A DNA stretch of 64,000 bases from Azohydromonas sp. (GTDB lineage Bacteria > Pseudomonadota > Gammaproteobacteria > Burkholderiales > Burkholderiaceae_C). The notes beneath the pieces were generated by a model. That model searched no databases and had not been told where the DNA came from. It saw only the letters and a program-made list of their open reading frames with translations. Positions 1 through 64,000 of the stretch are shown piece after piece (within the stretch, counting starts at the first letter, position 1; the number at the start of each line of letters is the position of its first letter). The stretch is taken from positions 51,745-115,744 of the forward strand of contig NZ_DAOKZA010000004.1 in the NCBI RefSeq assembly GCF_035325925.1. The letters run 5' to 3'. Position numbers and translations under genes: made by a program.

Positions 1-1838
<1,838 letters not shown>

Positions 1839-1881
1839 TTATAGGGAGCCGTGCCGCCGGGGGCGGCGGCGTGCGCGGCAC

Positions 1882-2925
1882 TCAGGGTTCGACGAACAGG
1901 CTCAGCGTGCCGGTCGTGACGATCGCCGTCGGGTCGACGCTGACCGTGCCGCCGGCGGTCTCGGTCTCGCGCATCGTCAGCGACTCGAAGCGCAACTCGT
2001 CGAAACCGGTCGACACGAAGGCGCGCGCGCCGGTGGCGTTCTCGATGTAGTTGTTCAGCCTGATCGTGCCGTCGAGCAGCTGGTCGATGTCGTTGGTCGG
2101 GTCGTCGACCCAGCAGTTCGTGTAGGTCACGACGAGGCCGTCGCCGGGGTTCAACTCGCCGTCGGGGTCGGCCAGCGCGACGCGCCGGGTGCCGGCGGCG
2201 GCGCCCGGGCGCGGCGAACAGGCGGTCTGCAGGCCGGCGGCGCCGGCGGCGGAAATCGCCGTGTCGTTGGCGTTGACGAAGGCCATCAGGTCGAGGGCCA
2301 TGCGCACGCGGTCGACGGCGAGTGCCATCGCCGTGCCGCCGAACGACGCGACGCGCCAGGGCACGGGCTGGGTGTCGTCGGCCCACAGTGCGATGAAGGT
2401 GTCGAAGTCGACCACCAGCGACGCCTGCCCGGGGTAGGTCAGCGTCACGCCGTTGGCCGTGACCGTGGACTGCACGGGGTTCGGCAGGAAGAACGGGCTG
2501 CCCGCCGGCGTGATCTGCTCGAGCTTGCCTGCCGTGGGGCTGCGGCTGCCGACCCACGCGAGCGCCTCGACGATCTGGTTGTTGAAGCTGCCGAACAGTG
2601 GCGGCACCGGGCCGCTGTTCACGGCGGTGTTGCCGGCCATCGTGTAGGCGTCGGCGGTGCGATTCCAGGTGCCGCTGAACCCGAGCAACGGGTAGGCGAT
2701 GGCTACCGGCGCCGGCCCGATGCCGGCGGTGAAGGTCAACGGCGCCGCGTCCTTGGTGCCGACGCCGAACCTGACGACCGCGGGCAATGGTGGCGCCGGG
2801 TCGTCGGCGACGTCGACGTCGCCGCCGTCGTCGCCGCCTCCGCCGCCGCACGCGCTCAACGCGGCGCAGACGACCAGCAAAGGCAGCAGCCGCGCGGCGG
2901 GGTGAGGTCTCGAAGTACTGCTCAT
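1882..2925 (-). CDS. Lipoprotein of unknown function
   Basis: An internal ATG at 2925 is preceded by GAGGAG. The N-terminus MSSTSRPHPAARLLPLLVVCAALSAC has a lipobox (LSAC) followed by a Gly/Asp linker. Amino-acid composition is balanced, unlike the overlapping frames. Confidence 0.7.
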   Translation of the reverse strand: MSSTSRPHPAARLLPLLVVCAALSACGGGGGDDGGDVDVADDPAPPLPAVVRFGVGTKDAAPLTFTAGIGPAPVAIAYPLLGFSGTWNRTADAYTMAGNTAVNSGPVPPLFGSFNNQIVEALAWVGSRSPTAGKLEQITPAGSPFFLPNPVQSTVTANGVTLTYPGQASLVVDFDTFIALWADDTQPVPWRVASFGGTAMALAVDRVRMALDLMAFVNANDTAISAAGAAGLQTACSPRPGAAAGTRRVALADPDGELNPGDGLVVTYTNCWVDDPTNDIDQLLDGTIRLNNYIENATGARAFVSTGFDELRFESLTMRETETAGGTVSVDPTAIVTTGTLSLFVEP

Positions 2926-3169
2926 GGAGAACTCCTCATCGGATGCGTGGATGGCATGGGGTGGTCCGGGCGCGCGAGGCGCCCGCCAGCGGCCGCCGAG
3001 GGCGTCGGGCGCCCCGCGCGCGCTGGCCGAGCCAGTCTTCACCTGCGCGGCGTCGCTGCATTGCGCAGCGTCAACCAAGGGTAAACCCGCAGGGTTCGGC
3101 GGTGCCGGGAAGCAACAGGTTGCCGACCGTGGCCAGGCGCGGCCGCCATCGCCGGCCGGCGAGGCGGCG

Positions 3170-3928
3170 TCAGGACGCCGCCGGTTCGACGAACAGGTGG
3201 TCGGCCAGCACGGTGACGTGGGTCAGCGGCACGAGGGGGGCGTCGTCGCCGCCGGGCGGCGCGACGGGCTGCACGACCAGTTGCAGCGTCACCTCGCACG
3301 GGCCGGCGTCGTCGAGCGCGAAGCCGTCGTCGTGGGTGTCGAACCCGAGGTAGGCGAAGCGCACCATCGTCCCTCCCTGGGGCGGCCGGCGGAACGCGCC
3401 GAACGCAAAACGCCGCGGCGACAGGTCGATCGCCGCGAGCAGCGTGCCGTCGACCCCCGCTGGGGCTGCGGTCGCGGCGTCGTGCGCGATGCTGCCGCGG
3501 TAGGCGCGCAGGAACACCCGCGACGCGTTCAGCACGCGGCGCGTGGCGGGGTCGAGCGAGGCGTCCCAGATGCGCAGCGCGAAGCGGCCGCCGAAGCGGT
3601 AGGCGCCGCGGTCGAGCCGCAGCGTCTGGTACAGCGCCGTCGGCCGGCGCGGCGTGCAAGCGGGCAGGCTGTCGTTGAGCCAGGCGACGCTGGCGCCGCG
3701 TCCGGCACGGCGGCCGGACAGCGGCGCAGGGCACGCGGCCATCACCGCACCGGCGTGCGGGCCGAACGCCGACGCCTGCCAGTCGCTCGGCCGCCGGAAC
3801 GCGCCGTCGAGTGCCTCGGTGCGTTCGAACGCCGGGTTGCACAGCAGGTTCGACGCGCGCGCCGGCGGCGACACCGGCATCCGCCACGCCGGGGCGCGCG
3901 AAGGCAGGGTGCCGATGCCGTGGATCAT
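3170..3928 (-). CDS. Hypothetical protein
   Basis: This is the only frame here with protein-like composition (F/Y/W/D/N present). ATG at 3928 is preceded by a GGGGGAAG Shine-Dalgarno-like sequence. I recognise no family. It ends in LFVEP, like the neighbouring lipoprotein. Confidence 0.45.
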   Translation of the reverse strand: MIHGIGTLPSRAPAWRMPVSPPARASNLLCNPAFERTEALDGAFRRPSDWQASAFGPHAGAVMAACPAPLSGRRAGRGASVAWLNDSLPACTPRRPTALYQTLRLDRGAYRFGGRFALRIWDASLDPATRRVLNASRVFLRAYRGSIAHDAATAAPAGVDGTLLAAIDLSPRRFAFGAFRRPPQGGTMVRFAYLGFDTHDDGFALDDAGPCEVTLQLVVQPVAPPGGDDAPLVPLTHVTVLADHLFVEPAAS

Positions 3929-4023
3929 GCGCTTCCCCCTGGGTCGTTGCACATCGCCCGCGCCGACCCTCGTCGGTGGCGTGCGTGCGGCGCGAGCATG
4001 AGCGACGAGCACCTACGGATCGC

Positions 4024-5019
4024 CTACCGATGCGCGTCGCGGCCGCGGCGGCGCGACAGCACCAGCCCCGCCAGCCCCGCACCCAGCAGCGCCAGCGTGC
4101 CCGGCAGCGGCACCGGCGTGCCGCCGCCGCGGCCCAGGAACTCGATCATCACGAAGCCGTGGCTGCTCTCGCCGAGCAGCCTGAACATGCTGCTGCCCGG
4201 GATGAAACCACCGAAGTCCTCGTTGACGAAGGAGCCGCCCCCGCCGCCGCCACCGCCCCCGGTGTCGCTGCCACCCCCGCCCCCGCCGCTGTAGCCGCCG
4301 CCGCCACCGCCGGCAAAGAAGACCGCCCCACCGCCTGCGCCGAATCCACCGTCCTGAAATCCATCGCCCCCAGCGGCGCCGAGGATCGCCGCCTCGCCGC
4401 CCCTGGCCGCACCTGCGGGCGTCCCGCCACCGCTGGTGAAGAATCCGCCGCCACCGCCGGCGCCAGAACCAGGGCCCGACGAGCTGAAGCCGGCCACGCC
4501 ACCCGTTCCGTTCGTGCCGCCCGCGCCACCGACCCCGCCGAAGGTCGCCACGCCAGCCGTGCCGTTCGGCCCGAGCGACGCGTTGCGGCCCGAGATGTCA
4601 CCGACCTGCGAGAAGATGCCCCCACCCCCGCCGCCGCCGACGACCAGGGGCATCGGCAGGCCGAGGAAGACGTTCGGGTCGGCGGGCAGGAACACGAAAC
4701 TCCCGCCGCCGCCACCGGCGGCGCCGGTCGTGGGCGGCGGCCGCATGCCGACGATGATCTGGAGCTGCTGCGTTGCGTTGAACGTGAAGATGCCCTCCGC
4801 CCAGGCGCCCAGGCCGCTCGGCCCGCCGCTCTGGACGGTGCCTCCGGCCGCACCGGCCGCGACGATGCGGTAGTCGCCGGGCTGCGTGACGTCGAACGTC
4901 TGCAGCGCGCCGGGGAAGGTGACGTTGAACAGCACCGGGGCGGCACGGGCCGCTCCGGTGGTCACGAGCAGCAGGCCGGCAGCCAGCGAGGCGGCCGCAT
5001 TGCGCAGGTACTTGAACAT
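4024..5019 (-). CDS. Glycine-rich secreted protein with a PEP-CTERM-type sorting tail
   Basis: ATG at 5019 is preceded by AAGGAG. The signal peptide is MFKYLRNAAASLAAGLLLVTTGAARA. Long GGxGG tracts follow. The C-terminus VPLPGTLALLGAGLAGLVLSRRRGR has the layout of PEP-like motif, transmembrane segment and Arg cluster. Confidence 0.8.
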   Translation of the reverse strand: MFKYLRNAAASLAAGLLLVTTGAARAAPVLFNVTFPGALQTFDVTQPGDYRIVAAGAAGGTVQSGGPSGLGAWAEGIFTFNATQQLQIIVGMRPPPTTGAAGGGGGSFVFLPADPNVFLGLPMPLVVGGGGGGGIFSQVGDISGRNASLGPNGTAGVATFGGVGGAGGTNGTGGVAGFSSSGPGSGAGGGGGFFTSGGGTPAGAARGGEAAILGAAGGDGFQDGGFGAGGGAVFFAGGGGGGYSGGGGGGSDTGGGGGGGGGSFVNEDFGGFIPGSSMFRLLGESSHGFVMIEFLGRGGGTPVPLPGTLALLGAGLAGLVLSRRRGRDAHR

Positions 5020-5162
5020 CGGTTCTCCTTGGGAACGTGCCGATCCGGCGGCCACGGTGGCCGGCATGTGCGAAGGGGTCTGACCGACGAGCCGCCGATT
5101 CGCCCGTCGCCCTCGGTCGCCGGGCGGCCCGCGGCGCGCCCGCAACGAATCGGCGGACCGGG

Positions 5163-5741
5163 TCATTGCGCCCCGGTGGCCGGGCCTCCGCGCACGCACC
5201 AGCTGCCCACCCCCCACTGCCCGACCGTCGTGTTCGCCTTGAACTCGACGCTCACCGGATGCCCGACGAAACTCACGGCCCACGCCAGCGGACCGGTCGA
5301 CGACGTCATCGCCCGATCCGTCGCGGACCAGTAGTAGGGGGAGACGGGGCTGAACGGGTGTCCCTGGGGCAGAGCAATGGTCGGCGGCGAGCCTGTCTTC
5401 GCGGGGTCGGTCAGGCTCTGCAGGTCCTGCACGGTCGGGAGTCGCCATCCGGCCCTGCCGCCTTTCGTCAGCCCGATGCAGCGAAACGAGGCCTCGAACC
5501 ACGTGGCGAACGGCGGGCCCGAGGTGGTTTCCCAGACCAGCCCGGTCTCGCGGTCGAGCACGGCTTCACCGTTCCAGTTGGCGAGCACCACGAAGCGGTT
5601 GGTCGCGAGCTTCTGGTTCCACGACGGGGTGGCGTAGTACGGGCCGTTCGCGGTCGTCGACAGCTGCGCGGATGCGGGCAGTGACGCCGCCGCCAACAGC
5701 AGCAGCGTGAGCGCCTGGGTGCGATGGTTCGATGTCTTCAT
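5163..5741 (-). CDS. DUF1566 (Lcl C-terminal-like) secreted protein
   Basis: The signal peptide is MKTSNHRTQALTLLLLAAASLPASA. The motifs GLVWE, WRLPTVQDLQSL, YWSAT and AWAVSF are typical of DUF1566. Confidence 0.8.
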   Translation of the reverse strand: MKTSNHRTQALTLLLLAAASLPASAQLSTTANGPYYATPSWNQKLATNRFVVLANWNGEAVLDRETGLVWETTSGPPFATWFEASFRCIGLTKGGRAGWRLPTVQDLQSLTDPAKTGSPPTIALPQGHPFSPVSPYYWSATDRAMTSSTGPLAWAVSFVGHPVSVEFKANTTVGQWGVGSWCVRGGPATGAQ

Positions 5742-5846
5742 GCGAGCGAGCTCCTGGGTTGGATGCAGTGGCGGTGCGGCCGCGTCGCGATCGCGCCGGC
5801 TCGGCGGACGAACGGCGTGGCGGGTTGCGGCCGGACGGTGTGCGGG

Positions 5847-6485
5847 TCAGTGGCTGGCGGCGTGCCGAGCGCGTCGGAGGCGCGCCGCTGCGACAAGCAC
5901 CAAGGCCGGCGCGAGCAGCGCGAGCGTGCCCGGCTCGGGCACCGACGGTGGCGGTGCCGTCGGGACCGTGAAGCCGGGATCCTGGCCTTGCCGACCGTCG
6001 ATCGTCTCGAACAGGATCCACGCCAGCACGCCGTCGCCGGTCACGCCGTCGAACAGGCCGGGGTAGAAGCCGGCGACGTCGTCGACGAGGCCTTGATCGT
6101 TGAACACGAACCCGGCGAGGATGAACGACAGCGTGTCGAGGTCGCCCGCGGCGAACTGCGCGCCGAAGATGCCGGAGCTGCCATCACCGGGATCGACGAC
6201 CTGAACCACGTTCGGGTCGAACGCCAGGTCGAAGGTCCATTCCTGCAGCCCGCTGGCGCCCGAGACCTCGACCGGCAGCAGGAACTGGCCGTCCTGCAGT
6301 GTCAGCAGCAGGGGGTCCGGCACGGCCGTGGTCGGTGTGCCCGGTGCGACGACGGTGGCGTGCGCCGCGCCCGCGACGATCGCCCCCGAGACGACCCAGC
6401 CCAGGACGCGATGCCGCCACACGCGGGCGACCGAACCCTTCACCCACTCGCACCCCATCGCGCCACTCCCTCGCCAGTGCTTCAC
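5847..6485 (-). CDS. PEP-CTERM sorting-domain protein
   Basis: The C-terminus SVPEPGTLALLAPALVLVAAARLRRAR is a canonical PEP-CTERM. The body resembles a small beta-sandwich (cohesin-like). The start could instead be the ATG at 6458. Confidence 0.75.
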   Translation of the reverse strand: MKHWRGSGAMGCEWVKGSVARVWRHRVLGWVVSGAIVAGAAHATVVAPGTPTTAVPDPLLLTLQDGQFLLPVEVSGASGLQEWTFDLAFDPNVVQVVDPGDGSSGIFGAQFAAGDLDTLSFILAGFVFNDQGLVDDVAGFYPGLFDGVTGDGVLAWILFETIDGRQGQDPGFTVPTAPPPSVPEPGTLALLAPALVLVAAARLRRARHAASH

Positions 6486-6636
6486 ATGGGACGCCGAGAT
6501 CCGAGGACCTGAGCCGGCGCAACGTGCCGGACCGACCCCGGGGCTTCGACGATGCCCGCCGACTCGGCGGGCGTGGAGGCAATGTCGTCGGCGTCGCCTG
6601 ACGGATCACCTACCGATCGGGGTGCGCCCCGCGATC

Positions 6637-6647
6637 GGGGGGGGGGG
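6637..6647. repeat. Homopolymeric G11 tract (C11 on the minus strand)
   Basis: Read directly: gcgatc + 11 g + cgacgg. It lies 152 nt upstream of the PEP-CTERM gene start (6485) and 29 nt downstream of the regulator stop (6676). Confidence 0.9.
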
Positions 6648-6675
6648 CGACGGGTCGGCGGCGTGCGTCGAAGTC

Positions 6676-9585
6676 CTATCGCGCCGGCACCGGGGTGCCG
6701 TCGCCGGACCACGGCTGCATGCGCCGCGCATGGCGCTCGCGTGGCGTCACGGTCCACGGCGCGGCCTGCAGCGGCAGCAGCGCGAGGTCGGCATGCTGCC
6801 GCGCCCAGGCCGCCAGTGCCGCGTGACCCTGCCACTGCGTGGGCGACGAGTCGGCCAGGCGTCGCAGCGTCCACAGGTCGCAACCGATGCGCGGGGCGTC
6901 CAGGTACACCGCGCCGGCCTCCAGCCGCAGGGCGTTGCCGTGTTCGCCCAGCAGCTTGCGCAGGCGGTGCAGCGCCGCGTCGAACGACTTGCGCGCCGCG
7001 TCGCCGTCGAGCTCGGGCCACAGGTCGTCGACGAGCTGCGCCACCGGCACCGGCGCCGGGCCGTGCACGGCCAGCGCCTGCAGCAGTTCCAGCGGGCGCT
7101 TCTGCACCTTGCCCTCGAAGGTCAGCGGCCGGCCGTCGATCACCACCGCGAAGCCGCCGAGCAGTTGCAGGCGCAGCGGGTGCGGCCAGTCGGGTGCGAT
7201 CGTGTCGGCCGGGGCCGGCAGCGCGCGGCGGCGGATCCAGCGCTGCACGAAGGCCGGCTCGACGCCGTGCGCCAGCGCCGCGGCGGCGGTCTCGCCGAGC
7301 AGGGCGTCGGTGCCGAGCGCCGGGTGGACGATGTCGTGGCGTGCCAGCCGCGCGATCGCCTCGGCCAGCGCGGCGGCCTCGCCGGCGGTGTCGCCGCGCC
7401 GGCGCGCCAGCCAGGCGCGCAGGTCGTGCAGGTGGAAGTCGACCATCGCGCTGCCGGCGCGCGCGGCGACGTCGTGCAGCTCCGCCAGCGTGGCCTCAAC
7501 GTCGGCGTCGTGGTGGCGCCGGCGGTGCGCCAGCGCCTGCGCGATCCAGCCGAAGGCCTCGCACACCGGGCTGCGGATCGCACGCGCGGCGTCGATCGCG
7601 GCGCGCGAGTGCGTCAGCATCGCCGGCACGTCGTCGCGCCACGCGGCCAGCCACGCGGCCTGGAACGCGGCGTGCCAGACCTCGGTGAGCTGCGTCGGCA
7701 GCATCGCCGCACGCGCCTCGGCGAGCAGCGCCTCGGCCGCGCCCAGCTCACCGGCGGCGAGCTGCGCGTCGTTGGCGAGCAGGCGGTGGTAGGTGTCGAG
7801 CCCGTGGATGCCGCACTGCCGTGCCGTGGCCAGCAGGCGTTGCAGCACCGCACCCGCGTCGGCCAGTCGTGCCTGCGCCCAGCAGGCGTCGAGTTCGACC
7901 AGCCCCCAGACGAGGCGGCCGTAGTCGCTGGGGGTCTGCTGCGCCACCGACGGCGCCAGCAGGTCGTGCATCGCGCCGAGCTGCTCGAACAGCCCGCTCC
8001 ACAGCAGGTTGATGCCCAGCACCGAGGCCACGCGCGCGCGCAGCTGCAGCCCGATCGGTGCGTGCAGCGCGTCGAGCGCGCGTGCGCGCCAGCGCGGCAG
8101 TTCGGGGTGTGCCGGCTCGCCGACCAGCAGCGCGTAGACCACCGTCATCGCCACCTGCGCCTTGTCCTCGGCGCTGGCGAGGTCGTCGAAGCGCGGTGCG
8201 ACCTCCTTCAGCTCGTCGAGCCAGCGGGTGATCGGGTAGTCGGGCGCGAAGTCGACGAACGACAGGTACGCCAGGTGCGCCAGCGTGCGCAGCCGCGCCG
8301 CGGCGTCGCCGCGCGCCGCGTAGCCGGCCGCGGCGCGCAGCAGGTGCTCGCGCGCGCGCGCCGGCCGGCTCATCACCCACACCAGCCCGGCCCAGTACTC
8401 GAGGTCGGGGTCGCGCTCGCGCCACTCCGCCGGGAACGACGCGAGCCAGCCGCCGAGTGTGCGCAGCCGCGCCTGCGCGACCAGCCGCGGCGCCAGCGCC
8501 AGCAGCACCGGCGCGGCGCGTTCGAAGTCGCCGGCGCCGAGCAGCGCCGGCAGCGCCGACTCGGCGTCGCCGGCGTCGGCCAGCGCGCGCGCCGCGTCGC
8601 GCCGCAGCGCCGCGAGCTCGGCGCCGGGCAGCGTGTCCTCGGCGTGGCGGCGCAGGAAGTCGCGGATCAGCGGGTGCAGCACGTGCCGCGGTGCGCCGCC
8701 GAGCTCGGTGAGCACGAACAGACCGCGCCGCGCGAACCGCTCGAGCATCGCCGTCGTGCCTTCCAGCCGCGGCCAGGCGCGTTCGAGCGCGGCGCCCACG
8801 TAGGGCAACTGCGCGGCCAGCAGCAGCCGCCGTCGCGTCGGCTCGTCGAAGGCCGGCCACACCTCGTGCGCCAGGTAGTCGCGCAGCACGTCGTCGTCGG
8901 CACCGGGAAGCCGCCCGCCCGCCAGCAGCGTCAGCGACACCGCGGCGGGCCAGCCCAGCGTGCGGCGGTGCACCGCCTCGATGTCCTGCGCCGACGCGGC
9001 GTGCCGGCGCTGCGCGAACAGCGCGCCGACCTCGTCGGGGGTCATCGCCAGCGCGTCGCTCTCGACGGTCGACAGCCGTCCTTCGACACGGGCGCGCGCC
9101 AGCGCCGGCGGCGGCGCGGCGCGCGAGGTCACGATCAGCCGCCGCCGCGCCGGTACCGCGGCCACCGCTTCGGCGAGCACCGCCTGCAGCGCGTCGGCCA
9201 CCGCCTCGGCCTCGTCGAGCACCAGCACGCCGTCGGCCGGCAGCGCGGCGAACAAGGCCGGGAAGTAGCGGCGCGCGAATGCGGCCATGTCGGGCAGCTG
9301 CTCGGCCTGCGGCACCGGCAGCCGCAGGCCGGCGGCGGCGCTGAGGTGCGCAAAGAACCCCGCCGCGTCGGCGTCGGCGGCCGACAGGTGCAGCCACACG
9401 CAAGGCAGCCGGCGCGCGTGCACGTACGACGCCGCGAGGCTGCTCTTGCCGTAGCCGGCCGGCGCGGCGAGCCAGACGCAGCCGCCGGCGTCGAGCCGCT
9501 GCAGCAGCCGCTCGCGCGCGACGATGCCCGAGGCGGCCGGTGGGCCGGCGGTGCCCACCGGGTCGGTCGCGGGGGTACTGCGCAT
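6676..9585 (-). CDS. STAND-type ATPase transcriptional regulator: N-terminal P-loop ATPase, helical/TPR-like middle, C-terminal OmpR/SARP-type winged helix
   Basis: Walker A is present (LAAPAGYGKSSLAAS). The C-terminal block LRLQLLGGFAVVIDGRPL...KRPLELLQALAVHG...LWPELDGDAARKSFDAALHRLRKLL matches the SARP/OmpR DNA-binding fold. Confidence 0.8.
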   Translation of the reverse strand: MRSTPATDPVGTAGPPAASGIVARERLLQRLDAGGCVWLAAPAGYGKSSLAASYVHARRLPCVWLHLSAADADAAGFFAHLSAAAGLRLPVPQAEQLPDMAAFARRYFPALFAALPADGVLVLDEAEAVADALQAVLAEAVAAVPARRRLIVTSRAAPPPALARARVEGRLSTVESDALAMTPDEVGALFAQRRHAASAQDIEAVHRRTLGWPAAVSLTLLAGGRLPGADDDVLRDYLAHEVWPAFDEPTRRRLLLAAQLPYVGAALERAWPRLEGTTAMLERFARRGLFVLTELGGAPRHVLHPLIRDFLRRHAEDTLPGAELAALRRDAARALADAGDAESALPALLGAGDFERAAPVLLALAPRLVAQARLRTLGGWLASFPAEWRERDPDLEYWAGLVWVMSRPARAREHLLRAAAGYAARGDAAARLRTLAHLAYLSFVDFAPDYPITRWLDELKEVAPRFDDLASAEDKAQVAMTVVYALLVGEPAHPELPRWRARALDALHAPIGLQLRARVASVLGINLLWSGLFEQLGAMHDLLAPSVAQQTPSDYGRLVWGLVELDACWAQARLADAGAVLQRLLATARQCGIHGLDTYHRLLANDAQLAAGELGAAEALLAEARAAMLPTQLTEVWHAAFQAAWLAAWRDDVPAMLTHSRAAIDAARAIRSPVCEAFGWIAQALAHRRRHHDADVEATLAELHDVAARAGSAMVDFHLHDLRAWLARRRGDTAGEAAALAEAIARLARHDIVHPALGTDALLGETAAAALAHGVEPAFVQRWIRRRALPAPADTIAPDWPHPLRLQLLGGFAVVIDGRPLTFEGKVQKRPLELLQALAVHGPAPVPVAQLVDDLWPELDGDAARKSFDAALHRLRKLLGEHGNALRLEAGAVYLDAPRIGCDLWTLRRLADSSPTQWQGHAALAAWARQHADLALLPLQAAPWTVTPRERHARRMQPWSGDGTPVPAR

Positions 9586-9628
9586 CGGGGCGATGATGCC
9601 TCAGCCCGGGCATCCGGCCGGGGCGGGG

Positions 9629-10468
9629 TCAAGCGAAGCCGGCCAGCGCCTCCAGCACGATGCGCGCGGTCTCGTCGGGCTTTTCCATCGGGTACAGGTG
9701 CGTGCCCTCGATCCAGGTGAAGCGCTCGCGGGCCAGCGCACGCGACGCCTCGAGCCCGCCCTGGCGCACCTCGAGCGACTGCGTGCCGGCGACGAAGGCC
9801 ACCGGGCAGCGCGGCGGGTGGCGGCGCAGCGTGCGGCCGAGCTGGTGCGGCAGCGTGTTGTAGATGCGCGTCTCGATGTCGCGGTCGAACGCCAGCACGA
9901 CGCGGCCGTCGCGTTCGACGAAGCCGGCATCGACGTAGTCGGCGAGCACACGCGCATCCCAGCGCGCGAACGCGTGCTTGGCGGCGAAGTGCGCCTGCAC
10001 CGCGGCGCGGTCGGGCCACTCGTGGCGGCGGCGCTGCGAGACCCGGCCCGGCGAGACGCGGCGGATCAGCCCGCTGGCCTTGGCCACCTGCAGCCCGTGG
10101 GCGCGCCAGCCGGCGACCACCGGCGAGTCGAGCATCACCACGCCGCGCGCCAGGTCGGGCCGCCGGCACGCGGCCATCAGGCTGAGCAGCCCGCCCAGCG
10201 AGTGGCCGACGAGCCAGGCCGCGGCGCCGACCTCGCGTTCGACGAACTCGATCAGCTGGCGGCGCAGGTGCGGCCAGTTGCCGGTGACCGGGTACGCCGG
10301 GTCGTGCCCGAACATGTCGACCGCGTGCACCGTGTAGCCGGCGCGCCGCCAGGCGTCGAACAGCACGCGGTAGGTGCCGGCCGGAAAGCCGTTGGCGTGC
10401 GAGAACACGATCGCGCCACGGTGGCCGGCGCGCGAAGGATTCGCAGGCACCGCTCGACTATGCCGCAA
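9629..10468 (-). CDS. Alpha/beta-fold hydrolase
   Basis: The nucleophile elbow GHSLGG and the stretch FSHANGFPAGTY are present. The start is uncertain: TTG at 10468 or internal GTG codons. Confidence 0.8.
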   Translation of the reverse strand: MRHSRAVPANPSRAGHRGAIVFSHANGFPAGTYRVLFDAWRRAGYTVHAVDMFGHDPAYPVTGNWPHLRRQLIEFVEREVGAAAWLVGHSLGGLLSLMAACRRPDLARGVVMLDSPVVAGWRAHGLQVAKASGLIRRVSPGRVSQRRRHEWPDRAAVQAHFAAKHAFARWDARVLADYVDAGFVERDGRVVLAFDRDIETRIYNTLPHQLGRTLRRHPPRCPVAFVAGTQSLEVRQGGLEASRALARERFTWIEGTHLYPMEKPDETARIVLEALAGFA

Positions 10469-10579
10469 CGCCGCGCACGCGCGAACGCGTCGAGCGACCG
10501 CCGCGAATCCGGCCGCGCCGGTTCGCTGGCGGCGCCGCGTCGAGGGCGAGCGCCGAAGGTGCGACGGCGGCGGGCCCCG

Positions 10580-11407
10580 TCATACGATCTTCTCGCCCGG
10601 GTGCGTGATCTTGCGCATCGGCTCGTAGCGCTTCGAGTCGGCGATCAGCGGGTGCGTCGTGTCGCCGCGGTCCCAGCGCGGGTCGTCCATCGCGTCGAAC
10701 ACCTCGCGCAGGCGCTGGCCCCAGGTGCTGCGCACCATGTGGAAGTACGGGTTGTGCTCGTCGATGCACACGATGCGGTCGGTGCGCAACGTGCCCTCCT
10801 CGTACACCAGCAGGTCCAGCGGCAGCCCGACCGTGAGGTTGGACTTCAGCGTCGAGTCCATCGACACCAGCGCGCACTTGGCCGCCTGGTCGAGCGAGGT
10901 CCTGGGCGTGATCATGCGGTCGAGCACCGGCTTGCCGTACTTGCTCTCGCCGATCTGGAAGTAGGTCGTCTCGCGTGTGGCCTCGATGAAGTTGCCCGCC
11001 GAGTAGACGAGGAACAGGCGCATCGCCTCGCCGTTGATCTGCCCGCCGAAGATCATGCTGGCGTTGAAGTCGATGCCGGCGCTGCGCAGCGACGGGCCGT
11101 CCTGCTCGTACACGCGGCGCACCGCGCTGCCGAGCACGCGCGTCGCGTCGAACATGCTGGTGGCGTTCCAGATCGTCAGCGGCGGCTCGTGCGGCCCGCG
11201 GTCGAGCTTCTCGACCTGCAGGATCTCGCGCACGCTCTGGCTGATGCTCAGGTTGCCCGCCGACAGCATGACCATGAAGCGCTCGCCGGGCTGCTCGTAG
11301 ATCATCATCTTGCGGAAGGTGCTGATCTGGTCGAGCCCGGCGTTGGTGCGCGAGTCGGACAGGAACACGAGTCCGGCGTCGAGCCGGATGCCGACACAGT
11401 AGGTCAT
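10580..11407 (-). CDS. Proteasome-type protease (Ntn hydrolase, Anbu/COG3484-like beta subunit)
   Basis: The N-terminus [24 protein letters not shown] places Thr at position 2, so it becomes the N-terminal nucleophile after Met removal. The ATG overlaps the mutS stop (ATGA). Confidence 0.85.
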
Positions 11408-14010
11408 GGCGTGGACTTGGCGAGGGCCTTGAGCCGGTACAGCGCGTCGAGCGCCTGGCGGGGCGTGAGCGTATCAGGGTCGAGGTCGGCCAGCGCGTCG
11501 TCCACCGGCGACGCCGCGGGCGGCGGCGCCGCCGGCGGCGGGGCGAACAGGTCGACCTGCGCGCTGCCGCCGCGCTGCTGCGCCTCGAGCGCCTCGAGCG
11601 CGGCGCGCGCCTGACGGATCACCGCGGCCGGCATGCCGGCGAGCTGCGCCACCTGCACGCCGTAGCTGCGGCTCGCCGGGCCGGCCTCGATCTCGTGCAG
11701 GAACACGATGTCGCGCCCCGCGCCCTCGACGGCGCTGACGTGCACGTTGATCGCGCGCGCGTGCTTCTCGGGGAACGCGGTGAGCTCGAAGTAGTGCGTC
11801 GCGAACAGCGTGAAGGCGCGGCTGCGGTCGTGCAGGTGGCTGGCGATCGCGCCGGCCAGCGCCAGCCCGTCGAAGGTGCTGGTGCCGCGGCCGATCTCGT
11901 CCATCAGCACCAGCGACTGCTCGGTGGCGGCGTGCAGGATCGCGCTGGCCTCGGTCATCTCGAGCATGAAGGTCGACTGCGCGTTGGCCAGGTCGTCGGC
12001 GGCGCCGACGCGCGTGTGGATCGCGTCGATCGGCCCGAGCCGGCACGACGACGCCGGCACGTACGAGCCCATCGCGGCCAGCAGCACGATCAGCGCGACC
12101 TGGCGCATGTAGGTGCTCTTGCCGCCCATGTTCGGGCCGGTGATCACGAGCAGGCGCGTCTTCGCGTCTAGCCGGCAGTGGTTGGCGATGAACGGGCCGC
12201 CGCCGGTGGCCTGCAGGCGCGCCTCGACCACCGGGTGGCGGCCGGCCTCGATGTCGATGCAGGGGTGCGCGACGAACTGCGGCCGGCACCAGCCCAGCGT
12301 GGCCGCGCGCTCGGCCAGCGCCGCCAGCGCGTCGATCGCGGCCAGCGCGCGCGCCGCCGCACCGAGCGCGGGCACGAAGGGCTGCAGCGCGTCGAGCAGC
12401 TGCTCGTACAGCCACTTCTCGCGAGCCAGCGCGCGCTCCGAGGCGGCGAGCGCCTTGTCTTCGAAGGCCTCGAGCTCGGGCGTGACGAAACGCTCGGCGT
12501 TCTTCAGCGTCTGCCGGCGCTGGAAATCGGCGGGCACCTTGTCCTTCTGGCCGGCGGTGACCTCGATGTAGAAGCCGTGCACCTTGTTGTACTGCACGCG
12601 CAGGTTGGCGATGCCGGTGCGCGTGCGCTCGCGCGCCTCGAGGTCGAGCAGGAAGGTGTCGCAGTGGGTCGCAATCGCGCGCAGCTCGTCGAGCTCGGCG
12701 TCGAAGCCCGCGGCGATCACGCCGCCGTCGCGCAGCAGCGCCGCGGGCTCGTCGGCCAGCGCGCGCTGCAGCAGCTCGTGCACCTGCGGCGGCGGCTGCA
12801 GCGCGGCGTGCAGCGCGTCCAGCCGCTCGCCGCCGGTGGGCATCGCGTCGCGCAGCGACGGCAGCGCGGCCAGCGTGGCGCGCAGCCCGACGAGCTCGCG
12901 CGGGCGCACCTGGCGCAGCGCCAGCCGCGCGGTGATGCGCTCGACGTCGCTGACGTGGCGCAGCCGCTCGCGCAGCGCGTCGAAGCCGTCGGCGACGAGG
13001 CGCTCGACGGCGTCCAGGCGCTGCAGCGCCGCGGCGCGCTCGCGCTGCGGGTGGGTCAGCCAGTGGCGCAGCGTGCGGCTGCCCATGCCGGTGCGGCAGG
13101 TGTCGAGCAGCGACAGCAGCGTGGGCGCCGGCTCGCCGCGCAGCGTGGCCACCAGCTCGAGGTTGCGCACGGTGGCCGGCGGCAGGTCGAGCAGTTCGTT
13201 GGCGCGTTCGACCGCCAGCGCGGTCACGTGCGCCAGCGCCTGCCCCTGCGTGTGTTCGGCGTACGCGAGCAGCGCCGCGGCCGCGGCGTGCGCGACCGGC
13301 AGGTCGGCGGCATTGAAGCCGGCCAGCGTGGCGACCTTCAGCAGGTCGAGCAGCTTGCGCTGGCCCAGCGCGGCGTCGAACTGCCAGGCCGGGCGCTTGG
13401 TGCGCGCGGCACGCTGCTGCAGCACGGCGGCGGGCAGCTCGTCGCGGTCGACCAGCACTTCGGCCGGCGCCAGCCGCGCCAGCCAGCTGCCCAGTTCGGC
13501 CTCGCCGCACTCGGTCACGCCGAGCCGGCCGCTGGCCAGCCCCAGCCAGGCCAGCCCGAAGGTCGCGCGCTGGCGCGCCAGCGCCAGCAGCAGCGTGTCG
13601 GCGCGTTCGTCCATCAGCTCGCTGTCGGTCACCGTGCCGGGGGTGACGACGCGCACCACCTTGCGCTCGACCGGGCCCTTGGCCGCGCCGACCTCGCCGA
13701 CCTGCTCGGCGATCGCCACCGACTCGCCCAGCCGCACCAGCTTGGCCAGGTAGCTCTCGAGCGCGTGCACCGGCACGCCGGCCATCACCACCGGCTCGCC
13801 GGCGGACTGCCCGCGCGAGGTCAGCGTGATGTCGAGCAGCCGGTGCGCGCGCCGCGCATCGTCGTAGAACAGCTCGTAGAAGTCGCCCATGCGGTACAGC
13901 ACGAGCGCGTCGGGGTGCGCCGCCTTGATGCGCAGGTACTGCGCCATGGACGGAGAATGGCGCGAGAGGTCGCCCTTCAAGAGGTCGGCCGTTGTGATCG
14001 GGGTGGTCAT
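11404..14010 (-). CDS. mutS: DNA mismatch repair protein MutS
   Basis: 868 aa. Motifs: [29 protein letters not shown], Walker [14 protein letters not shown], and [12 protein letters not shown]. Confidence 0.97.
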
Positions 14011-14346
14011 GTCGGCCGAGATGGTAGGTCAGGACGACGAAGTGGCTGGCTTTGGCGGCGCAGCGGCCGTCATCATCCGAATCGCGAAACACGTAGCGCG
14101 AGCCACGGGCCTGTACCCGCTCCAGACCGGACAGAGAGATTCGCGCTCGCGGATGTTCTCGTTCGCCGCAAGAAGTGTCCGTTCGCGGTCCGGGATCAAC
14201 GCGCGCGCCGGTTTGCGCCCTGTCTTCACCCGGCCGCCCACGCGGCCCTTTGCCGCGCTCAACTGGCAAGATTCTCGATTGCGGCCAACTGCCCCAACGC
14301 TCACACTCTTGTACTTCTACCGGCCCTACGCCAGCCAGCACCCAAC

Positions 14347-15234
14347 GTGTCCTCCGCCGTCAAGATCTTCCAGGGCCGCTTCGGCCGCGTCGCCCTGCTC
14401 GAGATGGATGCGCCCCTGGTCGGTCATGCGCACCATCACTGCCACATCCTGATCAAGGCTGGCGGTGCGGACAGCGCGTTCAGCGTTCGCGGCGAGCGCG
14501 CGCCGCTCACCGACGAGTCGGCGGTGCTGGTCAACGCATGGGAGCATCACGCCTACGAGCACGATGCGCCCCCGGGGCAGCGCACGCTGATCCTGGCGCT
14601 TTACATCGAGCCGAACTGGCTGGCGGAGCTGCAGCGCTCGCTCGCGCTGTCGGCCCATCCGCGCTTCTTCCCGCAGAAGTGCGTGGCGATCACGCCGCAG
14701 ACCAAGCGCATCGCCGAGGAATTCGTGCTCGAGATGTGGTGGGCCGACGAGGTGTCGCCCGCTCGCATGGAGGAACTGCTCTTCAACCTCATCATCGCAG
14801 TGATCGACAGCTACTCCGGCTGGCGCGATCTGGTCGCGCTGCTGCGCGCCAAACCGCCGGTGGCGATGGACCCGCGCGTGCGCCGTGCCATTGCGCTGAT
14901 GCGGGAAGACATCGCGCACGAGCTCGACGTCGATGCCTTGGCCGCGCGCAGCGGGCTGTCGCGGGCCCACTTCTTCACGCTGTTCCAGCGCGACACGCAG
15001 GTCACGCCGCTGGTCTACGCCAACGTGCTGAGGTTCGAGGCGGCTGTGCAGCGCCTGTCGCGGGGGCAGGAGCCGGTCAGCGCGGTGGCGCACGAGCTGG
15101 GCTTCTCGGCGCCCGGCCACTTTGCGCGCTTCTTTCGGCAGCACCTGGGCATCACCCCGACGGACTATCGCCGCGCGGTCAATCTCTTCGAGCCGCCGGA
15201 CGATGCCGCCCCCGGCCAGCCGCCGGTGATCTGA
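14347..15234 (+). CDS. AraC-family transcriptional regulator
   Basis: This is the C-terminal part of the long + ORF. It has a cupin-like N-terminal half and a C-terminal AraC HTH (LSRAHFFTLFQRDTQVTPLVY...GFSAPGHFARFFRQHLGITP). A GTG start at 14347 is proposed; ATG at 14404 is the alternative. It is divergent from mutS. Confidence 0.85.
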   Translation: MSSAVKIFQGRFGRVALLEMDAPLVGHAHHHCHILIKAGGADSAFSVRGERAPLTDESAVLVNAWEHHAYEHDAPPGQRTLILALYIEPNWLAELQRSLALSAHPRFFPQKCVAITPQTKRIAEEFVLEMWWADEVSPARMEELLFNLIIAVIDSYSGWRDLVALLRAKPPVAMDPRVRRAIALMREDIAHELDVDALAARSGLSRAHFFTLFQRDTQVTPLVYANVLRFEAAVQRLSRGQEPVSAVAHELGFSAPGHFARFFRQHLGITPTDYRRAVNLFEPPDDAAPGQPPVI

Positions 15235-15241
15235 CGTCGCG

Positions 15242-15268
15242 ACGGGCCCTGTAGGGCCCGTTGTCTTT
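15242..15268 (+). terminator. Rho-independent terminator candidate after the AraC gene
   Basis: An 8-bp perfect stem ACGGGCCC-tgta-GGGCCCGT is followed by TGTCTTT. Confidence 0.5.
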
Positions 15269-15429
15269 CCTGCCCGGCCAGGGCGTTGCTGCAGAGCAGC
15301 ATGGAACTGGCCAGACTTTTCGGTCAGCGATCGGACGATCCGGATCTTTGCCGGACGCCTGCGTTCACGCCTGCATGCCGAGCCTGTCGACACTGCGTCA
15401 CACCGCAGACCGACAAGCAGGAGACAGGC

Positions 15430-18400
15430 TTGCACAGCGATCCGGGCCTCGCCGAGGCCCTTACCCCACGCCACATCGGGCGACCGATCGAGCGCCACGA
15501 AGACGCCGCGCTGCTGACCGGCCGCGGCCGCTTCGCGGACGACCTGGGCGAGCCCCCCGGCACGCTGCAGGCGGCCGTGCTGCGCAGCCCGCATGCGCAT
15601 GCCGAGCTGCTGGCGGTCGACGCCTCGGCGGCCCTGGCGATGCCGGGCGTGCGCGCCGTGCTGACTGGCGAGGACGTGCAGCGCTGGTCGCAGCCCTTCG
15701 TCGTGGGCGTGAAGGCGCCGATGCAGCACTGGGCGCTCGCGGTGGACCGCGTGCGCTACAGCGGCGAGCCGGTCGCGGTGGTGATCGCCGAAGACCGCTA
15801 TCTGGCGGAGGACGCACTCGATGCCATCCGCGTCGAGTACCGGGCGCTGCCCGCGACGGTGGACATCGCCGAGGCCAGCGAGGCCGGTGCACCGGTGCTG
15901 CACGAGGCGGTGGGCAGCAATGTGGTCAACGAGCGCTTCTTCCGCTACGGCGATCCGGATCAAGCCTTCGCGGGCGCCGCGCGCCAAGTTGCCATCACCG
16001 TGCACTACCCGCGCAACAGCTGCACGCCGATCGAGTGCGGCATCGTGGTGGCCGAGCACCAGCCCGAAGCCGACGGCGGCCACGCCTACGAGGTGCTGTC
16101 GAACTTCATGGGCCCGTTTTCGCTGCATTCGGTGATGTCGCTGGCCCTCGGCGTGCCGGCCAACAAGCTGCGTCACCGGGTGCCGCGCGACAGCGGCGGC
16201 AGCTTCGGCGTCAAGCAGGCGGTGCTGCCTTATGTGGTGCTGATGTGCCTCGCCTCGCGCAAGGCCGGCGCGCCGGTGAAGTGGGTGGAAGACCGGCTCG
16301 AGCACCTCGGCGCCGCCACCTCGGCCACGGCGCGGCTGACCCACATCACCGCCGCGCTCGACGGCGAGGGTCGCATCACCGCGCTCGACTGGGACCAGCG
16401 CGACGACGTCGGCGCCTACCTGCGTGCGCCGGAGCCGGCCACCTTCTACCGCATGCACGGCGCGCTCAGCGGCGCCTACGACATCCCGAACCTTGCCGTG
16501 CGCAACCGCGTGGTCGTCACCAACAAGACGCCCACCGGGCTGGTGCGCGGTTTCGGCGGGCCGCAGGTCTACTACGCGCTCGAACGGCTGATGGACCGCA
16601 TCGCCGTCGAGCTGGGCGAAGACCCGGTCGCGCTGCGCCTGCGTCACTACGTGCAGCCGCAGCAGTTCCCCTATACCGCGGCGGCTGGCGCCGTGCTCGA
16701 TTCGGGCGACTACCACCGCCTCACCGCGATGGCGATGGCCGCTGCGCGTGAGCAGGGCTTGTGGCAGCGCCAGGCCGCGGCGCGTGCCGCCGGCCGGCTC
16801 TACGGCATCGGCGTGGCGGCGATCGTCGAGCCCTCGGTGTCGAACATGGGCTACATCAGCACCGTGCTGACGCCCGAGCAGCGGGCCAAGGCCGGGCCGA
16901 AGAACGGCGCGATCGCCAGCGCGACAGTGGCCATCGACCTGCTCGGCGGCGTCAACGTGGTGGTCGCGTCGGCGCCTGCGGGGCAGGGCCACATGACGGT
17001 GTGCGCCCAGGTGGTGGCCGACGTGTTCGGCCTGCAGCCTGGGCAGGTGGTGGTGAACGTCGAGTTCGACACCGCCAAGGACGCCTGGAGCGTGGCGGCC
17101 GGCAACTACAGCAGCCGCTTCGCGGGCGCGGTGGCCGGCACGGTGCATCTCGCGGCCTCGCGGCTGCGCGACAAGCTGGCACGCATCGCCGCGCCGCAAC
17201 TCGGCTGCCCACCGCAGCGGGTGCGCTTCGAGGGCGGCGCGGTCTTCGATGAACAGATGCCCGAGCGTCGCCAGCCCTTCACGCGCCTGGCCGCCAATCC
17301 GCACTGGGCGCCGGCCTTGCTGCCCGAGGGCGAAGCGCCCGGGCTGCGCGAGACCGCGTTCTGGACCGCGCCGACCCTGGCCGCGCCCGACGCGCAGGAC
17401 CGCGTCAACACCTCGGCCGCCTACGGCTTCGTGTTCGACGTCTGCGGCCTCGAGGTCGATCCGGCCACCGGCCGCGTACGCGTCGATCGCTACATCACCG
17501 GCCACGATGCCGGGCGGCTGCTCAATCCGGCGCTCGCCGACGGCCAGATCCGCGGCGCCTTCGCCCAGGGGCTGGGTGCGGCACTGATGGAGGAGTTCCG
17601 CTACGGCGCCGACGGCAGCTTCCAGAGCGGCACCTTCGCCGACTACCTGGTACCCACCGCCTGCGAGGTGCCCGACCCGGTGATCGTGCACCTGGAGACG
17701 CCGAGCCCGTTCACGCCGCTGGGCGCCAAGGGCCTCGGCGAAGGCAACAACATGAGCACACCCGTGGTAATCGCCAATGCTTTTGCCGATGCGCTGCGGC
17801 CGCTGCGCGATCTCGCCGACGTGCGCCTGCCGCTGATGCCGTCGCGCGTGCTCGCGCTGATCGGCGAAGCGGGTGGCCTGGCCGAGCCGGAGCCGCCCGC
17901 CGGGCTCGGCCGCAGGGCGGAACCTGCCAGAGTGGCCGGCGGCCTCGCGCTGCAGGCCCAGGGCAGCGTGGACATCGCCGCGCCACCGGAGAAAGTGTTC
18001 GCCGTGCTTCTCGATCCGGCGGCGCTGGCGCGCGTCATCCCGGGATGCCACGCGCTGCAGCGCGACGGCGAGCATCGCTACCGGGCCGACGTCACCGTCG
18101 GCGTGGGGCTGGTGAAGGCGCGCTACGAGGCCCGCATCGAGCTGTCGGAGATCGACGCGCCGCGCAGCCTGCGGCTGGCCGGCTCGGGCCAGTCTTCGCT
18201 GGGCACGGGTTCCGGCAGCGGCACTGTGCGCCTGGAGGCCACGGCCTCCGGCACCCGGCTTCACTACGACTATGCGGCGCAGGTGGGTGGCAAGGTGGCC
18301 GCCGTGGGCAGCCGCATGCTCGAAGGGGCCGCGCGCATCGTGCTGGCCCAGCTGTTCGAGTCGCTCGGCCGCCAAGCCGCCGGCGACGCCGCGGTGCGCA

Positions 18401-18450
18401 AGGCGCCATGGTGGCAGCGTCTGCTGGCCTGGCTGGGGGTGGCGCGATGA
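15430..18450 (+). CDS. Xanthine-dehydrogenase-family molybdopterin (large) subunit fused to a C-terminal CoxG/SRPBCC domain; HmfA-like candidate acyl-CoA dehydrogenase
   Basis: HIGRPIERHEDAALLTGRGRFADD is the typical N-terminus of the CoxL/XDH family. The last ~150 aa (SVDIAAPPEKVFAVLLDPAALARVIPGC...GGKVAAVGSRMLEGAARIVLAQLF) form a CoxG-type domain. A TTG start at 15430 is preceded by AGGAGA. The track ORF starts at 15286. Confidence 0.9.
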   Translation: MHSDPGLAEALTPRHIGRPIERHEDAALLTGRGRFADDLGEPPGTLQAAVLRSPHAHAELLAVDASAALAMPGVRAVLTGEDVQRWSQPFVVGVKAPMQHWALAVDRVRYSGEPVAVVIAEDRYLAEDALDAIRVEYRALPATVDIAEASEAGAPVLHEAVGSNVVNERFFRYGDPDQAFAGAARQVAITVHYPRNSCTPIECGIVVAEHQPEADGGHAYEVLSNFMGPFSLHSVMSLALGVPANKLRHRVPRDSGGSFGVKQAVLPYVVLMCLASRKAGAPVKWVEDRLEHLGAATSATARLTHITAALDGEGRITALDWDQRDDVGAYLRAPEPATFYRMHGALSGAYDIPNLAVRNRVVVTNKTPTGLVRGFGGPQVYYALERLMDRIAVELGEDPVALRLRHYVQPQQFPYTAAAGAVLDSGDYHRLTAMAMAAAREQGLWQRQAAARAAGRLYGIGVAAIVEPSVSNMGYISTVLTPEQRAKAGPKNGAIASATVAIDLLGGVNVVVASAPAGQGHMTVCAQVVADVFGLQPGQVVVNVEFDTAKDAWSVAAGNYSSRFAGAVAGTVHLAASRLRDKLARIAAPQLGCPPQRVRFEGGAVFDEQMPERRQPFTRLAANPHWAPALLPEGEAPGLRETAFWTAPTLAAPDAQDRVNTSAAYGFVFDVCGLEVDPATGRVRVDRYITGHDAGRLLNPALADGQIRGAFAQGLGAALMEEFRYGADGSFQSGTFADYLVPTACEVPDPVIVHLETPSPFTPLGAKGLGEGNNMSTPVVIANAFADALRPLRDLADVRLPLMPSRVLALIGEAGGLAEPEPPAGLGRRAEPARVAGGLALQAQGSVDIAAPPEKVFAVLLDPAALARVIPGCHALQRDGEHRYRADVTVGVGLVKARYEARIELSEIDAPRSLRLAGSGQSSLGTGSGSGTVRLEATASGTRLHYDYAAQVGGKVAAVGSRMLEGAARIVLAQLFESLGRQAAGDAAVRKAPWWQRLLAWLGVAR

Positions 18451-19280
18451 AGCCGGCAGCCTTCGAGTACCAGCGCGCCGAGACGGCCGCGGAAGCCGCG
18501 GCGGTGCTCGCGCAGCTCGGCGACGAGGCGCGCATCCTCGCCGGCGGGCAATCGCTGATGGCGGTGCTCAACATGCGCCTGGCCCGGCCGCAGCGCCTGG
18601 TCGACATCTCGCGCTCGTCGGCGCTGGCCGAACTGCGCGTCGATGGCGCCATGCTGCACCTCGGCGCGGCCGTCACCCAGGCCATGCTCGAGTGGCGGCC
18701 GGGGTTGGCGCAGGAACTGCCGCTGCTGGCGCTGGCCTTCCCGCACATCTCGCACTTCCAGATCCGCAACCGTGGCACGGTGGCCGGCAGCATCGCACAC
18801 GCCGACCCTTCCGCCGAGCTGCCGCTGGCGCTGCTCGCGCTGGGCGGCGAGGTCTGCCTGCGCAGCGCGCGCGGCGCACGCCGCCTGGCCGCCCAGGACT
18901 TCTTCACCGGCATGCTGCTCACCGCGCGCCGGGCCGACGAACTGGTCGAGGCCGTGCGCTTTCCGCTGGCCTCGGCCGGCCAGGGCCACGGTTTCGAGGA
19001 GTTCGCGGTGCGCCATGGCGACTTCGCCATCTGCGCCGTGGCGGCGGTGGCCGATGCGCGCCGGCTGCGCATCGCCGTCGGCGGCGTCGCCGACCGGCCG
19101 GTGGCGCGCGACCTGCCGCTGCTCGACGGCGAGGCACTCGACGACGCCCTCAACGAACTCGCCTGGTCGCTCGACGTGCGCGACGAGCCGCAGGCCAGCG
19201 CAGCGCTGCGGCGCCAGCTGGTTCGCCGCCTCGGCCGCCGCGCTGCCGATCGGGCCCTCACCACCCGGAGAACCGCATGA
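18447..19280 (+). CDS. Mo-hydroxylase FAD-binding (medium, CoxM-like) subunit
   Basis: MKPAAFEYQRAETAAEAAAVL...ILAGGQSLMAVLNMR is present. The ATG overlaps the upstream stop (ATGA). Confidence 0.9.
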   Translation: MKPAAFEYQRAETAAEAAAVLAQLGDEARILAGGQSLMAVLNMRLARPQRLVDISRSSALAELRVDGAMLHLGAAVTQAMLEWRPGLAQELPLLALAFPHISHFQIRNRGTVAGSIAHADPSAELPLALLALGGEVCLRSARGARRLAAQDFFTGMLLTARRADELVEAVRFPLASAGQGHGFEEFAVRHGDFAICAVAAVADARRLRIAVGGVADRPVARDLPLLDGEALDDALNELAWSLDVRDEPQASAALRRQLVRRLGRRAADRALTTRRTA

Positions 19281-19792
19281 CCGTGCTGGACGCCCGCGCC
19301 GAACATCCGGTGCGCCTCACGCTGAACGGCCGCGAGCGCTGCGCCAGTGCGTCGCCGCGCCGCCTGCTGTCGGACTTCCTGCGCCATGACCTCGGCGCCA
19401 CCGGCACCCACGTCGGCTGCGAACACGGCGTGTGCGGCGCCTGCACGGTACAGATCGACGGCATCGCACAGCGGTCCTGCCTGACGCTGGCGGTGCAGGT
19501 CGACGGCCGTGAGGTTCGCACTGTCGAAGGCCTGGCCGGCCCCGATGCAGTGCTGCAGGACCTGCAGGCCGCCTTCAAGCGCCGCCATGCCCTGCAATGC
19601 GGCTTCTGCACGCCGGGCATCCTGATGTCCTGCGCGGACTGGCTCGGGCGCATCGCCGGCCGTGGCGTGCCGGAGGAGGAAAAGGTGCGCGAGATGCTGT
19701 CCGGGCATCTGTGCCGCTGCACCGGCTACACGCCCATCGTCGCCGCGGTGATGGACGTGGCGCGTGCACGCTGGGAGGCGTCGCATGCTTGA
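19277..19792 (+). CDS. Mo-hydroxylase (2Fe-2S)-binding small (CoxS-like) subunit
   Basis: Both cluster motifs are present: GCEHGVCGACTV and QCGFCTPG...CRCTGY. There is an ATGA overlap with the FAD subunit gene. Confidence 0.92.
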   Translation: MTVLDARAEHPVRLTLNGRERCASASPRRLLSDFLRHDLGATGTHVGCEHGVCGACTVQIDGIAQRSCLTLAVQVDGREVRTVEGLAGPDAVLQDLQAAFKRRHALQCGFCTPGILMSCADWLGRIAGRGVPEEEKVREMLSGHLCRCTGYTPIVAAVMDVARARWEASHA

Positions 19793-21332
19793 CCTCGGGC
19801 GCACCTTTCTGCAGAGCGTCGAGCGCAGCCCGAAGCAGGTCGCGGTCGTCGACGGCGGCCTGCGCCTGAGCTACCTCGAGTGGGCAGGCCGGATCGGCGC
19901 CGTGCAGCGCGGGCTCGCCGACGCCGGCCTCGCGCGCGGCGACCACCTGCTCGTCGTGCTGCAGAACCGCTGGGAGATGGCCACGCTGCACTGGGCCTGC
20001 CAGTTCGCCGGCATCGTGATGACGCCGCTCAACTGGCGCGCCAAACCGGAAGAGATCGACTACTGCCTGGCCGATGCTGAGGCGAAGGCGATCGTCTGGG
20101 AGCCGGTCGCCGACGCCGCGGTGGCCACTTCTTCGGCGGCCAGCCGGGCGCTGCGCATCGGGGTGGGCGAAGTGCACGCCGCGACGCTGCATTTCGAGGA
20201 CTGGATGACCGCCGCCGACGACCCGTTGCCGCAGGCCGAGGCGTCGGACTGGTCGCTGATGCTCTATACCAGCGGCACCACCGGCAGACCGAAGGGCGTG
20301 CCGCGGCGCCAGCGCGCCGAACGCATCGCCGCGCTGGCGCACGTGGCGCAGAACCGCTATGGCGTTGGCGAGTGCACGCTGGGCGTGATGCCGCTGTACC
20401 ACACGATGGGCGTGCGCTCGCTGCTGGCGCTGGCGCTGATCGACGGGCGCTTCGTCTGCATGCCGCGCTTCGACGCCCGCCGCGCGCTCGAGGCGATCCG
20501 CGACGAGCGGGTGACGCACCTCTACCTCGTGCCGACGCTCTACCACGACCTGCTGTCGCACCCGTCCTTCGCGCGCACCGACACGCGCAGCGTGCGCAAG
20601 CTCGGCTTCGCCGGGGCGCCGATGCACGACGCGCTGCTGCAGCGCCTGCAGGCCGCCTTCGTGCCCGAGCTGTTCGTCAACCACTACGGCAGCTCGGAGA
20701 TCTACACCTTCTCGATCAACCAGCGTGCCGCCGAGAAGCCCGGCTCGGCCGGTCGTGCCGGGCTCAACACGCGGCTGCGCGTCGTCAGGCTGGACCAGCG
20801 CGATCCCGCGTGTGCAGCGGCGCCGATGGAAGAGGGCCAGATCATCGCTGAGCTGCGCAGCGACGAGGCCTTCGAGGGTTACCACAAGCGCCCGGACGCC
20901 GATGCGAAGAGCCTGCACCAGGGCTGGTACTTCACTGGCGACACCGGCTACGTCGACGAAGAAGGCGACCTGTTCGTCACCGGCCGCGTCGACGACATGA
21001 TCATCAGCGGTGGCGAGAACATCTCGCCGGTCGACATCGAGTCGGTGCTGTCGCTGCATCCGGCCGTCGACGAAGTCGCCGTGGCCGGCCTGCACGACGC
21101 GCGCTGGGGCCAGAAGGTGGTTGCCTTCGTGAAGACGCGCGCGCCGGTGGACGCGCAGGCGCTCGACGCGCACTGCCGCGACAGCGACCTCGTCAACTTC
21201 AAGCGCCCTCGCGACTACGTGTTCGTGCGCGAGATCCCCAAGAGCCCCGTGGGCAAGGTGCTGCGGCGCAAGTTGCAGTCGGGCGAGTACGAGCCTGCCC
21301 CGCCGGTCCTTCCCTGCATTCCCCCCGCCTGA
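19785..21332 (+). CDS. AMP-dependent acyl/aryl-CoA synthetase (HmfD-like position)
   Basis: The AMP-binding motif YTSGTTGRPKGV is present, along with GDTGYVDEEGDLFVTGRVDDMI and a conserved C-terminal Lys region. ATG at 19785 overlaps the upstream stop. Confidence 0.9.
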   Translation: MLDLGRTFLQSVERSPKQVAVVDGGLRLSYLEWAGRIGAVQRGLADAGLARGDHLLVVLQNRWEMATLHWACQFAGIVMTPLNWRAKPEEIDYCLADAEAKAIVWEPVADAAVATSSAASRALRIGVGEVHAATLHFEDWMTAADDPLPQAEASDWSLMLYTSGTTGRPKGVPRRQRAERIAALAHVAQNRYGVGECTLGVMPLYHTMGVRSLLALALIDGRFVCMPRFDARRALEAIRDERVTHLYLVPTLYHDLLSHPSFARTDTRSVRKLGFAGAPMHDALLQRLQAAFVPELFVNHYGSSEIYTFSINQRAAEKPGSAGRAGLNTRLRVVRLDQRDPACAAAPMEEGQIIAELRSDEAFEGYHKRPDADAKSLHQGWYFTGDTGYVDEEGDLFVTGRVDDMIISGGENISPVDIESVLSLHPAVDEVAVAGLHDARWGQKVVAFVKTRAPVDAQALDAHCRDSDLVNFKRPRDYVFVREIPKSPVGKVLRRKLQSGEYEPAPPVLPCIPPA

Positions 21333-21343
21333 AGCGAGACCCC

Positions 21344-22156
21344 ATGAACCTCCGAGAACTCCATCACCCCGCCGCTACGCTGCCGGCCGCCACCGACGGC
21401 TTCCGCCTCGAGCTGAAGCCCGAGCAGGAGCGCGCCGACATCGTGCTCGACCGCCCGCCCTTCAACGTGGTCAGCATGCTGGCGCGCGAGCAGTTGCGCA
21501 TCGCCTTCGAGGCGCTGGATGCCGACGAGCGCATCCGCGTGATCGTGCTGCGCGGCGCCGGCGAGCATTTCTCCAGCGGCGGCGACATCAAGGGCTTCCT
21601 CGAGGCCACGCCCGAACACGTCAGCAAGCTGGCCTGGAACGTGGCGGCGCCGGCGCGATGCAGCAAGCCGGTCATCGCGGCCGCGCGCGGCTACTGCTTC
21701 GGTGTCGGCTTCGAGCTGTCGCTGGCTTGCGACTTCCGCCTCGCCTCCGAAACCGCGCTGTACGCGCTGCCCGAGCAGAAGCTGGGCCAGATCCCCGGCT
21801 CGGGCGGCAGCGCGCGGCTGCAGAAGATGGTCGGCATCACCCGCACGAAGGACATCGTGATGCGCTCGCGCCGCATCGGCGGCCGCCAGGCCTTCGACTG
21901 GGGCGTGGCCACCGACTGCGTGCCCGATGCCGAGCTCGAGCGGACGACGGACGCGCTGGTCGACGAACTGCGCGCTTTCTCGCCGATCGCGCAGCGCACC
22001 GCCAAGAAGCTGCTCAACGACACCGAGGACTCGCCGCTGTCCATCGCCATCGAGCTGGAAGGGCACTGCTATTCGCGCCTGCGCAGCTCGGAGGATTTCC
22101 GCGAGGGCGTCGAGGCCTTCCACGCCAAGCGCAGGCCCGGCTTCGTCGGCCGCTGA
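21344..22156 (+). CDS. Enoyl-CoA hydratase/isomerase (crotonase) family protein (HmfE-like position)
   Basis: VIVLRGAGEHFSSGGDIKGF and GYCFGVGFELSLACDFRLA are crotonase-fold signatures. Confidence 0.9.
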   Translation: MNLRELHHPAATLPAATDGFRLELKPEQERADIVLDRPPFNVVSMLAREQLRIAFEALDADERIRVIVLRGAGEHFSSGGDIKGFLEATPEHVSKLAWNVAAPARCSKPVIAAARGYCFGVGFELSLACDFRLASETALYALPEQKLGQIPGSGGSARLQKMVGITRTKDIVMRSRRIGGRQAFDWGVATDCVPDAELERTTDALVDELRAFSPIAQRTAKKLLNDTEDSPLSIAIELEGHCYSRLRSSEDFREGVEAFHAKRRPGFVGR

Positions 22157-22192
22157 TCCATCCCGTTCCCCAACCCCCACAGGAGACAAGAC

Positions 22193-23368
22193 ATGAACAA
22201 GTACATCGTCGCGGCCGGCGCACTGGCCGTGGCCACCGTTGGCAGCAGCCCCGCCTTCGCCCAGTCCGGCCCGATCCGGGTTGGCGTCGTCACGCCGCTG
22301 TCGGGCACCTATGCGGGCATCGGCCAGCAGGTGAAGTGGGGTCTGGACCTGGCCGCCGCACAGATCAACGCGGCCGGTGGTGTGATGGGTCGCAAGCTCG
22401 AGCTGGTCTATGAAGACGAGGAGGCGAATCCGGCCGTGGCGACACAGAAGGCCGAGAAGCTGTTCCAGGTCGGCAAGGTCGACTTCCTCACCGGCACGGT
22501 GAATTCGGGCTCCACCCTCGCCGTGGGCCAGGTGGCCGAGCGCAACAACCGGCTGATCGCCACCACGGTGTCCTTCGCCGACTCGATCACCGCCGAGAAG
22601 TGCAGCCCCAACGTGTTCCGCGTGAACGCGCGCGCGGGCATGCAGAGCGCCGCGCTGGCCGACTGGATGGCCTCAACGCAGAAGAACGCCAACGTGTTCT
22701 ACCTGGGGCCCGACTACGAGATGGGCCGCAGCACCGTGGCGGCGTTCAAGGCGGCGGCCGAAGGCAAGGGCGCGAAGACGGTCGGCGAGGTGTTCGCGCC
22801 GCTGGACAACAAGGACTACTCGCCGTACTTCGGGCAGATCCGCGGCGCCCGCCCGACGGTGATCTACACCTCCGTGGCCGGCAACGACACGGTGCGGCTG
22901 TTCACCCAGATGGCCGAGTTCGGCGTCAACCGCAACGTGCAGGTGGTGGGCGCCTCGGGCACGGTGACGGGCCAGAATCTCGCCGCCATTGGCAAGGCGG
23001 CTGACGGTTTCGTCACCGGTGTCGGCTACTCGCCCAGCATCGATTCGGCGGAGAACCGCAGGTTCGTCGCCGACTTCGAGGCCGCGAACAAGGCCAAGCC
23101 CGACCTGTACGGCGCCGACTCCTACGGCGTGCTGTTCTTCTACAAGGCGGCGGTGGAGAAGGCCAGGAGCACCGACACCGACAAGGTGCGCGAGGCGATG
23201 CGCGGCCTGCAGTGGGCCACGCCGCAGGGCACGAAGACCCTGCGCGCCGGCGACCACCAGGCGATGCAGGACATGTACGCCGTGAAGTTGGAGGGCGGCC
23301 AGTTCCGCATCGTCGGCAAGGTGGCGGCCGAGGCGGCGATCGGCCCCGACGCCTGCGCCCGCTTCTGA
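22193..23368 (+). CDS. ABC transporter periplasmic substrate-binding protein (Liv/branched-chain type fold)
   Basis: The signal peptide is MNKYIVAAGALAVATVGSSPAFA, followed by IRVGVVTPLSGTYAGIGQQ. Confidence 0.9.
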   Translation: MNKYIVAAGALAVATVGSSPAFAQSGPIRVGVVTPLSGTYAGIGQQVKWGLDLAAAQINAAGGVMGRKLELVYEDEEANPAVATQKAEKLFQVGKVDFLTGTVNSGSTLAVGQVAERNNRLIATTVSFADSITAEKCSPNVFRVNARAGMQSAALADWMASTQKNANVFYLGPDYEMGRSTVAAFKAAAEGKGAKTVGEVFAPLDNKDYSPYFGQIRGARPTVIYTSVAGNDTVRLFTQMAEFGVNRNVQVVGASGTVTGQNLAAIGKAADGFVTGVGYSPSIDSAENRRFVADFEAANKAKPDLYGADSYGVLFFYKAAVEKARSTDTDKVREAMRGLQWATPQGTKTLRAGDHQAMQDMYAVKLEGGQFRIVGKVAAEAAIGPDACARF

Positions 23369-23378
23369 GGGCGCTGAC

Positions 23379-24263
23379 ATGGTCGACTGGATGCAGTTCG
23401 TGCTGGCGCCCCAGGTCGTCAACGGCCTGTCCATCGGCGTGGCGGTGGTGTTGATGGCGCTCGGGCTGACGATCATCTTCGGCCTGCTCGACGTCATCAA
23501 CATGGCGCACGGCGAGTTCTATGCGATCGGCGCCTATGCGGCGCTGGCGCTCATCGGCGTGGGCCTGCCTTTCTGGTGGGCGCTCGTGCTGACGCCACCG
23601 CTGATGGCGGTGGTGGGCTACGCGACGGAGCGCGCGCTGATACAGCGCGTGTTCCACAGCAAGGACCGCCACACGCTGACGCTGCTGTTGACCTTCGGCA
23701 TTGCCGTCATCCTGGAGGACACGTTGAAGATCGTCTTCGGCGCCAACCCGCTGCGCATCGAGCAACCTATCTCCGGGGCCACCGAGATGTTCGGGCTGTT
23801 CTTTCCCAACTACCGCCTGTTCCTGATGGCGGTGGGCACGGCGGTGATCGCCGCGGTGTGGCTGGTGGTGTTCCGGACGCGGCTTGGCGCGATGGTGCGC
23901 GCTGCCGCCTTCGACCGCCACATGGCGGCCTCGCTGGGCGTGCCGGTCAGCGTGGTCTACGCGGGCACCTTTGCCTTCGGCGTGGCGTTGGCCGGCCTGT
24001 CGGGTGTGCTGCTGGCGCCGATCTACTCGGTGTTCCCGACCATGGGCCGCGACTTCGTGCTCATCGCGTTCAGCGTCGTGATCATCGGCGGCATGGGCTC
24101 GGTCAAGGGCGCCGTCATCGCCGGCCTGCTGCTGACCCAGGTGCAGTCGATCTCCAGCCTGCTCATCTCGCCGGTTTGGAGCGATCCGCTGCTGTTCGGA
24201 ATCATGGTGCTGGTGCTGATGTGGCGCCCGCACGGCTTGTTCGGGAGGCTCGGTCATGGGTGA
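23379..24263 (+). CDS. Branched-chain-type ABC permease (LivH-like)
   Basis: Polytopic membrane protein; INMAHGEFYAIGAY is a LivH-family signature. Confidence 0.9.
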   Translation: MVDWMQFVLAPQVVNGLSIGVAVVLMALGLTIIFGLLDVINMAHGEFYAIGAYAALALIGVGLPFWWALVLTPPLMAVVGYATERALIQRVFHSKDRHTLTLLLTFGIAVILEDTLKIVFGANPLRIEQPISGATEMFGLFFPNYRLFLMAVGTAVIAAVWLVVFRTRLGAMVRAAAFDRHMAASLGVPVSVVYAGTFAFGVALAGLSGVLLAPIYSVFPTMGRDFVLIAFSVVIIGGMGSVKGAVIAGLLLTQVQSISSLLISPVWSDPLLFGIMVLVLMWRPHGLFGRLGHG

Positions 24264-25269
24264 GGTTCTGACGATCGGCAGCGCTGCGGCGCCGGCCGCT
24301 CCCAGGCGACGCTCGGGCGTTCGTTGGCTGAGCTACGCGTTCTTCGCGATGGCGCTGCTGTTCGCGGCGGTGGCGGCGGCCCTCGGCGATGTCTTCTTCT
24401 TCCGCCTGGCCACCGAGTCGCTGATCTTTGGCGGCCTCGCGCTCAGCGTGGACCTCCTGCTCGGGCGCACCGGCTTGCTGCCGCTGGGGCAGGCGCTGTT
24501 CTTCGGCTTCGGCGCCTACGTCTCGGCGCTGACGCTCAAGCACCTGGCGCCCTCGCTGCCGCTGGCGCTGGCGGTGGTGCTGCTAAGTGGCACGGTGGTC
24601 GGGCTGGTCGGCGGGTTGATCGCCATCCGCGCCAAGGGCGTGTACTTCGCGCTGATCAGCTTCGGCCTTGCACAGGTGGTGAGCAAGATCGTGTTCAACA
24701 CGCGCGAACTGGGTGCATCGGACGGGTTGATCGGCGTGCCGGCGCCGGTCGTCAGCCTCGGCGTGGCCAGCCTGGACACCGCCCACGCGCCGAGCTTCTT
24801 CCTGCTCGTGCTGGCCGGCATGGCCGTGCTGCTGGCCCTGCTGATGCGCCTGATGGACACGCCCTTCGGCCGCCAGCTCGACGCCGTTCGCACCAACGAG
24901 CAGCGCCTGGCCTTCCTGGGCTTCGACCCGTGGCGCTACAAGCTCGCGGCCTTCGTGCTCGCGGCCGACATCGCTGCCCTCAGCGGCGCGCTCTACCCGA
25001 TGCTGCGCGGCTTCGTCTCGCCGGAGCTGATGTTCTTCCAGGTCTCGGGCAACGCGGTGATCAACGTGATCGTCGGCGGCACGGGCACCTTCGTCGGTGC
25101 GCTGTACGGCTCGGCGCTGCTCACGGTACTCAAGTCCGTGGTCGGCTCCTTCACCGCCCACCATGCCATCGTGATCGGCGCCTTGTTCGTCGTCTCGGTG
25201 ATCTTCTTTCCCAAGGGTCTGGTGGGCTACCTCGCGCCGGCCCTGGAGCGCCTGTGGAGCCGCCGATGA
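24256..25269 (+). CDS. Branched-chain-type ABC permease (LivM-like)
   Basis: Polytopic membrane protein that overlaps the upstream gene by 8 nt. GLLPLGQALFFGFGAY is present. Confidence 0.9.
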   Translation: MGEVLTIGSAAAPAAPRRRSGVRWLSYAFFAMALLFAAVAAALGDVFFFRLATESLIFGGLALSVDLLLGRTGLLPLGQALFFGFGAYVSALTLKHLAPSLPLALAVVLLSGTVVGLVGGLIAIRAKGVYFALISFGLAQVVSKIVFNTRELGASDGLIGVPAPVVSLGVASLDTAHAPSFFLLVLAGMAVLLALLMRLMDTPFGRQLDAVRTNEQRLAFLGFDPWRYKLAAFVLAADIAALSGALYPMLRGFVSPELMFFQVSGNAVINVIVGGTGTFVGALYGSALLTVLKSVVGSFTAHHAIVIGALFVVSVIFFPKGLVGYLAPALERLWSRR

Positions 25270-26042
25270 AGCCGATCACCGACGACGCGATCCTTCAGGT
25301 GCGTGGCCTTTCCGTGCGCTTCGGCGCACTGGTGGCCGTGGACGGCGTCGGCTTCGACGCGCAGCGAGGTCACATCACGGCCGTGATCGGGCCCAACGGT
25401 GCCGGCAAGAGCAGCCTGTTCAACCTGATCAGCGGCGCGATCCGGCCCAGCGCCGGCCAGGTGCTGCTCGAGGGCCGCGACGTGACGGGCTCGAGCCCTG
25501 ACCGCATGCTCGCCGCCGGGCTGTCGCGATCGTTCCAGATCACCAACCTGTTCTTCGAGCTGCCGGTGCGCGAGAACCTGCGCCTGGCCGCGCAGTTTGT
25601 CGAATGCGGGCGCGGGCTGCTGCGGCATGTCTCGGCCAGCCGTGCCGCCCAGTGCCGCGTCGACGAGCTGATCGAGCGCTTCTCGCTGCAATCACGGGCC
25701 GACGAACTCGCAGGCTTTCTCTCGCATGGTGAGCAGCGCCGTCTGGAGATCGCCGTGGCGCTGGCGGCGCGGCCGCGCGTGCTGCTGCTCGACGAGCCGA
25801 CGCAAGGCATGAGCCACGCCGACACGCAGGACACCGCGGCGTTGATTCGCGGCCTGGTCGACGACGGTCTGTCGATCCTGCTGGTGGAGCACGACGTGGA
25901 TCTGGTGATGGACCTGTCGGACCACGTGGTCGTTATGCACCAGGGCGCGAAGCTGGCCGAAGGCCGGCCGCAGGCGGTGCGCGCCGACCCGGCGGTGCAG
26001 GCGGCGTATTTCGGCGAAGCGCAGGAGCCGGCCCATGCTTGA
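25266..26042 (+). CDS. ABC transporter ATP-binding protein (LivG-like)
   Basis: Walker A GPNGAGKSS, signature LSHGEQRRLEIA and Walker B LLLDEP are present. There is an ATGA overlap with the permease gene. Confidence 0.9.
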   Translation: MKPITDDAILQVRGLSVRFGALVAVDGVGFDAQRGHITAVIGPNGAGKSSLFNLISGAIRPSAGQVLLEGRDVTGSSPDRMLAAGLSRSFQITNLFFELPVRENLRLAAQFVECGRGLLRHVSASRAAQCRVDELIERFSLQSRADELAGFLSHGEQRRLEIAVALAARPRVLLLDEPTQGMSHADTQDTAALIRGLVDDGLSILLVEHDVDLVMDLSDHVVVMHQGAKLAEGRPQAVRADPAVQAAYFGEAQEPAHA

Positions 26043-26742
26043 GTTGAGTGACGTTCACACCCACTACGGCCTCAGCCATGTGCTGCAGGGCGTCAGCCTG
26101 CACGTCGCGCCGGGCGAGGTGGTCGGCCTGTTCGGTCGCAATGGCGTGGGGAAGACCACGGTGATGAAGACCATCGCCGGCTGGGTGGCGCCGAGCCGCG
26201 GGTCGGTGCAACTGGAAGGGCAAGCGATTGGCGGCCTGCCGCCGGAGCGGATCTGCCGGCGCGGCATCGGCTTCGTCCCCGAAGACCGGCGGATCTTTCC
26301 CGGCCTGACCGTGCAGGAGAACCTGGTGCTCGGCTTCATGCAGAGCCCCGGCCGCAGCCGGGCCCAAGACCGACGCCAACTCGAAGCGATCTACACGCGC
26401 TTTCCGCGGCTGGGGGAGCGGCGCGGTCAGATGGGCACGACGCTGTCCGGTGGCGAACAGCAGATGCTGGCGATGGCGCGTGTGCTCGTCGGGGCGCCGC
26501 GTCTGCTGCTGATCGACGAGCCGACCGAGGGGCTGGCGCCGAAGATCGTTGATGAGATCTTTGCGCTGATGGAAGGGCTGCGCCGAGACGGCATCCCCAT
26601 CCTGCTGGTGGAGCAGAACATGCACCGCGCCATCGGTCTGGTACAGCGCTTCTACGTGCTGGAGCGCGGCGCCATCGTGCTCGAAGGTGATGGTGGCAAC
26701 ACCGCTGATCGCGAGGCGCTGATGCGGCAGCTGGCTGTCTGA
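26035..26742 (+). CDS. ABC transporter ATP-binding protein (LivF-like)
   Basis: Walker A GRNGVGKTT, signature LSGGEQQMLAMA and Walker B LLIDEP are present. Confidence 0.9.
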   Translation: MLELSDVHTHYGLSHVLQGVSLHVAPGEVVGLFGRNGVGKTTVMKTIAGWVAPSRGSVQLEGQAIGGLPPERICRRGIGFVPEDRRIFPGLTVQENLVLGFMQSPGRSRAQDRRQLEAIYTRFPRLGERRGQMGTTLSGGEQQMLAMARVLVGAPRLLLIDEPTEGLAPKIVDEIFALMEGLRRDGIPILLVEQNMHRAIGLVQRFYVLERGAIVLEGDGGNTADREALMRQLAV

Positions 26743-26743
26743 C

Positions 26744-27151
26744 ATGGCTGCGCACGACGAACGCATCGCCTGGCTGCTCAGCGCCGAGGCCATCGACGGC
26801 ACGAACGGCGACGTGATGGCCAGCCTGTCCGCGGCTGCAGCCGCGGGTTTCCGTGCGGTCGCGATACACCCGTCAACATGGCACGGCAGCGTCGGGCAGC
26901 GCCTGCAGGCGCGGGCGACGTGCCTCGGCCTGCGATGCGTCGTCCTGCACGGCGCATCGCACCATCGACTCTCCGCGCCGCTGGGCGGGGCCGAGCGCAG
27001 GTCCCTGGCGAACGCGCTGTCACGCGAAGGTTTCGATGGACTCATCCTGTGCGTCGGCGGCGAAGTCGACGCTCCTGTCGCATCGCTGTTGGCCACGGCG
27101 AGAGCGCTGGTGCGGGATCTGGATCAACGCGACTGGGAGCGGTACCAATGA
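26744..27151 (+). CDS. Short hypothetical ORF, possibly a truncated TIM-barrel (sugar-phosphate isomerase/epimerase-like) remnant
   Basis: It starts 1 nt after the livF-like stop. AAGFRAVAIHP...GLRCVVLH resembles the first half of xylose-isomerase-like TIM barrels. At 135 aa it is about half the usual size. Confidence 0.35.
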   Translation: MAAHDERIAWLLSAEAIDGTNGDVMASLSAAAAAGFRAVAIHPSTWHGSVGQRLQARATCLGLRCVVLHGASHHRLSAPLGGAERRSLANALSREGFDGLILCVGGEVDAPVASLLATARALVRDLDQRDWERYQ

Positions 27152-27321
27152 AGGTCGGATCACGGTGCCCCGGTGTCGAGTCAGCAGTCCGATGCTAGAG
27201 AGCGCCGGTGCGTGACCCGGCTGCAGACCGTCCACTGCGCCGAGATGACGGCTGCAGGTGCGCGCAAACGGGTCAGGTCCGTCCAACCAACCGCTTGGGT
27301 CGTCGTGGCGATGCGCTGTGA

Positions 27322-27717
27322 TCACGCCACGAGCGTCATGCCCGCCGCCTTCGCCGCACCGGTGTCAAAGGTCATCGTCGCCCGGCACCCATGCGCCTGC
27401 GCGATGCGCTCGATCAGGCAGTCCGCGAAGTCGGCGCCGCCCCTCGCAAAGCGCCGTTGCGCCTGCAGCACGAGGTCAGCGCGGTCGACCACGATCTCCT
27501 TGCTGCGCAGCAGCAGGTCCAGCGACTCGACCAGCTGGTCCCGGTTCAGCCCGTAGCTGGACGACAGCACCCAGACGAGCTCGACGACCGCCACCAGCGG
27601 CACGAAGCCGGGTTGATCGCTGGTCAGGCTCTCGATCAGGCGCGTGGCGTTCGGCGACTGCTTCGGGTCGTCCTGCATGATGTAGCGCACCAGGACGTTG
27701 GTATCGAGCCCGATCAT
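27322..27717 (-). CDS. vapC: PIN-domain toxin VapC
   Basis: MIGLDTNVLVRYIMQDD (first acidic residue), later acidic residues, and a C-terminal CLIERIA...TFD are present. There is an ATGA overlap with the antitoxin gene. Confidence 0.9.
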   Translation of the reverse strand: MIGLDTNVLVRYIMQDDPKQSPNATRLIESLTSDQPGFVPLVAVVELVWVLSSSYGLNRDQLVESLDLLLRSKEIVVDRADLVLQAQRRFARGGADFADCLIERIAQAHGCRATMTFDTGAAKAAGMTLVA

Positions 27718-27956
27718 CGCGACCGTGTGGCCTGCGCCGCGATGGCTGCGTTCATCTCCTCGATGGAGACGGTGCCCTTGGGCTTGCCGAAGCGCCCCTT
27801 GAGCTCGCGCACCGAGCGCGTGGCGGCGATCACCTCGAAGCGCCCGGGCTCGATCTCGACGAACTCGACCCGGTCACCGGCCTCGACGTTGAGCGCGCGG
27901 CGCACGTCGACCGGGATCGTGATCTGGCCCTTGGTGGTCAGTGTGGCGGTCGACAC
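27714..27956 (-). CDS. vapB: AbrB/MazE/SpoVT-type antitoxin VapB
   Basis: LTTKGQITIPVDVRRALNVEAGDRVEF is the swapped-hairpin AbrB fold signature. The start is GTG, preceded by GGGAGAAG. Confidence 0.88.
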   Translation of the reverse strand: MSTATLTTKGQITIPVDVRRALNVEAGDRVEFVEIEPGRFEVIAATRSVRELKGRFGKPKGTVSIEEMNAAIAAQATRSR

Positions 27957-27971
27957 GAGGCTTCTCCCGTT

Positions 27972-27989
27972 CCTTACCTCATTGTAAGG
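27972..27989. promoter_or_regulatory. Candidate vapBC operator/promoter inverted repeat
   Basis: CCTTAC-ctcatt-GTAAGG has perfect 6-bp arms. It sits in a locally AT-richer stretch 16-33 nt upstream of the vapB GTG. The minus strand reads CTTACAATGAG with a TACAAT -10-like hexamer. Confidence 0.3.
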
Positions 27990-28131
27990 CGGTCTGGACG
28001 CCAGGTTGAGGCGAGGAGGGCGGCTTCGCGTACGGCCTCAATTGGCGCGCCTGCGAGGGGGATCAGGAGGGGACCGTGGCCAGGAGGATGGCCTCGAAGG
28101 CCGCGCCATCCTTGGAAGAAGAAGTCACCCC

Positions 28132-28209
28132 CAGGTACTGCGCCATCATCGGCGTGTGCGCGGCGAGGCCGGCCTTGAGCAGTTCGGCCGTGGTGATCGG
28201 AGCAGTCAT
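28132..28209 (-). pseudogene. Fragment of a second mutS gene (first 26 codons only)
   Basis: Manual translation from ATG at 28209 gives MTAPITTAELLKAGLAAHTPMMAQYL. The resident MutS begins [26 protein letters not shown]. About 35 nt upstream of the ATG also resemble the resident mutS leader. Similarity stops abruptly after the YL codons. Confidence 0.7.
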
Positions 28210-28603
28210 CTCGGCCGCCATGGTAGGCCACGGCCGACAGGGTGCCGGCGGGCGAGGCCCACCCTCCGGCTGCGCTCGAGTCGCTCGGTGAGGGCGTGCG
28301 AGCGCTTCACCAGTGCCTGCGACCCCTTCCGGATCCTCGCCGACCGGCGGCGAAGGTTCGGTCTGCGCTGTGAAGCGGTTGAGCGCCGGCGAGCGCCGGT
28401 TTTCAGTCGCGGCGCATCAGGGGCCGGCGACCGTAGAGTTCTGCGACAGTCCGCCGCCGAGATCGCCGATCGAGACACGCCGGCGGTACCCGGCCATCAG
28501 CAGTCATTGGCGAACGGCAGCTTCCTGGCATCCCGAGGCGATCGCAAGCCGATCACCGGAACGGGGTGACGCACGGGTGGGCACCCCCAGGCAGGCGGCA
28601 CTC

Positions 28604-29207
28604 TGAGCGAATGATGCGCCGCGGATGTCGCAGGCCGCGGCGCGCCTGGTGGACCATGTCATCTCCCAGGTGCCGGTGCGGCCGTGGGTGCTGTCGCTGC
28701 CGATTCCGCTGCGCGTGCTGCTCGCCGCGCAGCCCGAGCGGGTCACGCCGGTGCTGGAGGTGGTGCAGCGCGTGCTCACGCGGTATTTGCTGGCGGCTGC
28801 CAGTCTTGGGAGCGACGAAGGTCACGGTGGCGCGATCAAGCCAATCCGGCGCTTCGGCTCCGCGGCCAACTTGATCGTCCACCTGCACTGGCTGGTGCGG
28901 GACGGCATGTACCGGGACCATCATCGCCCGCCTCATGAAGATGCTCACGCGCCGCGGTGTGCTGGTCGAAGACATGGGCCAGACCGACCTGAGCGCGCCG
29001 GATGCCCACGGCGAGCAGGCGCGCACGCTGCGCCCGCTGCAGGCCGCGGCCATCACTTGCCGCATCGCCTTCGGCCCCCGCGCCGCACAGAAGGTGCCGA
29101 CGCTCAGGGGCGCGACGCCGCGCGAGAGCGCAGCGCACCGACCCCTGTGCGCCGACATCGACGACTTCAGCCTGCACGCCGCGGTGCGGGTCGAGGCACG
29201 GCGAGCC
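28604..29207 (+). mobile_element. IS91-family transposase remnant lacking both ends, with an internal deletion and frameshift
   Basis: Frame 1 reads AARLVDHVISQVPVRPWVLSLPIPLRVLLAAQPERV...IRRFGSAANLIVHLHWLVRDGMYR. Frame 2, from about 28918, reads IIARLMKMLTRRGVLVED...LRPLQAAAITCRIAFGPRAAQKV...LCADIDDFSLHAAVRV. These blocks match remembered IS91-family (zinc-binding plus Y2-type) transposases. No intact ORF, inverted repeat or ori/ter ends were identified. Confidence 0.75.
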
Positions 29208-29211
29208 GCCC

Positions 29212-29500
29212 CTCGAGGAAGGCGCGTGCGCAGACGCCGGGCGCCGCTGGAAGAAGACGAGGTCGCCGCCGAGGCCTTCGCTGCAGGCGCGGAAGAAGTG
29301 GTTGAAGCCGACCTCGGACAGGTCGGCCGCGCTCGCGTGGCTCGCGATGGGGCCGCCGAGCTCGCCGTCGGCCTGGTTCGCCTTGACGACCATCGCGAGT
29401 GCGTTCCAGCGCATCAGCGCGGCGAGCCGCTCCTCGATCGCGAGGTCGCCGGGGAAGGGCGGCTGCGCAGCGACCGGGATCGTGTTGACGCAGGGCGTTC
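29212..29500 (-). pseudogene. Internal fragment of pyruvate dehydrogenase E1 (AceE), frameshifted
   Basis: Minus-strand translation gives VNTIPVAAQPPFPGDLAIEERLAALMRWNALAMVVKANQADGELGGPIASHASAADLSEVGFNHFFRA..GGDLVFFQ. After a frameshift it continues PGVCARAFLEGRL. This is colinear with roughly residues 60-170 of AceE. It abuts the IS91 remnant at about 29208-29211. Confidence 0.7.
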
Positions 29501-29786
29501 CGATCGGCGGCGTCCAGCCGACGCCGAGCGCCCGACCGGCACCGGGTCGTTCCCAGGTCTGGACTGGGCCTGCCCTTGGCCGTCCGAGATTGACGTTCCC
29601 CCCAGCCCCCAGGGTCCACTGGAGAGGCGCACACCGCGCCCACGGGCGGGATGGCGCCGGTGTCGGGCGGTCTTGCGCGCATGCCGCCGGGATCCGCCGA
29701 ACTCCGGGGTGCTTTGCATGGCCACGGCAACTCGCGCCGGCGCGCGGTGTTCCGGCAGGCCCACGGCCGTGGCGCCGCCGTGCCGC

Positions 29787-30794
29787 TCAGTTCACCGTTT
29801 CCGCGACCTGCAGCAACTCCAGCGGTGGTGTCATCTGCAGCCGGCGCGCCAGCGGCATGTGGATGACGATCGCGAAGCGTGTCATGCGCGCCACCGGCAG
29901 TTCGCCGGCCTTCGCGCCGGCGAGGATCTTCTCGGCCTGCGCGCCGGCCAGGCGGCCGATCTCGGCGTAGCGCGCCGCCACCGAGAGCAGCGCGTGACCG
30001 TCGCGCACGACCGACTCGTAAGGGCTCAGCACCGGCAGGCCCAGCGCGATGGCCGCGTTGCCCAGCAGGTCGGCGTTGTCGCGCAGGAACGACGACGACC
30101 CCAGGTAGACCACGTCGACGCCGGCGTGCTTCAGCGCGTTGAGTTGCGGCGCGATGTCCGACGGTCGCGGGCGCCCGTCGGCGGCCAGCGGCAGTTCGCG
30201 CGCGACGAGTTCGAAGCCCTGCGCGCCCACCAGCGCTGCCAGTTCGTCGCGCTTCATCAGCGAGTTCTTCTCGTCCGCGTGGTACAGCAGCCCCAGCCGA
30301 CGCAGCCCCGGCCGGTAGGCGCGCAGCGTCTGCAGATTCACCAGTTCCGGCACGCGGTTGTAGGTGCCGGTCAGGTCCGCACGGCCAGGCCTGTCCAGGC
30401 TGCGCACCAGCCCGGCGCCGACGGGATCGGCGACGATCATGAAGACCTTCGGAATCTCCGGCGCCCATCCCGGCTGGCCGACCTCGTCCAGGCGGCCGGC
30501 CATGCCCAGCGTGACGTTGGTGCCGTAGGTGAGCACGAGGTCGACGCGGCTTTCGCGCGCCTCGGCCAGGAAGCCGGGTAAGGCGCTGCGCTGCCGATTC
30601 GCGTCGCGCAGCACGAAGCGCACCGGCACGCGCCGCTCGTTCAGGTAGGCCTGAAAGGCCTGGCAGGCTTCCTCGCAGCCGGTCCAGGTGACGATCATCA
30701 CCGTCTTCGGTCCAGCGGCCGGCGCCGCCACGCCCAGCGCCATCAGCGCCAGTCCGGCCAGCCAGTTGCGCCATCGCATCGCGGTGTCTCTCAT
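29787..30794 (-). CDS. Periplasmic ABC-type substrate-binding protein (COG2984/BMP-like family)
   Basis: It forms the C-terminal part of the 1082-aa track ORF. The signal peptide is MRDTAMRWRNWLAGLALMALGVAAPAAG. Family-typical stretches are VDLVLTYGTN, VFMIVADPVGAGLV and DVVYLGSSSF. The ATG overlaps the upstream stop (ATGA). Confidence 0.85.
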   Translation of the reverse strand: MRDTAMRWRNWLAGLALMALGVAAPAAGPKTVMIVTWTGCEEACQAFQAYLNERRVPVRFVLRDANRQRSALPGFLAEARESRVDLVLTYGTNVTLGMAGRLDEVGQPGWAPEIPKVFMIVADPVGAGLVRSLDRPGRADLTGTYNRVPELVNLQTLRAYRPGLRRLGLLYHADEKNSLMKRDELAALVGAQGFELVARELPLAADGRPRPSDIAPQLNALKHAGVDVVYLGSSSFLRDNADLLGNAAIALGLPVLSPYESVVRDGHALLSVAARYAEIGRLAGAQAEKILAGAKAGELPVARMTRFAIVIHMPLARRLQMTPPLELLQVAETVN

Positions 30795-32776
30795 GCGGGC
30801 CGGGCGCGCCGCAGCTTCTCGACGAGCAGAAAGCCGGCCAGCCCCAGCAGCGCGAGGATAGCAAGCGCGCGCAGGCTGACCGCGGCGCCGGCGAACGGCA
30901 GCGCGAAGGCGCAGGCCGCGAGGCCGGCGATCGCGCCCAGCCGCTCGGCCAGCCGCATCGGCCCGACCGCCGATCGGCCTGGCTCGATGCGCTGCGCCAG
31001 CACGACCAGCGGCGCACGCATCAGCGTGTGGCCGACGCCCAGCGCGGCGACGGCGCCGACCACCGACCAGTAGCCCGCCCAGGACGCCAGCGCCAGGATC
31101 GCCAGACCCGACAGCATCGCACCGCCGACGGCCAGGGCACGCGGACCGGCAGCGCCGTGCGACAGCGCCGTCACCGCCGGACCCAGCACGACGACTGCCA
31201 GGTAGTACAGCATCACGACCCGTGCCACCTCGGCCGGCCCCGAACCGACGGCCGTCAGCATCAGCGGCGTCAGGTACCAGACGACGACGGCCGTCGCCGC
31301 GCTCATCGGCACCGCCAGCCCCAGCAGCAGCGCCAGGGTGCGCGTGCCGGTCGATGCCGAGGGTGCAGGCGCCGCGCCCGCGAGAGCGACCCCCACCGCA
31401 TCGCCGGCGGCGCCGCGCATCATCAGCAGGCCGACGACGCCCGCTGCGGCGGCGATCAGCGCTCCTGTCGCGAGTGCTGCGCCGTAGCCCAGGCGCCCGG
31501 CGACCACCCCGCCCAGCGCCGCGCCGCAGAACACCCCGCCGTAGACGACCGCGACGAAGGCGCCGGCAGCGCGTGCGCCGCCCTGGTCGGCCGCGGCCCG
31601 TAGCGCGTACTCCTGGCAGGCGATGGTCGCGCTGGCGTAGCACAGCGCCATCAGCCCGCGCCACAGCGTGACCTCGGCCACGTGGTCGGCCGCGGCGAGC
31701 CCGAGCAGGCACAGCACGGTCGGTGGCACCGAGAACGTGAACAGCCGCCGTGCGCCGAAGCGGCGGACCAGCGCGCCGCCGAAGGCGGTCAGCAGCGCGA
31801 TCGCGCCGAGATAGGCGACCAGCGGCGCGGCCGCGGCGAGTTCCGGGCCCAGCCAGGCCGGCCGCGCCAGCGAGCGCGTGTAGACCGGCAGGAACGAGAC
31901 CGCGATTTCGGTGCCGACGACGAAGACAAACAGCGCGAGCCGGATGTCGCCGACATCGGACAGCCGCAGCAGCCGTGGCTGCCCCGCCGCGACGCGCACC
32001 TCCCATTGCCGTTGCAGCGCCTCGCGCGTGGCGGCGCCGAGCGCGGCGAAACGTGCCGCGAGGTCCTGGGCATGATCGTTGAGCCTTTCCGCGGCGCGCA
32101 CCAGTCCCACCGGCCCGCCGGGCTCGACACGATGGCGGAAGTCGCCTTCGCGCTGCGCCTCGAGCAGGCGCGACACGCGCGCGAGTGGCCGGTCCACGGC
32201 GCGCGCCGCCAGCAGCAGCAGCGTGAGCTCCAGCGCGAGCAGCGCCGCGGCCAGCCCGATCACCATCACGTCGAGCAGCACTTCGCGCAGCCGCGTGCGC
32301 ACGAAAGCCGGGCTGAGCTCGACGACGACCTCTCCGACCAGGCGGTTGCCGTCGAGGATGGACAGGGCGTACGCACCGCGTGGTGCGGTCGCCGCCGTCG
32401 CATCGGGTGTCGGCATCGCGAGTCGATCGGCGTCGGGCCGTTGACGCGCTGCGGTCGCGACGACGGCACCGTCGGCCGCGCGCACCACGATGCGGTCGAC
32501 CTCCCCGAAGCTCTGCAGCGTCTGCGCCAGGTAGCCGTCGAGGCCGGCCATGCCGCCGAGCGGCACGCCGAGATCGAGCGCGCGCTGCAGTTCGGCGCGC
32601 ACGATGGCGCCGATCAGCCGCGTGCGCTTGGACAGCTCCGGCGCCACCGCGCGCTCGAAGGCGTCGACCGCATGCACGCCGACGGCCAGCACCGCACCGC
32701 CGAGCAGCGCGAGCAGCAGTGCGACCAGGCGCAGCCGCAGGCCGCGCGCGATGCCGTCGCCGGCCCATGCCGTCAC
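30791..32776 (-). CDS. Fusion protein: N-terminal two-TM periplasmic sensor-like module, HAMP domain, and 12-TM MFS transporter
   Basis: The layout is TM1, an extracytoplasmic segment of about 150 aa, and TM2. HAMP follows (VDRPLARVSRLLEAQREGDFRHRVEPGGPVGLVRAAERLNDHAQDL), then a coiled linker. About 400 aa of MFS-like helices complete the protein. A GTG start overlaps the upstream stop (GTGA). Confidence 0.8.
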   Translation of the reverse strand: MTAWAGDGIARGLRLRLVALLLALLGGAVLAVGVHAVDAFERAVAPELSKRTRLIGAIVRAELQRALDLGVPLGGMAGLDGYLAQTLQSFGEVDRIVVRAADGAVVATAARQRPDADRLAMPTPDATAATAPRGAYALSILDGNRLVGEVVVELSPAFVRTRLREVLLDVMVIGLAAALLALELTLLLLAARAVDRPLARVSRLLEAQREGDFRHRVEPGGPVGLVRAAERLNDHAQDLAARFAALGAATREALQRQWEVRVAAGQPRLLRLSDVGDIRLALFVFVVGTEIAVSFLPVYTRSLARPAWLGPELAAAAPLVAYLGAIALLTAFGGALVRRFGARRLFTFSVPPTVLCLLGLAAADHVAEVTLWRGLMALCYASATIACQEYALRAAADQGGARAAGAFVAVVYGGVFCGAALGGVVAGRLGYGAALATGALIAAAAGVVGLLMMRGAAGDAVGVALAGAAPAPSASTGTRTLALLLGLAVPMSAATAVVVWYLTPLMLTAVGSGPAEVARVVMLYYLAVVVLGPAVTALSHGAAGPRALAVGGAMLSGLAILALASWAGYWSVVGAVAALGVGHTLMRAPLVVLAQRIEPGRSAVGPMRLAERLGAIAGLAACAFALPFAGAAVSLRALAILALLGLAGFLLVEKLRRARPA

Positions 32777-33546
32777 GACGGCCGGTCCCGCGTCGCGGCC
32801 AGCTGCTGTCCGGCCGCGCGGTAGCGCGCGGCCGCGGCCTCCAGCCGTTCGCGCAGGGCGAGCGCATCGGGTGCCTGCGCCGGCGCGTCGGCGCCGGCGG
32901 CACGGCGCCAGGCGCCACGTTCGAAGTCACGGCAGCCGGTATCGATGGCGTCGAACTGTCGGATGACCGCGCGCAGTCCCCAGCGCAGCAGCAGCGCCCC
33001 GAGGGCCCCGACGAGCAGCAGCGCCAGCAGCGCACCCAGCACGACGGCGGCGAACATCGCGCGCACCTGCGTCAGGTGGCCGTCGCGCGGATAGACGATG
33101 AGGATGCCGCCGGCGCTGCCGCCGTCGCCGCCGACGATGTCGACGCTGCCCAGGAAGCCTTCGTGGCTGTCGAGGTACCAGGGCGCGCCGCGCGCGGCCG
33201 CGCGCGCCGCGACGGCCTGCGGCGGGATCGTCGCGGGCCCGCCCGCCGCCGTGGAGTGGACGATGCGGCCGTCGCTGTCGAACACGTGCAGCGCGACGAT
33301 GTCCTCGTCGCTCTGGCGCGCGCGCTCGAGCAGCGCCGTCGCGTTGCGCACGCTGGCCAGCGGCAGGCCCAGCCGCACCGCAGAGGCGAACGGTGCCATC
33401 GTGCGGTCGGCGAGCACGACCAGGCGCTCGCCGACCAGCGTGGCGTGGATGCTGCCGAACTGCAGCGTGGCGAGGCCGACGAAGATGCCCAGCACCACCA
33501 GGGCGACGATCGTCACGGTGCCCCAGATGCGCCAGAGGAGAGCCAT
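32773..33546 (-). CDS. Two-TM membrane protein with an extracytoplasmic sensor-like domain, paralogous in layout to the N-terminus of the HAMP-MFS protein
   Basis: MALLWRIWGTVTIVALVVLGIFVGLATL (TM1) is followed by a ~140 aa loop containing GLPLASVRNATALLERARQSDEDIVALHVFDSDGRIVHS, then TM2. The track ORF starts at GTG 33582. No good Shine-Dalgarno sequence precedes either start. Confidence 0.6.
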   Translation of the reverse strand: MALLWRIWGTVTIVALVVLGIFVGLATLQFGSIHATLVGERLVVLADRTMAPFASAVRLGLPLASVRNATALLERARQSDEDIVALHVFDSDGRIVHSTAAGGPATIPPQAVAARAAARGAPWYLDSHEGFLGSVDIVGGDGGSAGGILIVYPRDGHLTQVRAMFAAVVLGALLALLLVGALGALLLRWGLRAVIRQFDAIDTGCRDFERGAWRRAAGADAPAQAPDALALRERLEAAAARYRAAGQQLAATRDRPS

Positions 33547-33793
33547 CGTGGAAGGGCTGTGCCAGCAGCGCAGGCCGCGCACGATCGGCGGGCCGCGTCG
33601 GGTCGGGCCAGCATAGTGGCCGCAGCGCCGGATGGTGACCGGGCGGCGCCAGGGATTACCCCAGGGCGTCTGCGTGACCTGGACGGCCCGCGTACCGGCC
33701 GGACATCGGCGACCAAGCCGCAGACGCCGGTCGACGTTCGCCGAGCCAGCGCCCCGAGGTGCGCATCCATGCCTGCCGGCGCCGGGTGAGGGA

Positions 33794-34285
33794 TCAGACC
33801 TGCCGCGTCAGCCTGATCAGGTTCAGCGCCCGTGCGGCGAAGTAGCCGCTCAGCACGCCGTAGACGGCGGAAAGGCCGACGACGAACAGCGTCGTCGAGA
33901 TGACGGCGGCGTGCATGGCGTTCATGACGGCGTAGACGTACTTCGCGAAGAAGATGGCCATGATCACGGCCAGCGGGACCCAGCTGCCGGGAACGAAATA
34001 CGTCTTCGCGTGGGCGTCGTAGCGCACCCGCTCGTCGCGAAACCGGGCGTACCCGACGAGCGCGGCCACGGCCAGTGCAGCGGCCCACGCGGCCACCGGC
34101 AGGGGCGCGAAGCCGAAGCTCGACTGAACGCCGGCCAGCGACAGCGCGATCATGCCGGCGGGAAGCGCCAGCGCGGGAACCCTGCGCACGTTGCGCGTCC
34201 TCGCCTGCATGAGACCGAACGCGAGCAAGCCGGCGAACAGCGCGAACACCCAGGTCGGCGTGCGGGAAAGGATCTGGCCGATCAA
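33794..34285 (-). CDS. Small integral membrane protein (about 4-5 TM), unknown function
   Basis: A TTG start is preceded by AGGAGAA. The sequence is hydrophobic throughout (WVFALFAGLLAFGLM, VPLAVIMAIFFAKYVYAVM). It lies downstream of the MerR gene on the same strand. Confidence 0.7.
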   Translation of the reverse strand: MIGQILSRTPTWVFALFAGLLAFGLMQARTRNVRRVPALALPAGMIALSLAGVQSSFGFAPLPVAAWAAALAVAALVGYARFRDERVRYDAHAKTYFVPGSWVPLAVIMAIFFAKYVYAVMNAMHAAVISTTLFVVGLSAVYGVLSGYFAARALNLIRLTRQV

Positions 34286-34361
34286 GGGGTTCTCCTGCGG
34301 GTATCTGGGCGGCGGGGGTCGACGCCGGCGAGGCGCGTGGTCCGAGTCGGTGCGGCCTGGA

Positions 34362-34817
34362 TCATGCGCCGCTTCGGGGCGGCCTGGACGATGCGCCTGT
34401 TCGGGGCGCGGGTCGCCGCTGCCGCTTCTCCAGTGCGCCGGCGGCGGCGGCCTTCAGCAGTCGCTGGAACGACGGGCAGGCCGCATGGCTGGTCGCGGGG
34501 CAGGCCGCCGCGTGCCGCAGTCCTTCGATCATCGCCCTCAGGCGCTTGACCATGCGCTCGAGCTCGTCGGCCTTCGCCGAGAGCATGGCGCGGTCGATGT
34601 TCGGCGCGCCGCCCGGGGTGAACATGACCCGGATCTCGTCCAGCGAGAAGCCGGCCGCCTGCCCCAGCGCGATGAGCGCCAGCTGATCGAGCACCGACGG
34701 CGCGAACTTGCGGCGCGCGCCCTCCGACGCCAGCGAGCGGATCAGCCCCTTGCGCTCGTAGTAGCGCAGCGCCGAAGCGGCCACGCCCGACTTCCTGGCA
34801 ACTTCGGCGATGTCCAT
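34362..34817 (-). CDS. MerR-family transcriptional regulator with a CueR-like C-x7-C loop
   Basis: The N-terminal HTH is MDIAEVARKSGVAASALRYYERKGLI. A dimerisation helix follows, then ACPATSHAACP, with two Cys separated by 7 residues. Confidence 0.9.
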   Translation of the reverse strand: MDIAEVARKSGVAASALRYYERKGLIRSLASEGARRKFAPSVLDQLALIALGQAAGFSLDEIRVMFTPGGAPNIDRAMLSAKADELERMVKRLRAMIEGLRHAAACPATSHAACPSFQRLLKAAAAGALEKRQRRPAPRTGASSRPPRSGA

Positions 34818-34826
34818 CGAAACCGC

Positions 34827-34857
34827 TTGACTTCAAGTTGACTTCAACTTCTATCAT
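34827..34857 (+). promoter_or_regulatory. MerR-type promoter: -35 TTGACT, 19-bp spacer containing a perfect dyad, -10 TATCAT
   Basis: TTGACT spans 34827-34832 and TATCAT spans 34852-34857. The 19-nt spacer holds AAGTTGA-ct-TCAACTT (34835-34850). It is located between the MerR gene and the divergent DUF2938 gene. Confidence 0.6.
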
Positions 34858-34901
34858 GCCTGTGACATGTCATCCGGTCAACGCATCTTGAGGAGATCCC
34901 C

Positions 34902-35396
34902 ATGCCTGCCTTTCCGCTCGTCGCCCACATCGCGCTGGTCGGCATCGGCGCGACGGCGCTGATGGACCTGTGGCTGTGGCTGCTGGCGCGCCTGGGGGTG
35001 CCGACCACCGGGTTCGCGATGGTGGGCCGCTGGGTCGGGCACGTCGCACGCGGCACGATCGCCCACGCGGCGATCTCGAAGGCCGCGCCGATCCCCTTCG
35101 AGCTCGGCCTGGGCTGGCTGACCCACTACCTCATCGGCATCGCCTTCGCGGCGGCGCTGGTCGGTCTGCAGGGCGCCGCGTGGCTGCATCAGCCGACGGC
35201 GCTGCCGGCCCTGGCGTTCGGAGCCGCCACCGTGGTCGCACCCTGGTTCGTGATGCAGCCGGCCATGGGCGCCGGCTTCCTGGCCCGCAAGACACCGGCG
35301 CCGCTGAAGAACGGCCTGCGCAACCTGGCCAACCACGCGGTCTTCGGCGCCGGCCTGTACGTCGCGGCGGCCGCGCTGGCGCGAGTCGCCGCGTGA
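34902..35396 (+). CDS. DUF2938-family membrane protein
   Basis: ATG is preceded by GAGGAG. GATALMDLWLWLLARLG and GRWVGH are typical of DUF2938 as I recall it. Confidence 0.8.
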   Translation: MPAFPLVAHIALVGIGATALMDLWLWLLARLGVPTTGFAMVGRWVGHVARGTIAHAAISKAAPIPFELGLGWLTHYLIGIAFAAALVGLQGAAWLHQPTALPALAFGAATVVAPWFVMQPAMGAGFLARKTPAPLKNGLRNLANHAVFGAGLYVAAAALARVAA

Positions 35397-35443
35397 GCCG
35401 CTCGCATCCCTCGTCGTCCCTCGACCGTCCCGGAGACTCCCTC

Positions 35444-36013
35444 ATGAGCAAGCTCGCCATCGTCTATCACAGCGCCCACGGGCACACCGAGTTCATCGCC
35501 CGCCAGGTGCATGTCGGCACCTCGGATGTCGTCGGCGTCGATGCCCGCCTGGTCCCGGCGGAAGACATCGCGCGCCGGCCCGACGACCTCGTCGCGTACG
35601 ACGGTTTCATCTTCGGCTCGCCGACCTACCTGGGCGGCGTCAGCGCGCCGTTCAAGAACTTCATGGACTCGACGGGCCGCCTCTGGCGCACCCAGCGACT
35701 CAAGGGCAAGCTCGCCGCCGGGTTCACCGTGTCGTCGCTGCCCTCGGGGGACAAGCTGTCGACCTTGCTGTCGATGTTCGTCTTCGGCATGCAGCACGGC
35801 ATGCTGTGGGTCGGCAACCCCATCGTGCCCGAGCAGCACAGCGGCGTGCCGTACGAAGAGGCGGCCAACCGGCTGGGCTCGTGGTCGGGGCTGATGGCCC
35901 AGGCCGGGCACGCCGCACCCGCGGACGCGTTCGTGCCGGGCGACGTCAAGACCGCACGCCTGTTCGGCCGGCATGTCGCCCAAAGCCTGGAGCGCGTGCT
36001 CGTCCCGGCTTGA
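35444..36013 (+). CDS. Flavodoxin-like NAD(P)H:quinone oxidoreductase (WrbA-type fold)
   Basis: MSKLAIVYHSAHGHTEFIA and FIFGSPTYLGGVSAPFKNFMDST are flavodoxin-like FMN-binding signatures. Confidence 0.88.
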   Translation: MSKLAIVYHSAHGHTEFIARQVHVGTSDVVGVDARLVPAEDIARRPDDLVAYDGFIFGSPTYLGGVSAPFKNFMDSTGRLWRTQRLKGKLAAGFTVSSLPSGDKLSTLLSMFVFGMQHGMLWVGNPIVPEQHSGVPYEEAANRLGSWSGLMAQAGHAAPADAFVPGDVKTARLFGRHVAQSLERVLVPA

Positions 36014-36039
36014 ACACGTCAACTTCCAGGAGGACCTGC

Positions 36040-36270
36040 ATGTTCCCCAAACAAGTGGCCCCCGCCCTGTTCGGCCTGATCCTGTCGGGCCTGATGTCGC
36101 TGCTGGTGTCCGGCATCTCGACCTATCGCGCCGTCGGCTTCGGTGAAGGCTACGCCGGCCTGTGGGTCGGTGCCTGGCTGACCGCGTGGCTCGTGGCCTT
36201 CCCGGTGGTGCTCGTCGTGGCACCGCTGGCGCGCAGGACGGTGGCGTTGCTCGTCGACGACCGGCCGTGA
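36040..36270 (+). CDS. DUF2798-family small membrane protein
   Basis: 76 aa with two hydrophobic helices (ALFGLILSGLMSLLVSGIST; WLTAWLVAFPVVLVVAP). ATG is preceded by GGAGGA. Confidence 0.7.
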   Translation: MFPKQVAPALFGLILSGLMSLLVSGISTYRAVGFGEGYAGLWVGAWLTAWLVAFPVVLVVAPLARRTVALLVDDRP

Positions 36271-36321
36271 AGCTGGTCGCGCCGGGCGTGGTGCGACGAC
36301 GTCGTCGATCGGTGCCGCGGT

Positions 36322-37629
36322 TCAGGCGCCGAGCAGCCCGAGGCGTCGCGCGACGTCTTCGCGCCCGGGATGCAGCGACTCCAGCCGCCGCAGGTAGCCG
36401 ATCGCGCGCGGTGTGTCCTTCAGGTGGGCCGCGGCGCTGGCCGCGAGTTCGAGCACGGCGGCACGGCGCTGCTCGCGTTCGCCGACTTCGGCGGCCAGCA
36501 TCGAGGCGCCGACGCTGTCCAGCGGGTGCAGCGCCTCTCGTCGAACGCGTGCCGCGGGCAGCGTGCGATCGGTGAGCGCAAGGTAGCGGTCGGCGTCGCT
36601 CAGCGCATCGGCGGCGCGCCCCTGCCCGAAACGTGCCGTGCCGCGCTGCCACCAGCCGTCCTCGAAGTCGGGATCGAGTTCGATCGCCCGCGTGGCGGCC
36701 GCCTCGGCCATGTCGTGGCGGCCGATCCGGCAGACGCAGAACGCCAGCCTGCAGAGCTCGGCCGGCTGCAGTTGCTCGATCAGCCGCTGTCCCGGATCGT
36801 GCTGCTGGGCGTCCTTCGACAGGGCGGCCAGCATCGCGGCCATCGGCTCGACGCCGGCCGCCTTCCAGACCGCGTAGCCCGCGGTCGCCGCCAGGTACAT
36901 CCGCGCGGCGGCGTGCAGTTCCAGCGCTCGGCTGCCGGCGGCGCGGGCGAGCGTGCGAGCGCGGTCGAAGTGCTCGACGGCCTGGGGCAGCAGGCGGTCG
37001 CTGCCGATGTTGAGCACCGCGTGGCCGATCCGGCAGTGCAGTTCGGCGGACCTGGCCTGGTCGGGAAAGGCCTGCAGGTAGGCGTCGAACAGGCCGAGCC
37101 GGTCCCAGCAGGCCAGCCCCACCGCGGCGCGTGCGAAGTCGGCGCGGCCGATCCGCGTGCCGTCGGCCGCGATGCCCAGCGTGTTGTACCCGGCCTGCAG
37201 GAAGAAGCGGTCGGACCACGGGTCGGCAAACGCGATCGACGCGGCGTCGCGGTCGACGTGACCGATGCTGCAGTAGTGATGGGTCTGGCGGTCGGACAGC
37301 AGCACGGTGTCCTGTTCACGGGCGAACCACCACAGGTGCGCCGGCGGCACGGCGACGCCGCGATGCAGCGGCACGCGCCAGCGCGCGGACCAGACGGGAA
37401 ACACCGCGGCGTCCGCGACCTCGTGGCGCACGGGTGCCACGGCGCGGTTCTGCACGTCGGCGAACTGCCCCAGGTCGACCGGCGTCATCGGCCGCGGCCG
37501 CGGGTCGTCCGCGGCGTGACCGACACCCGACGTCGCGAGCAAGGTCGACCACGTCGCCTGGTTGTCCAGGTAGACCTGGATCCGCTCGTCGCGTGGCGGA
37601 CGCGCGATCAGTCCGTCGTCCGCACTCAT
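36322..37629 (-). CDS. Uncharacterised protein: unknown N-terminal ~170-aa domain plus C-terminal TPR-like repeats
   Basis: ATG at 37629 overlaps the stop of the upstream gene (ATGA). The C-terminal half is helical-repeat-like (AIELDPDFEDGWWQRGTARFGQGRAADALSDADRYLAL). Confidence 0.65.
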   Translation of the reverse strand: MSADDGLIARPPRDERIQVYLDNQATWSTLLATSGVGHAADDPRPRPMTPVDLGQFADVQNRAVAPVRHEVADAAVFPVWSARWRVPLHRGVAVPPAHLWWFAREQDTVLLSDRQTHHYCSIGHVDRDAASIAFADPWSDRFFLQAGYNTLGIAADGTRIGRADFARAAVGLACWDRLGLFDAYLQAFPDQARSAELHCRIGHAVLNIGSDRLLPQAVEHFDRARTLARAAGSRALELHAAARMYLAATAGYAVWKAAGVEPMAAMLAALSKDAQQHDPGQRLIEQLQPAELCRLAFCVCRIGRHDMAEAAATRAIELDPDFEDGWWQRGTARFGQGRAADALSDADRYLALTDRTLPAARVRREALHPLDSVGASMLAAEVGEREQRRAAVLELAASAAAHLKDTPRAIGYLRRLESLHPGREDVARRLGLLGA

Positions 37630-38360
37630 CGTTCGCCCTGGTAGATCGACACCGGCAGCGAGGTGTGCTGCCGCAGCTCGGCGGCGCCGACGCGGTAGAA
37701 CCACCGCAGGCAGAAGCGGTAGAACCCGGGTCGCTGCGCGGTGACGGTGACCCGCAACGGCTGCGGCGCGTCCCTGGGGCCGAGCGCGAGCAGTGCGGCG
37801 GGGTCCGTGTCGAGGAAGTTCGGACTCTCGGCCACCAGCGGCCTGTGTCGACCGTCGGGCTCGCGAACCATGCGGCGCGCACGGCCGACCTTCGGCCCGT
37901 CGAGTTCGACGAAAAAGCGCATCGGCTCGACCAACCCGGCGCCGAACAGTGCCGCGGCGTCGATCCCGGCGTCGTACTCGGGGTGGCGTTCGGCCCGGTA
38001 GTCGATCAGGTGCAGGTCCAGTCGCTCGAGCAGGATCTGCGCTTCGCTTCGCCCGTCGTGGGCCAGCGTGACCGCCAGGCGCACCCCCTCGATGAACACC
38101 GGCTCGCTGCCATCGGCGCTGGCAAAGGGCCCGGGCGCGCCGTCCAGGGGGGTCATGACTTCGGCGGCGTCGAGTTCGGAGATCTTCAGGTCCGCGCCGA
38201 TCAGCGCGCGCGCGTTCTTCAGCGCCGCCGATGCGCCGGGCACGAAGGCGCCGGGCACCTCGAGCAGCTTGATGACGGGTTCACCGACGTTGCCGGCGAT
38301 CGTGCGCACACGATCCCAGAGCCCGGTGCGCGGCTTCCACGTCCACGGTGTGGGTGACAT
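37626..38360 (-). CDS. Uncharacterised protein (244 aa), no family recognised
   Basis: ATG at 38360 is preceded by GAGGAG. Composition is balanced (W/F/Y/D/E/K present). It is translationally coupled to the TPR gene. Confidence 0.6.
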   Translation of the reverse strand: MSPTPWTWKPRTGLWDRVRTIAGNVGEPVIKLLEVPGAFVPGASAALKNARALIGADLKISELDAAEVMTPLDGAPGPFASADGSEPVFIEGVRLAVTLAHDGRSEAQILLERLDLHLIDYRAERHPEYDAGIDAAALFGAGLVEPMRFFVELDGPKVGRARRMVREPDGRHRPLVAESPNFLDTDPAALLALGPRDAPQPLRVTVTAQRPGFYRFCLRWFYRVGAAELRQHTSLPVSIYQGER

Positions 38361-38506
38361 GCTTGCTCCTCGGCGCACGTGTCGCCGTCTCGAACGGGGG
38401 GCAGCGACCGCTGTCTGCTTGCGCCGGCTCGCGCGGTGGGCGCATCGGGCAGCGCGGTCCTCGCCCGTGGCCACGCATCATGTGCTGCATGCGGCTCGCC
38501 ACGTGC

Positions 38507-39424
38507 TCAGCCGCGTGCGCGTGATTCGGCGACGCGCCCGCGCACGAACTGCTCCAGCGTCGTGAGCGTGATGCCGTGTTCGCGCTCCAGGGCCGCGGCA
38601 CCGTCGAAACGTTCGCCGTACGCGTCGTCCGGCAGCGCCGACAACCGCAGCACGCGCGCCAGGCCCGGGTGCAGCGGCGCCGCCACGCCGGCGATCGCGC
38701 GTGCGATCCCCGCCGGAAGGCGGCCGATGCGCGCCGGGATGCCGGCCTCCCGCGCATAGAGCTGCGCGACCTGCGTGTTGCTGTGATGACCGTGGCCACC
38801 GAGCGACAGCCGCTGGAACGGCGGCGGGTCGTCGAGCAGCGCGCGCACCGCGAACTGCGCGACGTCGCTCGCGGCGACGAAGTTGCGCGGTTTCGTGCCG
38901 GGGCCGATCAGCCGCGCCTTGCCCTTGTCCAGCAGGTCCTTGCCATTGAACAGGTGCACGTGCTGTTCCATGAAGGCGGTCGGGCGCAGCACCACGTGGG
39001 GCAGGCCGCTGGCCGCCAGCGCCTGCTCGACGGCGTGTTTGGTGCGGAAGAAGTCGATCGGGTGGTCAGGCGCCGCACCGTGGGCGGAGGTGTAGACCAG
39101 TCGATCGACGCCTGCGGCCTTCGCGGCGGCAAACAGCGCGCGGTGGCCGGCGTCGTCGACGGCCTCCGACCGCCAGCGCCCGCGACCCAGCAGCCCGTGC
39201 GCCGCGGCCAGCACGCGCTGCACGCCGGCACAGGCGCGCTGCAGCGAGGCGATGTCGGTCAGGTCGCCGGCGACGACGTCGGCACCCAGCGCGGCCAGGT
39301 CGGCGGCCTTCTCGGGGTGGCGGGACAGCGCGCGCACCGGCACGCCGCGTTCGCGCAGCAGGCGCACGACCGGACGGCCGAGTGCGCCGGTCGCGCCGAC
39401 GACGAGGACACGCGGCGCTGCCAT
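38507..39424 (-). CDS. NmrA/SDR-family NAD(P)-binding protein
   Basis: MAAPRVLVVGATGALGRPVV is a Rossmann GxxGxxG motif. The overall layout is NmrA-like. It forms the C-terminal part of the 933-aa track ORF. Confidence 0.88.
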   Translation of the reverse strand: MAAPRVLVVGATGALGRPVVRLLRERGVPVRALSRHPEKAADLAALGADVVAGDLTDIASLQRACAGVQRVLAAAHGLLGRGRWRSEAVDDAGHRALFAAAKAAGVDRLVYTSAHGAAPDHPIDFFRTKHAVEQALAASGLPHVVLRPTAFMEQHVHLFNGKDLLDKGKARLIGPGTKPRNFVAASDVAQFAVRALLDDPPPFQRLSLGGHGHHSNTQVAQLYAREAGIPARIGRLPAGIARAIAGVAAPLHPGLARVLRLSALPDDAYGERFDGAAALEREHGITLTTLEQFVRGRVAESRARG

Positions 39425-39699
39425 CGCTGCGGATCGTCGTGATGCCGGCCCGATTCCGACATCCCACGAATGCACGGCCGCCGCCCGCGCGTGTCGCACA
39501 CCTTCAAGACGACGTGGCAGCGGGCCCTGCTCGGTCCCGCGATGTGCGCCGAGCCATGCCGTCGCGCCCCCGTTCTGCCTTCGTCGACGATCACCCCGCA
39601 GCCCGGACCCGTCGTTGCGCGTCCGGTGGCGCGCACTGCGCGCGGGCCTGGCCGCGACGCGGCGAAGACGCTGCGCTGCGTGCGCGGCCGGCGGGTCGA

Positions 39700-41136
39700 T
39701 CACCGCCGTGCCGGCAGCGGCGTGGTGCCGTCGGCCCCGATCGCGATCGCGATCGCCGGGCCGGCGCGAAGCCCGGAACGCCACCAGCCCGGCAGGCGCC
39801 ACAGCGTCAGCGCCGTCGTCACGCCGGCGCCCGTGGCCAGGCCGATCCACAGGCCGGTCACGCCCAGCGCCTGCGCCTCGCACAGGTACAGGCCGAGCGG
39901 CGCGCCGAGCGCCCAGTAGCCGGCCAGCATGCACAGCATCGGCGTGCGGCTGTCCTTGCGGCCGCGAAACAGGCCCGAGGCGGTCAGGCCGGGATAGCCG
40001 GCGAGTTGGATCAGGCCGAGCAGCACCAGCAGCACCGAAGCGATCTGCGCCGCCGCCTGGCCCGCGGCGTCGCCGCCGAAGAAGGTGTTGGCCAGCGGCC
40101 GTGCGCCGAAGGCCAGCAGCAGCATCAGCGCGGCCCCGCCGGCCGTCGCGAGCGCGAGGCCGGCGGTGGCGACGGCGCGGGCAGCGGCGGGATCGTGCAG
40201 TGCCATCGCCCTGGCCGTGCGCACGGTGGCCGCCTGCAGCATCGCCGCCGAGCCGGCGTAGGCGAGTCCGGCCATGCGCAGCGTCAGCGTGTGCGCGGCG
40301 ACCTCCGCCGCGCCCAGCGTCGCGGCGTAAAGCGTGGCACCGAGGAAGATGCCGGTCTCGGCGGTCATCGTGATCCCGATCGGGACGCCGACGCGCAGCA
40401 CCGCCACCAGACCCGGCCCGTCGAGCGCCGGCGTGCCGGCGGTGGCGCGCGCCGGCGGCAGCGCGCGGCGCGCGACGACGACGAGCACGCCCAGGCTGGT
40501 CAGCGCCACCAGCACCGAGGACACGCCGGCGCCGGTCGGGCCCAGCGCAGGCACGGGGCCCAGGCCTTGCATCAGCACCAGGTTGGCGGCGGCGTTCAGC
40601 GGCAGCATCGCCAGCGTGATCTTGAGGAACACCTTCGGCCGCTCGGCGGCGGTCAGCACCGTGCGGTACAGCGCGATCCCCAGCATCGGCACCAGCAGCA
40701 GCGCCATGCTTTGCGCGTAGCCGCGTCCCTGCTCGAGCAACCCGGCGTCGAGGCCGAGGCGGCGCAGCCAGTCCGGCGCAAACCAGAGCAGCGGCGCGCC
40801 GATCAGCGCCAGCATCGCCACCACGGCCCGGCCGATGCGATCGAGCCGCAGGCGCTCGTCGGCCTGCGCGCGCGCCAGGGCCGCGGTGTAGAAGGGCGTG
40901 AGGCCGCCGAGGATGCCGGCGCCGAGGTAGAAGAGGATCGACTGCAGATCGCTGCCGACCGCGACCGCGGCCAGCGCGTCGGCCCCGAAGTAGGCCGACA
41001 CCATCACCGTGTCGGTGATGCTCATGCCCATGTTGACGAAGGCGATCAGCATGATCGGCAGCGCCAGCCGCAGCAGTGCGCGCCCTTCGGCGTGCGGGCC
41101 GCCGGCTTCGGCGGCAGGTGTCTCGGGGTCGATCAC
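39700..41136 (-). CDS. MATE-family multidrug/toxin efflux transporter
   Basis: LLRLALPIMLIAFVNMGMSITDTVMVS is present, with 12 predicted TM segments. A GTG start at 41136 is preceded by GAGGAGG. Confidence 0.9.
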   Translation of the reverse strand: MIDPETPAAEAGGPHAEGRALLRLALPIMLIAFVNMGMSITDTVMVSAYFGADALAAVAVGSDLQSILFYLGAGILGGLTPFYTAALARAQADERLRLDRIGRAVVAMLALIGAPLLWFAPDWLRRLGLDAGLLEQGRGYAQSMALLLVPMLGIALYRTVLTAAERPKVFLKITLAMLPLNAAANLVLMQGLGPVPALGPTGAGVSSVLVALTSLGVLVVVARRALPPARATAGTPALDGPGLVAVLRVGVPIGITMTAETGIFLGATLYAATLGAAEVAAHTLTLRMAGLAYAGSAAMLQAATVRTARAMALHDPAAARAVATAGLALATAGGAALMLLLAFGARPLANTFFGGDAAGQAAAQIASVLLVLLGLIQLAGYPGLTASGLFRGRKDSRTPMLCMLAGYWALGAPLGLYLCEAQALGVTGLWIGLATGAGVTTALTLWRLPGWWRSGLRAGPAIAIAIGADGTTPLPARR

Positions 41137-41441
41137 GGGGCCTCCTCGTGCGCGCGCAGCGCGTCGTTGCGGTGACGGTGATCGTCGCGGCGCGCGCCGT
41201 GCGGCAACAGAGGCGGGATCGCCCGCGACCGGTCCGTTCGTGCCACGCCGGGCACGACGCCGATCGACGAGGGTGCATCGCCTCGTGCCGAGCGCACGAC
41301 CGGGCCACTGGGGGGCCGGACCGCGGTTGGCCGAGAATCGCCGACTCGATCGCCGACCCGGGTCACCGTGACATTCGCCGCCCTTCGCCAGCACTGCGCG
41401 GTGGCGCAGCGCGAGCGGCTGGCGCTGCGGCCGTGGTGGAG

Positions 41442-41981
41442 ATGAACGCCGACCCGCTGCCGGTGGCCGGCGATCGCGTCGTGCTGCGCCGCGTCGTCCG
41501 CGCCGACCTGGCGGCGTTCCAGGCCTACCGCCACGACGCCGAGGTCGGCCGCTACCAGGGCTGGACGCCGATGACCGACGCGCAGGCGCTCGCCTTCATC
41601 GACGAGATGGCCACGGCGCCGCTGTTCCCCGCCGGCGCCTGGGTGCAGATCGGCATCGCCGCGCGTGCCTCGGGTGCGCTGATCGGCGACCTCGGCGCCC
41701 GTGTCGCTGCCGACGGGGCCTCGGCCGAGATCGGCTTCACGCTCGCGCGGCCGGTGCAGGGGCGCGGGCTCGGCGGCGAGGCGGTCGGCCTCGCGCTCGC
41801 GCTGCTGTTCGGCCGCACCGGTGTCACACGCGTCGAGGCGGTCACCGACGCGCGCAACACCGCGTCGATCCGGCTGCTCGAGCGCGCCGGGTTCCGGCGC
41901 GCTGCGACTGCCGACGCGGTGTTCCGAGGCGAGCCCTGCGTCGAACACCGCTACCGGCTCGACCGGCCCGGCGTCGGCTGA
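41442..41981 (+). CDS. GNAT-family N-acetyltransferase (RimJ/RimL-like)
   Basis: The acetyl-CoA-binding segment is QGRGLGGEAVGLAL, and NTASIRLLERAGFRR is present. Confidence 0.88.
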   Translation: MNADPLPVAGDRVVLRRVVRADLAAFQAYRHDAEVGRYQGWTPMTDAQALAFIDEMATAPLFPAGAWVQIGIAARASGALIGDLGARVAADGASAEIGFTLARPVQGRGLGGEAVGLALALLFGRTGVTRVEAVTDARNTASIRLLERAGFRRAATADAVFRGEPCVEHRYRLDRPGVG

Positions 41982-42435
41982 GCGGCGGCGCTCACCGCGC
42001 GCCGCCAGCGCCGCGGCCGAGGCGATCGAACACACGACCGGCCACATCGCCCGCCACCGGCGGGCCGCATGTCCGCTTCCCGGCCGGCACCGGCGCAGCA
42101 CGGGGCCACGCGAAGCGCGACGCGGCCGCGCACGCAGACGCACCGGCGGAGGCGACGTCGCACGGCCGGCGCGTGCAGGTGCATCACGTCCGGTCGCGAC
42201 CGGCGCCGCTGCGCACCCGGCGCGGGCAGTGCCCCGCATCCCCGGTGTCGACGCGACAGCGTGATCCCCGAGAATCGTCGCGATGGCCCGCACGCGGATC
42301 ACTGGCGCTCCCGCACTTGCCGCATCGGGGCCCGCGAGCGAGAGCCGGTCGACGGTGCCCGGCGCGTCGCCGCCGCCGGAGCCGTGCGGCGACACGGAGG
42401 CATCGCCCCGGGCCTCGGCCCCGGAGTGGCTCGCG

Positions 42436-44157
42436 ATGGCCACGCGACGCCGGCAGACGCCGAGCGCTGGTGAACGTAGCGAGACGAGGCGGCTGACGCT
42501 GCCGCTGTTGCTGTCGCTGCTGGTGCATGCACCGCTGCTCAGCCTGACTCTCGGTGACGACGGGTGGGGCCTGCCGGGTCTTGCCTGGCCCTGGCAGGAG
42601 CGCCGCGTGGTCGTGCCCGACCTGCGCGTCGTGCTGATGCCGCCGCCCGCCACGCCCGTCCCGTCACCCGACGGGCAGGCCGTGGACCCGGCGCCCGGGG
42701 TGCCGACCGAGGCCCGCAGGGCCGGACGTCCGGCGCCGGCGCCGCTGCCGGCAGCGGTGCCCCTGCCGGCGGTGCCACGCCCATGGCAGATGCCGGCTGC
42801 GGTGAGCGCACCTGCAGAGCCGCCCGCGATGCCGTTCGCGGCGATGCCGGACACCGCGGGGGTGGCGGTCGATGCGCCACAGCCCGCCGGCGAGCCCGAT
42901 CGACCGGCGCCCGACCCGACGGCGCAGGCGCCCTCGGGCCTCGGCGAGCCGACCGGCGACGCCGATCCGCTCGCCAGCGCCGCGGTGTTGGCGCAGGAGT
43001 CGGTCGTCGCCGTTGCCGCTTCCGCGTCGACCCCGCCGCAGGTGGCATCGGCGCCTCGGGAAGGCGGCGACGTGACCCGCGATGAAGCCGGGTCGCGGGA
43101 GGCCGAACGGCAGGAGGCGGCGCGCGAGGAGGCCGCACGCGAAGAGGCCGCACGCGAGGAGGCGGCGCGCGAGGAGGCCGCACGCGAGGAGGCCGCACGC
43201 GAAGAGGCCGCACGCGAGGAGGCTGCACGCGAGGAGGCTGCACGCGAGGAGGCTGCGCGACAGGACGTGGCGCGACTCGAGGCTGCGCGGGTCCGGGCCG
43301 AGCGCGAGGCGTCGGCGCGTCGGGAAGCTGCGCAGGTCGAGGCGCAGCGCCAGGAGGCGGCGCGGCAGGAGGCGGCACGCATCGAGGCTGCGCGAGCGCA
43401 GGCCGAGCGTGACGAGGCGGCGCGCATCGAGGCGGCGCGCCAGGCCGAGCGCGAGGAGGCGGAGCGGCAGGAAGCGGCACAGCGGGAAGCCGCGCGCCTC
43501 GAGGTTGCGCGGCTGCAGGCAGAGCGCGAGCAAGCAGCGCGACAGGAAGCAGCGCAACAGGAAGCGGCGCGCCATGAGGCCGCGCGCCAGGAGGCCGCGC
43601 GCCATGAGGCCGCGCGCGCCGAGGCTGCGCGCTTGCAGGCCGAGCGCGACGAGGCTGCGCGTCGGGAGGCCGCCGCGCAGGACGAGGCGCGGCGCGAGGC
43701 GGTGAAGCGGGCCATCGGGCGCCAGCTCGCCGAGGAAGCCGCGCGGCGCGAAGCCGCGGCACGGGCCGCCGCGCAGCCCGACTCGTTGCCCCATTCGCTG
43801 AGCACCGCCCGGCGCGTGCGGCTGTGGGGCTACACGCACCCCAACGCGGAACTCGTTCAGTACGCGCAGGCCTGGGCTCTGCGGATCCAGCTCAACACGC
43901 CGCACGCCACCGTGCGCGAGATCGCGAGTCGCGCGCATCGGCCACCGACGGTGGCGGTGGCCGTGCGCAGCGACGGGTCGGTGGAATCGGTGACCTTCAC
44001 GGTGTCCAGCGGTGTGCCGCAGGTGGACGAAGCGGTCCGGCGCATCGTCGAGCGCCTGCAGCCCCACACGCCGTTCCCGCCGCTGCTGGCGCGAGAGGTC
44101 GACGTGCTCGAGATCCGGCGCACCTGGCACTTCGACGCAGCCGTGCGCCTGCACTGA
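42436..44157 (+). CDS. TonB C-terminal-domain protein with an N-terminal TM anchor, a Pro-rich region and a very long E/A/R/Q-rich helical repeat region
   Basis: The anchor is RRLTLPLLLSLLVHAPLLSL. The Pro-rich stretch spans roughly aa 60-200. It is followed by (EEAAR)n and related repeats. The C-terminus VESVTFTVSSGVPQVDEAVRRIVERLQPHTPFP is TonB_C-like. ATG at 42436 is chosen; the track ORF starts at 42283. Confidence 0.8.
   Translation: MATRRRQTPSAGERSETRRLTLPLLLSLLVHAPLLSLTLGDDGWGLPGLAWPWQERRVVVPDLRVVLMPPPATPVPSPDGQAVDPAPGVPTEARRAGRPAPAPLPAAVPLPAVPRPWQMPAAVSAPAEPPAMPFAAMPDTAGVAVDAPQPAGEPDRPAPDPTAQAPSGLGEPTGDADPLASAAVLAQESVVAVAASASTPPQVASAPREGGDVTRDEAGSREAERQEAAREEAAREEAAREEAAREEAAREEAAREEAAREEAAREEAAREEAARQDVARLEAARVRAEREASARREAAQVEAQRQEAARQEAARIEAARAQAERDEAARIEAARQAEREEAERQEAAQREAARLEVARLQAEREQAARQEAAQQEAARHEAARQEAARHEAARAEAARLQAERDEAARREAAAQDEARREAVKRAIGRQLAEEAARREAAARAAAQPDSLPHSLSTARRVRLWGYTHPNAELVQYAQAWALRIQLNTPHATVREIASRAHRPPTVAVAVRSDGSVESVTFTVSSGVPQVDEAVRRIVERLQPHTPFPPLLAREVDVLEIRRTWHFDAAVRLH
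43111..43260 (+). repeat. Tandem 15-bp coding repeat, about 10 units (1x QEAAR, 9x EEAAR)
   Basis: Read directly: units of gag/gaa gag gcN gcN cgN repeat head to tail from 43111 to 43260. Degenerate related units continue to about 43770. Confidence 0.9.
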
Positions 44158-44208
44158 CGAAGGGCTCGCGCCACCGCGTGGATCGCGGCGACGCGCGGGC
44201 CGCCGCGT

Positions 44209-44658
44209 TCAGCCCGCGCCCGGGCGCCGCGTCACAGCCGGCGGCACTGGTCCTCCTTGCTCGCTGCCCGGTTGCCGCCGCCCGTGGGTGAAGGGATGTT
44301 CTCCTTGCACTGCAGGTTGCCCTTCATGCGGTTGTTCGCCAGCGCCAGGCCGCCGTAGTTCTTGAACGCCTGCAGGTTGCCGCCGAGCACGTTGTCGCTG
44401 GCGTTCAGCGCGCCGGTGTTCTCGTCGAACTGGCGTGCCGTCGAGCACGCAGCTGGCGCCGTCGGGGACGAAGATGTCGTCGAGGTGGACGGCGCCGATG
44501 CGCCCGGTGCACTGGCGCTCGTCGGCGCTGGCGGGGCCGGCGGCGCGCGGCCACGGCCTTGCCGACGCGGTGCTGCGCCGCCACCCCCGGCACCCGACGA
44601 CGGGCTGCTCGAAGTACTGCGTCGGCCTGGGTGCCATCGGTGCGGTCGACCGCTTCAA
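44209..44658 (-). pseudogene. Frameshifted gene for a small Cys-containing, beta-helix-like repeat protein
   Basis: The track frame gives QCTGRIGAVHLDDIFVPDGASCVLDGT and then becomes Arg-rich nonsense. The +1 frame continues plausibly: ARQFDENTGALNASDNVLGGNLQAFKNYGGLALANNRMKGNLQCKENIPSPTGGGNRAASKEDQC, with a stop at 44231. No convincing signal peptide was found. Confidence 0.4.
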
Positions 44659-44840
44659 CCGCTTCCGGCCGGCTCTGCGGCGACTGGGCGTGCTGCCGTC
44701 GACCGCGTGAGGGCCCGCCGCGCGTGCGCCCGGTGTCGCCGGGCGGGCGGCATGGCCGCCGCGCCGACAATGCGCGCTGCCGGTCGAGAGACGCGCGCGC
44801 GGACAGACGCCGGCATGCCCGAACCGAGGAGAACCGCACC

Positions 44841-45437
44841 ATGCCCTGCTACGCCATCGACGGCATCGCCCCCGTCGTCGACCCCACCGCGTTCGTGCAC
44901 CCCGCCGCGGTGCTGATCGGCGACGTCATCGTCGGCCCCGGCTGCTACGTCGGCCCCTGCGCGTGCCTGCGCGGCGACATGGGCCGCATCGAGCTGCGGC
45001 GCGGCGCCAACGTGCAGGACTGCTGCGTGGTGCACAGCTTCCCGAACGGCGACGTGGTGATCGAGGAGGACGGTCACGTCGGGCACGGCGCCATCCTGCA
45101 CGGCTGCACCGTCAAGCGCGACGCGATGGTCGGCATGAACGCGGTGGTCATGGACGAGGCGGTGGTCGGCGAACAGGCGATCGTCGGCGCCTGCGCCTTC
45201 GTGCCTGCGAAGACGGTGCTGGCGCCGCGCGCGCTGGCGGTCGGTGCGCCGGCGAAGGTCGTGCGCACGCTCGACGACGAAGGCGTCGCGCGCAAGCGCG
45301 AGGGCACCGCCGTGTACCACGACCTCGCGCAGCGCTCGCTGGCGACGCTGCACGAGGTGCGCCCCGACACCGCCGTCGCGGCCGACCGGCCGCGGCTGCG
45401 GCTGCCGACGCTGCGCAGCCTGACGGGCCGGCACTGA
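44841..45437 (+). CDS. Hexapeptide-repeat gamma-carbonic-anhydrase-like protein (PaaY/CaiE-like)
   Basis: MPCYAIDGIAPVVDPTAFVHPAAVLIGDVIVGPGCYVGP...GHVGHGAILHGC is nearly colinear with the E. coli PaaY sequence as I recall it. Confidence 0.88.
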   Translation: MPCYAIDGIAPVVDPTAFVHPAAVLIGDVIVGPGCYVGPCACLRGDMGRIELRRGANVQDCCVVHSFPNGDVVIEEDGHVGHGAILHGCTVKRDAMVGMNAVVMDEAVVGEQAIVGACAFVPAKTVLAPRALAVGAPAKVVRTLDDEGVARKREGTAVYHDLAQRSLATLHEVRPDTAVAADRPRLRLPTLRSLTGRH

Positions 45438-45522
45438 AGCGCCGCCGCAGGCGGGGCCGGCCGACGACCGGCAAGGCCGGCGCGTGCCGATCGCGCGTCC
45501 ACCGGGCGGCCCGGTCGCGGCC

Positions 45523-46158
45523 TCACCAGCGCAGCAGCCGCGGCCCGAGGACGCCGCCCAGCAGCGCCACCAGCGCGATGCCCGCCGAGTACCACAAGGC
45601 CACGAAGGCCGGCGAGGTCTCGGTGCACGACAAGGCGTAGCCCAGCGCGCCCACCGCGCCGGCCATCAGGCCGGCCGCGAACCCGGCGGCGCGCGGGCGC
45701 GTCGTCGCCAGCCCACGCACCGCCCACAGCGCCGCCGCCAGCGCCGGCAACGACAGCGCGAACACGCTGGCCGGGCAACGGCTCCACGAGTGACCGAGGA
45801 TCGCCGCTTCGCGCGCCTGCGCCGGGGCCAGCGCGACGATGCCGGCACCGATCGCGAGCATCGCCGCCACCACGGCCGCCGCGACCAGCGCCGGTGCGCG
45901 CACGCGCGCCACCGGCCTGGACAACCGCGCCGTCAGCCAACCGGCCGCGGCGGCGAGCGCGCCGGCGTAGGCGAGCTTCATCCATGGCGCCGGCGTGCGG
46001 TACATCTCCATCGGGATGCCGCCGAGCACGGCCAGCGCCACCAGCGCGCTCGCCGCCAGGCCCAGCGCGGCCGCCGGCGCCAGCCGGCGCGCGGCCGCCG
46101 CGCGCGGTGCCGGCCCGGCGCTGCGCGCCAGCATGTCGATCAGCGTCTCGGTCTTCAT
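45523..46158 (-). CDS. nrsF: NrsF-family (DUF1109) membrane anti-sigma factor
   Basis: The N-terminus is MKTETLIDMLARSAGP, followed by six hydrophobic segments. It lies directly downstream of the ECF sigma gene. Confidence 0.85.
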   Translation of the reverse strand: MKTETLIDMLARSAGPAPRAAAARRLAPAAALGLAASALVALAVLGGIPMEMYRTPAPWMKLAYAGALAAAAGWLTARLSRPVARVRAPALVAAAVVAAMLAIGAGIVALAPAQAREAAILGHSWSRCPASVFALSLPALAAALWAVRGLATTRPRAAGFAAGLMAGAVGALGYALSCTETSPAFVALWYSAGIALVALLGGVLGPRLLRW

Positions 46159-46183
46159 CGTCGTCCCGCCGGGAGTCGGGCGC

Positions 46184-46738
46184 TCAGCGCCGCACCCATG
46201 CCGCCAGCCGCCTGAGCCCGCGGTGCACCTGCACCTTGACCGCCGACTCCGACGCGCCGGTGCGCAGCGCGGCTTCGGCCACCGACAGCCCCTCGATCTT
46301 GGTCAGCACGATCGCCTGCCGCTGCGCCGCCGGCAACGCGTCGAGCAGCTGCTGCAGGTCGCGGCTCGCGCCGCCGTCGTCAGGCGCGGCGGCCAGCAGC
46401 TGCTCGTCGACGTCGTCGAGCGCGTCGTGCAGGTGCTCGCGGCGCCCGCGACGCCGCCACAGGTCGACCAGCTTGTGGCGCGCGATCGCCACCACCCAGG
46501 CGCTGACCGGCAGCGCCGGGTCGTAGGTGCCGCGCTGCAGGTGCAGCGCGAGCAGGGTCTCTTGCACCAGATCCTCCACTTCGTCGGGCACGTCGCGCAG
46601 GCGCCTCTTCAGGTAGCCGCGCAGCCGCGTGGCGATGCGCCGCAGGCTCTCGCGGTAGGCCGCCTCGTCGCCGGCCTGCGCACGCAGCCACAGCGGCTTC
46701 AGGGCCGACTCGAACTCGCTGCCGGCGTCGTCGGACAC
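46184..46738 (-). CDS. sigF: ECF (group IV) RNA polymerase sigma factor, sigmaF-type
   Basis: Region 2 is EDLVQETLLALHLQRGTYD...WVVAIARHKLVDLWRR. Region 4 is LPAAQRQAIVLTKIEGLSVAEAALRTGASESAVKVQVHRGL. A GTG start at 46738 is proposed; see the finding on the conflict with the adjacent promoter motif. Confidence 0.88.
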   Translation of the reverse strand: MSDDAGSEFESALKPLWLRAQAGDEAAYRESLRRIATRLRGYLKRRLRDVPDEVEDLVQETLLALHLQRGTYDPALPVSAWVVAIARHKLVDLWRRRGRREHLHDALDDVDEQLLAAAPDDGGASRDLQQLLDALPAAQRQAIVLTKIEGLSVAEAALRTGASESAVKVQVHRGLRRLAAWVRR

Positions 46739-46764
46739 TTCGTCGTGCGGGGCACTCTGGTTAC
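46739..46764 (-). promoter_or_regulatory. ECF-type promoter motif GTAACC-N16-CGAA upstream of the sigma gene
   Basis: The minus strand reads TGTAACC agagtgccccgcacga CGAA GTG. The same motif and spacing occur at 49605-49630 (-) and 49669-49694 (+). Confidence 0.5.
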
Positions 46765-46935
46765 AGCGGCCGCAGCGGACGCCGGGGTCGGTGCGAACCT
46801 GCACACCCGGCGCCGATTCTGCCGCTGCCGAGCCCGACGTCCGCGCGACGGCGACGCCGCGGTCGCGATGGCGCAAGCGCCGCGAACCCGTCCGCCGCCA
46901 CGGGTGCGGCGCGACCGTCGCCGCAGCCAGCGCGC

Positions 46936-47478
46936 TCAACGGCGGGCGATCAGGTGGTCGATCGCGATCACGCCGGGGCCTCGCGAGATCAGCCACAGCA
47001 GCACCGCCGCCCATACCCCGTGCGTCGCGTAGGCGCCGGGGTAGACGAGGAACTGGATCACCGCCGTCATCACCAGCAGCCCCAGCGCGGCAACGCGCGT
47101 GCCCAGCCCGATCAGCAGCAGCAGCGGCAGCACGTGTTCGCCCACCGCGGCGAGCAGCGCGGCCGACTCGGGCGGCAGCAGCGGCAGGCGGTATTCGTCG
47201 CGGAACAGCGCGACGGCCGACGGCGCGAGGCGCGGCACGCCCCATTCGAAGTGGCCGCCGACGATGTCGATCGCCAGCCCCTCGACCTTGGTCTGGCCCG
47301 AGCTCCAGAACACCGCGGCCACCGAGAAGCGCCCGAGCAGCGCGACCGCCGAATGCGGCAACGCCGACATCCAGCGCAGCGCGCCGTCGCGCATCGCGCG
47401 CAGCGGGCTCGAAATGCCGTGCGCGCCGGGCGCGGGCGCCGCGGTGCGCGACGGGGTGGGCGTCGGGGAGGCGGTCAT
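46936..47478 (-). CDS. bufD: DoxX-family membrane protein (BufD/GigT-like position)
   Basis: GRFSVAAVFWSSGQTKV and HVLPLLLLIGLGTRVAALGLLVMTAVIQFLVYP are present. The ATG overlaps the upstream stop (ATGA). Confidence 0.88.
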   Translation of the reverse strand: MTASPTPTPSRTAAPAPGAHGISSPLRAMRDGALRWMSALPHSAVALLGRFSVAAVFWSSGQTKVEGLAIDIVGGHFEWGVPRLAPSAVALFRDEYRLPLLPPESAALLAAVGEHVLPLLLLIGLGTRVAALGLLVMTAVIQFLVYPGAYATHGVWAAVLLWLISRGPGVIAIDHLIARR

Positions 47479-48275
47479 GGCGGGCCGTCGGTGGGTGAGC
47501 GAGCGGGCGACAGGCCGACCACGGCGCCGTGCCGCAGCAGCGTCGCCAGCACGCGGGTCGTCGACGCGTCGGGGTGGGTGCGGGCGGCGGCGCCGAGCCC
47601 GTGCCCGGCGGCGAGCGCGTGCACCAGGTCGGCGTCCGCGGCGGCCAGCGGCACGACGAGCACCTCGTCGTGCGGGCGAAGCACCAGCGCGGCTTGCGGC
47701 GTGCCGAGGTCGATGCCGGCCAGCGCCGCGTCGCGCGCGGTCGCGTCGAGCTGGTGCGCGCGCCACAGCGAGACCGCCGGATGCGCACTGCGCAGCCACC
47801 GCAGCGAAGGGTGCAGCGCGAGCGCGGTGGCGTCCAGCGCGTCGGGGTCGTGCAGCCGCAGGGCCAGCGCCTGCGGGTCGATCGCGTCGGCGTCGGCCGC
47901 GTGCTGCGCCTGCCAGCGCATCCACTCCAGGCGCGCGACGTCGGGCAGGTACGGCAAGGCCGCCGCCGGCGCGAAGCCGGCGAGCCAGCCGGCGAACGCG
48001 GCGCCGTAGTCGCCCATCACCGGCGACCGCGGCGGATGCGCGTCGACGTGCTCGCGCGCCATCGCGTCGAAGAACGCGTCGCCGACCAGCGCGACGACCA
48101 CGGGGAAGGTGTCGCCCAGCACGCCGATCAGCGATGCGACGACGTTGTTGCGGTGGACCGCGAAGCGCACCGACACGTCGGAACCGTTCCACGCCACCAG
48201 ACCCGCGGGCACCGGGGCGCACGGGTCGAGCAGCGCCGCGGCGATGGCGTGCTGCGCGGGCGGCGCCGGGCGCAT
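47475..48275 (-). CDS. bufC: DUF2063 protein, partner of the MNIO enzyme (BufC-like)
   Basis: AAALLDPCAPVPAGL...RFAVHRNNVVASLIGVLGDTFPVVVALVGDAFFDAMAREH...PPRSPVMGDYG is the DUF2063 signature. Confidence 0.85.
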   Translation of the reverse strand: MRPAPPAQHAIAAALLDPCAPVPAGLVAWNGSDVSVRFAVHRNNVVASLIGVLGDTFPVVVALVGDAFFDAMAREHVDAHPPRSPVMGDYGAAFAGWLAGFAPAAALPYLPDVARLEWMRWQAQHAADADAIDPQALALRLHDPDALDATALALHPSLRWLRSAHPAVSLWRAHQLDATARDAALAGIDLGTPQAALVLRPHDEVLVVPLAAADADLVHALAAGHGLGAAARTHPDASTTRVLATLLRHGAVVGLSPARSPTDGPP

Positions 48276-48283
48276 GGTCGGCC

Positions 48284-49168
48284 TCAGGCGACGGCGGCGC
48301 GCCGCCGGTCGACGACGGCGTCGCGCTGCAGCTGCGCCGCGCGCGCGGCCTCGGCCTCGAGCCGCGCCAGCGGCGGCACGTCGTGGTCGCGCTCGATCAG
48401 CGTCGGCACCGGCCCCAGCCGCTCGATCGTGCGTGCGTACAGCGCCCACACCGCGGCGCCGACGTCCGAACCGTGGTCGTCGATCAGCAGCCGATCGCCG
48501 GCGGCGTCGCGGTCGACGGCGTGCCCGGCGAGGTGGATCTCGGCGACGGCCGCCGCGGGCAGGGCCTCGATCAGCGTCCAGGGGTCGCCGCCGTGGTTGA
48601 CGGCGCTGACGTAGGCGTTGTTCACGTCGAGCAGCAGCGCGCACCCGGTGCGGCGCACCACCTCGGCGAGCAAGCCGCCCTCGTCCATCGTCGACGCGGC
48701 GAAGCCGAGGTAGGTGCTGGGGTTCTCGAGCAGCATGCGCCGGCACAGCCGCTCCTGCACCCGGTCGACGTGGTCGCACACGCGGCGCAGCGTCGGCAGG
48801 TCGTACGGCAGCGGCAGCAGGTCGTTGAACCAGTGGCCACCGTGGCTCGACCAGGCCAGGTGCTCGCTGAACCAGCGCGGCTCGAGACGATCGAGCAGCG
48901 CGGCCAGGCGGTCCAGGTGCGCCTCGTCGAGCGGGCCCTCGCCGCCGATCGACAGGCCCACGCCGTGGACCGACAGCGGCCAGCGTTCGCGCAAGCGCAG
49001 CAGGTCGCGCCGCCACGGCCCGCCGTCGGCCATGCAGTTCTCGGCGTGCACCTCGAAGAACGGCGCGGCGCGGATGGCCGGCTCGCGGTCGGGCTGCAGC
49101 AGTTCGCGCAGGTGCATCGGCTTCAGGCCGATGCCGCACAGGATCGACGCGGGTTCGTCCATCGGCAC
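48284..49168 (-). CDS. bufB: DUF692 multinuclear non-heme iron oxidative enzyme (MNIO; BufB/MbnB-like)
   Basis: GIGLKPMHLRELL, FFEVHAEN, SVHGVGLSIGG, WFSEHLAW, LLENPSTY, LLLDVNNAYVS, EIHLAGH and LIERD are all present as TIM-barrel metal-ligand blocks. Confidence 0.92.
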   Translation of the reverse strand: MPMDEPASILCGIGLKPMHLRELLQPDREPAIRAAPFFEVHAENCMADGGPWRRDLLRLRERWPLSVHGVGLSIGGEGPLDEAHLDRLAALLDRLEPRWFSEHLAWSSHGGHWFNDLLPLPYDLPTLRRVCDHVDRVQERLCRRMLLENPSTYLGFAASTMDEGGLLAEVVRRTGCALLLDVNNAYVSAVNHGGDPWTLIEALPAAAVAEIHLAGHAVDRDAAGDRLLIDDHGSDVGAAVWALYARTIERLGPVPTLIERDHDVPPLARLEAEAARAAQLQRDAVVDRRRAAVA

Positions 49169-49196
49169 GACGGGCGACGGCGGGCGCGTGGCGTGC

Positions 49197-49508
49197 TCAG
49201 GCCTGCTTCTCCTTGAACGCCTGCAGCTGGCCGAAGCCGGTCGACGAGGTCGTGCTGTCGGTCTTCTCGCAGGTTCCCTTGGGCACCAGCTTCCAGGCGT
49301 TGCCCTGGTGGTCGCGCGTGCTGGTGCCGGCGCACGTGGTGCCGGGCCCCGCGGCGCAGTCGTTCTTGCCCTTCAGGGCCACGCCGTAGCACTTCTCGGT
49401 GTCGGCCGACGGCGCCTGCGCCTGTGCGGACGCCTGCGCCAGCGACAGCGCGGTGCCGATGGCCAGCGCGAGCGCGGCGGTGTGGGCGGCGGTGGGGTGA
49501 GCATGCAT
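49197..49508 (-). CDS. bufA: DUF2282 secreted Cys-containing peptide: bufferin-type RiPP precursor
   Basis: ATG at 49508 is preceded by AAGGAGA. The Sec signal is [30 protein letters not shown]. The core [45 protein letters not shown] carries 4 Cys in the DUF2282 pattern. Confidence 0.88.
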
Positions 49509-49604
49509 GCGGGTCTCTCCTTGCGGTGCGTCGAGGGGTCGTGGTCGCGTCGGTGCGGGCAGGGGGCCCTTCACCGGGGCGCCGGTGGTGGCTCCCACCG
49601 GCGA

Positions 49605-49630
49605 TTCGTCGCCACGCAGGCCCGCGTTAC
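49605..49630 (-). promoter_or_regulatory. ECF-type promoter motif GTAACG-N16-CGAA upstream of bufA
   Basis: The minus strand reads TGTAACG cgggcctgcgtggcga CGAA, about 97 nt upstream of the bufA ATG. Confidence 0.5.
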
Positions 49631-49668
49631 AGTGACTTCGCCATGGGTTTTCCCGGGGCGTCGGCGAT

Positions 49669-49694
49669 GTAACCGGCGCCGCCCCGGCGGCGAA
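49669..49694 (+). promoter_or_regulatory. ECF-type promoter motif GTAACC-N16-CGAA upstream of the radical-SAM gene
   Basis: The plus strand reads TGTAACC ggcgccgccccggcgg CGAA, ending 47 nt upstream of the ATG at 49742. Confidence 0.5.
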
Positions 49695-49741
49695 CCTCAT
49701 CGGCACGCCTGCCACCCACGCCCTGCGACCGCCACCCCGAC

Positions 49742-50743
49742 ATGCACGACACGCTGCCGCTGCTCGCCGACACCGACTTCCCGCCGCTGCGCCGGCGTCG
49801 CCTCGACACGCTACAGGTCAACCTGGGCTACCGCTGCAACCAGCGCTGCCTGCACTGTCACGTCGACGCCGGGCCGAACCGCACCGAGGCGATGGACGCC
49901 GCGACGGTCGACCTGCTGCTCGAGGTGCTGCGCGCCCGCCGCGTGGCCACGCTGGACCTCACCGGCGGTGCGCCCGAGCTGAACCCGCAGTTCCGCCGCC
50001 TGACGGCGTCGGCGCGCGCGCTCGGCGTGCGCGTGATCGACCGCTGCAACCTGACCATCCTGTCCGAGCCCGGGCAGGAGGACCTGGCGGGGTTCCTCGC
50101 GGCGCACGGCGTGGAGGTCACCGCGTCGCTGCCTTGCTATTCACCGGCCAACGTCGACCGCCAGCGCGGCGACGGCGTGTTCGGGCGCAGCATCGCGGGG
50201 CTGCGCCGGCTCAACGCGCTCGGCTACGGCGACGGCGGTGCGCTCGTGCTGAACCTCGTCTACAACCCGCAGGGCCCGTCGCTGCCGCCGCCGCAGGCGG
50301 CGCTCGAGGCCGACTACAAGCGCGAGCTGATGGCGCACTTCGGCATCCGCTTCGACCGCCTGTTCGCGCTGGCCAACATGCCGATCCGGCGCTTCGGCAG
50401 CACGCTCGTCAGCAAGGGCACGTTCGCCGCTTACATGGCGCTGCTGCGCAGCGCGCATCGCGACGACAACCTCGACACCGTGATGTGCCGCGAACTGGTC
50501 AGCGTTGACTGGCGCGGTGACCTGTACGACTGCGACTTCAACCAGATGCTCGGGCTGCCCGCGCGCCTGGCCGGGCGGCCGCGCGCGCACCTGCGCGACC
50601 TGCTGCGCCACGACCCGGCCGGCGAGGCGATCCGCGTGGCCGACCACTGCTACGGCTGCACCGCCGGCCAGGGCAGCAGCTGCGGCGGGGCGCGGGGGGG
50701 GGGGGTGCAACCGGCCGAGGCGCCGCCCGCCGGGGCGGCGTGA
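49742..50743 (+). CDS. arsS: Radical SAM/Cys-rich-domain protein (ArsS-like family)
   Basis: The radical-SAM motif CNQRCLHCH is present, with a C-terminal Cys-rich tail [15 protein letters not shown]. The family is named for arsenosugar biosynthesis in cyanobacteria. No arsM is present here, so the function is probably different. Confidence 0.9.
50694..50705. repeat. Homopolymeric G12 tract inside the last 17 codons of the radical-SAM gene
   Basis: Read directly: cgc + 12 g + tgcaacc, encoding ..RGGGV.. It ends 35 nt before the start of the overlapping downstream gene. Confidence 0.9.
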
Positions 50744-52908
50744 TGGCCGCGCGGTCGCGCCGCGCGCTGTGGCTCGGGGCCGGCGCCGCCGCGATCGCCG
50801 CCGCCTGGGCCTACCTGCACTTCGACCTCGGCGCGCTGCTCACGTTCGAGCAGCTCAAGGCCAGCCGCGACGCGCTGGTCGGCGCGTACCAGGCGCGCCC
50901 GGCCGCGACGCTGGCGGCGTTCTTCGCGGTCTACGTGGCGGCCACGGCGCTGTCGATCCCCGGCGCGCTGGTGCTGACGCTGGCCGCCGGCGCGATGTTC
51001 GGGCTGGGTGTGGGGCTGGTGGTGGTCAGCTTCGCGTCCAGCCTGGGCGCGCTGCTGGCGTTCCTGGTCGCGCGCCACCTGCTGCGCGACGCGGTGCAGT
51101 CGCGCTTCGGCGCGTCGCTGGCACCGATCAACGACGGCGTGCGACGCGACGGTGCGCTGTACCTGCTGACGCTGCGCCTGGTGCCGGTGTTCCCGTTCTG
51201 GCTGATCAACCTGCTGATGGGGCTGACGCCGATCACCGCGCTGCGCTACTACGTGGTCAGCCAGCTCGGCATGCTGCCGGGCACCGCGGTGTACGTGAAC
51301 GCCGGCACGCAGCTGGCGTCGATCGCGTCGGCGCGCGACATCCTGTCGCCGGCGCTGCTGGGCAGCTTCGTGCTGCTGGGGCTGTTCCCCTTCGTCGCCC
51401 GGGCGGGCGTCGGCTGGCTGCAGCAACGCAAGGTCTATGCGAAGTGGCCGCGGCCGAAGCGCTTCGAGCGCGACCTGGTGGTCATCGGCGCCGGCGCCGG
51501 CGGGCTGGTGTCGGCCTACATCGGCGCGGCCGTGAGGGCCGAGGTGACCCTGGTCGAGGGCCACCGCATGGGAGGCGACTGCCTGAACACCGGCTGCGTG
51601 CCGAGCAAGGCGCTGATCCGCTCGGCCAGGCTGGCGCGGCAGCTGCGCGACGCCGCCTCGCTGGGCCTGAAGGACGTGCAAGGCGAGGTCGACTTCGCCG
51701 CGGTGATGCAGCGCGTGCAGCGCGTGATCGGCGACATCGCGCCGCACGACTCGGTCGAGCGCTACGCCGGCCTGGGCGTCGAGGTGCTGCAGGGCCACGC
51801 GCGCATCACCAGCCCGTGGACGGTGCAGGTGCGGCTGCACGACGGCGGCACGCGCACGCTGACCACGCGCAGCATCGTCGTCGCCGCCGGCGCCGCCCCC
51901 TTCGTGCCGCCGATCCCGGGGCTGCGCGAGGCCGGCTGCCTGACCAGCGAGACGCTGTGGGGCCTGCGCGTGCTGCCGAGGCGACTGCTGGTGCTCGGCG
52001 GCGGGCCGATCGGCTGCGAGCTGGCGCAGGCCTTCGCGCGGCTCGGATCGCAGGTCACGCAGGTCGAGATGGCGCCGCGCCTGCTCGGGCGCGAGGACCC
52101 CGAGGTGTCGCAACGGGTGGCCGCCGCGCTGCGCGACGACGGCGTGGCGGTGCTCACCGGCCACGAGGCGGTGCGCGTCGAGGTGGTCGACGGCGAGAAG
52201 CGGCTCGTCGCGCGGCACGAAGGCCGGCAGGTCGTGGTCGCGTACGACGAACTGCTGTGCGCGGTCGGACGCAGCCCGCGCGTGAGCGGCTACGGGCTCG
52301 AGGCGCTGGGCATCGCGCCGGCGCCGGGGAAGGCGATCGAGACCGACGCCTGGCTGCGCACGCGCGTCCCGAACGTCTACGCGGTGGGCGACGTCGCGGG
52401 CCCGTTGCAGTTCACGCACGTCGCCGCACACCAGGCGTGGTACGCCGCGGTCAACGCGCTGTTCGGGCGCTTCGGGCGTTTCAGGGTCGACTACCGCGTG
52501 ATCCCGTGGACGACGTTCACCGACCCGGAGGTCGCGCGCGTGGGCCTGTCGGAGGCCGAGGCGCGCGAGCAGGGCATCGCCGTCGAGGTGACGCGCTACG
52601 GCATCGACGACCTCGACCGTGCGATCGTCGACGGCACCGCGCACGGCTTCGTCAAGGTGCTGACGGTGCCGGGCAAGGACCGCATCCTCGGCGTGACCAT
52701 CGTCGGCGAACACGCCGGCGACCTGCTGGCCGAGTACGTGCTGGCGATGAAACACGGCCTGGGGCTGAACAAGATCCTGGGCACGATCCACACCTACCCG
52801 ACGCTGGCCGAGGCGAACAAGCACGCCGCCGGCGCGTGGAAGCGCGCGCACGCGCCGCAGAAGCTGCTGGACTGGGTGGCGCGTTATCACGCGTGGGAGC
52901 GGGGCTGA
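50740..52908 (+). CDS. Fusion: DedA/TVP38-type membrane domain plus class I pyridine-nucleotide-disulfide oxidoreductase (mercuric-reductase/lipoamide-dehydrogenase-like)
   Basis: The N-terminal ~230 aa are polytopic (LRLVPVFPFWLINLLMG). They are followed by DLVVIGAGAGG, the redox-active GGDCLNTGCVPSK, and the C-terminal HTYPTLAE dyad. The start overlaps the arsS-like stop (GTGA, or ATG at 50743). Confidence 0.9.
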   Translation: MMAARSRRALWLGAGAAAIAAAWAYLHFDLGALLTFEQLKASRDALVGAYQARPAATLAAFFAVYVAATALSIPGALVLTLAAGAMFGLGVGLVVVSFASSLGALLAFLVARHLLRDAVQSRFGASLAPINDGVRRDGALYLLTLRLVPVFPFWLINLLMGLTPITALRYYVVSQLGMLPGTAVYVNAGTQLASIASARDILSPALLGSFVLLGLFPFVARAGVGWLQQRKVYAKWPRPKRFERDLVVIGAGAGGLVSAYIGAAVRAEVTLVEGHRMGGDCLNTGCVPSKALIRSARLARQLRDAASLGLKDVQGEVDFAAVMQRVQRVIGDIAPHDSVERYAGLGVEVLQGHARITSPWTVQVRLHDGGTRTLTTRSIVVAAGAAPFVPPIPGLREAGCLTSETLWGLRVLPRRLLVLGGGPIGCELAQAFARLGSQVTQVEMAPRLLGREDPEVSQRVAAALRDDGVAVLTGHEAVRVEVVDGEKRLVARHEGRQVVVAYDELLCAVGRSPRVSGYGLEALGIAPAPGKAIETDAWLRTRVPNVYAVGDVAGPLQFTHVAAHQAWYAAVNALFGRFGRFRVDYRVIPWTTFTDPEVARVGLSEAEAREQGIAVEVTRYGIDDLDRAIVDGTAHGFVKVLTVPGKDRILGVTIVGEHAGDLLAEYVLAMKHGLGLNKILGTIHTYPTLAEANKHAAGAWKRAHAPQKLLDWVARYHAWERG

Positions 52909-52935
52909 ACGCGATCGCGCGCAGCGCCGCCCCGC

Positions 52936-53661
52936 TCAGCCGCGCCACACGCCCAGCTCGACGAGCTGTCGCGTCGCCGCGTCGGCCCAGCCGCGGTTGG
53001 CCGCGGGGCTGGCCGGGCTGGGGTGCAGCATGCGGCCGATGCGCAGCCCGCGCACGTCGGCCAGCGCCGCTGCGGCGCGCGCGTGCGCCCACTGGCCGAC
53101 GCCGACCACCCACTCGGGCGCCAGCGCGTCGACCAGCGCACGCAGGTGCGCGTCGCACGCGGCGAGCAGCGGGCGCTGCTCGGCCGCGGGCAGCTTGTCG
53201 GGCGTGAGGTTGCGCGCGCCGACGAAGAACACCAGCGGGCAGTAGTTGGCAACGAAGTGCCCGGCGAAGAAGGCCTGCGGCGTGCCGAAGCGCGCGCGGA
53301 ACAGCCCCCACAGCCGCTGGCCGCTGACTTCGGCGCGCGGGCAGTCGAAGCCCATCACCGGGCGCTTCGGGTGGGGCCTGCGCGGCTGGCCGACGGGGCC
53401 CGCGAGCGCGAGCCAGTCACGCACCGCGGCCACCTCGCCGAACGGCACGCCGGTCTGCGCCATGCCGAACGGGCCCGGGTTCATGCCGACGAAGAGCACG
53501 CGGCGGCGGCCGTCGCCGTAGCGCTCGAGGTAGCGGCGGTGCACGTCCCACGCGTAGTCGAGCGGGTTGAGCACGTGCGTCACCGGCGCCGCGAAGCGCA
53601 GGCGGTCGACCGCGTGCGACAGCCGGTGCGCCGCGTCGACCAGTGCGGCGGCCGTCGTCAC
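52936..53661 (-). CDS. Family-3 (SMUG1-type) uracil-DNA glycosylase
   Basis: GMNPGPFGMAQTGVPFG and LHPSPASP are the two SMUG-type catalytic motifs. The start is GTG. Confidence 0.85.
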   Translation of the reverse strand: MTTAAALVDAAHRLSHAVDRLRFAAPVTHVLNPLDYAWDVHRRYLERYGDGRRRVLFVGMNPGPFGMAQTGVPFGEVAAVRDWLALAGPVGQPRRPHPKRPVMGFDCPRAEVSGQRLWGLFRARFGTPQAFFAGHFVANYCPLVFFVGARNLTPDKLPAAEQRPLLAACDAHLRALVDALAPEWVVGVGQWAHARAAAALADVRGLRIGRMLHPSPASPAANRGWADAATRQLVELGVWRG

Positions 53662-53864
53662 TGGTCGCTGCGCGCCGCGACGACGGCGAACGCACCGGCG
53701 CCGCAGCCCGGGCGCACCGGTTCGATGTCGCGCACCGCGGCCACGGTGCCGGTCAGCGTCTGCGCGGGCATCGCCGGCAGTCCGCTGGCGCAGGCCGCGC
53801 CGTGGCGGCCGAACCAGGCCTCGCAGCGGTCGGTGTGGCGTTCGAACGGTTCGGCCAGCGGCAT
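53658..53864 (-). CDS. Doubtful short ORF, possibly the remnant of a SAM-methyltransferase N-terminus
   Basis: MPLAEPFERHTDRCEAWFGRHGAACASGL... faintly resembles the Y/FDAWFERH start of small class I methyltransferases, but the glycine-rich motif is degenerate. It overlaps both neighbouring genes. Confidence 0.25.
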   Translation of the reverse strand: MPLAEPFERHTDRCEAWFGRHGAACASGLPAMPAQTLTGTVAAVRDIEPVRPGCGAGAFAVVAARSDQ

Positions 53865-53925
53865 CGCGGCGCCTCGACGCACGGCGCGCGCCGTGCCGCG
53901 CCTCGACGCATGGTACGCCGGCGCG

Positions 53926-55056
53926 TCAGCGGTACGCACGCAGGTAGTGCCACTCGAACAGCCGCTTGGCCCAGTGCAGCAGGCGCGACGGCGGCAGCAG
54001 CACGTTGCGGCGTTCGCTGCGGTAGACCAGCGTGCCGCGGTCGAGCGCGTCGACGATGCACACCAGCTCGACCTTGAAGGTGGCGCGGCAGTCGTCGCCC
54101 GCCAGGTCGCCGAGCAGGTTCGCGGCCGCGGCCGCGGCCTGCAGGTCGGCCATGTGCGCCTGCTTGGGCATCCAGTCGGGCCCGGGGAAGCTGCCCGAGT
54201 CGCCGACCACGTACACGCGCGGCCAGCCGGGCACGCGGCAGTGTGCGTCGGCCTGCACCAGCCCGCCCGGCGAGCGCGGCAGGTCGGTGGCGTCGAACCA
54301 GGCGTTGCCGGTCATGCCCGGCATGAACAGGATCAGGTCGGCGGCGAAGCCGCCGCCTGCGGTGGTCACGCGGTCGGCGTCGAGGCGTTCGAGCTTGTGC
54401 CCCAGGTGGGTGCGGATGCCGCGCCGCGCCATCTCGGCCAGCAGGTGCGCCACCGCCTTCGGGCCCAGGCGGTTGCCCGGCTCGGCGGCGGGGCTGAAGA
54501 ACACCAGCTCGAAGCGCTCGCGCCGGCCTTCGCGTCGCAGCTGGCGGTCGATGCCGAACAGGAACTCGAACATCGGCCCGCCGCGCACCGCGCTGGGCTC
54601 GTTCGGGTTGCCGGCGAAGCCCACCGCGATCGTGCCGCCGTTCATCGCCGCGAGCCGGTCGCGGATGCGCTCGGCGCTGGCCACGCCTTCGCACGGCGTG
54701 ATCGCGTGTTCGATGCCCGGCAGCTTCCTCAGGAAGCGTCCGCCGGTGGCGATGACGAGCGCGTCGTTGGCGACGTCGCCGGCGCTGGTGTGCACGACGC
54801 GGCCGCGGTCGGCCAGCCCCGTGGCCTCGGCGGCGACGAAGCGCACGCGATGGCGGCGCAGGAAGCGCTGCAGCGGCACCACCAGCTGCTCGCGCCGGCG
54901 CAGCCCGCTGGGGATCCAGATGATGCCCGGCAGGTAGTGCAGCTCGGCGCGCGGCGCCACCAGCGTGATCTCGGCGTCGCGGTCGCGCCGGCGCAGCGCG
55001 CGCACCGTCGACAGCGCCGCGAAGCCCGCGCCGAGCACGGTGATGCGCGCGGTCAT
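53926..55056 (-). CDS. NAD(P)/FAD-dependent oxidoreductase (NDH-2 / sulfide:quinone-reductase-like fold)
   Basis: The N-terminal dinucleotide fold is ITVLGAGFAALSTVRAL, and a second one is present (GGTIAVGFAG). The stretch YVVGDSG is also present. Confidence 0.88.
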   Translation of the reverse strand: MTARITVLGAGFAALSTVRALRRRDRDAEITLVAPRAELHYLPGIIWIPSGLRRREQLVVPLQRFLRRHRVRFVAAEATGLADRGRVVHTSAGDVANDALVIATGGRFLRKLPGIEHAITPCEGVASAERIRDRLAAMNGGTIAVGFAGNPNEPSAVRGGPMFEFLFGIDRQLRREGRRERFELVFFSPAAEPGNRLGPKAVAHLLAEMARRGIRTHLGHKLERLDADRVTTAGGGFAADLILFMPGMTGNAWFDATDLPRSPGGLVQADAHCRVPGWPRVYVVGDSGSFPGPDWMPKQAHMADLQAAAAAANLLGDLAGDDCRATFKVELVCIVDALDRGTLVYRSERRNVLLPPSRLLHWAKRLFEWHYLRAYR

Positions 55057-55105
55057 GGCCGCTGCGCGTCGCGCACCGGGTGAGGCTGCGATGGCGGGCG
55101 GTTCG

Positions 55106-55729
55106 TCACGCGGCCGCCGCGTCGTCGTCGCCGATCAGCAGCCGGCTGGCGCCCACATAGCGGTGCGGCGGGACCTCGAGGTTGGTCGGCGCGGGCTTGT
55201 TCTTGTACACGCGCCCGGCGCCGTCGAAGGTCGATCCGTGGCACGGGCAGAAGAAGCCGCCGGGCCAGTCGGCACCGACGCCGGGGTTGGCGCTGCCGGC
55301 GGGCACCGCGGTGGGCGAGCAGCCCAGGTGCGTGCAGATGCCCACCGCGACGAACACGTCGGGCTCGATCGAGCGCGTGGCGTTGCGCGCGTACTCGGGC
55401 TGCTGCGGCCGCGCCGACCGCGGGTCGGCGAGTTCGGGGTCGGCCCGCTCGACGGCGGCGATCATCTCGGGCGTGCGGCGCACGATCCACACCGGCTTGC
55501 CGCGCCACTCGACGGTCTTCATGCCGCCGGGCGGGATGTCGGCGATGTCGACCTCGACCGACGCGCCCAGCGCCTTGGCGCGCTCGCTGGGCGTGAACGT
55601 CGCGACGAAGGGCACCGCGGTGCCGACGGCGGCGACGCCGCCGGCCGCGCCGGTGGCGAGCAGCCACGTGCGCCGGTCGGGGTCCATCGGGCCCGGCGGG
55701 GCCGGGTTCGGCAGGGCATGGCTGCTCAT
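55106..55729 (-). CDS. petA: Rieske iron-sulfur subunit of ubiquinol-cytochrome c reductase type (PetA-like), without petB/petC
   Basis: A Tat-like signal is present (DRRTWLLATGAAGGVAAVG), together with VEWRGKPVWIVRRTPE and the Rieske boxes CTHLGC and CPCHGS. Confidence 0.9.
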   Translation of the reverse strand: MSSHALPNPAPPGPMDPDRRTWLLATGAAGGVAAVGTAVPFVATFTPSERAKALGASVEVDIADIPPGGMKTVEWRGKPVWIVRRTPEMIAAVERADPELADPRSARPQQPEYARNATRSIEPDVFVAVGICTHLGCSPTAVPAGSANPGVGADWPGGFFCPCHGSTFDGAGRVYKNKPAPTNLEVPPHRYVGASRLLIGDDDAAAA

Positions 55730-55844
55730 CGTCGCTCCTCGGGGCACGTTGCGTGCGTCGTTCGTCTTTATACCACGTGGGGTATAGAAGACCTCACCCC
55801 CTGCCGCGATGCAGGTTGATCGGCGCAGCGCCACAATCGCCCGC

Positions 55845-56909
55845 ATGACCGCCGCCGACATGTTCCGCTCGCGCCTGGGCCTGCGCTGGCCGCTGGTGCA
55901 GGCGCCGATGGCCGGGGTGCAGGGTGCGGCGCTGGCCATCGCGGCGTCGCGCGCCGGCGCGCTGGGCTCGCTGCCTTCGGCGCAGTTCGCGCTGCCGGCG
56001 CTGCGCGAGGAGGCCGGCGCACTGGCCGCCGCGCTGCGCGCCGACCGGCTGCCGTGGGCGCTGAACTTCTTCGCCCACCGCGCCCCGGCGGTCGACGCGG
56101 CGCGCGAGGCGCGCTGGCGCGCCGCGCTGGCGCCGTTCCACGCCGAGGCCGGCATCGACGTCGCGGCCGTGCCCGCCGGGGCCGGTCGCATGCCGTTCGA
56201 CGCCGCCGCCGCCGAGGTCGTCGAGGCGCTGCGCCCGCCGGTGGTGAGCTTCCACTTCGGCCTGCCCGAGCCGGCGCTGCTCGGGCGCGTGAAGGCGCTG
56301 GGTTGCCTCGTGATGAGCTCGGCGACCACCGTCGACGAGGCGCGCTGGCTGGCCGCGCGAGGCTGCGACGCGATCATCGCGCAGGGGCTCGAGGCCGGCG
56401 GCCACCGCGGCCACTTCCTCGACGACGACCTGACGCGGCAGGCCGGCACGTTCGCGCTGCTGCCGCAGGTGGTGCGCGCGGTCGCGCTGCCGGTGCTGGC
56501 CGCCGGCGGCATCGCCGACGCCGCGGGCGTGCGCGCCGCGATGGCGCTGGGCGCGGCCGGCGTGCAGGTCGGCAGCGCGTTCCTGCTGTGCCCGCAGGCG
56601 ACGACCACCGAACTGCATCGCACCGCGCTGCGCTCGCCGCGCGCGGCGCACACCGCGCTGACCAACCTGATCACCGGGCGGCCGGCGCGCGGCATCGTCA
56701 ACCGCCTGATGCGCGAGCTCGGCCCGATGAGCGACGCGCCGCCGGCGTTCCCGCTGGCCACCGCGGCGATCGCGCCGTTGCGCGCCTGGGCCGAGGCACG
56801 CGGCGCCGACGACTTCTCGCCGCTGTGGTGCGGCCAGCATCCGCCGCGCTTCGACGGCGTGCCGGCCGGCGAGGTCGTGCAGGCGCTGGGCGCCGGCTTC
56901 GACGGCTGA
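55845..56909 (+). CDS. Nitronate monooxygenase (NMO / 2-nitropropane dioxygenase family)
   Basis: PLVQAPMAGVQGAALA, GCDAIIAQGLEAGGHRG and AAGGIAD are present. The alternative start is ATG at 55809. Confidence 0.88.
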   Translation: MTAADMFRSRLGLRWPLVQAPMAGVQGAALAIAASRAGALGSLPSAQFALPALREEAGALAAALRADRLPWALNFFAHRAPAVDAAREARWRAALAPFHAEAGIDVAAVPAGAGRMPFDAAAAEVVEALRPPVVSFHFGLPEPALLGRVKALGCLVMSSATTVDEARWLAARGCDAIIAQGLEAGGHRGHFLDDDLTRQAGTFALLPQVVRAVALPVLAAGGIADAAGVRAAMALGAAGVQVGSAFLLCPQATTTELHRTALRSPRAAHTALTNLITGRPARGIVNRLMRELGPMSDAPPAFPLATAAIAPLRAWAEARGADDFSPLWCGQHPPRFDGVPAGEVVQALGAGFDG

Positions 56910-56929
56910 CCGCCCGGCCTTCCTCCTCG

Positions 56930-59900
56930 TCACTCGATCGTCATCAGGCTCGCGTTGCCGCCCGCGGCGGCGGTGTTGATGCTCAGCGATCGTTCGACCA
57001 CGAGGCGCTCGAGCGGCACGTCGGCGTCGCCCGGCGCGAGCGCGACCAAGCCGACGATCGCGCCGGGCCGCCCGGCCAGCGCCGCGGCCAGCGCGAGGCG
57101 CTGTGCCGCGTCGCCGTGGTGCAGCACCGCGTCGAGCGGCACGTCGGGGCGCGTCCAGTCCTGGGTCAGGGTGATGCGCGCGCGCACGTCGGGCGGCAGC
57201 CGGTCGGCCAGCGCCAGCGCGTCGGCCGGCCACAGCGCCTGCGCGCCGACCGCGAGCACGGCGGCCAGCTGGGTCAGCCGGTCGGCGTCGCCCGCCGCAT
57301 CGCCTTCGGCCAGGCACAGCACGTGGCCGCGCGGGCGCACCGCGTACAGGTTGGCCTCGCCGGTGGGCCCGGGCAGCACGCGCCAGCCGGTGACCGGCGA
57401 CGCGGCGCGAAGCCGTTCGCACGCGTCGGCCAGCGCGGCGCGTCCCTGCGTCAGCGCCCAGCCACGCAGCGCCGCCAGCGCGCCGGCCCCGTCGTCGCTG
57501 TCGTCAGACGCCGGCGCCGGCGTGCGCACGGTACCGGCGGCCGGCGCGCCGCAGCGCTGCACCGCCTGCCGCGCCGCCAGCGCCGGGCGCTCGGCGAGCA
57601 GGCGCAGCAGGTACAGCGGGCCGCCGGCCTTCGGCCCGGTGCCCGACAGGCCCTCGCCGCCGAACGGCTGCACGCCGACCACCGCGCCGACGATGTTGCG
57701 GTTGACGTAGACGTTGCCGGCGCGCGTGGCCGCCACCACCTGCGCCACCGTCTCGTCGATGCGCGTGTGCACCCCCTGCGTGAGGCCGTAGCCGGTGGCG
57801 GCGACGGCGTCGAGCAGGCGCGGCAGCTCGTCGCGGCGAAAGCGCAGCAGGTGCAGCACCGGGCCGAACACCTCGCGCCCGAGGTCGGCGACGCGCTCGA
57901 TCTCGATGAGCGTCGGCGCGACGAAGTGTCCGGCCGGCCCCGCGGGCAGCGCGGCGCGCCAGACGCGGTGGCCGCGACGCTGCATGGCCTCGACGTGGCG
58001 CTCGATCGCGGCGCGCGCGTCGGCGTCGATCACCGGGCCGACGTCGGTGGCCAGTCGTCGCGGGTCGCCGACGGCCAGCTCGCGCGCCGCGCCCTGCAGC
58101 ATCTCGACGAGGCGCCCGGCGACGTCGTCCTGCACGCACAGCAGGCGCAGCGCGCTGCAGCGCTGGCCGGCGCTGTCGAACGCCGACGCGACGACGTCGG
58201 CCACCGCCTGCTCGGCCAGCGCCGAGCTGTCGACGAACAGCGCGTTCTGCCCGCCGGTCTCGGCCACCAGCGGCACCGGCCGGCCGTGCGTGGTCAGCCG
58301 AGAGGCCAGCGAGCGCTGCAGCAGGCGCGCGACCTCGGTCGATCCGGTGAACAACACGCCTTGCACGCGCGCGTCGGCCACCAGCGCCGCGCCCACCGTC
58401 TCGCCGCGCCCGGGCAGCAGCTGCAGCGCATCGCGCTGCACGCCGGCCGCGTGCAGCGCGTCGACGGCCGCGGCGGCCGCCAGCGGCGTCTGCTCGGCCG
58501 GCTTGGCCAGCACCACGTTGCCGGCGGCCAGCGCCGCGGCCACCTGGCCGGTGAAGATCGCCAGCGGGAAGTTCCACGGGCTGATGCACGCCACCGGGCC
58601 CAGCGGCACGTGCGTGGCGGCGTCGAAGCCGTGCCGCGCCTGCGCCGCGTAGTAGCGCAGGAAGTCGACCGCCTCGCGCACCTCGGCCACCGCGTTGGCG
58701 CAGGTCTTGCCCGCCTCGCGCACCAGCAGCGGCACCAGCGCGACGGTGTCGGCCTCGAGGCGGTCGGCGGCGGCGTCGAGCCGCGCCGCGCGTTCGGCCG
58801 CCGGTGTGGCCGCCCACGCCGGCGCGGCGCGCACCGCGGCGTCCAGCGCGGCGTGTACATCGCCGGCGTCGGCCTCGCGCACCTGGCCCACCACGTCGTG
58901 CGGGTCGGCGGGGTTGCACACCGGCTGCCACGCGCCGTCGCCGGCGGCGGTGGTCGGCGCGCAGCGCCAGCGGCGTCGTTCGGCGAACGCCGCCGACAGC
59001 GCGGCCAGCACCGGTTCCGCGGCCAGGTCCAGCCCGAGCGAGTTCGCGCGCTGCGCGCCGTACAGCGCACGCGGCAGCGCGATCGCCGGGTGCGGCGCGC
59101 CGACCGTGCCCTCGCGCTCGGCGGCGGTGTGCACGGTGTACACCGGGTCCTCGACCAGCACCTCGAGCGGCACGCCGCCGTCGGCGATGCGGTGCACGAA
59201 CGAGGTGTTGGCGCCGTTTTCCAGCAGGCGGCGCACCAGGTACGCGAGCAGCGTCTCGTGGCTGCCCACCGGCGCGTAGACGCGGCACGGACGGCGCAGC
59301 GCCGGCGCCAGGCCGTCGCGTATGCCCGGCACGACCTGCTCGTACAGCGGCTCGCCCATGCCGTGCAGGCACTGGAACTCGTACTGCCGCGGCTGCCAGC
59401 GCGCCGGGTCGGCCAGCGCGTGCACGGCCGCCAGCGTGTGCGCGTTGTGCGTGGCGAACTGCGGGAACACCGCGTCGGGCGCGGCCAGCAGCTTGCGCGC
59501 GCAGGCGAGGTAGGCCACGTCGGTGTGCGGCTTTCGCGTGTAAACCGGGTAGCCGGCCTGGCCGTCGAGCTGCGCGCGCTTGATCTCGCTGTCCCAGTAC
59601 GCGCCCTTGACCAGCCGCACCATCAGCCGGCGACGGTGGCGGCGCGCCAGGTCGACGATCCAGTCGACCACCGCCGGGCAGCGCTTCTGGTATGCCTGCA
59701 CCACGAAACCCAGCCCGTCCCAGCCGGCCAGCGCCGGCTCGGCGCACAGGCGCTCGAGCAGGTCGAGCGACAGCTCGAGCCGGTCGGCCTCCTCGGCGTC
59801 GATGTTCAGCCCGATGTCGTGCCGCCGCGCCTGCGTGGCCAGCGCGAGCAGGCGCGGGTACAGCTCGGCCGTCACGCGCTCGACCTGCGCGCGCGCGTAG

Positions 59901-60748
59901 CGCGCGTGCAGCGCCGACAGCTTGATCGAGATGCCGGGGCCGTCGATGGGGCCGGACCACGCGCCGCCGCGGCCGGCCGCCTGAGCGGCCTGCGCGTACG
60001 CAGCGGCGCCGATGGCGTCGATGGCGTGCGTGTACGCGGCATGGTAGCGATCGGCGTCGGCGGCGGTCAGCGCCGCCTCGCCGAGCATGTCGTAGCTGTA
60101 GCGGAAGCCCTGCGCCTCGCGCGGCGCCGCGCGCTGCAGCGCCTGCGCGATGGTCTGGCCGGTGACGAACTGCTCGCCCATCATGCGCATCGCCAGGTCG
60201 ACGCCGCGGCGGATCAGCGGCTCGCCGCCGCGCGCCACCACGCGCCGCAGCGTGGCGCCCAGCCCGCGGTCGCTGTGCGTGGCCACCAGCTTGCCGGTCA
60301 GCAGCAGCCCCCAGGCGGCGGCGTTGACGAACAGCGACGGGCTGTGGCCCAGGTGGCGCTGCCAGTCCACGCCCGGGCCTTCGCCGACCTTGTCGCGGAT
60401 CAGCGCATCGCGCGTCGCGGCGTCGGGGATGCGCAGCAGCGCCTCGGCCAGGCACATCAGCGCCACGCCCTCGCCCGAGCTCAGCGAGAACTCCTGCAGC
60501 AGCTGCTGCACCAGCCCGGCGCGGCCGCCGTCGCGGCTGCGCTCGCGCACGCCGCGCGCCAGCTGCAGCGCCATCGCCTGTGCCGCGTCGGCCTGCACCG
60601 GATCGAGCGCGGCCTGCGCCAGCAGGCCGGGCAGCAGCGCCGGTTCGTCGGCGCGCGTCAGCGCGGTGATCGCGGCGCGCAGCGCTGAGGCGGTGAGCAT
60701 CGTCGTGAGCGGCGGCGGCGTGTCGGCGCGCGGGGCAGGGTCGTGCAT
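56930..60748 (-). CDS. putA: Bifunctional proline dehydrogenase / L-glutamate-gamma-semialdehyde dehydrogenase PutA (no obvious N-terminal RHH domain)
   Basis: About 1270 aa. The PRODH barrel blocks are YSYDMLGEAA, NISIKLSAL and GLNIDAEE. The ALDH blocks are ISPWNFPLAIF and ETGGQNA. ATG at 60748 is preceded by GGGAG. Confidence 0.95.
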   Translation of the reverse strand: MHDPAPRADTPPPLTTMLTASALRAAITALTRADEPALLPGLLAQAALDPVQADAAQAMALQLARGVRERSRDGGRAGLVQQLLQEFSLSSGEGVALMCLAEALLRIPDAATRDALIRDKVGEGPGVDWQRHLGHSPSLFVNAAAWGLLLTGKLVATHSDRGLGATLRRVVARGGEPLIRRGVDLAMRMMGEQFVTGQTIAQALQRAAPREAQGFRYSYDMLGEAALTAADADRYHAAYTHAIDAIGAAAYAQAAQAAGRGGAWSGPIDGPGISIKLSALHARYARAQVERVTAELYPRLLALATQARRHDIGLNIDAEEADRLELSLDLLERLCAEPALAGWDGLGFVVQAYQKRCPAVVDWIVDLARRHRRRLMVRLVKGAYWDSEIKRAQLDGQAGYPVYTRKPHTDVAYLACARKLLAAPDAVFPQFATHNAHTLAAVHALADPARWQPRQYEFQCLHGMGEPLYEQVVPGIRDGLAPALRRPCRVYAPVGSHETLLAYLVRRLLENGANTSFVHRIADGGVPLEVLVEDPVYTVHTAAEREGTVGAPHPAIALPRALYGAQRANSLGLDLAAEPVLAALSAAFAERRRWRCAPTTAAGDGAWQPVCNPADPHDVVGQVREADAGDVHAALDAAVRAAPAWAATPAAERAARLDAAADRLEADTVALVPLLVREAGKTCANAVAEVREAVDFLRYYAAQARHGFDAATHVPLGPVACISPWNFPLAIFTGQVAAALAAGNVVLAKPAEQTPLAAAAAVDALHAAGVQRDALQLLPGRGETVGAALVADARVQGVLFTGSTEVARLLQRSLASRLTTHGRPVPLVAETGGQNALFVDSSALAEQAVADVVASAFDSAGQRCSALRLLCVQDDVAGRLVEMLQGAARELAVGDPRRLATDVGPVIDADARAAIERHVEAMQRRGHRVWRAALPAGPAGHFVAPTLIEIERVADLGREVFGPVLHLLRFRRDELPRLLDAVAATGYGLTQGVHTRIDETVAQVVAATRAGNVYVNRNIVGAVVGVQPFGGEGLSGTGPKAGGPLYLLRLLAERPALAARQAVQRCGAPAAGTVRTPAPASDDSDDGAGALAALRGWALTQGRAALADACERLRAASPVTGWRVLPGPTGEANLYAVRPRGHVLCLAEGDAAGDADRLTQLAAVLAVGAQALWPADALALADRLPPDVRARITLTQDWTRPDVPLDAVLHHGDAAQRLALAAALAGRPGAIVGLVALAPGDADVPLERLVVERSLSINTAAAGGNASLMTIE

Positions 60749-60936
60749 GTCAACTCCCGTGGCGGGCGCCTTCGTGCCCGCCGGTGCGAAGTGTCGGGGC
60801 TTGCGCGATGTTCGACGGCGCAAGCCACGACACGCCCCCGGCGCGAACACGCGATCGCAACGGCACCCGGTGTCGCGGGCACAATCCCGCGAGCCACCGC
60901 AGCGCGCGCCCATGGCGGTGACCACCGTTCAGCCCG

Positions 60937-62427
60937 ATGCCCTCACAGCAAGCCCTTTTCGACCTGCGCGACCCCGTGTCGGAGCGGCTGCTGCGCGACA
61001 TGAACCCGTGGTGGCAGGGCTGGGGGGTGCCCAATCTGCAGCCGGTGCGGCGCTGGGCCTACGCCTCGCTCGTGCGGGGCCTTCGCTCGCAGCTCGCGCC
61101 CGTCGTCGTCCTGCGCGGGCCGCGCCAGGTGGGCAAGAGCACCCTCCAGGCGCAGGTGATCGACGAGCTGCTGCGCTCCGGCATCGAACCGCGCAGGATC
61201 CTGCGCGTCCAGTTCGACGACGTGAAGCCGCTGCACCGGCGAGACCAGCCCATCCTCGAGGTCGTCTGGTGGTATGCCGACCATGTGCTGGGCGCACCGC
61301 TGGGCAGCCTGGGCAACGAGCCGGTGTACTTGTTCCTGGACGAAGTGCAGAACCTGCGCGATTGGGCTCCGCAGCTCAAGCATCTGGTGGATCTCCAGCC
61401 GGTGCGCGCAATGGTCACCGGCAGCTCGGCACTGCGCATCGAGGCCGGGCGCGACAGCCTGGCCGGTCGCATCCACACGCTGGAGCTCGGCCCGTTGCTG
61501 CTGCGCGAAATCGTGGACCTGCGCGGGCTGGGGCACATCGATCCCTACCACCCCCCCAACGGGCTCGGACCACTGAAGGACAAGGCGTTCTGGACAGGTC
61601 TGCGCGGGCATGGCGAGACGCACCGCGTCCTGCGCGATCGCGCCTTCGCCCTGTTTTCGCAGCGCGGCGGCTACCCGGTCGCGCACAAGGCCGCCGACGA
61701 GCCCTGGGAGCGGGTGGCCGACCAACTCGTCGAGACCGTCGTCCGGCGCGCGATCCAGCACGACCTGCGCATGGGCAGTCGCGGCGTCAAGCGAGACGAA
61801 CACCTGCTCGAGGAAGTGTTCCGGCTCGCCTGCCGCTACGTCGGGCAGTCGCCCCGCCAGGCGCTGTATGTCGACGAGATCCGGCGCGCGCTCGACACCG
61901 ATGTCGGCTGGCAGCGGATCCTGCAGTACCTCAAGTTCCTGGACGGCGCACTGCTCGTGCGACTCATCGAACCGCTGGAGTTGCGGCTGAAGAAGCGCAA
62001 GTCGCCGGCCAAGCTCGTGCTGTCCGACCACAGCCTGCGCGCCGCCTGGCTGCAGGAGTCGGTCCCGATCGACGCGGCGGGGCTCGAAGCGGCGCCGCAT
62101 CTGACGGACCTGGCCGGCCGGATCGCCGAGAGCGTGGTCGGGCACTTCTTCAAGTCCATCGTCAACCTCGACGTGGCCTACTTTCCGGAGCGCGGCGCGG
62201 AGCCGGAGGTCGACTTCGTGCTGACCATCGGCGAGCAAAGGATCCCGGTGGAGGTGAAATACCGCCGCCGCATTGCGCACGATGACACGCGCGGCCTACG
62301 TGCCTTCATCGAGAAGTCGCACTACAACGCGCCGTTCGGCTTGATCGTCACGCTCGGCGACGAGCCGGCCACCGACGATCCCCGCATCGTCAGCCTGCCC
62401 CTGCCCAGCCTGCTGCTGATGCGCTGA
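60937..62427 (+). CDS. AAA-type ATPase with a C-terminal DUF4143-like domain (COG1373-type)
   Basis: Walker A is LRGPRQVGKST and Walker B is VYLFLDEVQ. The C-terminal EVDFVL....IPVEVKY motif is a restriction-endonuclease-like fold typical of this family. Confidence 0.85.
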   Translation: MPSQQALFDLRDPVSERLLRDMNPWWQGWGVPNLQPVRRWAYASLVRGLRSQLAPVVVLRGPRQVGKSTLQAQVIDELLRSGIEPRRILRVQFDDVKPLHRRDQPILEVVWWYADHVLGAPLGSLGNEPVYLFLDEVQNLRDWAPQLKHLVDLQPVRAMVTGSSALRIEAGRDSLAGRIHTLELGPLLLREIVDLRGLGHIDPYHPPNGLGPLKDKAFWTGLRGHGETHRVLRDRAFALFSQRGGYPVAHKAADEPWERVADQLVETVVRRAIQHDLRMGSRGVKRDEHLLEEVFRLACRYVGQSPRQALYVDEIRRALDTDVGWQRILQYLKFLDGALLVRLIEPLELRLKKRKSPAKLVLSDHSLRAAWLQESVPIDAAGLEAAPHLTDLAGRIAESVVGHFFKSIVNLDVAYFPERGAEPEVDFVLTIGEQRIPVEVKYRRRIAHDDTRGLRAFIEKSHYNAPFGLIVTLGDEPATDDPRIVSLPLPSLLLMR

Positions 62428-62445
62428 CCCGACGCCGCGACACCT

Positions 62446-64000
62446 TCAGGTGGCCGCACGTGCCCGGTTCAGCGCCAGCAGCCGGCGCAGGATCTCGTCG
62501 TCGGGCATCCCGGAGTGCCAGTCCGTCCAGCCGTAGGCCGCGGCCACGGCGGCGTCCAGCGCGGCGTGGGCGTCGGCCAGCCAGGCGGGGCGCTGGTTGT
62601 AGAGGTTGGTCAGCGTGCGTTTGGCCAGGTCCTTCGCGTGGCCGGGGCGGGCGACGATGCGGTCCGGGTAGGGCGAACTCGTCATGCCCAGCGGCACCAC
62701 CTCGGGCACGCGTTCGGTCCATTCGGGCGGGTTGAGCCAGCGGTCGCGCAGCGCCACCAGGCGCGCGGCGGCGCGGGCGATGGCTTCGGCGTGCGGGCGG
62801 ATGTCGGCCGGCAGGTTGGCCGGGATCACGGCGCCGCCGGGCAGCGTCTCGGTGCGCTGGTGGGCGGTGTCGGCGGGGGTGAGGCTATCGGGGAAGGGGA
62901 AGGTCTCGAAGGTGCTGGTGGGGGTGTAGCGCGGCCGATCTTCCAGCGACGTGCCCAGCCGCAGCGACCAGAGTTCGTGCAGGCGGCTGTGCAGGATGCC
63001 GAAGGTGGTGTCGTCGGCGCGGGCGATGACGACCAGGTTCTTGTCCGCAATCACGGAGGCGGGCAACCAGTCGAAGACACGGTGCTTGGAGACCTCCGGC
63101 GTGACCACATGCCGATGCAGAGGTGCAATCGCTCGCCGCATCACGGGGCGAGACCACTGGAACAGCCAATAGCACTCGTTAGTTCGAGCCTCGCGCTTTC
63201 CGACGCGAGTGGGTTTCACGTGCTCGGTGACGAACGCAAACGGCAATTCGTAGAGCGCCGCATCGCCTCCGGCCATTTCGGCGCCGAAGTCCACGATCCA
63301 CATGTCGCGGTTGCGTCTGGTGATGTCCAGCCCGTTGAACCACGGTCGAACCACATCGCTGTTCGGTTTCCCGTTTGGGTTGGGCAGCGCCAACCAAGCC
63401 CGTGCTGCATCACCCGGCAACTCAAACGGTCCGGTCTTTTGGATGCCTGAGAACGATGTGCCGGCGTTCTGCGGCAAGGGCATGGCCGATGGGAGGTCGA
63501 CCTCCGCGGCCGATTCACCAGCGGTGGAAAGGTCGGCGTTGATGCCCGAATCGCTGTCTTTGCCATTGAGTCGTGCGACTTCGCCCGACTTGCCAAACCC
63601 CACCAACGACACCCGCACCGCCGCCCCCAGGTTCACCCACGGCTCGTCGCTCCACGCCTCGAAGATGCGCGTGGTCTTCACGATGCGGTCGAGCACCGCG
63701 CGGTTGGCGCCGCCGCGGATCGAGTTCGTCGCCACCAGCCCCGCCCTCTGCAGCGTGTCGGCCTCGATCATCGCCCGCGCCTGCTCGAACCAGTAGCACA
63801 CCAGGTCGGCCCCGCCCGGCACACGTCCGGCATAGGCGGCGCGCAGGCGCTCGGTGTAGACGTCGCCCAGTTCGCTGCGCATCTTCTTGTCGCCCACGAA
63901 CGGCGGATTCCCCACCACCGCATCGGCCACTGGCCAGGCCGCCGGCGTGCCGTCCTCGGCCAGCACCGCATCCCGGCACTCGATGTGGTCCAGCGGCTCC
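62446..64000 (-). CDS. Large SAM-dependent DNA methyltransferase, MmeI-like (type IIL/IIG) family; the N-terminal part lies beyond the right edge
   Basis: The catalytic motif IV is VVGNPPFVG. Family-typical stretches follow: ADLVCYWF and EPWVNLGAAVRVSLVGF, with a long C-terminal specificity region. The reading frame stays open to position 64000. Confidence 0.85.
   Translation of the reverse strand, partial: EPLDHIECRDAVLAEDGTPAAWPVADAVVGNPPFVGDKKMRSELGDVYTERLRAAYAGRVPGGADLVCYWFEQARAMIEADTLQRAGLVATNSIRGGANRAVLDRIVKTTRIFEAWSDEPWVNLGAAVRVSLVGFGKSGEVARLNGKDSDSGINADLSTAGESAAEVDLPSAMPLPQNAGTSFSGIQKTGPFELPGDAARAWLALPNPNGKPNSDVVRPWFNGLDITRRNRDMWIVDFGAEMAGGDAALYELPFAFVTEHVKPTRVGKREARTNECYWLFQWSRPVMRRAIAPLHRHVVTPEVSKHRVFDWLPASVIADKNLVVIARADDTTFGILHSRLHELWSLRLGTSLEDRPRYTPTSTFETFPFPDSLTPADTAHQRTETLPGGAVIPANLPADIRPHAEAIARAAARLVALRDRWLNPPEWTERVPEVVPLGMTSSPYPDRIVARPGHAKDLAKRTLTNLYNQRPAWLADAHAALDAAVAAAYGWTDWHSGMPDDEILRRLLALNRARAAT

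Follow-up and report, generated by a model that had tools for sequence, protein, structure and literature searches.

A conserved three-gene cassette in Azohydromonas sp. encodes a sensor-HAMP-MFS fusion protein, a paralogous sensor protein and a PF04392 binding protein

Three adjacent minus-strand genes of Azohydromonas sp. encode a fusion protein in which a receptor-type sensor module and a divergent HAMP domain precede an MFS permease (g2), together with a distant paralogue of the sensor module (g1) and a secreted solute-binding protein (g3). Judged by sequence comparison, the sensor-HAMP-MFS fusion is genuine and old. The genes lie in a 64,000-nucleotide stretch of contig NZ_DAOKZA010000004.1 (positions 51,745 to 115,744), which was analyzed as a whole and is called the window here; coordinates are numbered within it (Table 1). 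The original prediction had described three genes overlapping by GTGA and ATGA as a translationally coupled operon built around a HAMP-MFS fusion. Both overlaps were seen, and the architecture holds: a sensor-HAMP-MFS protein is accompanied by its sensor paralogue and by a COG2984/PF04392 binding protein.

Table 1. Coordinates of the three genes, their overlaps and the domains of g2 within the window.
Feature	Position	Strand	Description and basis
g1	32773..33546	minus	257 aa, two-TM protein; annotated "hypothetical protein"; without a Pfam family
g2	30791..32776	minus	661 aa, sensor-HAMP-MFS fusion protein
g3	29787..30794	minus	335 aa, secreted solute-binding protein, PF04392 (ABC_sub_bind, COG2984)
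GTGA overlap, g1 stop / g2 start	32773..32776	minus	read from sequence
ATGA overlap, g2 stop / g3 start	30791..30794	minus	read from sequence
g2 sensor TM1	32666..32740	minus	~aa 13-37; AlphaFold2 (AF2) and hydropathy
g2 periplasmic domain	32282..32665	minus	~aa 38-165; long helix, short helix, four-stranded sheet; single Cache/PDC-like fold (AF2, Foldseek)
g2 sensor TM2	32201..32281	minus	~aa 166-192; conserved acidic D169 and E183; AF2, hydropathy, conservation
g2 divergent HAMP	32042..32200	minus	~aa 193-245; AS1 with P197, connector G211-D-F213, AS2 223-244
g2 linker	31955..32041	minus	aa 246-274; helix 248-258, conserved "LRLSD..DIR" leading to MFS helix 1; AF2, conservation
g2 MFS domain	30803..31954	minus	aa 275-658; 12 helices, DHA1-like; Pfam, AF2, Foldseek, profile vs PDB

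Third-position GC is very high in all three ORFs (0.90-0.93 for g1 and g2), as is typical of real genes in this 74% GC genome. The start of g1 is most likely ATG 33546 (257 aa) rather than the alternative GTG upstream at 33582, because homologues and g1-g2 fusions align from residue 13 of the longer ORF, and 257 aa is both the length in independent gene calls and the family mode. Read from the sequence, the GTGA overlap of g1 and g2 is one of translational coupling; of 25 related loci in which the two genes are unfused, 21 keep the 4-bp NTGA overlap at this junction. Between g2 and g3, 11 of 28 related loci share the 4-bp overlap, and in the majority of the others the two genes lie within ~30 bp.

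Six independent contigs encode an identical 661-aa g2 protein and share its gene order, and full-length homologues (~660 aa) form more than 120 clusters at 47-99% identity. These data exclude the assembly or frameshift artifact that the original prediction had named as a possible failure. A profile of the sensor module matched 1,133 clusters at 50% identity; among the 78 that were scanned, all carried MFS_1 and none had a kinase or cyclase domain, and neither HisKA nor HATPase_c was found in g2 or in the scanned relatives.

The N-terminus of g2 is a receptor-type input module consisting of TM1, a small Cache/PDC-like periplasmic domain, TM2 and a divergent HAMP. Hydropathy placed hydrophobic segments at aa 12-40 and 162-195, a layout like that of g1, and the AF2 models were confident (pLDDT 84 and 87) apart from a periplasmic loop at aa 111-134 that was modeled with low confidence and is variable among homologues. 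The top Foldseek match of the input module was a full-length WalK model, spanning TM, sensor, TM and HAMP (E 4.4e-6), followed by isolated PDC/Cache sensor domains from WalK, the LapD-like CdgS9 (TM-score 0.67 to the g2 periplasmic domain), KinD and DcuS. The sCache_3_2 family was matched by 12 of 68 diverse g2 relatives, and g2 gave weak matches to NCBIfam sensor-kinase models. The sensor helix, TM2 and HAMP rank among the best-conserved parts of g2, with "AFDRAVEPEL..RTRLIG", D169, E183, P197 and G211-x-F213 conserved at 84-100%.

The g2 sequence alone did not match Pfam HAMP at E<=1, and its AS2 lacks the usual Glu at its start, so the domain is not the "canonical" HAMP that had been predicted. 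The HAMP assignment itself stood at the family level, where 20 of 68 diverse relatives matched Pfam HAMP (best E 3.6e-10) and the matched region of one of them, P0175, aligned to g2 residues 193-234. Outside the MFS part, family profiles against the PDB returned HAMP proteins only (poly-HAMP kinase 9trk, Aer2 and NarQ; best E 4.8e-10), the matches covering the TM2-HAMP region of NarQ and poly-HAMP kinases. The AF2 models placed a helix-connector-helix after TM2, and P197, G211 and F213 are 84-97% conserved across the 68 relatives. Family-level sequence and models thus indicate that g2 carries a divergent, non-canonical HAMP.

The layout predicted for g1, a two-TM protein with an extracytoplasmic domain, was borne out by hydrophobic segments at aa 1-35 and 158-195 flanking a periplasmic stretch of ~125 aa. 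This stretch is Cache-like, with dCache_1 weakly matched in 2 of 16 g1 family members, and TM2 is followed by a cytoplasmic helix-loop-helix tail of ~65 aa. The same layout had been predicted for the g2 N-terminus, as had recognizable sequence similarity to it, which was too strong a wording: the pairwise match is weak (BLASTP E 0.043) and becomes convincing only in profile-profile comparison (hhalign E 4.5e-7, probability 92.6, 180 columns). A domain search detected no HAMP in the g1 tail, of which only the first helix aligned to AS1 by hhalign. On these comparisons, g1 is a distant, output-less paralogue of the g2 sensor module.

The remainder of g2 is the complete 12-TM MFS permease that was expected, matching MFS_1 at 42.3 bits against the Pfam cut-off of 33.4 and forming 12 helices in the AF2 model. 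It is nearest to proton antiporters and exporters: its Foldseek neighbors were NorA, VMAT2, MdfA and SotB (target-normalized TM-score 0.75-0.83), the profile match to NorA in the PDB reached E 1.5e-21, and identity to DHA1 exporters is 13-17%. By sequence and model, the domain looks functional as a transporter because the full fold is present and several signature residues are conserved: the motif-B Arg R373, E290 (helix 1), R519 (helix 8) and a motif C-like GxxxGG in helix 5. Position 540, in the motif-A-like loop, is His in g2 compared with Asp in 23 of 27 relatives.

The third gene was correctly called a COG2984-type periplasmic binding protein, as g3 matches ABC_sub_bind/PF04392 (68.4 bits, cut-off 25.9) and carries an N-terminal signal peptide (~aa 1-27); against the TrpX model it reached 77 bits, below the cut-off of 390. 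Those members of PF04392 that have been characterized bind Trp, Tyr and Phe for uptake (PMC10443332, PMC6816091), and solved structures of the family have aromatic amino acids as ligands. The three-gene unit contains no ABC permease or ATPase partner for g3.

The trio was syntenic at all informative loci, which span the Alpha-, Beta- and Gammaproteobacteria. g1 was present wherever the upstream flank was available, g3, which is better conserved than either g1 or g2, adjoins g2 in all loci with a downstream flank (including members at ~23-30% identity and g1-g2 fusions), and no fourth gene is conserved across the related loci. In-frame g1-g2 fusions occur in at least 25 representative proteins from several lineages, with examples in Marinobacterium lacunae, Albidovulum marisflavi and a Roseovarius MAG. 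The suggestion that g1 and g3 are accessory partners of g2 is strongly reinforced, as far as functional partnership goes, because of this invariant synteny and the g1-g2 gene fusions. Within the window, the neighbors of the trio are unrelated genes. In distant clades the neighbors are variable and include HAMP-SpoIIE phosphatases, which lack the sensor module, a Ser/Thr kinase, and RR-GGDEF or histidine kinases.

As the original prediction had anticipated, the searchable literature yielded no characterized sensor-HAMP-MFS system, and the closest known systems each match the trio in part. The g2 input module is the same in order and fold as that of WalK/NarQ/DcuS-type kinases (TM, PDC/Cache or helical periplasmic sensor, TM, HAMP). 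Their output is DHp/CA, whereas that of g2 is a 12-helix MFS permease, and they are homodimers, whereas the partner "protomer" of g2 appears to be the separate paralogue g1. LapD and CdgS9 also place a small periplasmic PAS/PDC-like domain between two TM helices ahead of a HAMP, and this domain binds a periplasmic protein partner, as the g2 domain may bind g3. The LapD cytoplasmic part, however, is a GGDEF-EAL sensing c-di-GMP, there is no MFS, and the partner is a protease rather than a binding protein. In Tar with maltose-binding protein, TorS-TorT, LuxQ-LuxP and VirA-ChvE, a two-TM receptor uses its periplasmic domain to read a ligand-loaded binding protein, several of these receptors having HAMP (PMC10443332 and established knowledge). 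Synteny suggests a parallel binding of g3 to g1/g2, but the outputs of these receptors are a kinase or the chemotaxis array, not a transporter.

Transport systems offer further comparisons. TRAP (DctPQM) and TTT (TctABC) resemble the trio in joining a binding protein, a small membrane protein and a large secondary transporter in one operon, in fusing the small and large proteins in some lineages, and in lacking an ATPase. They are unrelated in sequence and fold: DctM/TctA are elevator-type and the trio has an MFS rocker-switch, their binding protein is DctP/TctC instead of PF04392, and the trio has a Cache-type sensor paralogue as its small protein and a HAMP placed between the sensor and the transporter. 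TrpXYZ-type ABC importers (SP1069, VC_1101, CD0873) have their binding-protein family in common with g3, but g3 falls far short of the TrpX cut-off and the cassette has no cognate permease or ATPase. In plant SPX-MFS phosphate transporters, a sensor domain regulates the MFS domain; unlike in g2, that sensor lies in the cytosol and no signal crosses the membrane. A transporter fold and a signaling module are joined in one protein or an obligate pair in SLC5/STAC histidine kinases (CbrA, CrbS, RpuS) and UhpC/UhpB (PMC9100948, PMC8871633). With CbrA and UhpC, the transporter provides the input to a kinase that gives the output, unlike the order proposed for g2, and none of the SLC5/STAC, UhpC/UhpB or SPX-MFS proteins uses a HAMP, a binding protein or a Cache domain in the periplasm.

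Tentatively, and at a little short of an even chance, we infer that the trio is a self-contained tripartite system, namely an MFS permease that is gated by HAMP and coupled to a binding protein, with g1 and g2 forming a pseudo-dimeric receptor. HAMP domains act as dimeric four-helix bundles and MFS permeases as monomers; g1 would therefore supply the second "protomer". Pairing of g1 with the g2 N-terminus would give two periplasmic domains, four TM helices, a heteromeric HAMP-like bundle and one MFS domain, with 1:1 stoichiometry enforced by translational coupling or by fusion. Ligand-bearing g3 would dock on the paired periplasmic domains, and the resulting shift in TM2/HAMP would pass through the short linker helix to MFS helix 1, where it would open, close or bias the rocker-switch cycle; a periplasmic ligand would thus control transport post-translationally. 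Several observations count against a HAMP-gated permease: the g1 tail is not a detectable HAMP beyond the AS1-like first helix; the HAMP of the subfamily lacks the AS2 Glu and is below Pfam detection alone; likeness to DHA1 exporters suits a binding protein poorly, as binding proteins normally serve uptake; His540 replaces the Asp of most relatives; and the signaling neighbors in distant clades (SpoIIE, Ser/Thr kinase, GGDEF) are such that the output could be signaling.

An unlikely alternative is a direct hand-over importer analogous to TRAP/TTT, in which g3 releases its ligand, as the substrate, inward into the outward-open MFS cavity, the g1/g2 periplasmic domains serve mainly as a docking scaffold, and HAMP only licenses cycling once g3 has docked. 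TRAP Q-M fusions exist in some lineages, and the trio's set of binding protein, small membrane protein and large secondary transporter, with small-large fusions, recalls them; g3 has no ABC partner and is the most conserved component, and its characterized relatives serve uptake of Trp, Tyr and Phe. A mere scaffold, however, needs no conserved signal converter, periplasmic domains of ~125 aa would keep g3 far above the opening of the MFS domain, and the nearest relatives of that domain are DHA1 antiporters and exporters. A binding-protein-dependent MFS was not found in the literature searched, and we know of none. Somewhat less probable is that g2 acts as a receptor or transceptor and not as a transporter under regulation. 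The MFS domain could be a sensing or output element relaying to other partners, as UhpC does for UhpB and SLC5 for CbrA-type kinases, or its state could be reported inside-out through HAMP, LapD-like, to periplasmic domains that capture or release g3. The resemblance to the LapD-type output domain of CdgS9, the signaling genes adjoining distant-clade cassettes and the established principle of transporter-derived sensors (PMC9100948, PMC8871633) favor this reading, but no signaling partner is conserved with the cassette, the window neighbors are unrelated, the SpoIIE neighbors do not share the sensor module, and the MFS domain retains the motifs of a working transporter.

It is improbable that the sensor has decayed to a structural use (membrane insertion, oligomerization or localization) in an ordinary MFS efflux pump, with g1 and g3 in loosely related roles. 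The sub-threshold HAMP without its AS2 Glu, the variable, low-confidence loop at aa 111-134 and the lack of a recognizable domain in g1 would fit such decay; the conservation of the sensor helix, TM2 and HAMP would not, nor would gene order, overlaps and fusions kept in three proteobacterial classes down to ~23-30% identity. The chance that the fusion is a misassembly or frameshift, or that g3 lies beside g2 by coincidence and serves an ABC transporter encoded elsewhere, is negligible, and the data refute it. An ABC transporter does lie ~3-7 kb away on the opposite strand, and ABC importers are the normal clients of PF04392 proteins (TrpX model), but the nearby system carries its own Peripla_BP_6 binding protein and is missing from related loci, g3 comes after g2 at all informative loci, the 661-aa protein is the same in six independent assemblies, and full-length homologues number in the hundreds.

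Collectively, these data describe a widespread and not yet studied membrane system that joins a receptor-type sensor and HAMP to an entire MFS transporter in one protein, and the make-up of the trio suggests that an outside ligand may control transport directly.

A third-position GC of 0.90-0.93, in a window with a GC content of ~74%, marks three minus-strand ORFs at 29787-33582. We refer to these as g1 (a two-TM protein), g2 (sensor module, HAMP, and MFS permease), and g3 (a secreted binding protein), and together as the cassette. The start of g1 is almost certainly the ATG at 33546, giving 257 aa, and the upstream GTG was rejected, because residue 13 of the long form is where alignments with homologues and fusion proteins begin, 257 aa was also called independently in other assemblies, and this length is the mode of the g1 family. 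Hydropathy analysis found g1 to have hydrophobic segments at aa 1-35 and 158-195; g2 has a matching N-terminal pair (aa 12-40 and 162-195) and many further segments from residue 269 onwards. Around the operon, no RNA elements, promoters, or terminators were detected above chance.

Features of the cassette and its surroundings in the window
Feature	Position	Strand	Remark
Acyl-CoA ligase, enoyl-CoA hydratase, then Liv-type ABC importer with its own Peripla_BP_6 protein	19764-26742	+	ABC system 3-7 kb from cassette
VapBC-type pair, PIN-domain toxin and MazE/AbrB-type antitoxin	27322-27956	-	overlapping genes, ~1.8 kb downstream of g3
Stretch with no ORF bearing the genome's coding signature	about 28000-29786		~1.8 kb
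Weak Y2-type transposase match	28625-29305		E 0.0048; sole match in about 28000-29786
g3	29787-30794	-	335 aa
g2 stop/g3 start overlap, ATGA	30791-30794	-	sequence
g2	30791-32776	-	661 aa
His540 of g2	about 31155-31157		
Sensor TM2 of g2	32201-32281		aa 166-192
g1 stop/g2 start overlap, GTGA	32773-32776	-	sequence
g1	32773-33546	-	257 aa
DUF6622 membrane protein	33794-34285		between MerR module and g1
MerR-family regulator, divergent from DUF2938 membrane protein and FMN-reductase/flavodoxin-like protein	34362-36013		

The original prediction held that g2 joins a HAMP domain to an MFS permease, unless an assembly or frameshift error had fused two genes. Such an artefact was dismissed, as six independent contigs, derived from different sequencing runs, all encode the identical 661-aa protein among the same neighbours. 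A word-indexed search returned full-length homologues (~660 aa) in more than 120 clusters, 47-99% identical over ~98% coverage, all annotated as 'MFS transporter' and nothing more. An exhaustive search with a profile of the N-terminal 275 residues of g2 yielded 1,133 clusters (50% identity clusters) at E<=1e-3, of which 406 reached E<=1e-10. Pfam detected MFS_1 in 78 of 78 scanned relatives bearing this N-terminal module, and kinase, cyclase, or phosphodiesterase domains in none of the 78.

The permease half of the prediction was borne out by a match of g2 to MFS_1 (PF07690) over aa 280-599, at 42.3 bits against a curated cut-off of 33.4 bits. The AlphaFold2 (AF2) model (pLDDT 84, pTM 0.79) has 12 helices within aa 275-658, with a central loop at 453-473. 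Foldseek placed this fold nearest to the DHA1 proton antiporters NorA, VMAT1/2, MdfA, and SotB, with target-normalised TM-scores of 0.75-0.83, and the top PDB matches to the family profile over the MFS domain were NorA (E 1.5e-21), VMAT, VAChT, and EmrB. Identity to the DHA1 structures is 13-17%, and therefore neither substrate nor transport direction can be transferred to g2. Across 68 diverse relatives, the motif-B arginine R373 in helix 4 is kept in 94%, the motif C glycines G418/G422/G423 of helix 5 in 90-99%, and the acidic E290 in helix 1 in 79%, with further conservation at R279 (before helix 1), R519 (helix 8), and R608/E611/R612. The loop from helix 2 to helix 3, the site of motif A (G-x3-D-R/K-x-G-R-R/K), reads FGGALVRRFGARR in g2 (aa 332-344), with the Gly and the Arg pair retained and the Asp missing. 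Given the Pfam score, the 12-helix model, the DHA1 likeness, and the conserved residues, the predicted MFS domain has the appearance of a functional transporter. Where 23 of 27 relatives have Asp in the motif-A-like loop joining helices 8 and 9 ('LSDGRxGP'), the window's own g2 orthologue has His540, a change that may alter its conformational equilibrium.

N-terminal to the permease, the sensor module of the AF2 model opens with TM1, which continues as a long helix into the periplasm; next come a short helix and four strands. One continuous helix (156-209) comprises both TM2 and the first HAMP helix (AS1) and is followed by a connector (210-222) and a second helix (223-244), all at pLDDT 89-93, which places a ~50-aa helix-connector-helix directly after the second TM helix. 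A short linker helix (248-258) joins HAMP to MFS helix 1. The best Foldseek match of the sensor module was the full-length WalK model (282 columns, E 4.4e-6), followed by chemoreceptor models and then isolated PDC/Cache domains of CdgS9 (LapD-like), WalK, KinD, and DcuS, these last at E 2e-3 to 0.3 for a g2 model with only four strands. The g2 sensor domain itself matched neither sCache_3_2 nor any other Pfam Cache family, and sCache_3_2 was matched by 12 of 68 relatives (best E 2.4e-9).

The region after TM2 had been labelled a canonical HAMP domain, and that label was wrong: the window protein is sub-threshold, with no Pfam PF00672 match at E<=1, and NCBIfam and Pfam searches of the single sequence gave no HAMP and weak matches to sensor-kinase models. 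The HAMP question was settled by family profiles rather than by single-sequence search, and significance, though lacking for the window's sequence, was reached for the family. Pfam detected HAMP in 2 of 20 close homologues (best E 0.0025) and in 20 of 68 diverse relatives (best E 3.6e-10), and the HAMP of the relative P0175 (aa 209-250) maps by alignment to g2 aa 193-234. Against the PDB, a profile of the diverse N-termini matched HAMP proteins only (the poly-HAMP kinase 9trk, 4.8e-10; Aer2, 3.2e-5; NarQ, 9.5e-4), all located at profile positions 186-260, while the sole match of the close-family profile was the Aer2 HAMP (E 0.027). The HAMP signature residues P197 (AS1), G211, and F213 (connector) are present in g2 and 84-97% conserved over the 68 diverse relatives. 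The opening of the second HAMP helix (AS2), 'DE(I/L)G' with its usual Glu, is retained in distant relatives and has become 'GGPVG' in the g2 subfamily. Judged on these profiles, HAMP homology of this region is solid at the family level. WalK- and NarQ-type kinases have a similar input module, but their defining kinase domains are absent from g2: neither HisKA/DHp nor HATPase_c was found in g1, g2, or the 78 scanned relatives, so these proteins do not classify as histidine kinases.

Within the sensor TM2 of g2, all 27 close relatives share residues D169 and E183, which are conserved at 97% and 96%, respectively, in 68 distant relatives. Charges so conserved within the membrane might form a salt bridge with the permease or with g1, or might serve to sense protons. 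Contact with the conserved arginines of the permease or g1 is speculation.

The family profile of g1 aligned with the g2 N-terminal profile over 180 columns (E 4.5e-7, probability 92.6%), spanning the periplasmic domain, TM2, and the first HAMP helix; pairwise similarity of the two proteins is marginal (E 0.043). No Pfam family exists for g1, which is annotated as 'hypothetical' everywhere. A HAMP domain in g1 was rejected, with none found by Pfam in 16 members and none by PDB profile search. The tail of g1 has a helix-loop-helix pattern of '..F..I....FE...WR.AAG', a variable loop, and 'L..LL..AE..Y' (alignment by eye, with no statistics). Separately, weak matches to Robl_LC7 (Roadblock/LC7) recurred among relatives of g1 and of g2 alike, in their periplasmic alpha/beta domains, the g1-family profile had a single PDB match, to a dynein light chain of the Roadblock/LC7 fold (E 1.6), and Ragulator and MglB appeared as low-probability Foldseek matches. 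Though seen independently in g1 and g2, this likeness is probably a generic fold resemblance.

The third protein, g3, matched PF04392 (ABC_sub_bind, COG2984) at 68.4 bits against a cut-off of 25.9 bits, with 6hni, 3lft, and 3lkv as PDB relatives, and its N-terminus, MRWRNWLAGLALMALGVAAPAAG, reads by eye as a typical signal peptide. Solved PF04392 relatives of g3 bind Tyr, Trp, and Phe (PMC6816091; PMC10443332). Transfer of a ligand to g3 from CD0873, SP1069, or VC_1101 was rejected as unsound; the source names the residues for side-chain selectivity, not those for backbone binding. The TrpX equivalog score of g3 was 77 bits against a cut-off of 390 bits. No ABC permease or ATPase was found in or beside the cassette, whether at 32 loci from genomes or at four places in metagenomes. 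The nearby ABC system of the window was rejected as a partner for g3 because it has its own binding protein; it is part of a catabolic uptake cluster in its own right, with no relation to g3.

Synteny was examined at 32 loci, on contigs from one genome per species. The order g1-g2-g3 held wherever the flank allowed, with g3 inverted in one locus only, and was kept down to 28% identity; the 4-bp g1/g2 overlap was present in 21 of 25 unfused loci. The same trio was found in members ~23-30% identical to the family's first representative, some of them with a Pfam-visible HAMP. Hosts include Betaproteobacteria (Burkholderiaceae, Rubrivivax, Piscinibacter, and Thauera), many Alphaproteobacteria, the Gammaproteobacteria Marinobacterium and Competibacteraceae, and one Geobacteraceae MAG. 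A conserved fourth gene was rejected after clustering the flanking ORFs of the 32 loci, as the recurrent clusters were all shadow ORFs inside the cassette. In-frame g1-g2 fusions of 890-970 aa were found in at least 25 representative proteins. The two are also fused in a Roseovarius MAG (L022) and in the genomes of Marinobacterium lacunae AK27 (L024) and Albidovulum marisflavi WL0002 (L026), in one frame with no stop between the two parts. The binding-protein gene is inverted in M. lacunae, and one fusion is again followed by this gene. The three named fusions are natural single-chain versions of the g1:g2 pseudo-dimer that we propose.

The neighbours of the cassette in the window (MerR, DUF6622, DUF2938, the flavodoxin-like protein, the VapBC pair, and a transposase remnant) are unrelated to it, and the MerR, DUF2938, FMN-reductase/flavodoxin-like, and DUF6622 genes are not conserved beside the cassette elsewhere. 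The stretch between g3 and the toxin-antitoxin pair could be the remains of a mobile element. Cassettes of distant clades lie within signalling neighbourhoods. Two such loci, L035 and L036, carry at 1101-10566 another paralogue resembling g1, a sensor-like protein of 422 aa, a response regulator, and a SpoIIE phosphatase whose gene overlaps g1, with an RR-GGDEF protein in the neighbourhood of L035 and absent from L036. A HAMP-SpoIIE phosphatase lies downstream of the cassette in L029 and at homologous positions in L028 and L032, and L029 and L032 additionally have a Ser/Thr kinase. A sensor common to g1/g2 and these SpoIIE phosphatases was rejected, the HAMP region alone being weakly similar and the periplasmic domains differing.

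Domain make-up, g1/g2 paralogy, obligate co-inheritance, and the fusions are established, and a mechanism can be proposed on this ground. Because a HAMP domain is a four-helix bundle from two chains and an MFS permease is a monomer, we infer that g1 supplies the second chain of the bundle. The pair would form a pseudo-dimeric receptor upon one permease, with a stoichiometry fixed by translational coupling or by fusion; the topology of the fusions is consistent with such a pseudo-dimer, as the end of g1 and the start of g2 are both cytoplasmic, giving 4+12 helices. Ligand-loaded g3 would dock onto the paired periplasmic domains, and the signal would pass from TM2 through HAMP and the linker helix to MFS helix 1, gating transport. 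This receptor, docked by g3 and gating the permease via HAMP, is our preferred reading, which we hold at a little under even confidence.

Alternatively, g3 might hand its ligand over to the permease for import in the manner of TRAP systems. The gene organisation of the trio is reminiscent of TRAP and TTT transporters, but the resemblance is organisational only, with none of the DctP/TctC, DctQ/DctM, or TctB/TctA families detected by Pfam and NCBIfam among g1, g2, and g3, and we consider simple hand-over unlikely. The structural match to CdgS9 and the signalling neighbours in distant clades prompted the idea of a receptor or of inside-out signalling, to which we give a rather small chance. It is quite improbable that the N-terminal module is a structural remnant, set beside a HAMP signature kept across the diverse relatives. 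Artefact or coincidence is scarcely credible for a protein found identically on independent contigs and a gene order held across the sampled loci.

With the g1:g2 receptor gating the permease, the cassette might be the first case of HAMP transmembrane signalling acting directly on a transporter, and maybe the founder of a third class of binding-protein-dependent secondary transporter after TRAP and TTT. The PF04392 binding protein, the MFS permease, and a heteromeric receptor of Cache type, made up of g1 and the N-terminus of g2, would then be one machine, in which periplasmic ligand recognition is coupled to transport without ATP or gene regulation; we regard this as possible, short of probable. 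UhpC and SPX-MFS proteins are known combinations of transport and signalling. CbrA-type SLC5 kinases are known transporter-signalling fusions as well (PMC9100948). Compared with the cassette, in all of these the logic is opposite or the sensor cytosolic. A literature search of partial coverage, with most subscription journals outside it, turned up neither a HAMP-MFS fusion nor an MFS transporter that depends on a binding protein; absence there is not proof. The cassette would be a receptor-coupled, binding-protein-coupled secondary transport system, built of known domains in an uncharacterised combination.

HAMP domains are known as signal converters that link membrane sensors to kinases, cyclases, phosphatases, or chemoreceptor arrays. 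If HAMP here drives an MFS permease, the same conformational signal would gate solute transport directly, as a fast post-translational link between sensing outside the cell and transport across its membrane. If g3 delivers the substrate, the MFS would join TRAP and TTT in binding-protein-dependent secondary transport. For annotation, ~1,000 clusters now named merely 'MFS transporter' would gain a sensor and HAMP label, the 257-aa 'hypothetical proteins' of the g1 family a proposed role, and a set of orphan PF04392 binding proteins a partner. The cassette is frequent and conserved enough to merit experiments, and its cultured hosts include Inquilinus (sp. CAU 1745), Virgifigura (V. deserti), Microbaculum (sp. 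FT89), Thauera (sp. WH-1), Marinobacterium, and Albidovulum. The g1:g2 pseudo-dimer is a testable proposal for the way in which a signalling module of dimer type may serve a monomeric transporter.

Follow-up and report, generated by a model that had tools for sequence, protein, structure and literature searches.

Judging from their sequences, the genes at positions 45523-49508 of the window (the whole stretch of DNA analysed, 64,000 nucleotides) very probably form a biosynthetic bufferin cluster of the Buf1 type, accompanied by its cognate regulators, an ECF16 sigma factor and an NrsF anti-sigma factor, in an uncultured Rubrivivax-like betaproteobacterium. ORF and sequence inspection revealed six intact, co-directional ORFs on the minus strand, in the order bufA-bufB-bufC-doxX followed by the ECF sigma gene and nrsF, and six metagenome contigs from this species share the identical gene order. 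In a Pfam profile search, all six proteins scored well over the gathering score along nearly the full model length. The preliminary description had placed these families at these positions and likened the architecture to that of Caulobacter and gig-like Cupriavidus bufferin clusters. Its coordinates and Pfam assignments are correct, each of the profile models named there was matched far over its cut-off, and the identity (Buf1-type cluster, ECF16 sigma factor and NrsF) stands. This analysis directly shows the gene content, the assignment to families, the residue-level correspondence and the occurrence and conservation of motifs; we infer the chemistry, the inducing signal and the promoter activity.

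Caulobacter vibrioides (buf1ABCD, CCNA_03363-03366, with sigF-nrsF; PMC11626156, PMC3511200) has these four biosynthetic genes in identical order; there too, the precursor is a DUF2282 protein with a Sec signal, and the neighbouring genes encode an ECF16 sigma factor and a two-Cys DUF1109 anti-sigma factor. By gene numbering, sigF-nrsF is upstream and divergent in Caulobacter, whereas here the pair is downstream and co-directional. Cupriavidus metallidurans (gigPABT and rpoQ-rsqA; PMC10304878, PMC13492112) has a betaproteobacterial four-gene gig/bufferin operon by an ECF16 sigma/anti-sigma pair, as here, and its gig genes have been connected with stress by copper and gold; unlike the co-directional sigma/nrsF genes here, rpoQ-rsqA is encoded on the opposite strand. 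The cluster is intact, but it is an ordinary example of the previously described bufferin cluster with the usual sigma/anti-sigma pair.

The precursor peptide BufA

bufA (49197..49508, minus strand) encodes a Sec-exported DUF2282/BufA1-type precursor of 103 aa, and its ATG is preceded at 6-7 nt by the Shine-Dalgarno sequence GGAGAG. The DUF2282 model (PF10048) matched residues 38-85 with 86.3 bits (cut-off 22.4). The signal peptide, recognised by inspection, has hydrophobic residues at 7-21 followed by the AxA sites AQA, ASA and AQA at 24-30; with cleavage after Ala28, the core residues are numbered as in Caulobacter. The four Cys (positions 40, 51, 59 and 80) are invariant in an alignment of 22 homologues, and their 11/8/21 spacing is that of Cys12/23/31/52 in the Caulobacter BufA1 core (compared via the published residue numbering). 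With an offset of 28, residues E10, C12, D22, C23, C31, A32, K45, V47 and C52 (PMC11626156) correspond to E38, C40, D50, C51, C59, A60, K73, V75 and C80 of BufA, and at least eight of the ten residues named in that paper are identical. Aligned homologues with 72-78% identity carry the NCBI/UniRef name 'BufA1 family periplasmic bufferin-type metallophore'. The AlphaFold model of BufA, which is of low confidence (pLDDT 45), places beta-strands at 37-41 and 72-76, and the matching segments are reported to pair in Buf1 (PMC11626156).

The peptide strings and the four Cys quoted in the preliminary description are correct, but the polar C-terminal extension that it called unusual is shared with the closest homologues. 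The best 120 homologues are nearly always 98-111 aa long; in the 22-sequence alignment, S85, S88, T90, G91, G93 and Q94 are invariant and F98-K-E-K nearly so. The tail exceeds that of Caulobacter BufA1 (core of 68 aa, CysIV at 52) by only about 7 residues. The conversion of precursor Cys to thiooxazoles in characterised systems, also put forward there, applies only to the two central Cys; the outer pair is joined by a disulfide in characterised Buf1 (PMC11626156). The conversion of CysII and CysIII to 5-thiooxazoles and the binding of copper are known only for Caulobacter Buf1 (PMC11626156).

The sigma factor and its anti-sigma factor

The sigma gene (46184..46738, minus strand) encodes an ECF16-type, sigF/rpoQ-like protein of 184 aa with a GTG start. 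Its only domains are Sigma70_r2 (47.0 bits) and Sigma70_r4_2 (57.7 bits), and its N-terminus from the GTG lines up with the ATG starts in 16 relatives. A call of 251 aa made on the metagenome contigs was rejected: the 67 extra codons have a non-coding-like codon-position GC, and the extension is not conserved. The gene is spaced 25 nt from nrsF (45523..46158, minus strand), which encodes a DUF1109 membrane anti-sigma factor matching the whole Pfam NrsF model (positions 1-204 of 204) with 196.1 bits. NrsF has exactly two Cys (C128 and C178), 50 residues apart and equally spaced to the Caulobacter pair C131/C181. It scored 136.5 bits against the strict NCBIfam equivalog NF042994, under the cut-off of 300, and is a family member and not a strict equivalog; the sigma protein barely reaches a subfamily model. 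Consequently, orthology to Caulobacter sigmaF/NrsF holds at the family level.

The sigma/anti-sigma pair had been described as fused into the direction of the biosynthetic genes, and this was put forward as a point of interest. The pair is co-directional but not fused to them, as a non-coding gap of 197 bp (46739-46935) containing a promoter-like motif separates doxX from the sigma gene. The novelty does not survive: a co-directional sigma-nrsF pair downstream of doxX is present in 8 of about 20 related species-level loci with a nearby sigma gene, and sigma and NrsF genes had already been published as Buf1 cluster components, NrsF being near 12% of all MNIO genes.

Inducers of ECF16/NrsF systems differ by host: Cr/Cd in Caulobacter (PMC3511200), H2O2 in Bradyrhizobium (PMC3420878) and chlorite/HOCl in Azospira (PMC4436054). 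The last two would suit a sigma/NrsF pair acting mainly as an oxidative- or chlorine-stress switch and not a metal switch, with the bufferin as a sacrificial or redox peptide instead of a copper buffer, and so would the co-regulated neighbours, which are redox enzymes (the disulfide reductase, the radical SAM protein and DoxX). We consider this unlikely. Bradyrhizobium japonicum ecfF-osrA and Azospira suillum sigF-nrsF (PMC3420878, PMC4436054) are ECF16/DUF1109 pairs with the same promoter consensus as here, but their regulons revolve around yedYZ/msrPQ-type and methionine-rich peptide genes of the reactive oxygen/chlorine response and not a bufferin cluster. No yedYZ/mrpX-type genes were found adjoining the locus, and characterised Buf1 shows copper binding, protection from copper stress and a metal-induced operon, which argues for a metal switch.

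SigmaF-type promoter motifs

The ECF16/sigmaF motif tGTAACc-N16-CGAA (consensus from PMC3511200 and PMC3420878) occurs three times in the 64-kb window, and a relaxed pattern returned the same three sites and no others. The predicted bufA promoter (tGTAACG-N16-CGAA; 49605..49630, minus strand) is located 96 nt before the ATG. The predicted sigma-gene motif (tGTAACC-N16-CGAA; 46739..46764, minus strand) abuts the GTG with its 3' end. The third site, a predicted promoter facing a divergent arsS-like gene, is a perfect tGTAACC-N16-CGAA (49669..49694, plus strand) located 47 nt before the ATG. A motif upstream of bufA is present at a comparable position in 32 of 78 related loci, and one abutting the sigma start in at least eight genera-level relatives. 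In 11 of 13 species-level loci, the arsS-facing motif lies 35-68 nt ahead of an arsS-like gene, and it is also present in all six closest metagenomic ArsS loci. Related loci totalling 871 kb contain 40 exact motifs, of which 30 are a short distance upstream of a bufA, sigma or arsS-like gene; none is upstream of bufB, bufC, doxX, nrsF or the reductase gene. In Caulobacter vibrioides, GTAACC-N16-CGAA promoters are likewise ahead of bufA and sigF. In Cupriavidus, gig could not be shown to be controlled by RpoQ, whereas here the ECF16 motif is plainly ahead of bufA.

The locus had been taken for a complete single operon. Because a sigmaF-type motif directly precedes the sigma gene, the six genes probably do not constitute one simple operon. 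Read-through from the bufA promoter into sigF-nrsF is probable, since a terminator or an unusually stable fold was looked for in the doxX-sigma gap and none was found. Transcription of all six genes from the bufA promoter only, with the sigma-proximal motif as a non-functional remnant or mere binding site and the arsS-facing motif as a product of chance, is quite improbable. It would agree with the terminator-free gap, with five relatives whose short doxX-sigma gaps lack the motif, and with the position of the motif against the sigma start codon, awkward for a productive promoter. However, three exact or near-exact motifs were observed where 0.02 are expected in 64 kb, the sigma-proximal and arsS-facing motifs are both conserved in relatives, and a promoter of this kind serves sigF autoregulation in Caulobacter (PMC3511200) and Bradyrhizobium (PMC3420878).

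With a separate sigma-proximal promoter, the position of the motif has a possible consequence. In Bradyrhizobium, the transcription start was mapped about 6 nt past the -10 box and overlaps the annotated sigma start codon (PMC3420878), a quirk shared by the site described here. If a Bradyrhizobium-like start applies here, the sigma-proximal transcript would be devoid of the sigma start codon. Speculatively, the promoter abutting this codon may produce transcripts translating only nrsF, and thereby a built-in negative feedback.

Modification enzymes and proposed mechanism

bufB (48284..49168 with a GTG start, or to 49162 with an ATG start; minus strand) encodes a multinuclear non-heme iron oxidase (MNIO/DUF692). 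BufB matched the NCBIfam equivalog MNIO_BufB (NF050167) with 350.7 (cut-off 310) and Pfam MbnB_TglH_ChrH with 330.8 bits, while the rival MNIO equivalogs HvfB, MbnB, ApyH and ChrH all scored far below their own cut-offs. Among solved structures, 3BWW is the nearest (E 8e-41), ahead of TglH and MbnB. Directly downstream, bufC (47475..48275, minus strand) encodes the DUF2063 partner protein (PME-type 1; PF09836, 85.8 bits, model positions 3-83 of 83), and bufD/doxX (46936..47478, minus strand) encodes a DoxX-family membrane protein (PF07681, 57.0 bits). The ATGA overlap of these two genes, reported in the preliminary description, is present in the sequence at 47475-47478. A match of the HvfB model to BufB (226.8 bits), weak HvfC and HvfX matches of BufC and DoxX, the derivation of 3BWW from an Hvf-type locus and the debate on MNIO modification chemistry in recent preprints might suggest the oxazolin/HvfABC (EGKCG-repeat) branch, or methanobactin-like oxazolone-thioamide pairs instead of 5-thiooxazoles, but this is very hard to sustain, as the HvfB score is far under the cut-off of 360 while BufB exceeds its own, the precursor carries four spaced Cys and the DUF2282 signature but no EGKCG repeats, and later work supported 5-thiooxazoles across the entire MNIO-PME1 class.

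By homology with Caulobacter Buf1, BufA would be synthesised with its Sec signal peptide, and in the cytoplasm BufB and its partner BufC would oxidise Cys51 and Cys59 to 5-thiooxazoles. The peptide would then be exported and cleaved near Ala28, the outer Cys40 and Cys80 would form a disulfide, and the product of about 75 residues would chelate excess periplasmic copper. NrsF is predicted to keep the sigma factor membrane-held until its two periplasm-facing Cys are affected by thiol-reactive stress from metals or oxidants. The released sigma factor would fire the three tGTAACc-N16-CGAA promoters, at bufA, at the start of the sigma gene and at the divergent arsS-like/reductase pair.

The divergent arsS-like/reductase pair

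The first gene of the divergent pair (49742..50743, plus strand) encodes an ArsS-family radical SAM protein (Radical_SAM and DUF3641 domains) that scored 442.9 against NCBIfam TIGR04167 (cut-off 300) and 183 bits against Pfam DUF3641. It has a CxxxCxxC motif (Cys 32/36/39) and C-terminal Cys at 303/306/314. To our knowledge, an arsenosugar function of ArsS has been shown only in cyanobacteria. The second gene (50740..52908, plus strand) overlaps the first by 4 nt and encodes a membrane protein in which a VTT/DedA domain is fused to a class-I pyridine-nucleotide disulfide oxidoreductase (Pfam VTT_dom, Pyr_redox_2 and Pyr_redox_dim), with a CxxxxC pair at 281/286. Two identities were rejected for this reductase: MerA (TIGR02053, 372.6 against a cut-off of 454; no C-terminal Cys pair, the last Cys being 507 of 722) and lipoamide dehydrogenase (below the model cut-off).

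The pair resembles the TIGR04167 'rSAM-selenodomain' cassette, in which a radical SAM protein is combined with a pyridine-nucleotide disulfide reductase, with or without two glycosyltransferase-like genes. A disulfide reductase follows the ArsS gene in 29 of 80 metagenomic ArsS loci. In one strain variant (L002), GT2 and DUF2064 genes are also present. The pair here and in close relatives has an ECF16 promoter motif and is located beside bufferin or sigF-nrsF genes, in contrast to more distant ArsS cassettes, which are generally devoid of the motif (present in 3 of 70 loci). The published Caulobacter regulon, composed of buf1, buf2 and a yedY-like gene, lacks the arsS-like/VTT-reductase pair that the third motif faces here. 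This motif and its conservation suggest an extension of the regulon to the arsS-like/reductase pair that is clade-specific and apparently undescribed. We tentatively propose, as a real possibility, that in the Rubrivivax-like clade the ECF16 sigma/NrsF system recruited a second output, the ArsS-family radical SAM protein and the VTT-fused reductase, by means of a back-to-back sigmaF-type promoter. An active arsS-facing promoter would connect copper/thiol-stress signalling with a widespread radical-SAM cassette, and this would be the first regulatory and physiological context for that cassette.

Gene content of the cluster

The window has a GC content of approximately 74% and its raw ORF lists are full of spurious frames; gene models were obtained by reading the minus strand directly from the sequence. 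All six co-directional minus-strand genes of the preliminary description are present and intact, exactly where it had located them: bufA (49197-49508; 103 aa, ribosome-binding site GGAGAG), bufB (48284-49168), bufC (47475-48275), doxX (46936-47478), the ECF sigma gene (46184-46738; 184 aa, GTG start) and nrsF (45523-46158). The ATGA overlap between bufC and doxX is also seen in the sequence. Every product far exceeded the gathering score of its Pfam family, with almost complete model coverage (DUF2282 for the precursor BufA, MbnB_TglH_ChrH for BufB, DUF2063 for BufC, DoxX, Sigma70_r2/r4_2 and NrsF). BufB scored 350.7 against a cut-off of 310 on the NCBI curated equivalog "MNIO family bufferin maturase", and was well under the cut-offs of the HvfB, ApyH, MbnB and ChrH models. 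A PDB sequence search gave the DUF692/MNIO proteins 3BWW, TglH and MbnB as the solved structures nearest to BufB, and no solved relative for the precursor or BufC.

In the Caulobacter BufA1 core peptide, Cys are at positions 12, 23, 31 and 52; the two outer Cys are joined by a disulfide, and conversion to 5-thiooxazole is confined to the central two, giving a copper-binding -10 Da product (PMC11626156). The comparison with the window precursor was based on the residue numbering published there. Cys of the window precursor are at 40, 51, 59 and 80, and the four positions correspond, with a spacing of 11/8/21 in both peptides. At the offset of 28, which equals signal-peptide cleavage after the ASA site, at Ala28, residues E10, C12, D22, C23, C31, A32, K45, V47 and C52 of Caulobacter BufA1 are identical in the window precursor, and the only named residues that differ are K24 and S30. 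The preliminary description had the precursor Cys converted to thiooxazoles; by homology, this would be expected for two of the four Cys, not for all of them. The AlphaFold model of the precursor (22-sequence alignment) was of low confidence (pLDDT 45), too poor for a fold search; its beta-strands (37-41 and 72-76) are the segments reported as pairing in Buf1. NrsF has exactly two Cys, spaced 50 residues apart as are C131 and C181, the functionally important Cys pair in Caulobacter NrsF. Given these shared Cys spacings and the family matches, the identification as a bufferin cluster plus ECF sigma/NrsF is sound, and the locus is a correct, complete example of this known system.

The precursor had also been credited with an unusual polar C-terminal extension. 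Thousands of DUF2282 relatives were retrieved when 5.8 billion proteins were searched for homologues, and the best 120 of them (from Rubrivivax, Caldimonas, Methylibium, Pseudomonas and numerous metagenomes) were nearly all 98-111 aa long. The 23-residue tail, which exceeds that of Caulobacter BufA1 (16 residues) by only ~7, is among the best-conserved parts of the 22-sequence alignment (S85, S88, T90, G91, G93 and Q94 invariant, F98-K-E-K nearly so), with TSxTGxGQLxxFKEK as its conserved segment. Judged from this alignment, the tail is a clade feature and not a peculiarity of this locus, and its conservation suggests a function.

Relatives, surroundings and prior knowledge

The same locus was found on six ENA metagenome contigs, with proteins 97-100% identical. 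Since the nearest named genomes are only MAGs of Rubrivivax, Caldimonas and Methylibium, with BufB identity of at most 77%, the host is placed by sequence as an uncultured Burkholderiales bacterium. The immediate neighbours checked (44844-45437, plus strand, and 52936-56909) included no additional metal-resistance genes. They are of ordinary housekeeping types: a PaaY/CaiE-like hexapeptide protein gene convergent with nrsF, and genes for UDG-family, SQR-like flavoprotein, Rieske, nitronate monooxygenase and PutA proteins. In the gene for a 624-aa TonB-C-terminal-domain protein (42283-44157, plus strand), a 15-nt unit that encodes (E/Q)EAAR-type pentapeptides is repeated in tandem ~39 times (43098-43682), and the length of the protein varies by strain (563 aa in contig L001, 624 aa in L002 and L003).

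Among 80 species-representative loci around BufB relatives, analysed by tblastn, the sigma-nrsF pair was downstream and co-directional in eight (L010, L011, L020, L022, L027, L034, L052 and L067), and upstream and divergent in five betaproteobacterial loci and several alphaproteobacterial and Thiocapsa loci. Buf1 clusters have been explicitly listed with sigma and NrsF genes as parts, NrsF being encoded near 12% of MNIO genes overall and sigma-70 domains near 21-23% (PMC12452194), and a later survey has revisited the broader class and given it a name (PMC13097082). The co-directional layout is consequently no novelty, and the reasons for which high interest had been assigned were not borne out. 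Publications from 2012 to 2026 cover the family, its chemistry, the copper role and the sigma/anti-sigma association, the proteins already have names in current NCBI models, and the locus adds nothing new as a bufferin cluster.

SigmaF-type promoter motifs

The ECF16/sigmaF consensus tGTAACc-N16-CGAA has an experimental basis in Caulobacter (PMC3511200) and Bradyrhizobium (PMC3420878). The 64-kb window holds three occurrences where chance would give 0.02, and relaxing the pattern added none to these sites. Site 1 (49605-49630, minus strand), a predicted promoter, precedes the bufA ATG by 96 nt. Site 2 (46739-46764, minus strand), also a predicted promoter, lies in the 197-bp gap after doxX, its last base abutting the sigma GTG. 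Site 3 (49669-49694, plus strand) is a perfect motif that stands back-to-back with site 1; 47 nt separate it from the divergent arsS-like gene downstream.

Terminator and promoter scans and folding of the doxX-sigma gap revealed nothing beyond chance; as there is neither a terminator nor an unusually stable structure, read-through from the bufA promoter into the sigma gene is plausible. The six genes had been called a complete operon. Complete they are, but with motifs at both bufA and the sigma gene, overlapping sigma-dependent units describe them better than a single operon does. Rfam gave no match anywhere in the window, which leaves a leader RNA element in the 5' region of bufA (96 nt) unsupported.

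In Cupriavidus, no ECF16 motif was found before rpoQ or gig (PMC13492112). The consensus listed in that paper (-35 AATTCG, -10 GGTTAC) reads as the reverse complement of tGTAACc-N16-CGAAtt, and this reversal might be the reason for the missing motifs.

Start of the sigma gene

In the six metagenome contigs (L001-L006), gene callers make the sigma protein 251 aa long and its gene overlap doxX by TTGA (window 46739-46939, minus strand). This call is probably an over-extension and the 184-aa GTG start correct, because the 67 extra codons have a non-coding-like composition (GC1/2/3 of 0.76/0.70/0.84 vs. 0.82/0.47/0.96 for the gene), relatives have stops 3-16 codons upstream, the extension is not conserved in them, and the N-termini of the proteins of 16 relatives align at the 184-aa start. 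The extension also contains the promoter motif.

In many genera the CGAA/CGAC box stands directly against, or runs into, the sigma start codon; besides the window, at least seven relatives share this geometry (L007, L020, L025, L030, L047, L052 and L053). In L032, the CGAC box is set back from the aligned start by a further 10 nt. For ecfF of Bradyrhizobium, mapping placed the transcription start 6 bp downstream of the -10 box, with the transcript overlapping the annotated ATG (PMC3420878). If transcription also started ~6 nt downstream here, a distance borrowed from Bradyrhizobium, the sigma transcript would lack its start codon. The sigma mRNAs may be leaderless, with an unusually short distance between -10 box and transcription start; alternatively, the autoregulatory transcript may be missing the sigma start codon and mainly serve nrsF. 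A downstream start codon, as adopted by the Bradyrhizobium authors for ecfF (PMC3420878), does not fit here: substitutions are of coding type from "DFE" onward, and no alternative in-frame start precedes that segment.

The divergent arsS-like/reductase pair

Site 3 faces a gene for an ArsS-family radical SAM protein (49742-50743, plus strand; TIGR04167 442.9 vs. 300; Radical_SAM and DUF3641), which overlaps by 4 nt a gene for a 722-aa reductase (50740-52908, plus strand), a fusion protein with a VTT/DedA membrane domain and a class-I pyridine-nucleotide disulfide oxidoreductase part. The reductase is not MerA (below the model cut-off and without the C-terminal Cys pair), and lipoamide dehydrogenase was also rejected, its cut-off not being reached either. 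Contig L002 (994-4830), from a strain of the same species whose NrsF and Buf proteins match at 100% identity, carries another segment downstream of arsS than does window 49742-52908: its reductase (488 aa, 64% identity) lacks the VTT domain and is followed by GT2 glycosyltransferase and DUF2064 genes, a fuller "rSAM/selenodomain-associated" cassette.

We surveyed 81 species-level loci (871 kb) for the motif on the same strand, within 250 nt upstream and with at most one mismatch. It preceded the arsS-like gene in 11/13 loci (nine exact, 35-68 nt upstream), bufA in 32/78 and the sigma gene in 11/17, and was absent before bufB (0/82), bufC (0/77), doxX (0/59), nrsF (0/15) and the reductase gene (0/15); 30 of the 40 exact motifs were at the bufA, sigma and arsS-like classes. 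Among 80 metagenomic ArsS loci, the six closest homologues (at least 76% identity) all carried the motif 36-57 nt upstream, two being divergent from sigF-nrsF itself and one from bufA, and only 3/70 of the more distant homologues did. The ArsS-reductase pairing is widespread by itself (29/80 loci). Our reading of these distributions is that the sigmaF regulon of a Rubrivivax-like clade may have taken in a pre-existing radical-SAM/reductase module; site 3 is a putative promoter, and any functional link of the pair to the bufferin is conjectural.

Within the literature collection searched, no paper was found to link NrsF/ECF16 or bufferins with the ArsS-type radical SAM family; Pyr_redox_2 appears, uncommented, near 11% of MNIO genes in a published co-occurrence table (PMC12452194). 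The conserved ECF16 motif ahead of the arsS-like/VTT-reductase pair offers a new lead, modest but testable. The recurrent abutting of the autoregulatory promoter on the sigma start raises a question about ECF16 feedback wiring, and an ECF16 promoter before the ArsS-type/VTT-reductase pair could reveal the purpose of a widespread, uncharacterised cassette.

Follow-up and report, generated by a model that had tools for sequence, protein, structure and literature searches.

The question raised by this locus is whether a radical SAM (rSAM) gene and the gene behind it, which encodes a DedA membrane domain fused to a disulfide reductase, respond to the ECF sigma factor SigF encoded nearby with its anti-sigma factor NrsF. 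We analyzed a stretch of 64 kb of Azohydromonas sp. DNA (hereafter, the window), in which the motif TGTAACS-N16-CGAA has exactly three exact matches (Table 1). No match occurred in 100 dinucleotide-preserving shuffles, and the looser pattern GTAAC-N17-CGAA recovered the same three sites, with 0.05 expected. Allowing one mismatch revealed no extra site, while allowing two added two sites, which is chance level, as 3.7 are expected. An earlier note on this DNA had reported three copies with identical spacing, considered them very unlikely to have arisen by chance and placed the end of the third copy 47 nt upstream of the ATG at 49742; our searches bear it out on all three points.

Table 1 Features of the window that are relevant to the rSAM/DedA-reductase operon and its neighbors.
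Feature	Position	Strand	Evidence or remark
NrsF (DUF1109) anti-sigma factor, two Cys (C128, C178)	45523..46158	-	Pfam NrsF 196 bits, full model
ECF sigma factor, SigF type (sigF)	46184..46738	-	Sigma70_r2 and r4_2; paired with NrsF
SigF-type autoregulatory promoter motif TGTAACC-N16-CGAA, directly upstream of sigF	46739..46765	-	exact match
bufD, DoxX-family	46936..47478	-	domain search
bufC, DUF2063/HvfC-like	47475..48275	-	domain search
bufB, MNIO maturase (MNIO_BufB)	48284..49168	-	NF050167 351 bits, cut-off 310
bufA, DUF2282 bufferin precursor	49197..49508	-	domain search
SigF-type promoter motif TGTAACG-N16-CGAA for bufABCD	49605..49631	-	exact match
SigF-type (ECF16) promoter motif TGTAACC-N16-CGAA facing the rSAM operon	49668..49694	+	exact match; ends 47 nt before the ATG at 49742
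ArsS-family radical SAM protein	49742..50743	+	Radical_SAM and DUF3641 (183 bits); TIGR04167 443 bits, cut-off 300
DedA/VTT membrane domain (N-terminal) fused to class-I pyridine-nucleotide disulfide oxidoreductase, CLNTGC	50740..52908	+	VTT_dom, Pyr_redox_2, Pyr_redox_dim (Pfam)
UDG-family gene, convergent, after the fusion gene	52936-53661		

The experimentally defined promoter of Caulobacter sigmaF, mapped by 5'-RACE, is GTAACC-N16-CGAA (PMC3511200), in agreement with the consensus given in the earlier note. At 49668-49694, the boxes, the 16-nt spacing, the strand and the distance to the ATG are all those of a SigF (ECF16) promoter, the cognate sigF and NrsF are encoded 3 kb away, and the site is conserved and co-varies with sigF in relatives, as described below. 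This site and the sigF autoregulatory site both carry C at position 6 of the -35 box, together with CGAA. The candidate GTG start of sigF abuts the -10 box of its own motif, and the bufABCD and rSAM motifs lie back to back, with 36 bp between their two -35 boxes. No sigma-70-like promoter was found in 49400-53200. A riboswitch or structured leader was rejected, as there was no Rfam match and the z-score was +0.8.

The first of the two genes facing the third motif encodes a protein with the sequence characters of ArsS: it scores above the curated TIGR04167 cut-off, carries the cluster motif CNQRCLHC (CxxxCxxC) and ends in a Cys-rich DUF3641 tail. No good Shine-Dalgarno sequence precedes its ATG. 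Its TGA stop codon (50741-50743) overlaps the start of the fusion gene, for which GTG at 50740 and ATG at 50743 are the two candidates, and a convergent gene follows; thus, the two genes form a two-gene operon. The N-terminus of the fusion protein is a DedA domain, not HMA (PF09335, 69.5 bits against a threshold of 33.9, residues 77-190). Both proteins are therefore as the earlier note had described them, an ArsS-family rSAM enzyme with a Cys-rich tail and a DedA/TVP38 domain joined to a CxxxxC flavoprotein disulfide reductase, and so is the overlap of their genes. Among solved structures, the closest to the reductase are MerA cores (263 bits), and it shares the FAD/NAD(P)H fold, the redox-active CxxxxC motif (CLNTGC) and the dimerisation domain of MerA and other class-I disulfide oxidoreductases. 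Unlike MerA, it has neither an NmerA domain nor a C-terminal Cys-Cys and is fused to DedA; a His within the C-terminal active-site stretch is kept (IHTYPTLAE). We rejected a MerA identity on the absence of the C-terminal Cys pair (...ARYHAWERG) and a TIGR02053 score of 373 bits, below the cut-off of 454.

We compared 93 distinct related loci. An NrsF-seeded metagenome scan gave eight loci, mostly too short to include neighbors, of which L086 and L087 were informative. sigF-nrsF adjoins the rSAM cassette in 10 of the 93 loci, and in nine of these ten GTAAC-N17-CG(A/T)N (the F-type motif) lies 30-80 nt upstream of the first gene of the cassette. In the 90 loci submitted to a Fisher test, the motif was present in 8 of 9 sigF-adjacent loci versus 3 of 81 others (P=1.9e-8, a value that overstates independence because the loci are phylogenetically related); L098, which is outside this test, is an additional sigF-linked case with the motif. 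The orthologous position carries it in L001, L002, L004, L006, L086, L092, L093, L095, L096, L097 and L098, and a search allowing at most one mismatch found three cassette-upstream sites (L001, L004 and L006) against 0.095 expected. Directly upstream of sigF, the motif also occurs in L002, L004, L006, L086, L093, L094, L095, L096 and L098. L002 shows the same back-to-back arrangement of buf and rSAM promoters as the window, while upstream of the cassette the sigF-adjacent L094 has only a degenerate version, TGTAGCC-N16-CGAT. The spacer sequences have fully diverged among loci while the motif is retained, which points to selection on the two boxes and their spacing. The earlier note had proposed the third motif as a regulatory site for the rSAM operon; its recurrence at orthologous positions and its association with adjacent sigF-nrsF support this, and the best interpretation of the motif is a genuine SigF-type promoter of the rSAM/DedA-reductase operon, with SigF as the sigma factor that would use it.

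The gene pair is a trimmed core of a widespread, catalogued ArsS-type cassette (TIGR04167/04282/04283, TIGR03169, DUF3047). The rSAM and DedA-FAD fusion genes lie side by side in approximately 33 of 80 loci from genomes and, among 13 additional close relatives, in 11. In tblastn searches with chosen representatives, relatives of the rSAM gene are also accompanied by GT2 (52/80), DUF2064 (44/80) and an ArsM-like methyltransferase (12/80), as well as by the TIGR03169 reductase, DUF3047 and PNP. None of ArsM-like methyltransferase, GT2, DUF2064, DUF3047, TIGR03169 or PNP had a tblastn match in the 64-kb window, so the arsenosugar context of ArsS (ArsM and the TIGR04282/04283 transferases) is absent there and arsM is missing, as had been noted. 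The suggestion that the pair is a new functional module did not survive, since NCBI already labels the full cassette as arsenosugar biosynthesis. Most SigF genomes lack the cassette.

Could the third motif be something other than a SigF promoter? It might be a relic without function, or have arisen as a side effect when the bufA/sigF promoter region was duplicated, with the operon transcribed from an unrecognised housekeeping promoter. The empty sigma-70 scan is weak evidence on this point because such promoters are hard to recognise in high-GC genomes. In L090, moreover, the whole nrsF-sigF-buf block is deleted and the -35 box is mutated to TGTGAC while both operon genes are intact, so that the linked sigF copy cannot be strictly required for expression, and L099 and L100 carry the rSAM/DedA-FAD pair with no clear motif. 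A relic would not, however, be expected to persist at the orthologous position amid fully diverged spacers, nor to exceed expectation as it does (three sites versus 0.095), and we consider this explanation unlikely. The two motifs between bufA and the rSAM gene are inverted copies, 36 bp apart, and could also be taken for one palindromic operator bound by a dimeric repressor or activator. We rejected this possibility, which seems to us highly improbable, because the motifs of divergent pairs lie anywhere between 22 and 86 bp apart, depending on the locus, while the 16-nt spacer within each copy is invariant. In addition, the motif occurs singly, upstream of the rSAM gene (L001, L092, L093 and L097) and of sigF (in the window), and it matches the sigma motif mapped by 5'-RACE (PMC3511200).

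A third possibility is that the site is a real ECF promoter read by a sigma factor of the TIGR02943 family, the adjacency of SigF being coincidental. TGTAAG(G/A)-N15/16-CGAC lies upstream of the rSAM gene in approximately 21-31 of the 80 cassette loci, and an ECF of this family with a 65-aa zinc-finger (ZAS) anti-sigma adjoins the cassette in 13 of the 80; in the loci with such an adjacent ECF, the rSAM gene lies inside the ECF operon. This other motif, TGTAAG-N16/17-CGAC, has the same geometry as the SigF motif and differs from it at two positions only, base six of the -35 box and the final base of the -10 box, so a second ECF encoded elsewhere could read the site. In L032, an ECF of this kind even has TGTAACC-N16-CGAA upstream of it as an exact match. 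The TGTAAG motif also precedes the TIGR02943 ECF gene in L056 and L058, which, together with the co-location, suggests that this sigma factor reads it; across the 90 loci, the motif showed no statistical link to an adjacent TIGR02943 ECF (2/13 versus 20/77). The window site is nevertheless base for base of the SigF type, like the sigF autoregulatory site, and the choice between GTAAC and GTAAG tracks sigF-nrsF adjacency (8/9 versus 3/81). Furthermore, the TIGR02943 ECF belongs to a different sigma family from the SigF of the window, is paired with a cytoplasmic anti-sigma of about 65 aa, and is found neither in the window nor in any F-type locus. We give this reading little probability and retain the third motif as a SigF-type promoter.

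The earlier note had linked the operon to the bufferin genes as well as to the sigma factor. Only 4 of the 93 distinct loci (the window, with its twin L089, L002, L010 and L016) have buf within approximately 8 kb of the rSAM gene, so the expected co-occurrence of the rSAM and DedA-FAD genes with bufferin (DUF692/DUF2282) operons was not observed; nor does the rSAM gene recur with BufA/MNIO/DUF2063/DoxX operons as a member of bufferin clusters. As buf is absent from 8 of the 10 sigF-linked loci, the link of the cassette is with SigF/NrsF, not with bufferin. Published surveys of the biosynthetic gene clusters name no such genes, consistent with the statement that neither belongs to the described bufferin system. 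Our literature search found no description of the rSAM/DedA-reductase operon as a SigF target; papers on NrsF and radical SAM mention the two separately only, and searches for DUF3641, DUF3047, TIGR04167 or Cys-rich domain protein with sigma factor returned nothing relevant. A 2026 Cupriavidus TSS atlas discusses ECF16, with no rSAM or DedA target. Thus, the part of the proposed undescribed regulon extension that stands is the SigF-type promoter in front of a target on which we found no paper, while the tie to the bufferin operon does not. Given the third SigF promoter copy and a pairing kept in relatives, it is very likely that the rSAM and DedA-reductase genes belong to the metal-stress SigF response as members unreported so far.

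SigF/NrsF is a widespread, thinly characterised switch for metal and oxidant stress, known to act on bufferins and on the repair of methionine sulfoxide in the periplasm. In other bacteria, SigF is released by Cr(VI), Cd or Cu stress, or by hypochlorite, and comparable signals may act in this organism. Our model, which we regard as the best explanation as a whole and as probable, is that SigF/NrsF drives sigF-nrsF, the bufferin operon and the rSAM/reductase operon. The membrane anti-sigma NrsF would release SigF (ECF16), and RNA polymerase carrying it would start at all three promoters, two of them back to back in the bufA-rSAM intergenic region and the third before sigF, co-inducing sigF-nrsF, the bufferin operon and the translationally coupled two-gene operon. 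Judged from its regulator only, the pair would function in metal or thiol stress. The second gene encodes a membrane-tethered NAD(P)H/FAD disulfide-type reductase. With low confidence, we hypothesize that this reductase serves the rSAM enzyme, either by reducing or delivering a soft metalloid (As or Se) or by re-reducing the Cys-rich tail.

In most Proteobacteria, the cassette carries a different ECF-like motif, often beside a TIGR02943 ECF, and SigF control consequently appears to be a rewiring confined to one Burkholderiales subclade, in which the ArsS-type cassette would have moved from another ECF-type promoter to SigF. Genera of this clade are Rubrivivax, Ideonella, Ramlibacter, Inhella and Curvibacter, and Piscinibacter/Ideonella sakaiensis is a culturable relative with the F-type motif. 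This leads to a broader reading, possible but somewhat doubtful in our view, in which the ArsS cassette across Proteobacteria is an ECF-governed, stress-inducible module rather than a constitutive arsenosugar pathway, with ancestral TIGR02943 control, a swap to SigF and a minimal core. A TIGR02943-family sigma, kept in check by a cytoplasmic anti-sigma that senses thiols through its zinc finger, would recognise the ancestral TGTAAG-N16/17-CGAC; a one-base change in the -35 box plus relocation of the genes would have brought them under the envelope metal and oxidant sensor SigF-NrsF. One sensor would then switch on a copper-buffering peptide in the periplasm together with an enzyme pair that handles metalloids in the cytoplasm and membrane, and the smallest unit able to function would be the rSAM and DedA-reductase core. 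As a further SigF target, the ArsS-type rSAM/DedA-reductase cassette would offer the first regulatory clue to when thousands of non-cyanobacterial "arsenosugar biosynthesis" genes are used, and it would link metal sensing at the envelope with metalloid or thiol chemistry in the cytoplasm. The cassette appears to have been swapped from one ECF system to another by way of near-identical promoters, a compact natural case of regulon rewiring.

Among described systems, the Caulobacter crescentus sigmaF-NrsF regulon (ECF16; Kohler et al. 2012, PMC3511200) shares with the window the promoter consensus, the autoregulation, the pairing of the sigma with a six-TM anti-sigma carrying two periplasmic Cys, and the bufferin target operon (DUF2282-DUF692-DUF2063-DoxX), its buf1 operon being sigmaF-dependent. 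That regulon has three units (buf1, buf2 and a YedY-like gene) with eight genes in all, none of them a radical-SAM or DedA-reductase gene (PMC3511200), whereas the window and at least nine other Burkholderiales loci have an ArsS-type cassette with the motif as a neighbor. ArsS adenosylates DMAs(III) (PMC13598754), placing 5'-deoxyadenosyl onto a thiol-bound trivalent arsenical, an activity known only for the cyanobacterial enzyme. The window enzyme resembles the ArsS of the arsenosugar cassette (TIGR04167, TIGR04282, TIGR04283) in its equivalog-level score, CxxxCxxC and DUF3641 tail; it is accompanied only by the DedA-FAD protein, with no ArsM, glycosyltransferase or phosphorylase in the 64 kb, and ECF sigma control is not part of the described arsenosugar pathway. 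The SigF/NrsF-YedYZ-MrpX hypochlorite defence of Azospira suillum (PMC4436054, PMC4623255) is likewise a betaproteobacterial system in which a SigF/NrsF pair drives lineage-specific, redox-protective neighbors; its targets are, in place of an rSAM/reductase cassette, a methionine sulfoxide reductase of the periplasm and a peptide rich in Met.

Across the whole 64-kb window, TGTAAC(C/G)-N16-CGAA occurred at exactly three sites with identical spacing, confirming the earlier note, and it had no match in 100 dinucleotide-preserving shuffles of the window. With the shorter GTAAC-N17-CGAA, for which 0.05 sites are expected, the same three were recovered; one mismatch added no site, and two mismatches added two, which is chance level (3.7 expected). 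The third copy does lie at the claimed distance from its ATG, and the consensus given in the note is indeed that of the Caulobacter sigmaF promoter, GTAACC-N16-CGAA, which 5'-RACE and primer extension have mapped (PMC3511200).

Features of the window locus (window coordinates) and of the related loci (L numbers)
Feature	Location	Strand	Remark
SigF-type motif	46739-46765	-	5' of ECF sigma gene
SigF-type motif	49605-49631	-	5' of bufA
SigF-type motif	49668-49694	+	47 nt 5' of ATG at 49742 (rSAM)
rSAM, ArsS-family radical SAM	49742-50743	+	TIGR04167, 443 bits (cut-off 300)
DedA-FAD, DedA/VTT + class-I pyridine-nucleotide disulfide oxidoreductase fusion	50740-52908	+	Pfam/NCBIfam
bufA		-	DUF2282
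bufB		-	MNIO_BufB, 351 bits
bufC		-	DUF2063
bufD		-	DoxX
sigF, ECF sigma		-	Pfam/NCBIfam
nrsF		-	NrsF, 196 bits; two Cys
G-type motif, 30-170 nt 5' of rSAM	L003, L007, L023, L026, L028, L033, L040, L042, L045, L047, L054, L058, L062, L078, L091		L091, Rubrivivax albus
G-type motif, further sites	L008:7007-7032; L036:5659-5684		
TIGR02943 ECF + anti-sigma	L034:7106-7895; L075:6306-7156; also L010, L017, L020, L025, L032, L056, L058, L062, L074		
Intragenic TGTAAG-N16-CGAC	L020:~7665-7690; L025:~4017-4042; L032:~6461-6486 and ~7640-7665; L034:~7592-7617; L074:~6859-6884		codons ...CKELGIS...

Pfam and NCBIfam bore out the proposed identities of the two genes behind the third motif. The rSAM protein carries CNQRCLHC and a DUF3641 tail, [14 protein letters not shown], while the fusion has its membrane domain at residues 77-190 and the redox motif CLNTGC. 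The pair forms a two-gene operon: the stop of rSAM and the start of the fusion gene overlap, and the gene that follows, of the UDG family, is convergent. A promoter scan of 49400-53200, including the intergenic region, gave no sigma-70-like promoter; neither an Rfam element nor an unusually stable leader was present. Among solved structures, MerA cores are closest to the reductase domain; the protein is not MerA, since the C-terminal Cys pair is missing and the score is below the MerA cut-off. On the opposite strand, GTG 46738-46736 is the sole in-frame start candidate for sigF and abuts the CGAA box (window 46736-46742). In relatives, too, the sigF start lies no more than about 3-7 nt from the motif, suggesting a leaderless or near-leaderless mRNA.

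The comparison set comprised 80 rSAM-homologue loci of species-representative genomes, one informative NrsF-seeded metagenome locus (L086) and 12 loci that hold the nearest database homologues, at 78-97% identity. Among these 93 loci, sigF-nrsF adjoined the rSAM cassette, the larger ArsS-type gene group around rSAM in relatives, in ten distinct cases: the window (together with L089, a 97% twin), L002, L004, L006, L086, L093, L094, L095, L096 and L098. Nine of the ten carry GTAAC-N17-CG(A/T)N 30-80 nt 5' of the gene that opens the cassette, which is either rSAM or a DUF3047 gene with rSAM behind it, and each has a second copy directly 5' of sigF; in L094 the cassette motif is degenerate. Three loci, L001, L092 (Piscinibacter sakaiensis) and L097, have the motif before the cassette and no adjacent sigF. 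In the 124-nt stretch before rSAM, the 80 genome loci held three sites with at most one mismatch versus 0.095 expected from the local background. Over 90 loci, this F-type motif was present in 8/9 sigF-adjacent loci and 3/81 others (Fisher P 1.9e-8, which overstates independence because the loci are related). The motif recurs before the cassettes of related genomes. The -35 to -35 distance of the divergent pairs varies by locus (22, 33, 36, 80 or 86 bp), with a constant internal spacer of 16 nt, which fits two independent promoters and speaks against a single palindromic operator. The comparative evidence supports well that the third motif is probably a SigF promoter for the rSAM/DedA-FAD operon.

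The cassette is associated with sigF-nrsF, not with bufferin. The buf operon accompanies only two of the ten sigF-adjacent loci (the window and L002) and lies near rSAM in only 4/93 distinct loci. In line with the earlier note, which placed neither gene in the described bufferin system, two bufferin surveys give only BufA, MNIO, DUF2063, DoxX, sigma and NrsF as recurrent genes. The bufferin operon also adjoins the cassette in Thiobacillus (L010:5543-7847) and Competibacter (L016:13707-16153), with no sigF-nrsF nearby, which hints at a weak but recurrent association, independent of SigF, in two unrelated lineages.

The Caulobacter sigmaF regulon, read from the same promoter as in the window, has eight genes, grouped into the three units buf1, buf2 and a YedY-like gene (PMC3511200); in Azospira, YedYZ and MrpX are under SigF/NrsF control (PMC4436054, PMC4623255). 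For its ECF16 sigma, a 2026 Cupriavidus transcription-start atlas names no rSAM or DedA target, and we found no link of SigF/NrsF, or of any ECF, to an ArsS-type cassette in the open-access literature. Judged from sequence, the rSAM/DedA-FAD operon would quite likely be a new SigF regulon target. In the more distant sigF-nrsF locus L085, a divergent exact SigF motif (ending at 853, minus strand) points at a gene (81-797, minus strand) for a signal-peptide protein of 238 aa that has a CSSC motif. SigF neighbours appear lineage-specific but repeatedly thiol or redox proteins.

A natural deletion bears on how strictly the operon depends on SigF. In L090 (rSAM 90% identical), which aligns with the window on either flank, window 45459-49403 is missing (L090:6662-7000), a clean loss of 3.9 kb comprising nrsF, sigF, bufD, bufC, bufB and the 3' two-thirds of bufA; the 105-nt bufA remnant shows that the deletion happened in L090. 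Both operon genes are intact, but the -35 box is mutated to TGTGAC and no -10 box is left on the bufA side. This shows that the operon can be retained without a linked sigF copy and cautions against strict dependence; an orphaned promoter in decay would fit the pattern as well. Window 53653-55821 is likewise missing from L090.

The earlier note had proposed a new functional module. In the 80 genome loci, however, rSAM neighbours were GT2 (TIGR04283; 52), DUF2064 (TIGR04282; 44), the DedA-FAD fusion (about 33), a 355-aa protein without family (22), DUF3047 (15), the TIGR03169 "N-terminal-to-SelD" reductase (12), an ArsM-like methyltransferase (12), an SSF-like transporter (11) and a purine-nucleoside-phosphorylase-like protein (5). 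Both transferases carry the NCBI name of arsenosugar biosynthesis enzymes, and ArsS adenosylates dimethylarsenite (PMC13598754). DedA-FAD lies directly 3' of rSAM in 11/13 further close relatives, mostly with overlapping stop and start, and only these two genes are kept in the window, L090 and L100; the 64-kb window has none of the other partners, including, as noted earlier, any ArsM-like gene. The pair is therefore the conserved core of an already catalogued cassette, present here in reduced form, and not a new module. As a guess, the reductase may serve to prepare a thiol-bound metalloid substrate or to return the three-Cys tail of rSAM to its reduced state. Downstream in the cassette, a PhnD-like (phosphonate-binding) ABC transporter and DUF547, outside the NCBI-labelled arsenosugar families, recur in the clade closest to the window (L091, L094, L095, L096, L098). 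Some relatives have metal-resistance genes next to the cassette: directly upstream of it lies a chromate transporter (ChrA) in Piscinibacter sakaiensis (L092:5477-6823), and upstream in a Ramlibacter MAG are MerR, MerC and a MerA-like reductase (L096:727-3160).

A second, G-type motif, (T)GTAAG(G/A)-N15/16-CGAC(C/T)A, lies 5' of rSAM, or of the gene that starts its operon, in many Proteobacteria without adjacent sigF: as an exact match in 21/80 genome loci, in about 31/80 when one mismatch is allowed, and also in L091. Two bases set it apart from the SigF motif, the sixth of the -35 box and the last of the -10 box. The combined pattern has few matches elsewhere: 49 in 2.3 Mb, most of them at rSAM or operon starts. 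A TIGR02943-family ECF sigma with a ~65-aa zinc-finger (HxxxCxxC) anti-sigma (NF052368) sits beside the cassette in 13/80 loci, and the G-type motif precedes the ECF gene in L056 and L058; the sequences weakly suggest that this sigma may read it. When rSAM proteins are placed in a neighbour-joining tree, those of F-type loci fall into essentially one Burkholderiales subclade, and the G-type motif is scattered over the whole tree. The simplest reading would be that SigF control of the cassette is derived; an ECF swap across lineages is less secure. Exact TGTAAG-N16-CGAC matches also occur inside the 3' coding region of TIGR02943 sigma genes, ~80 nt before the anti-sigma gene; these could act as an internal promoter or arise by coincidence from conserved coding sequence. 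Finally, a tandem duplication (L032:6900-7160) joins an rSAM fragment, an exact TGTAACC-N16-CGAA, 6 nt and a second TIGR02943-type ECF copy, which may reflect cross-talk or a cascade between both ECF systems.
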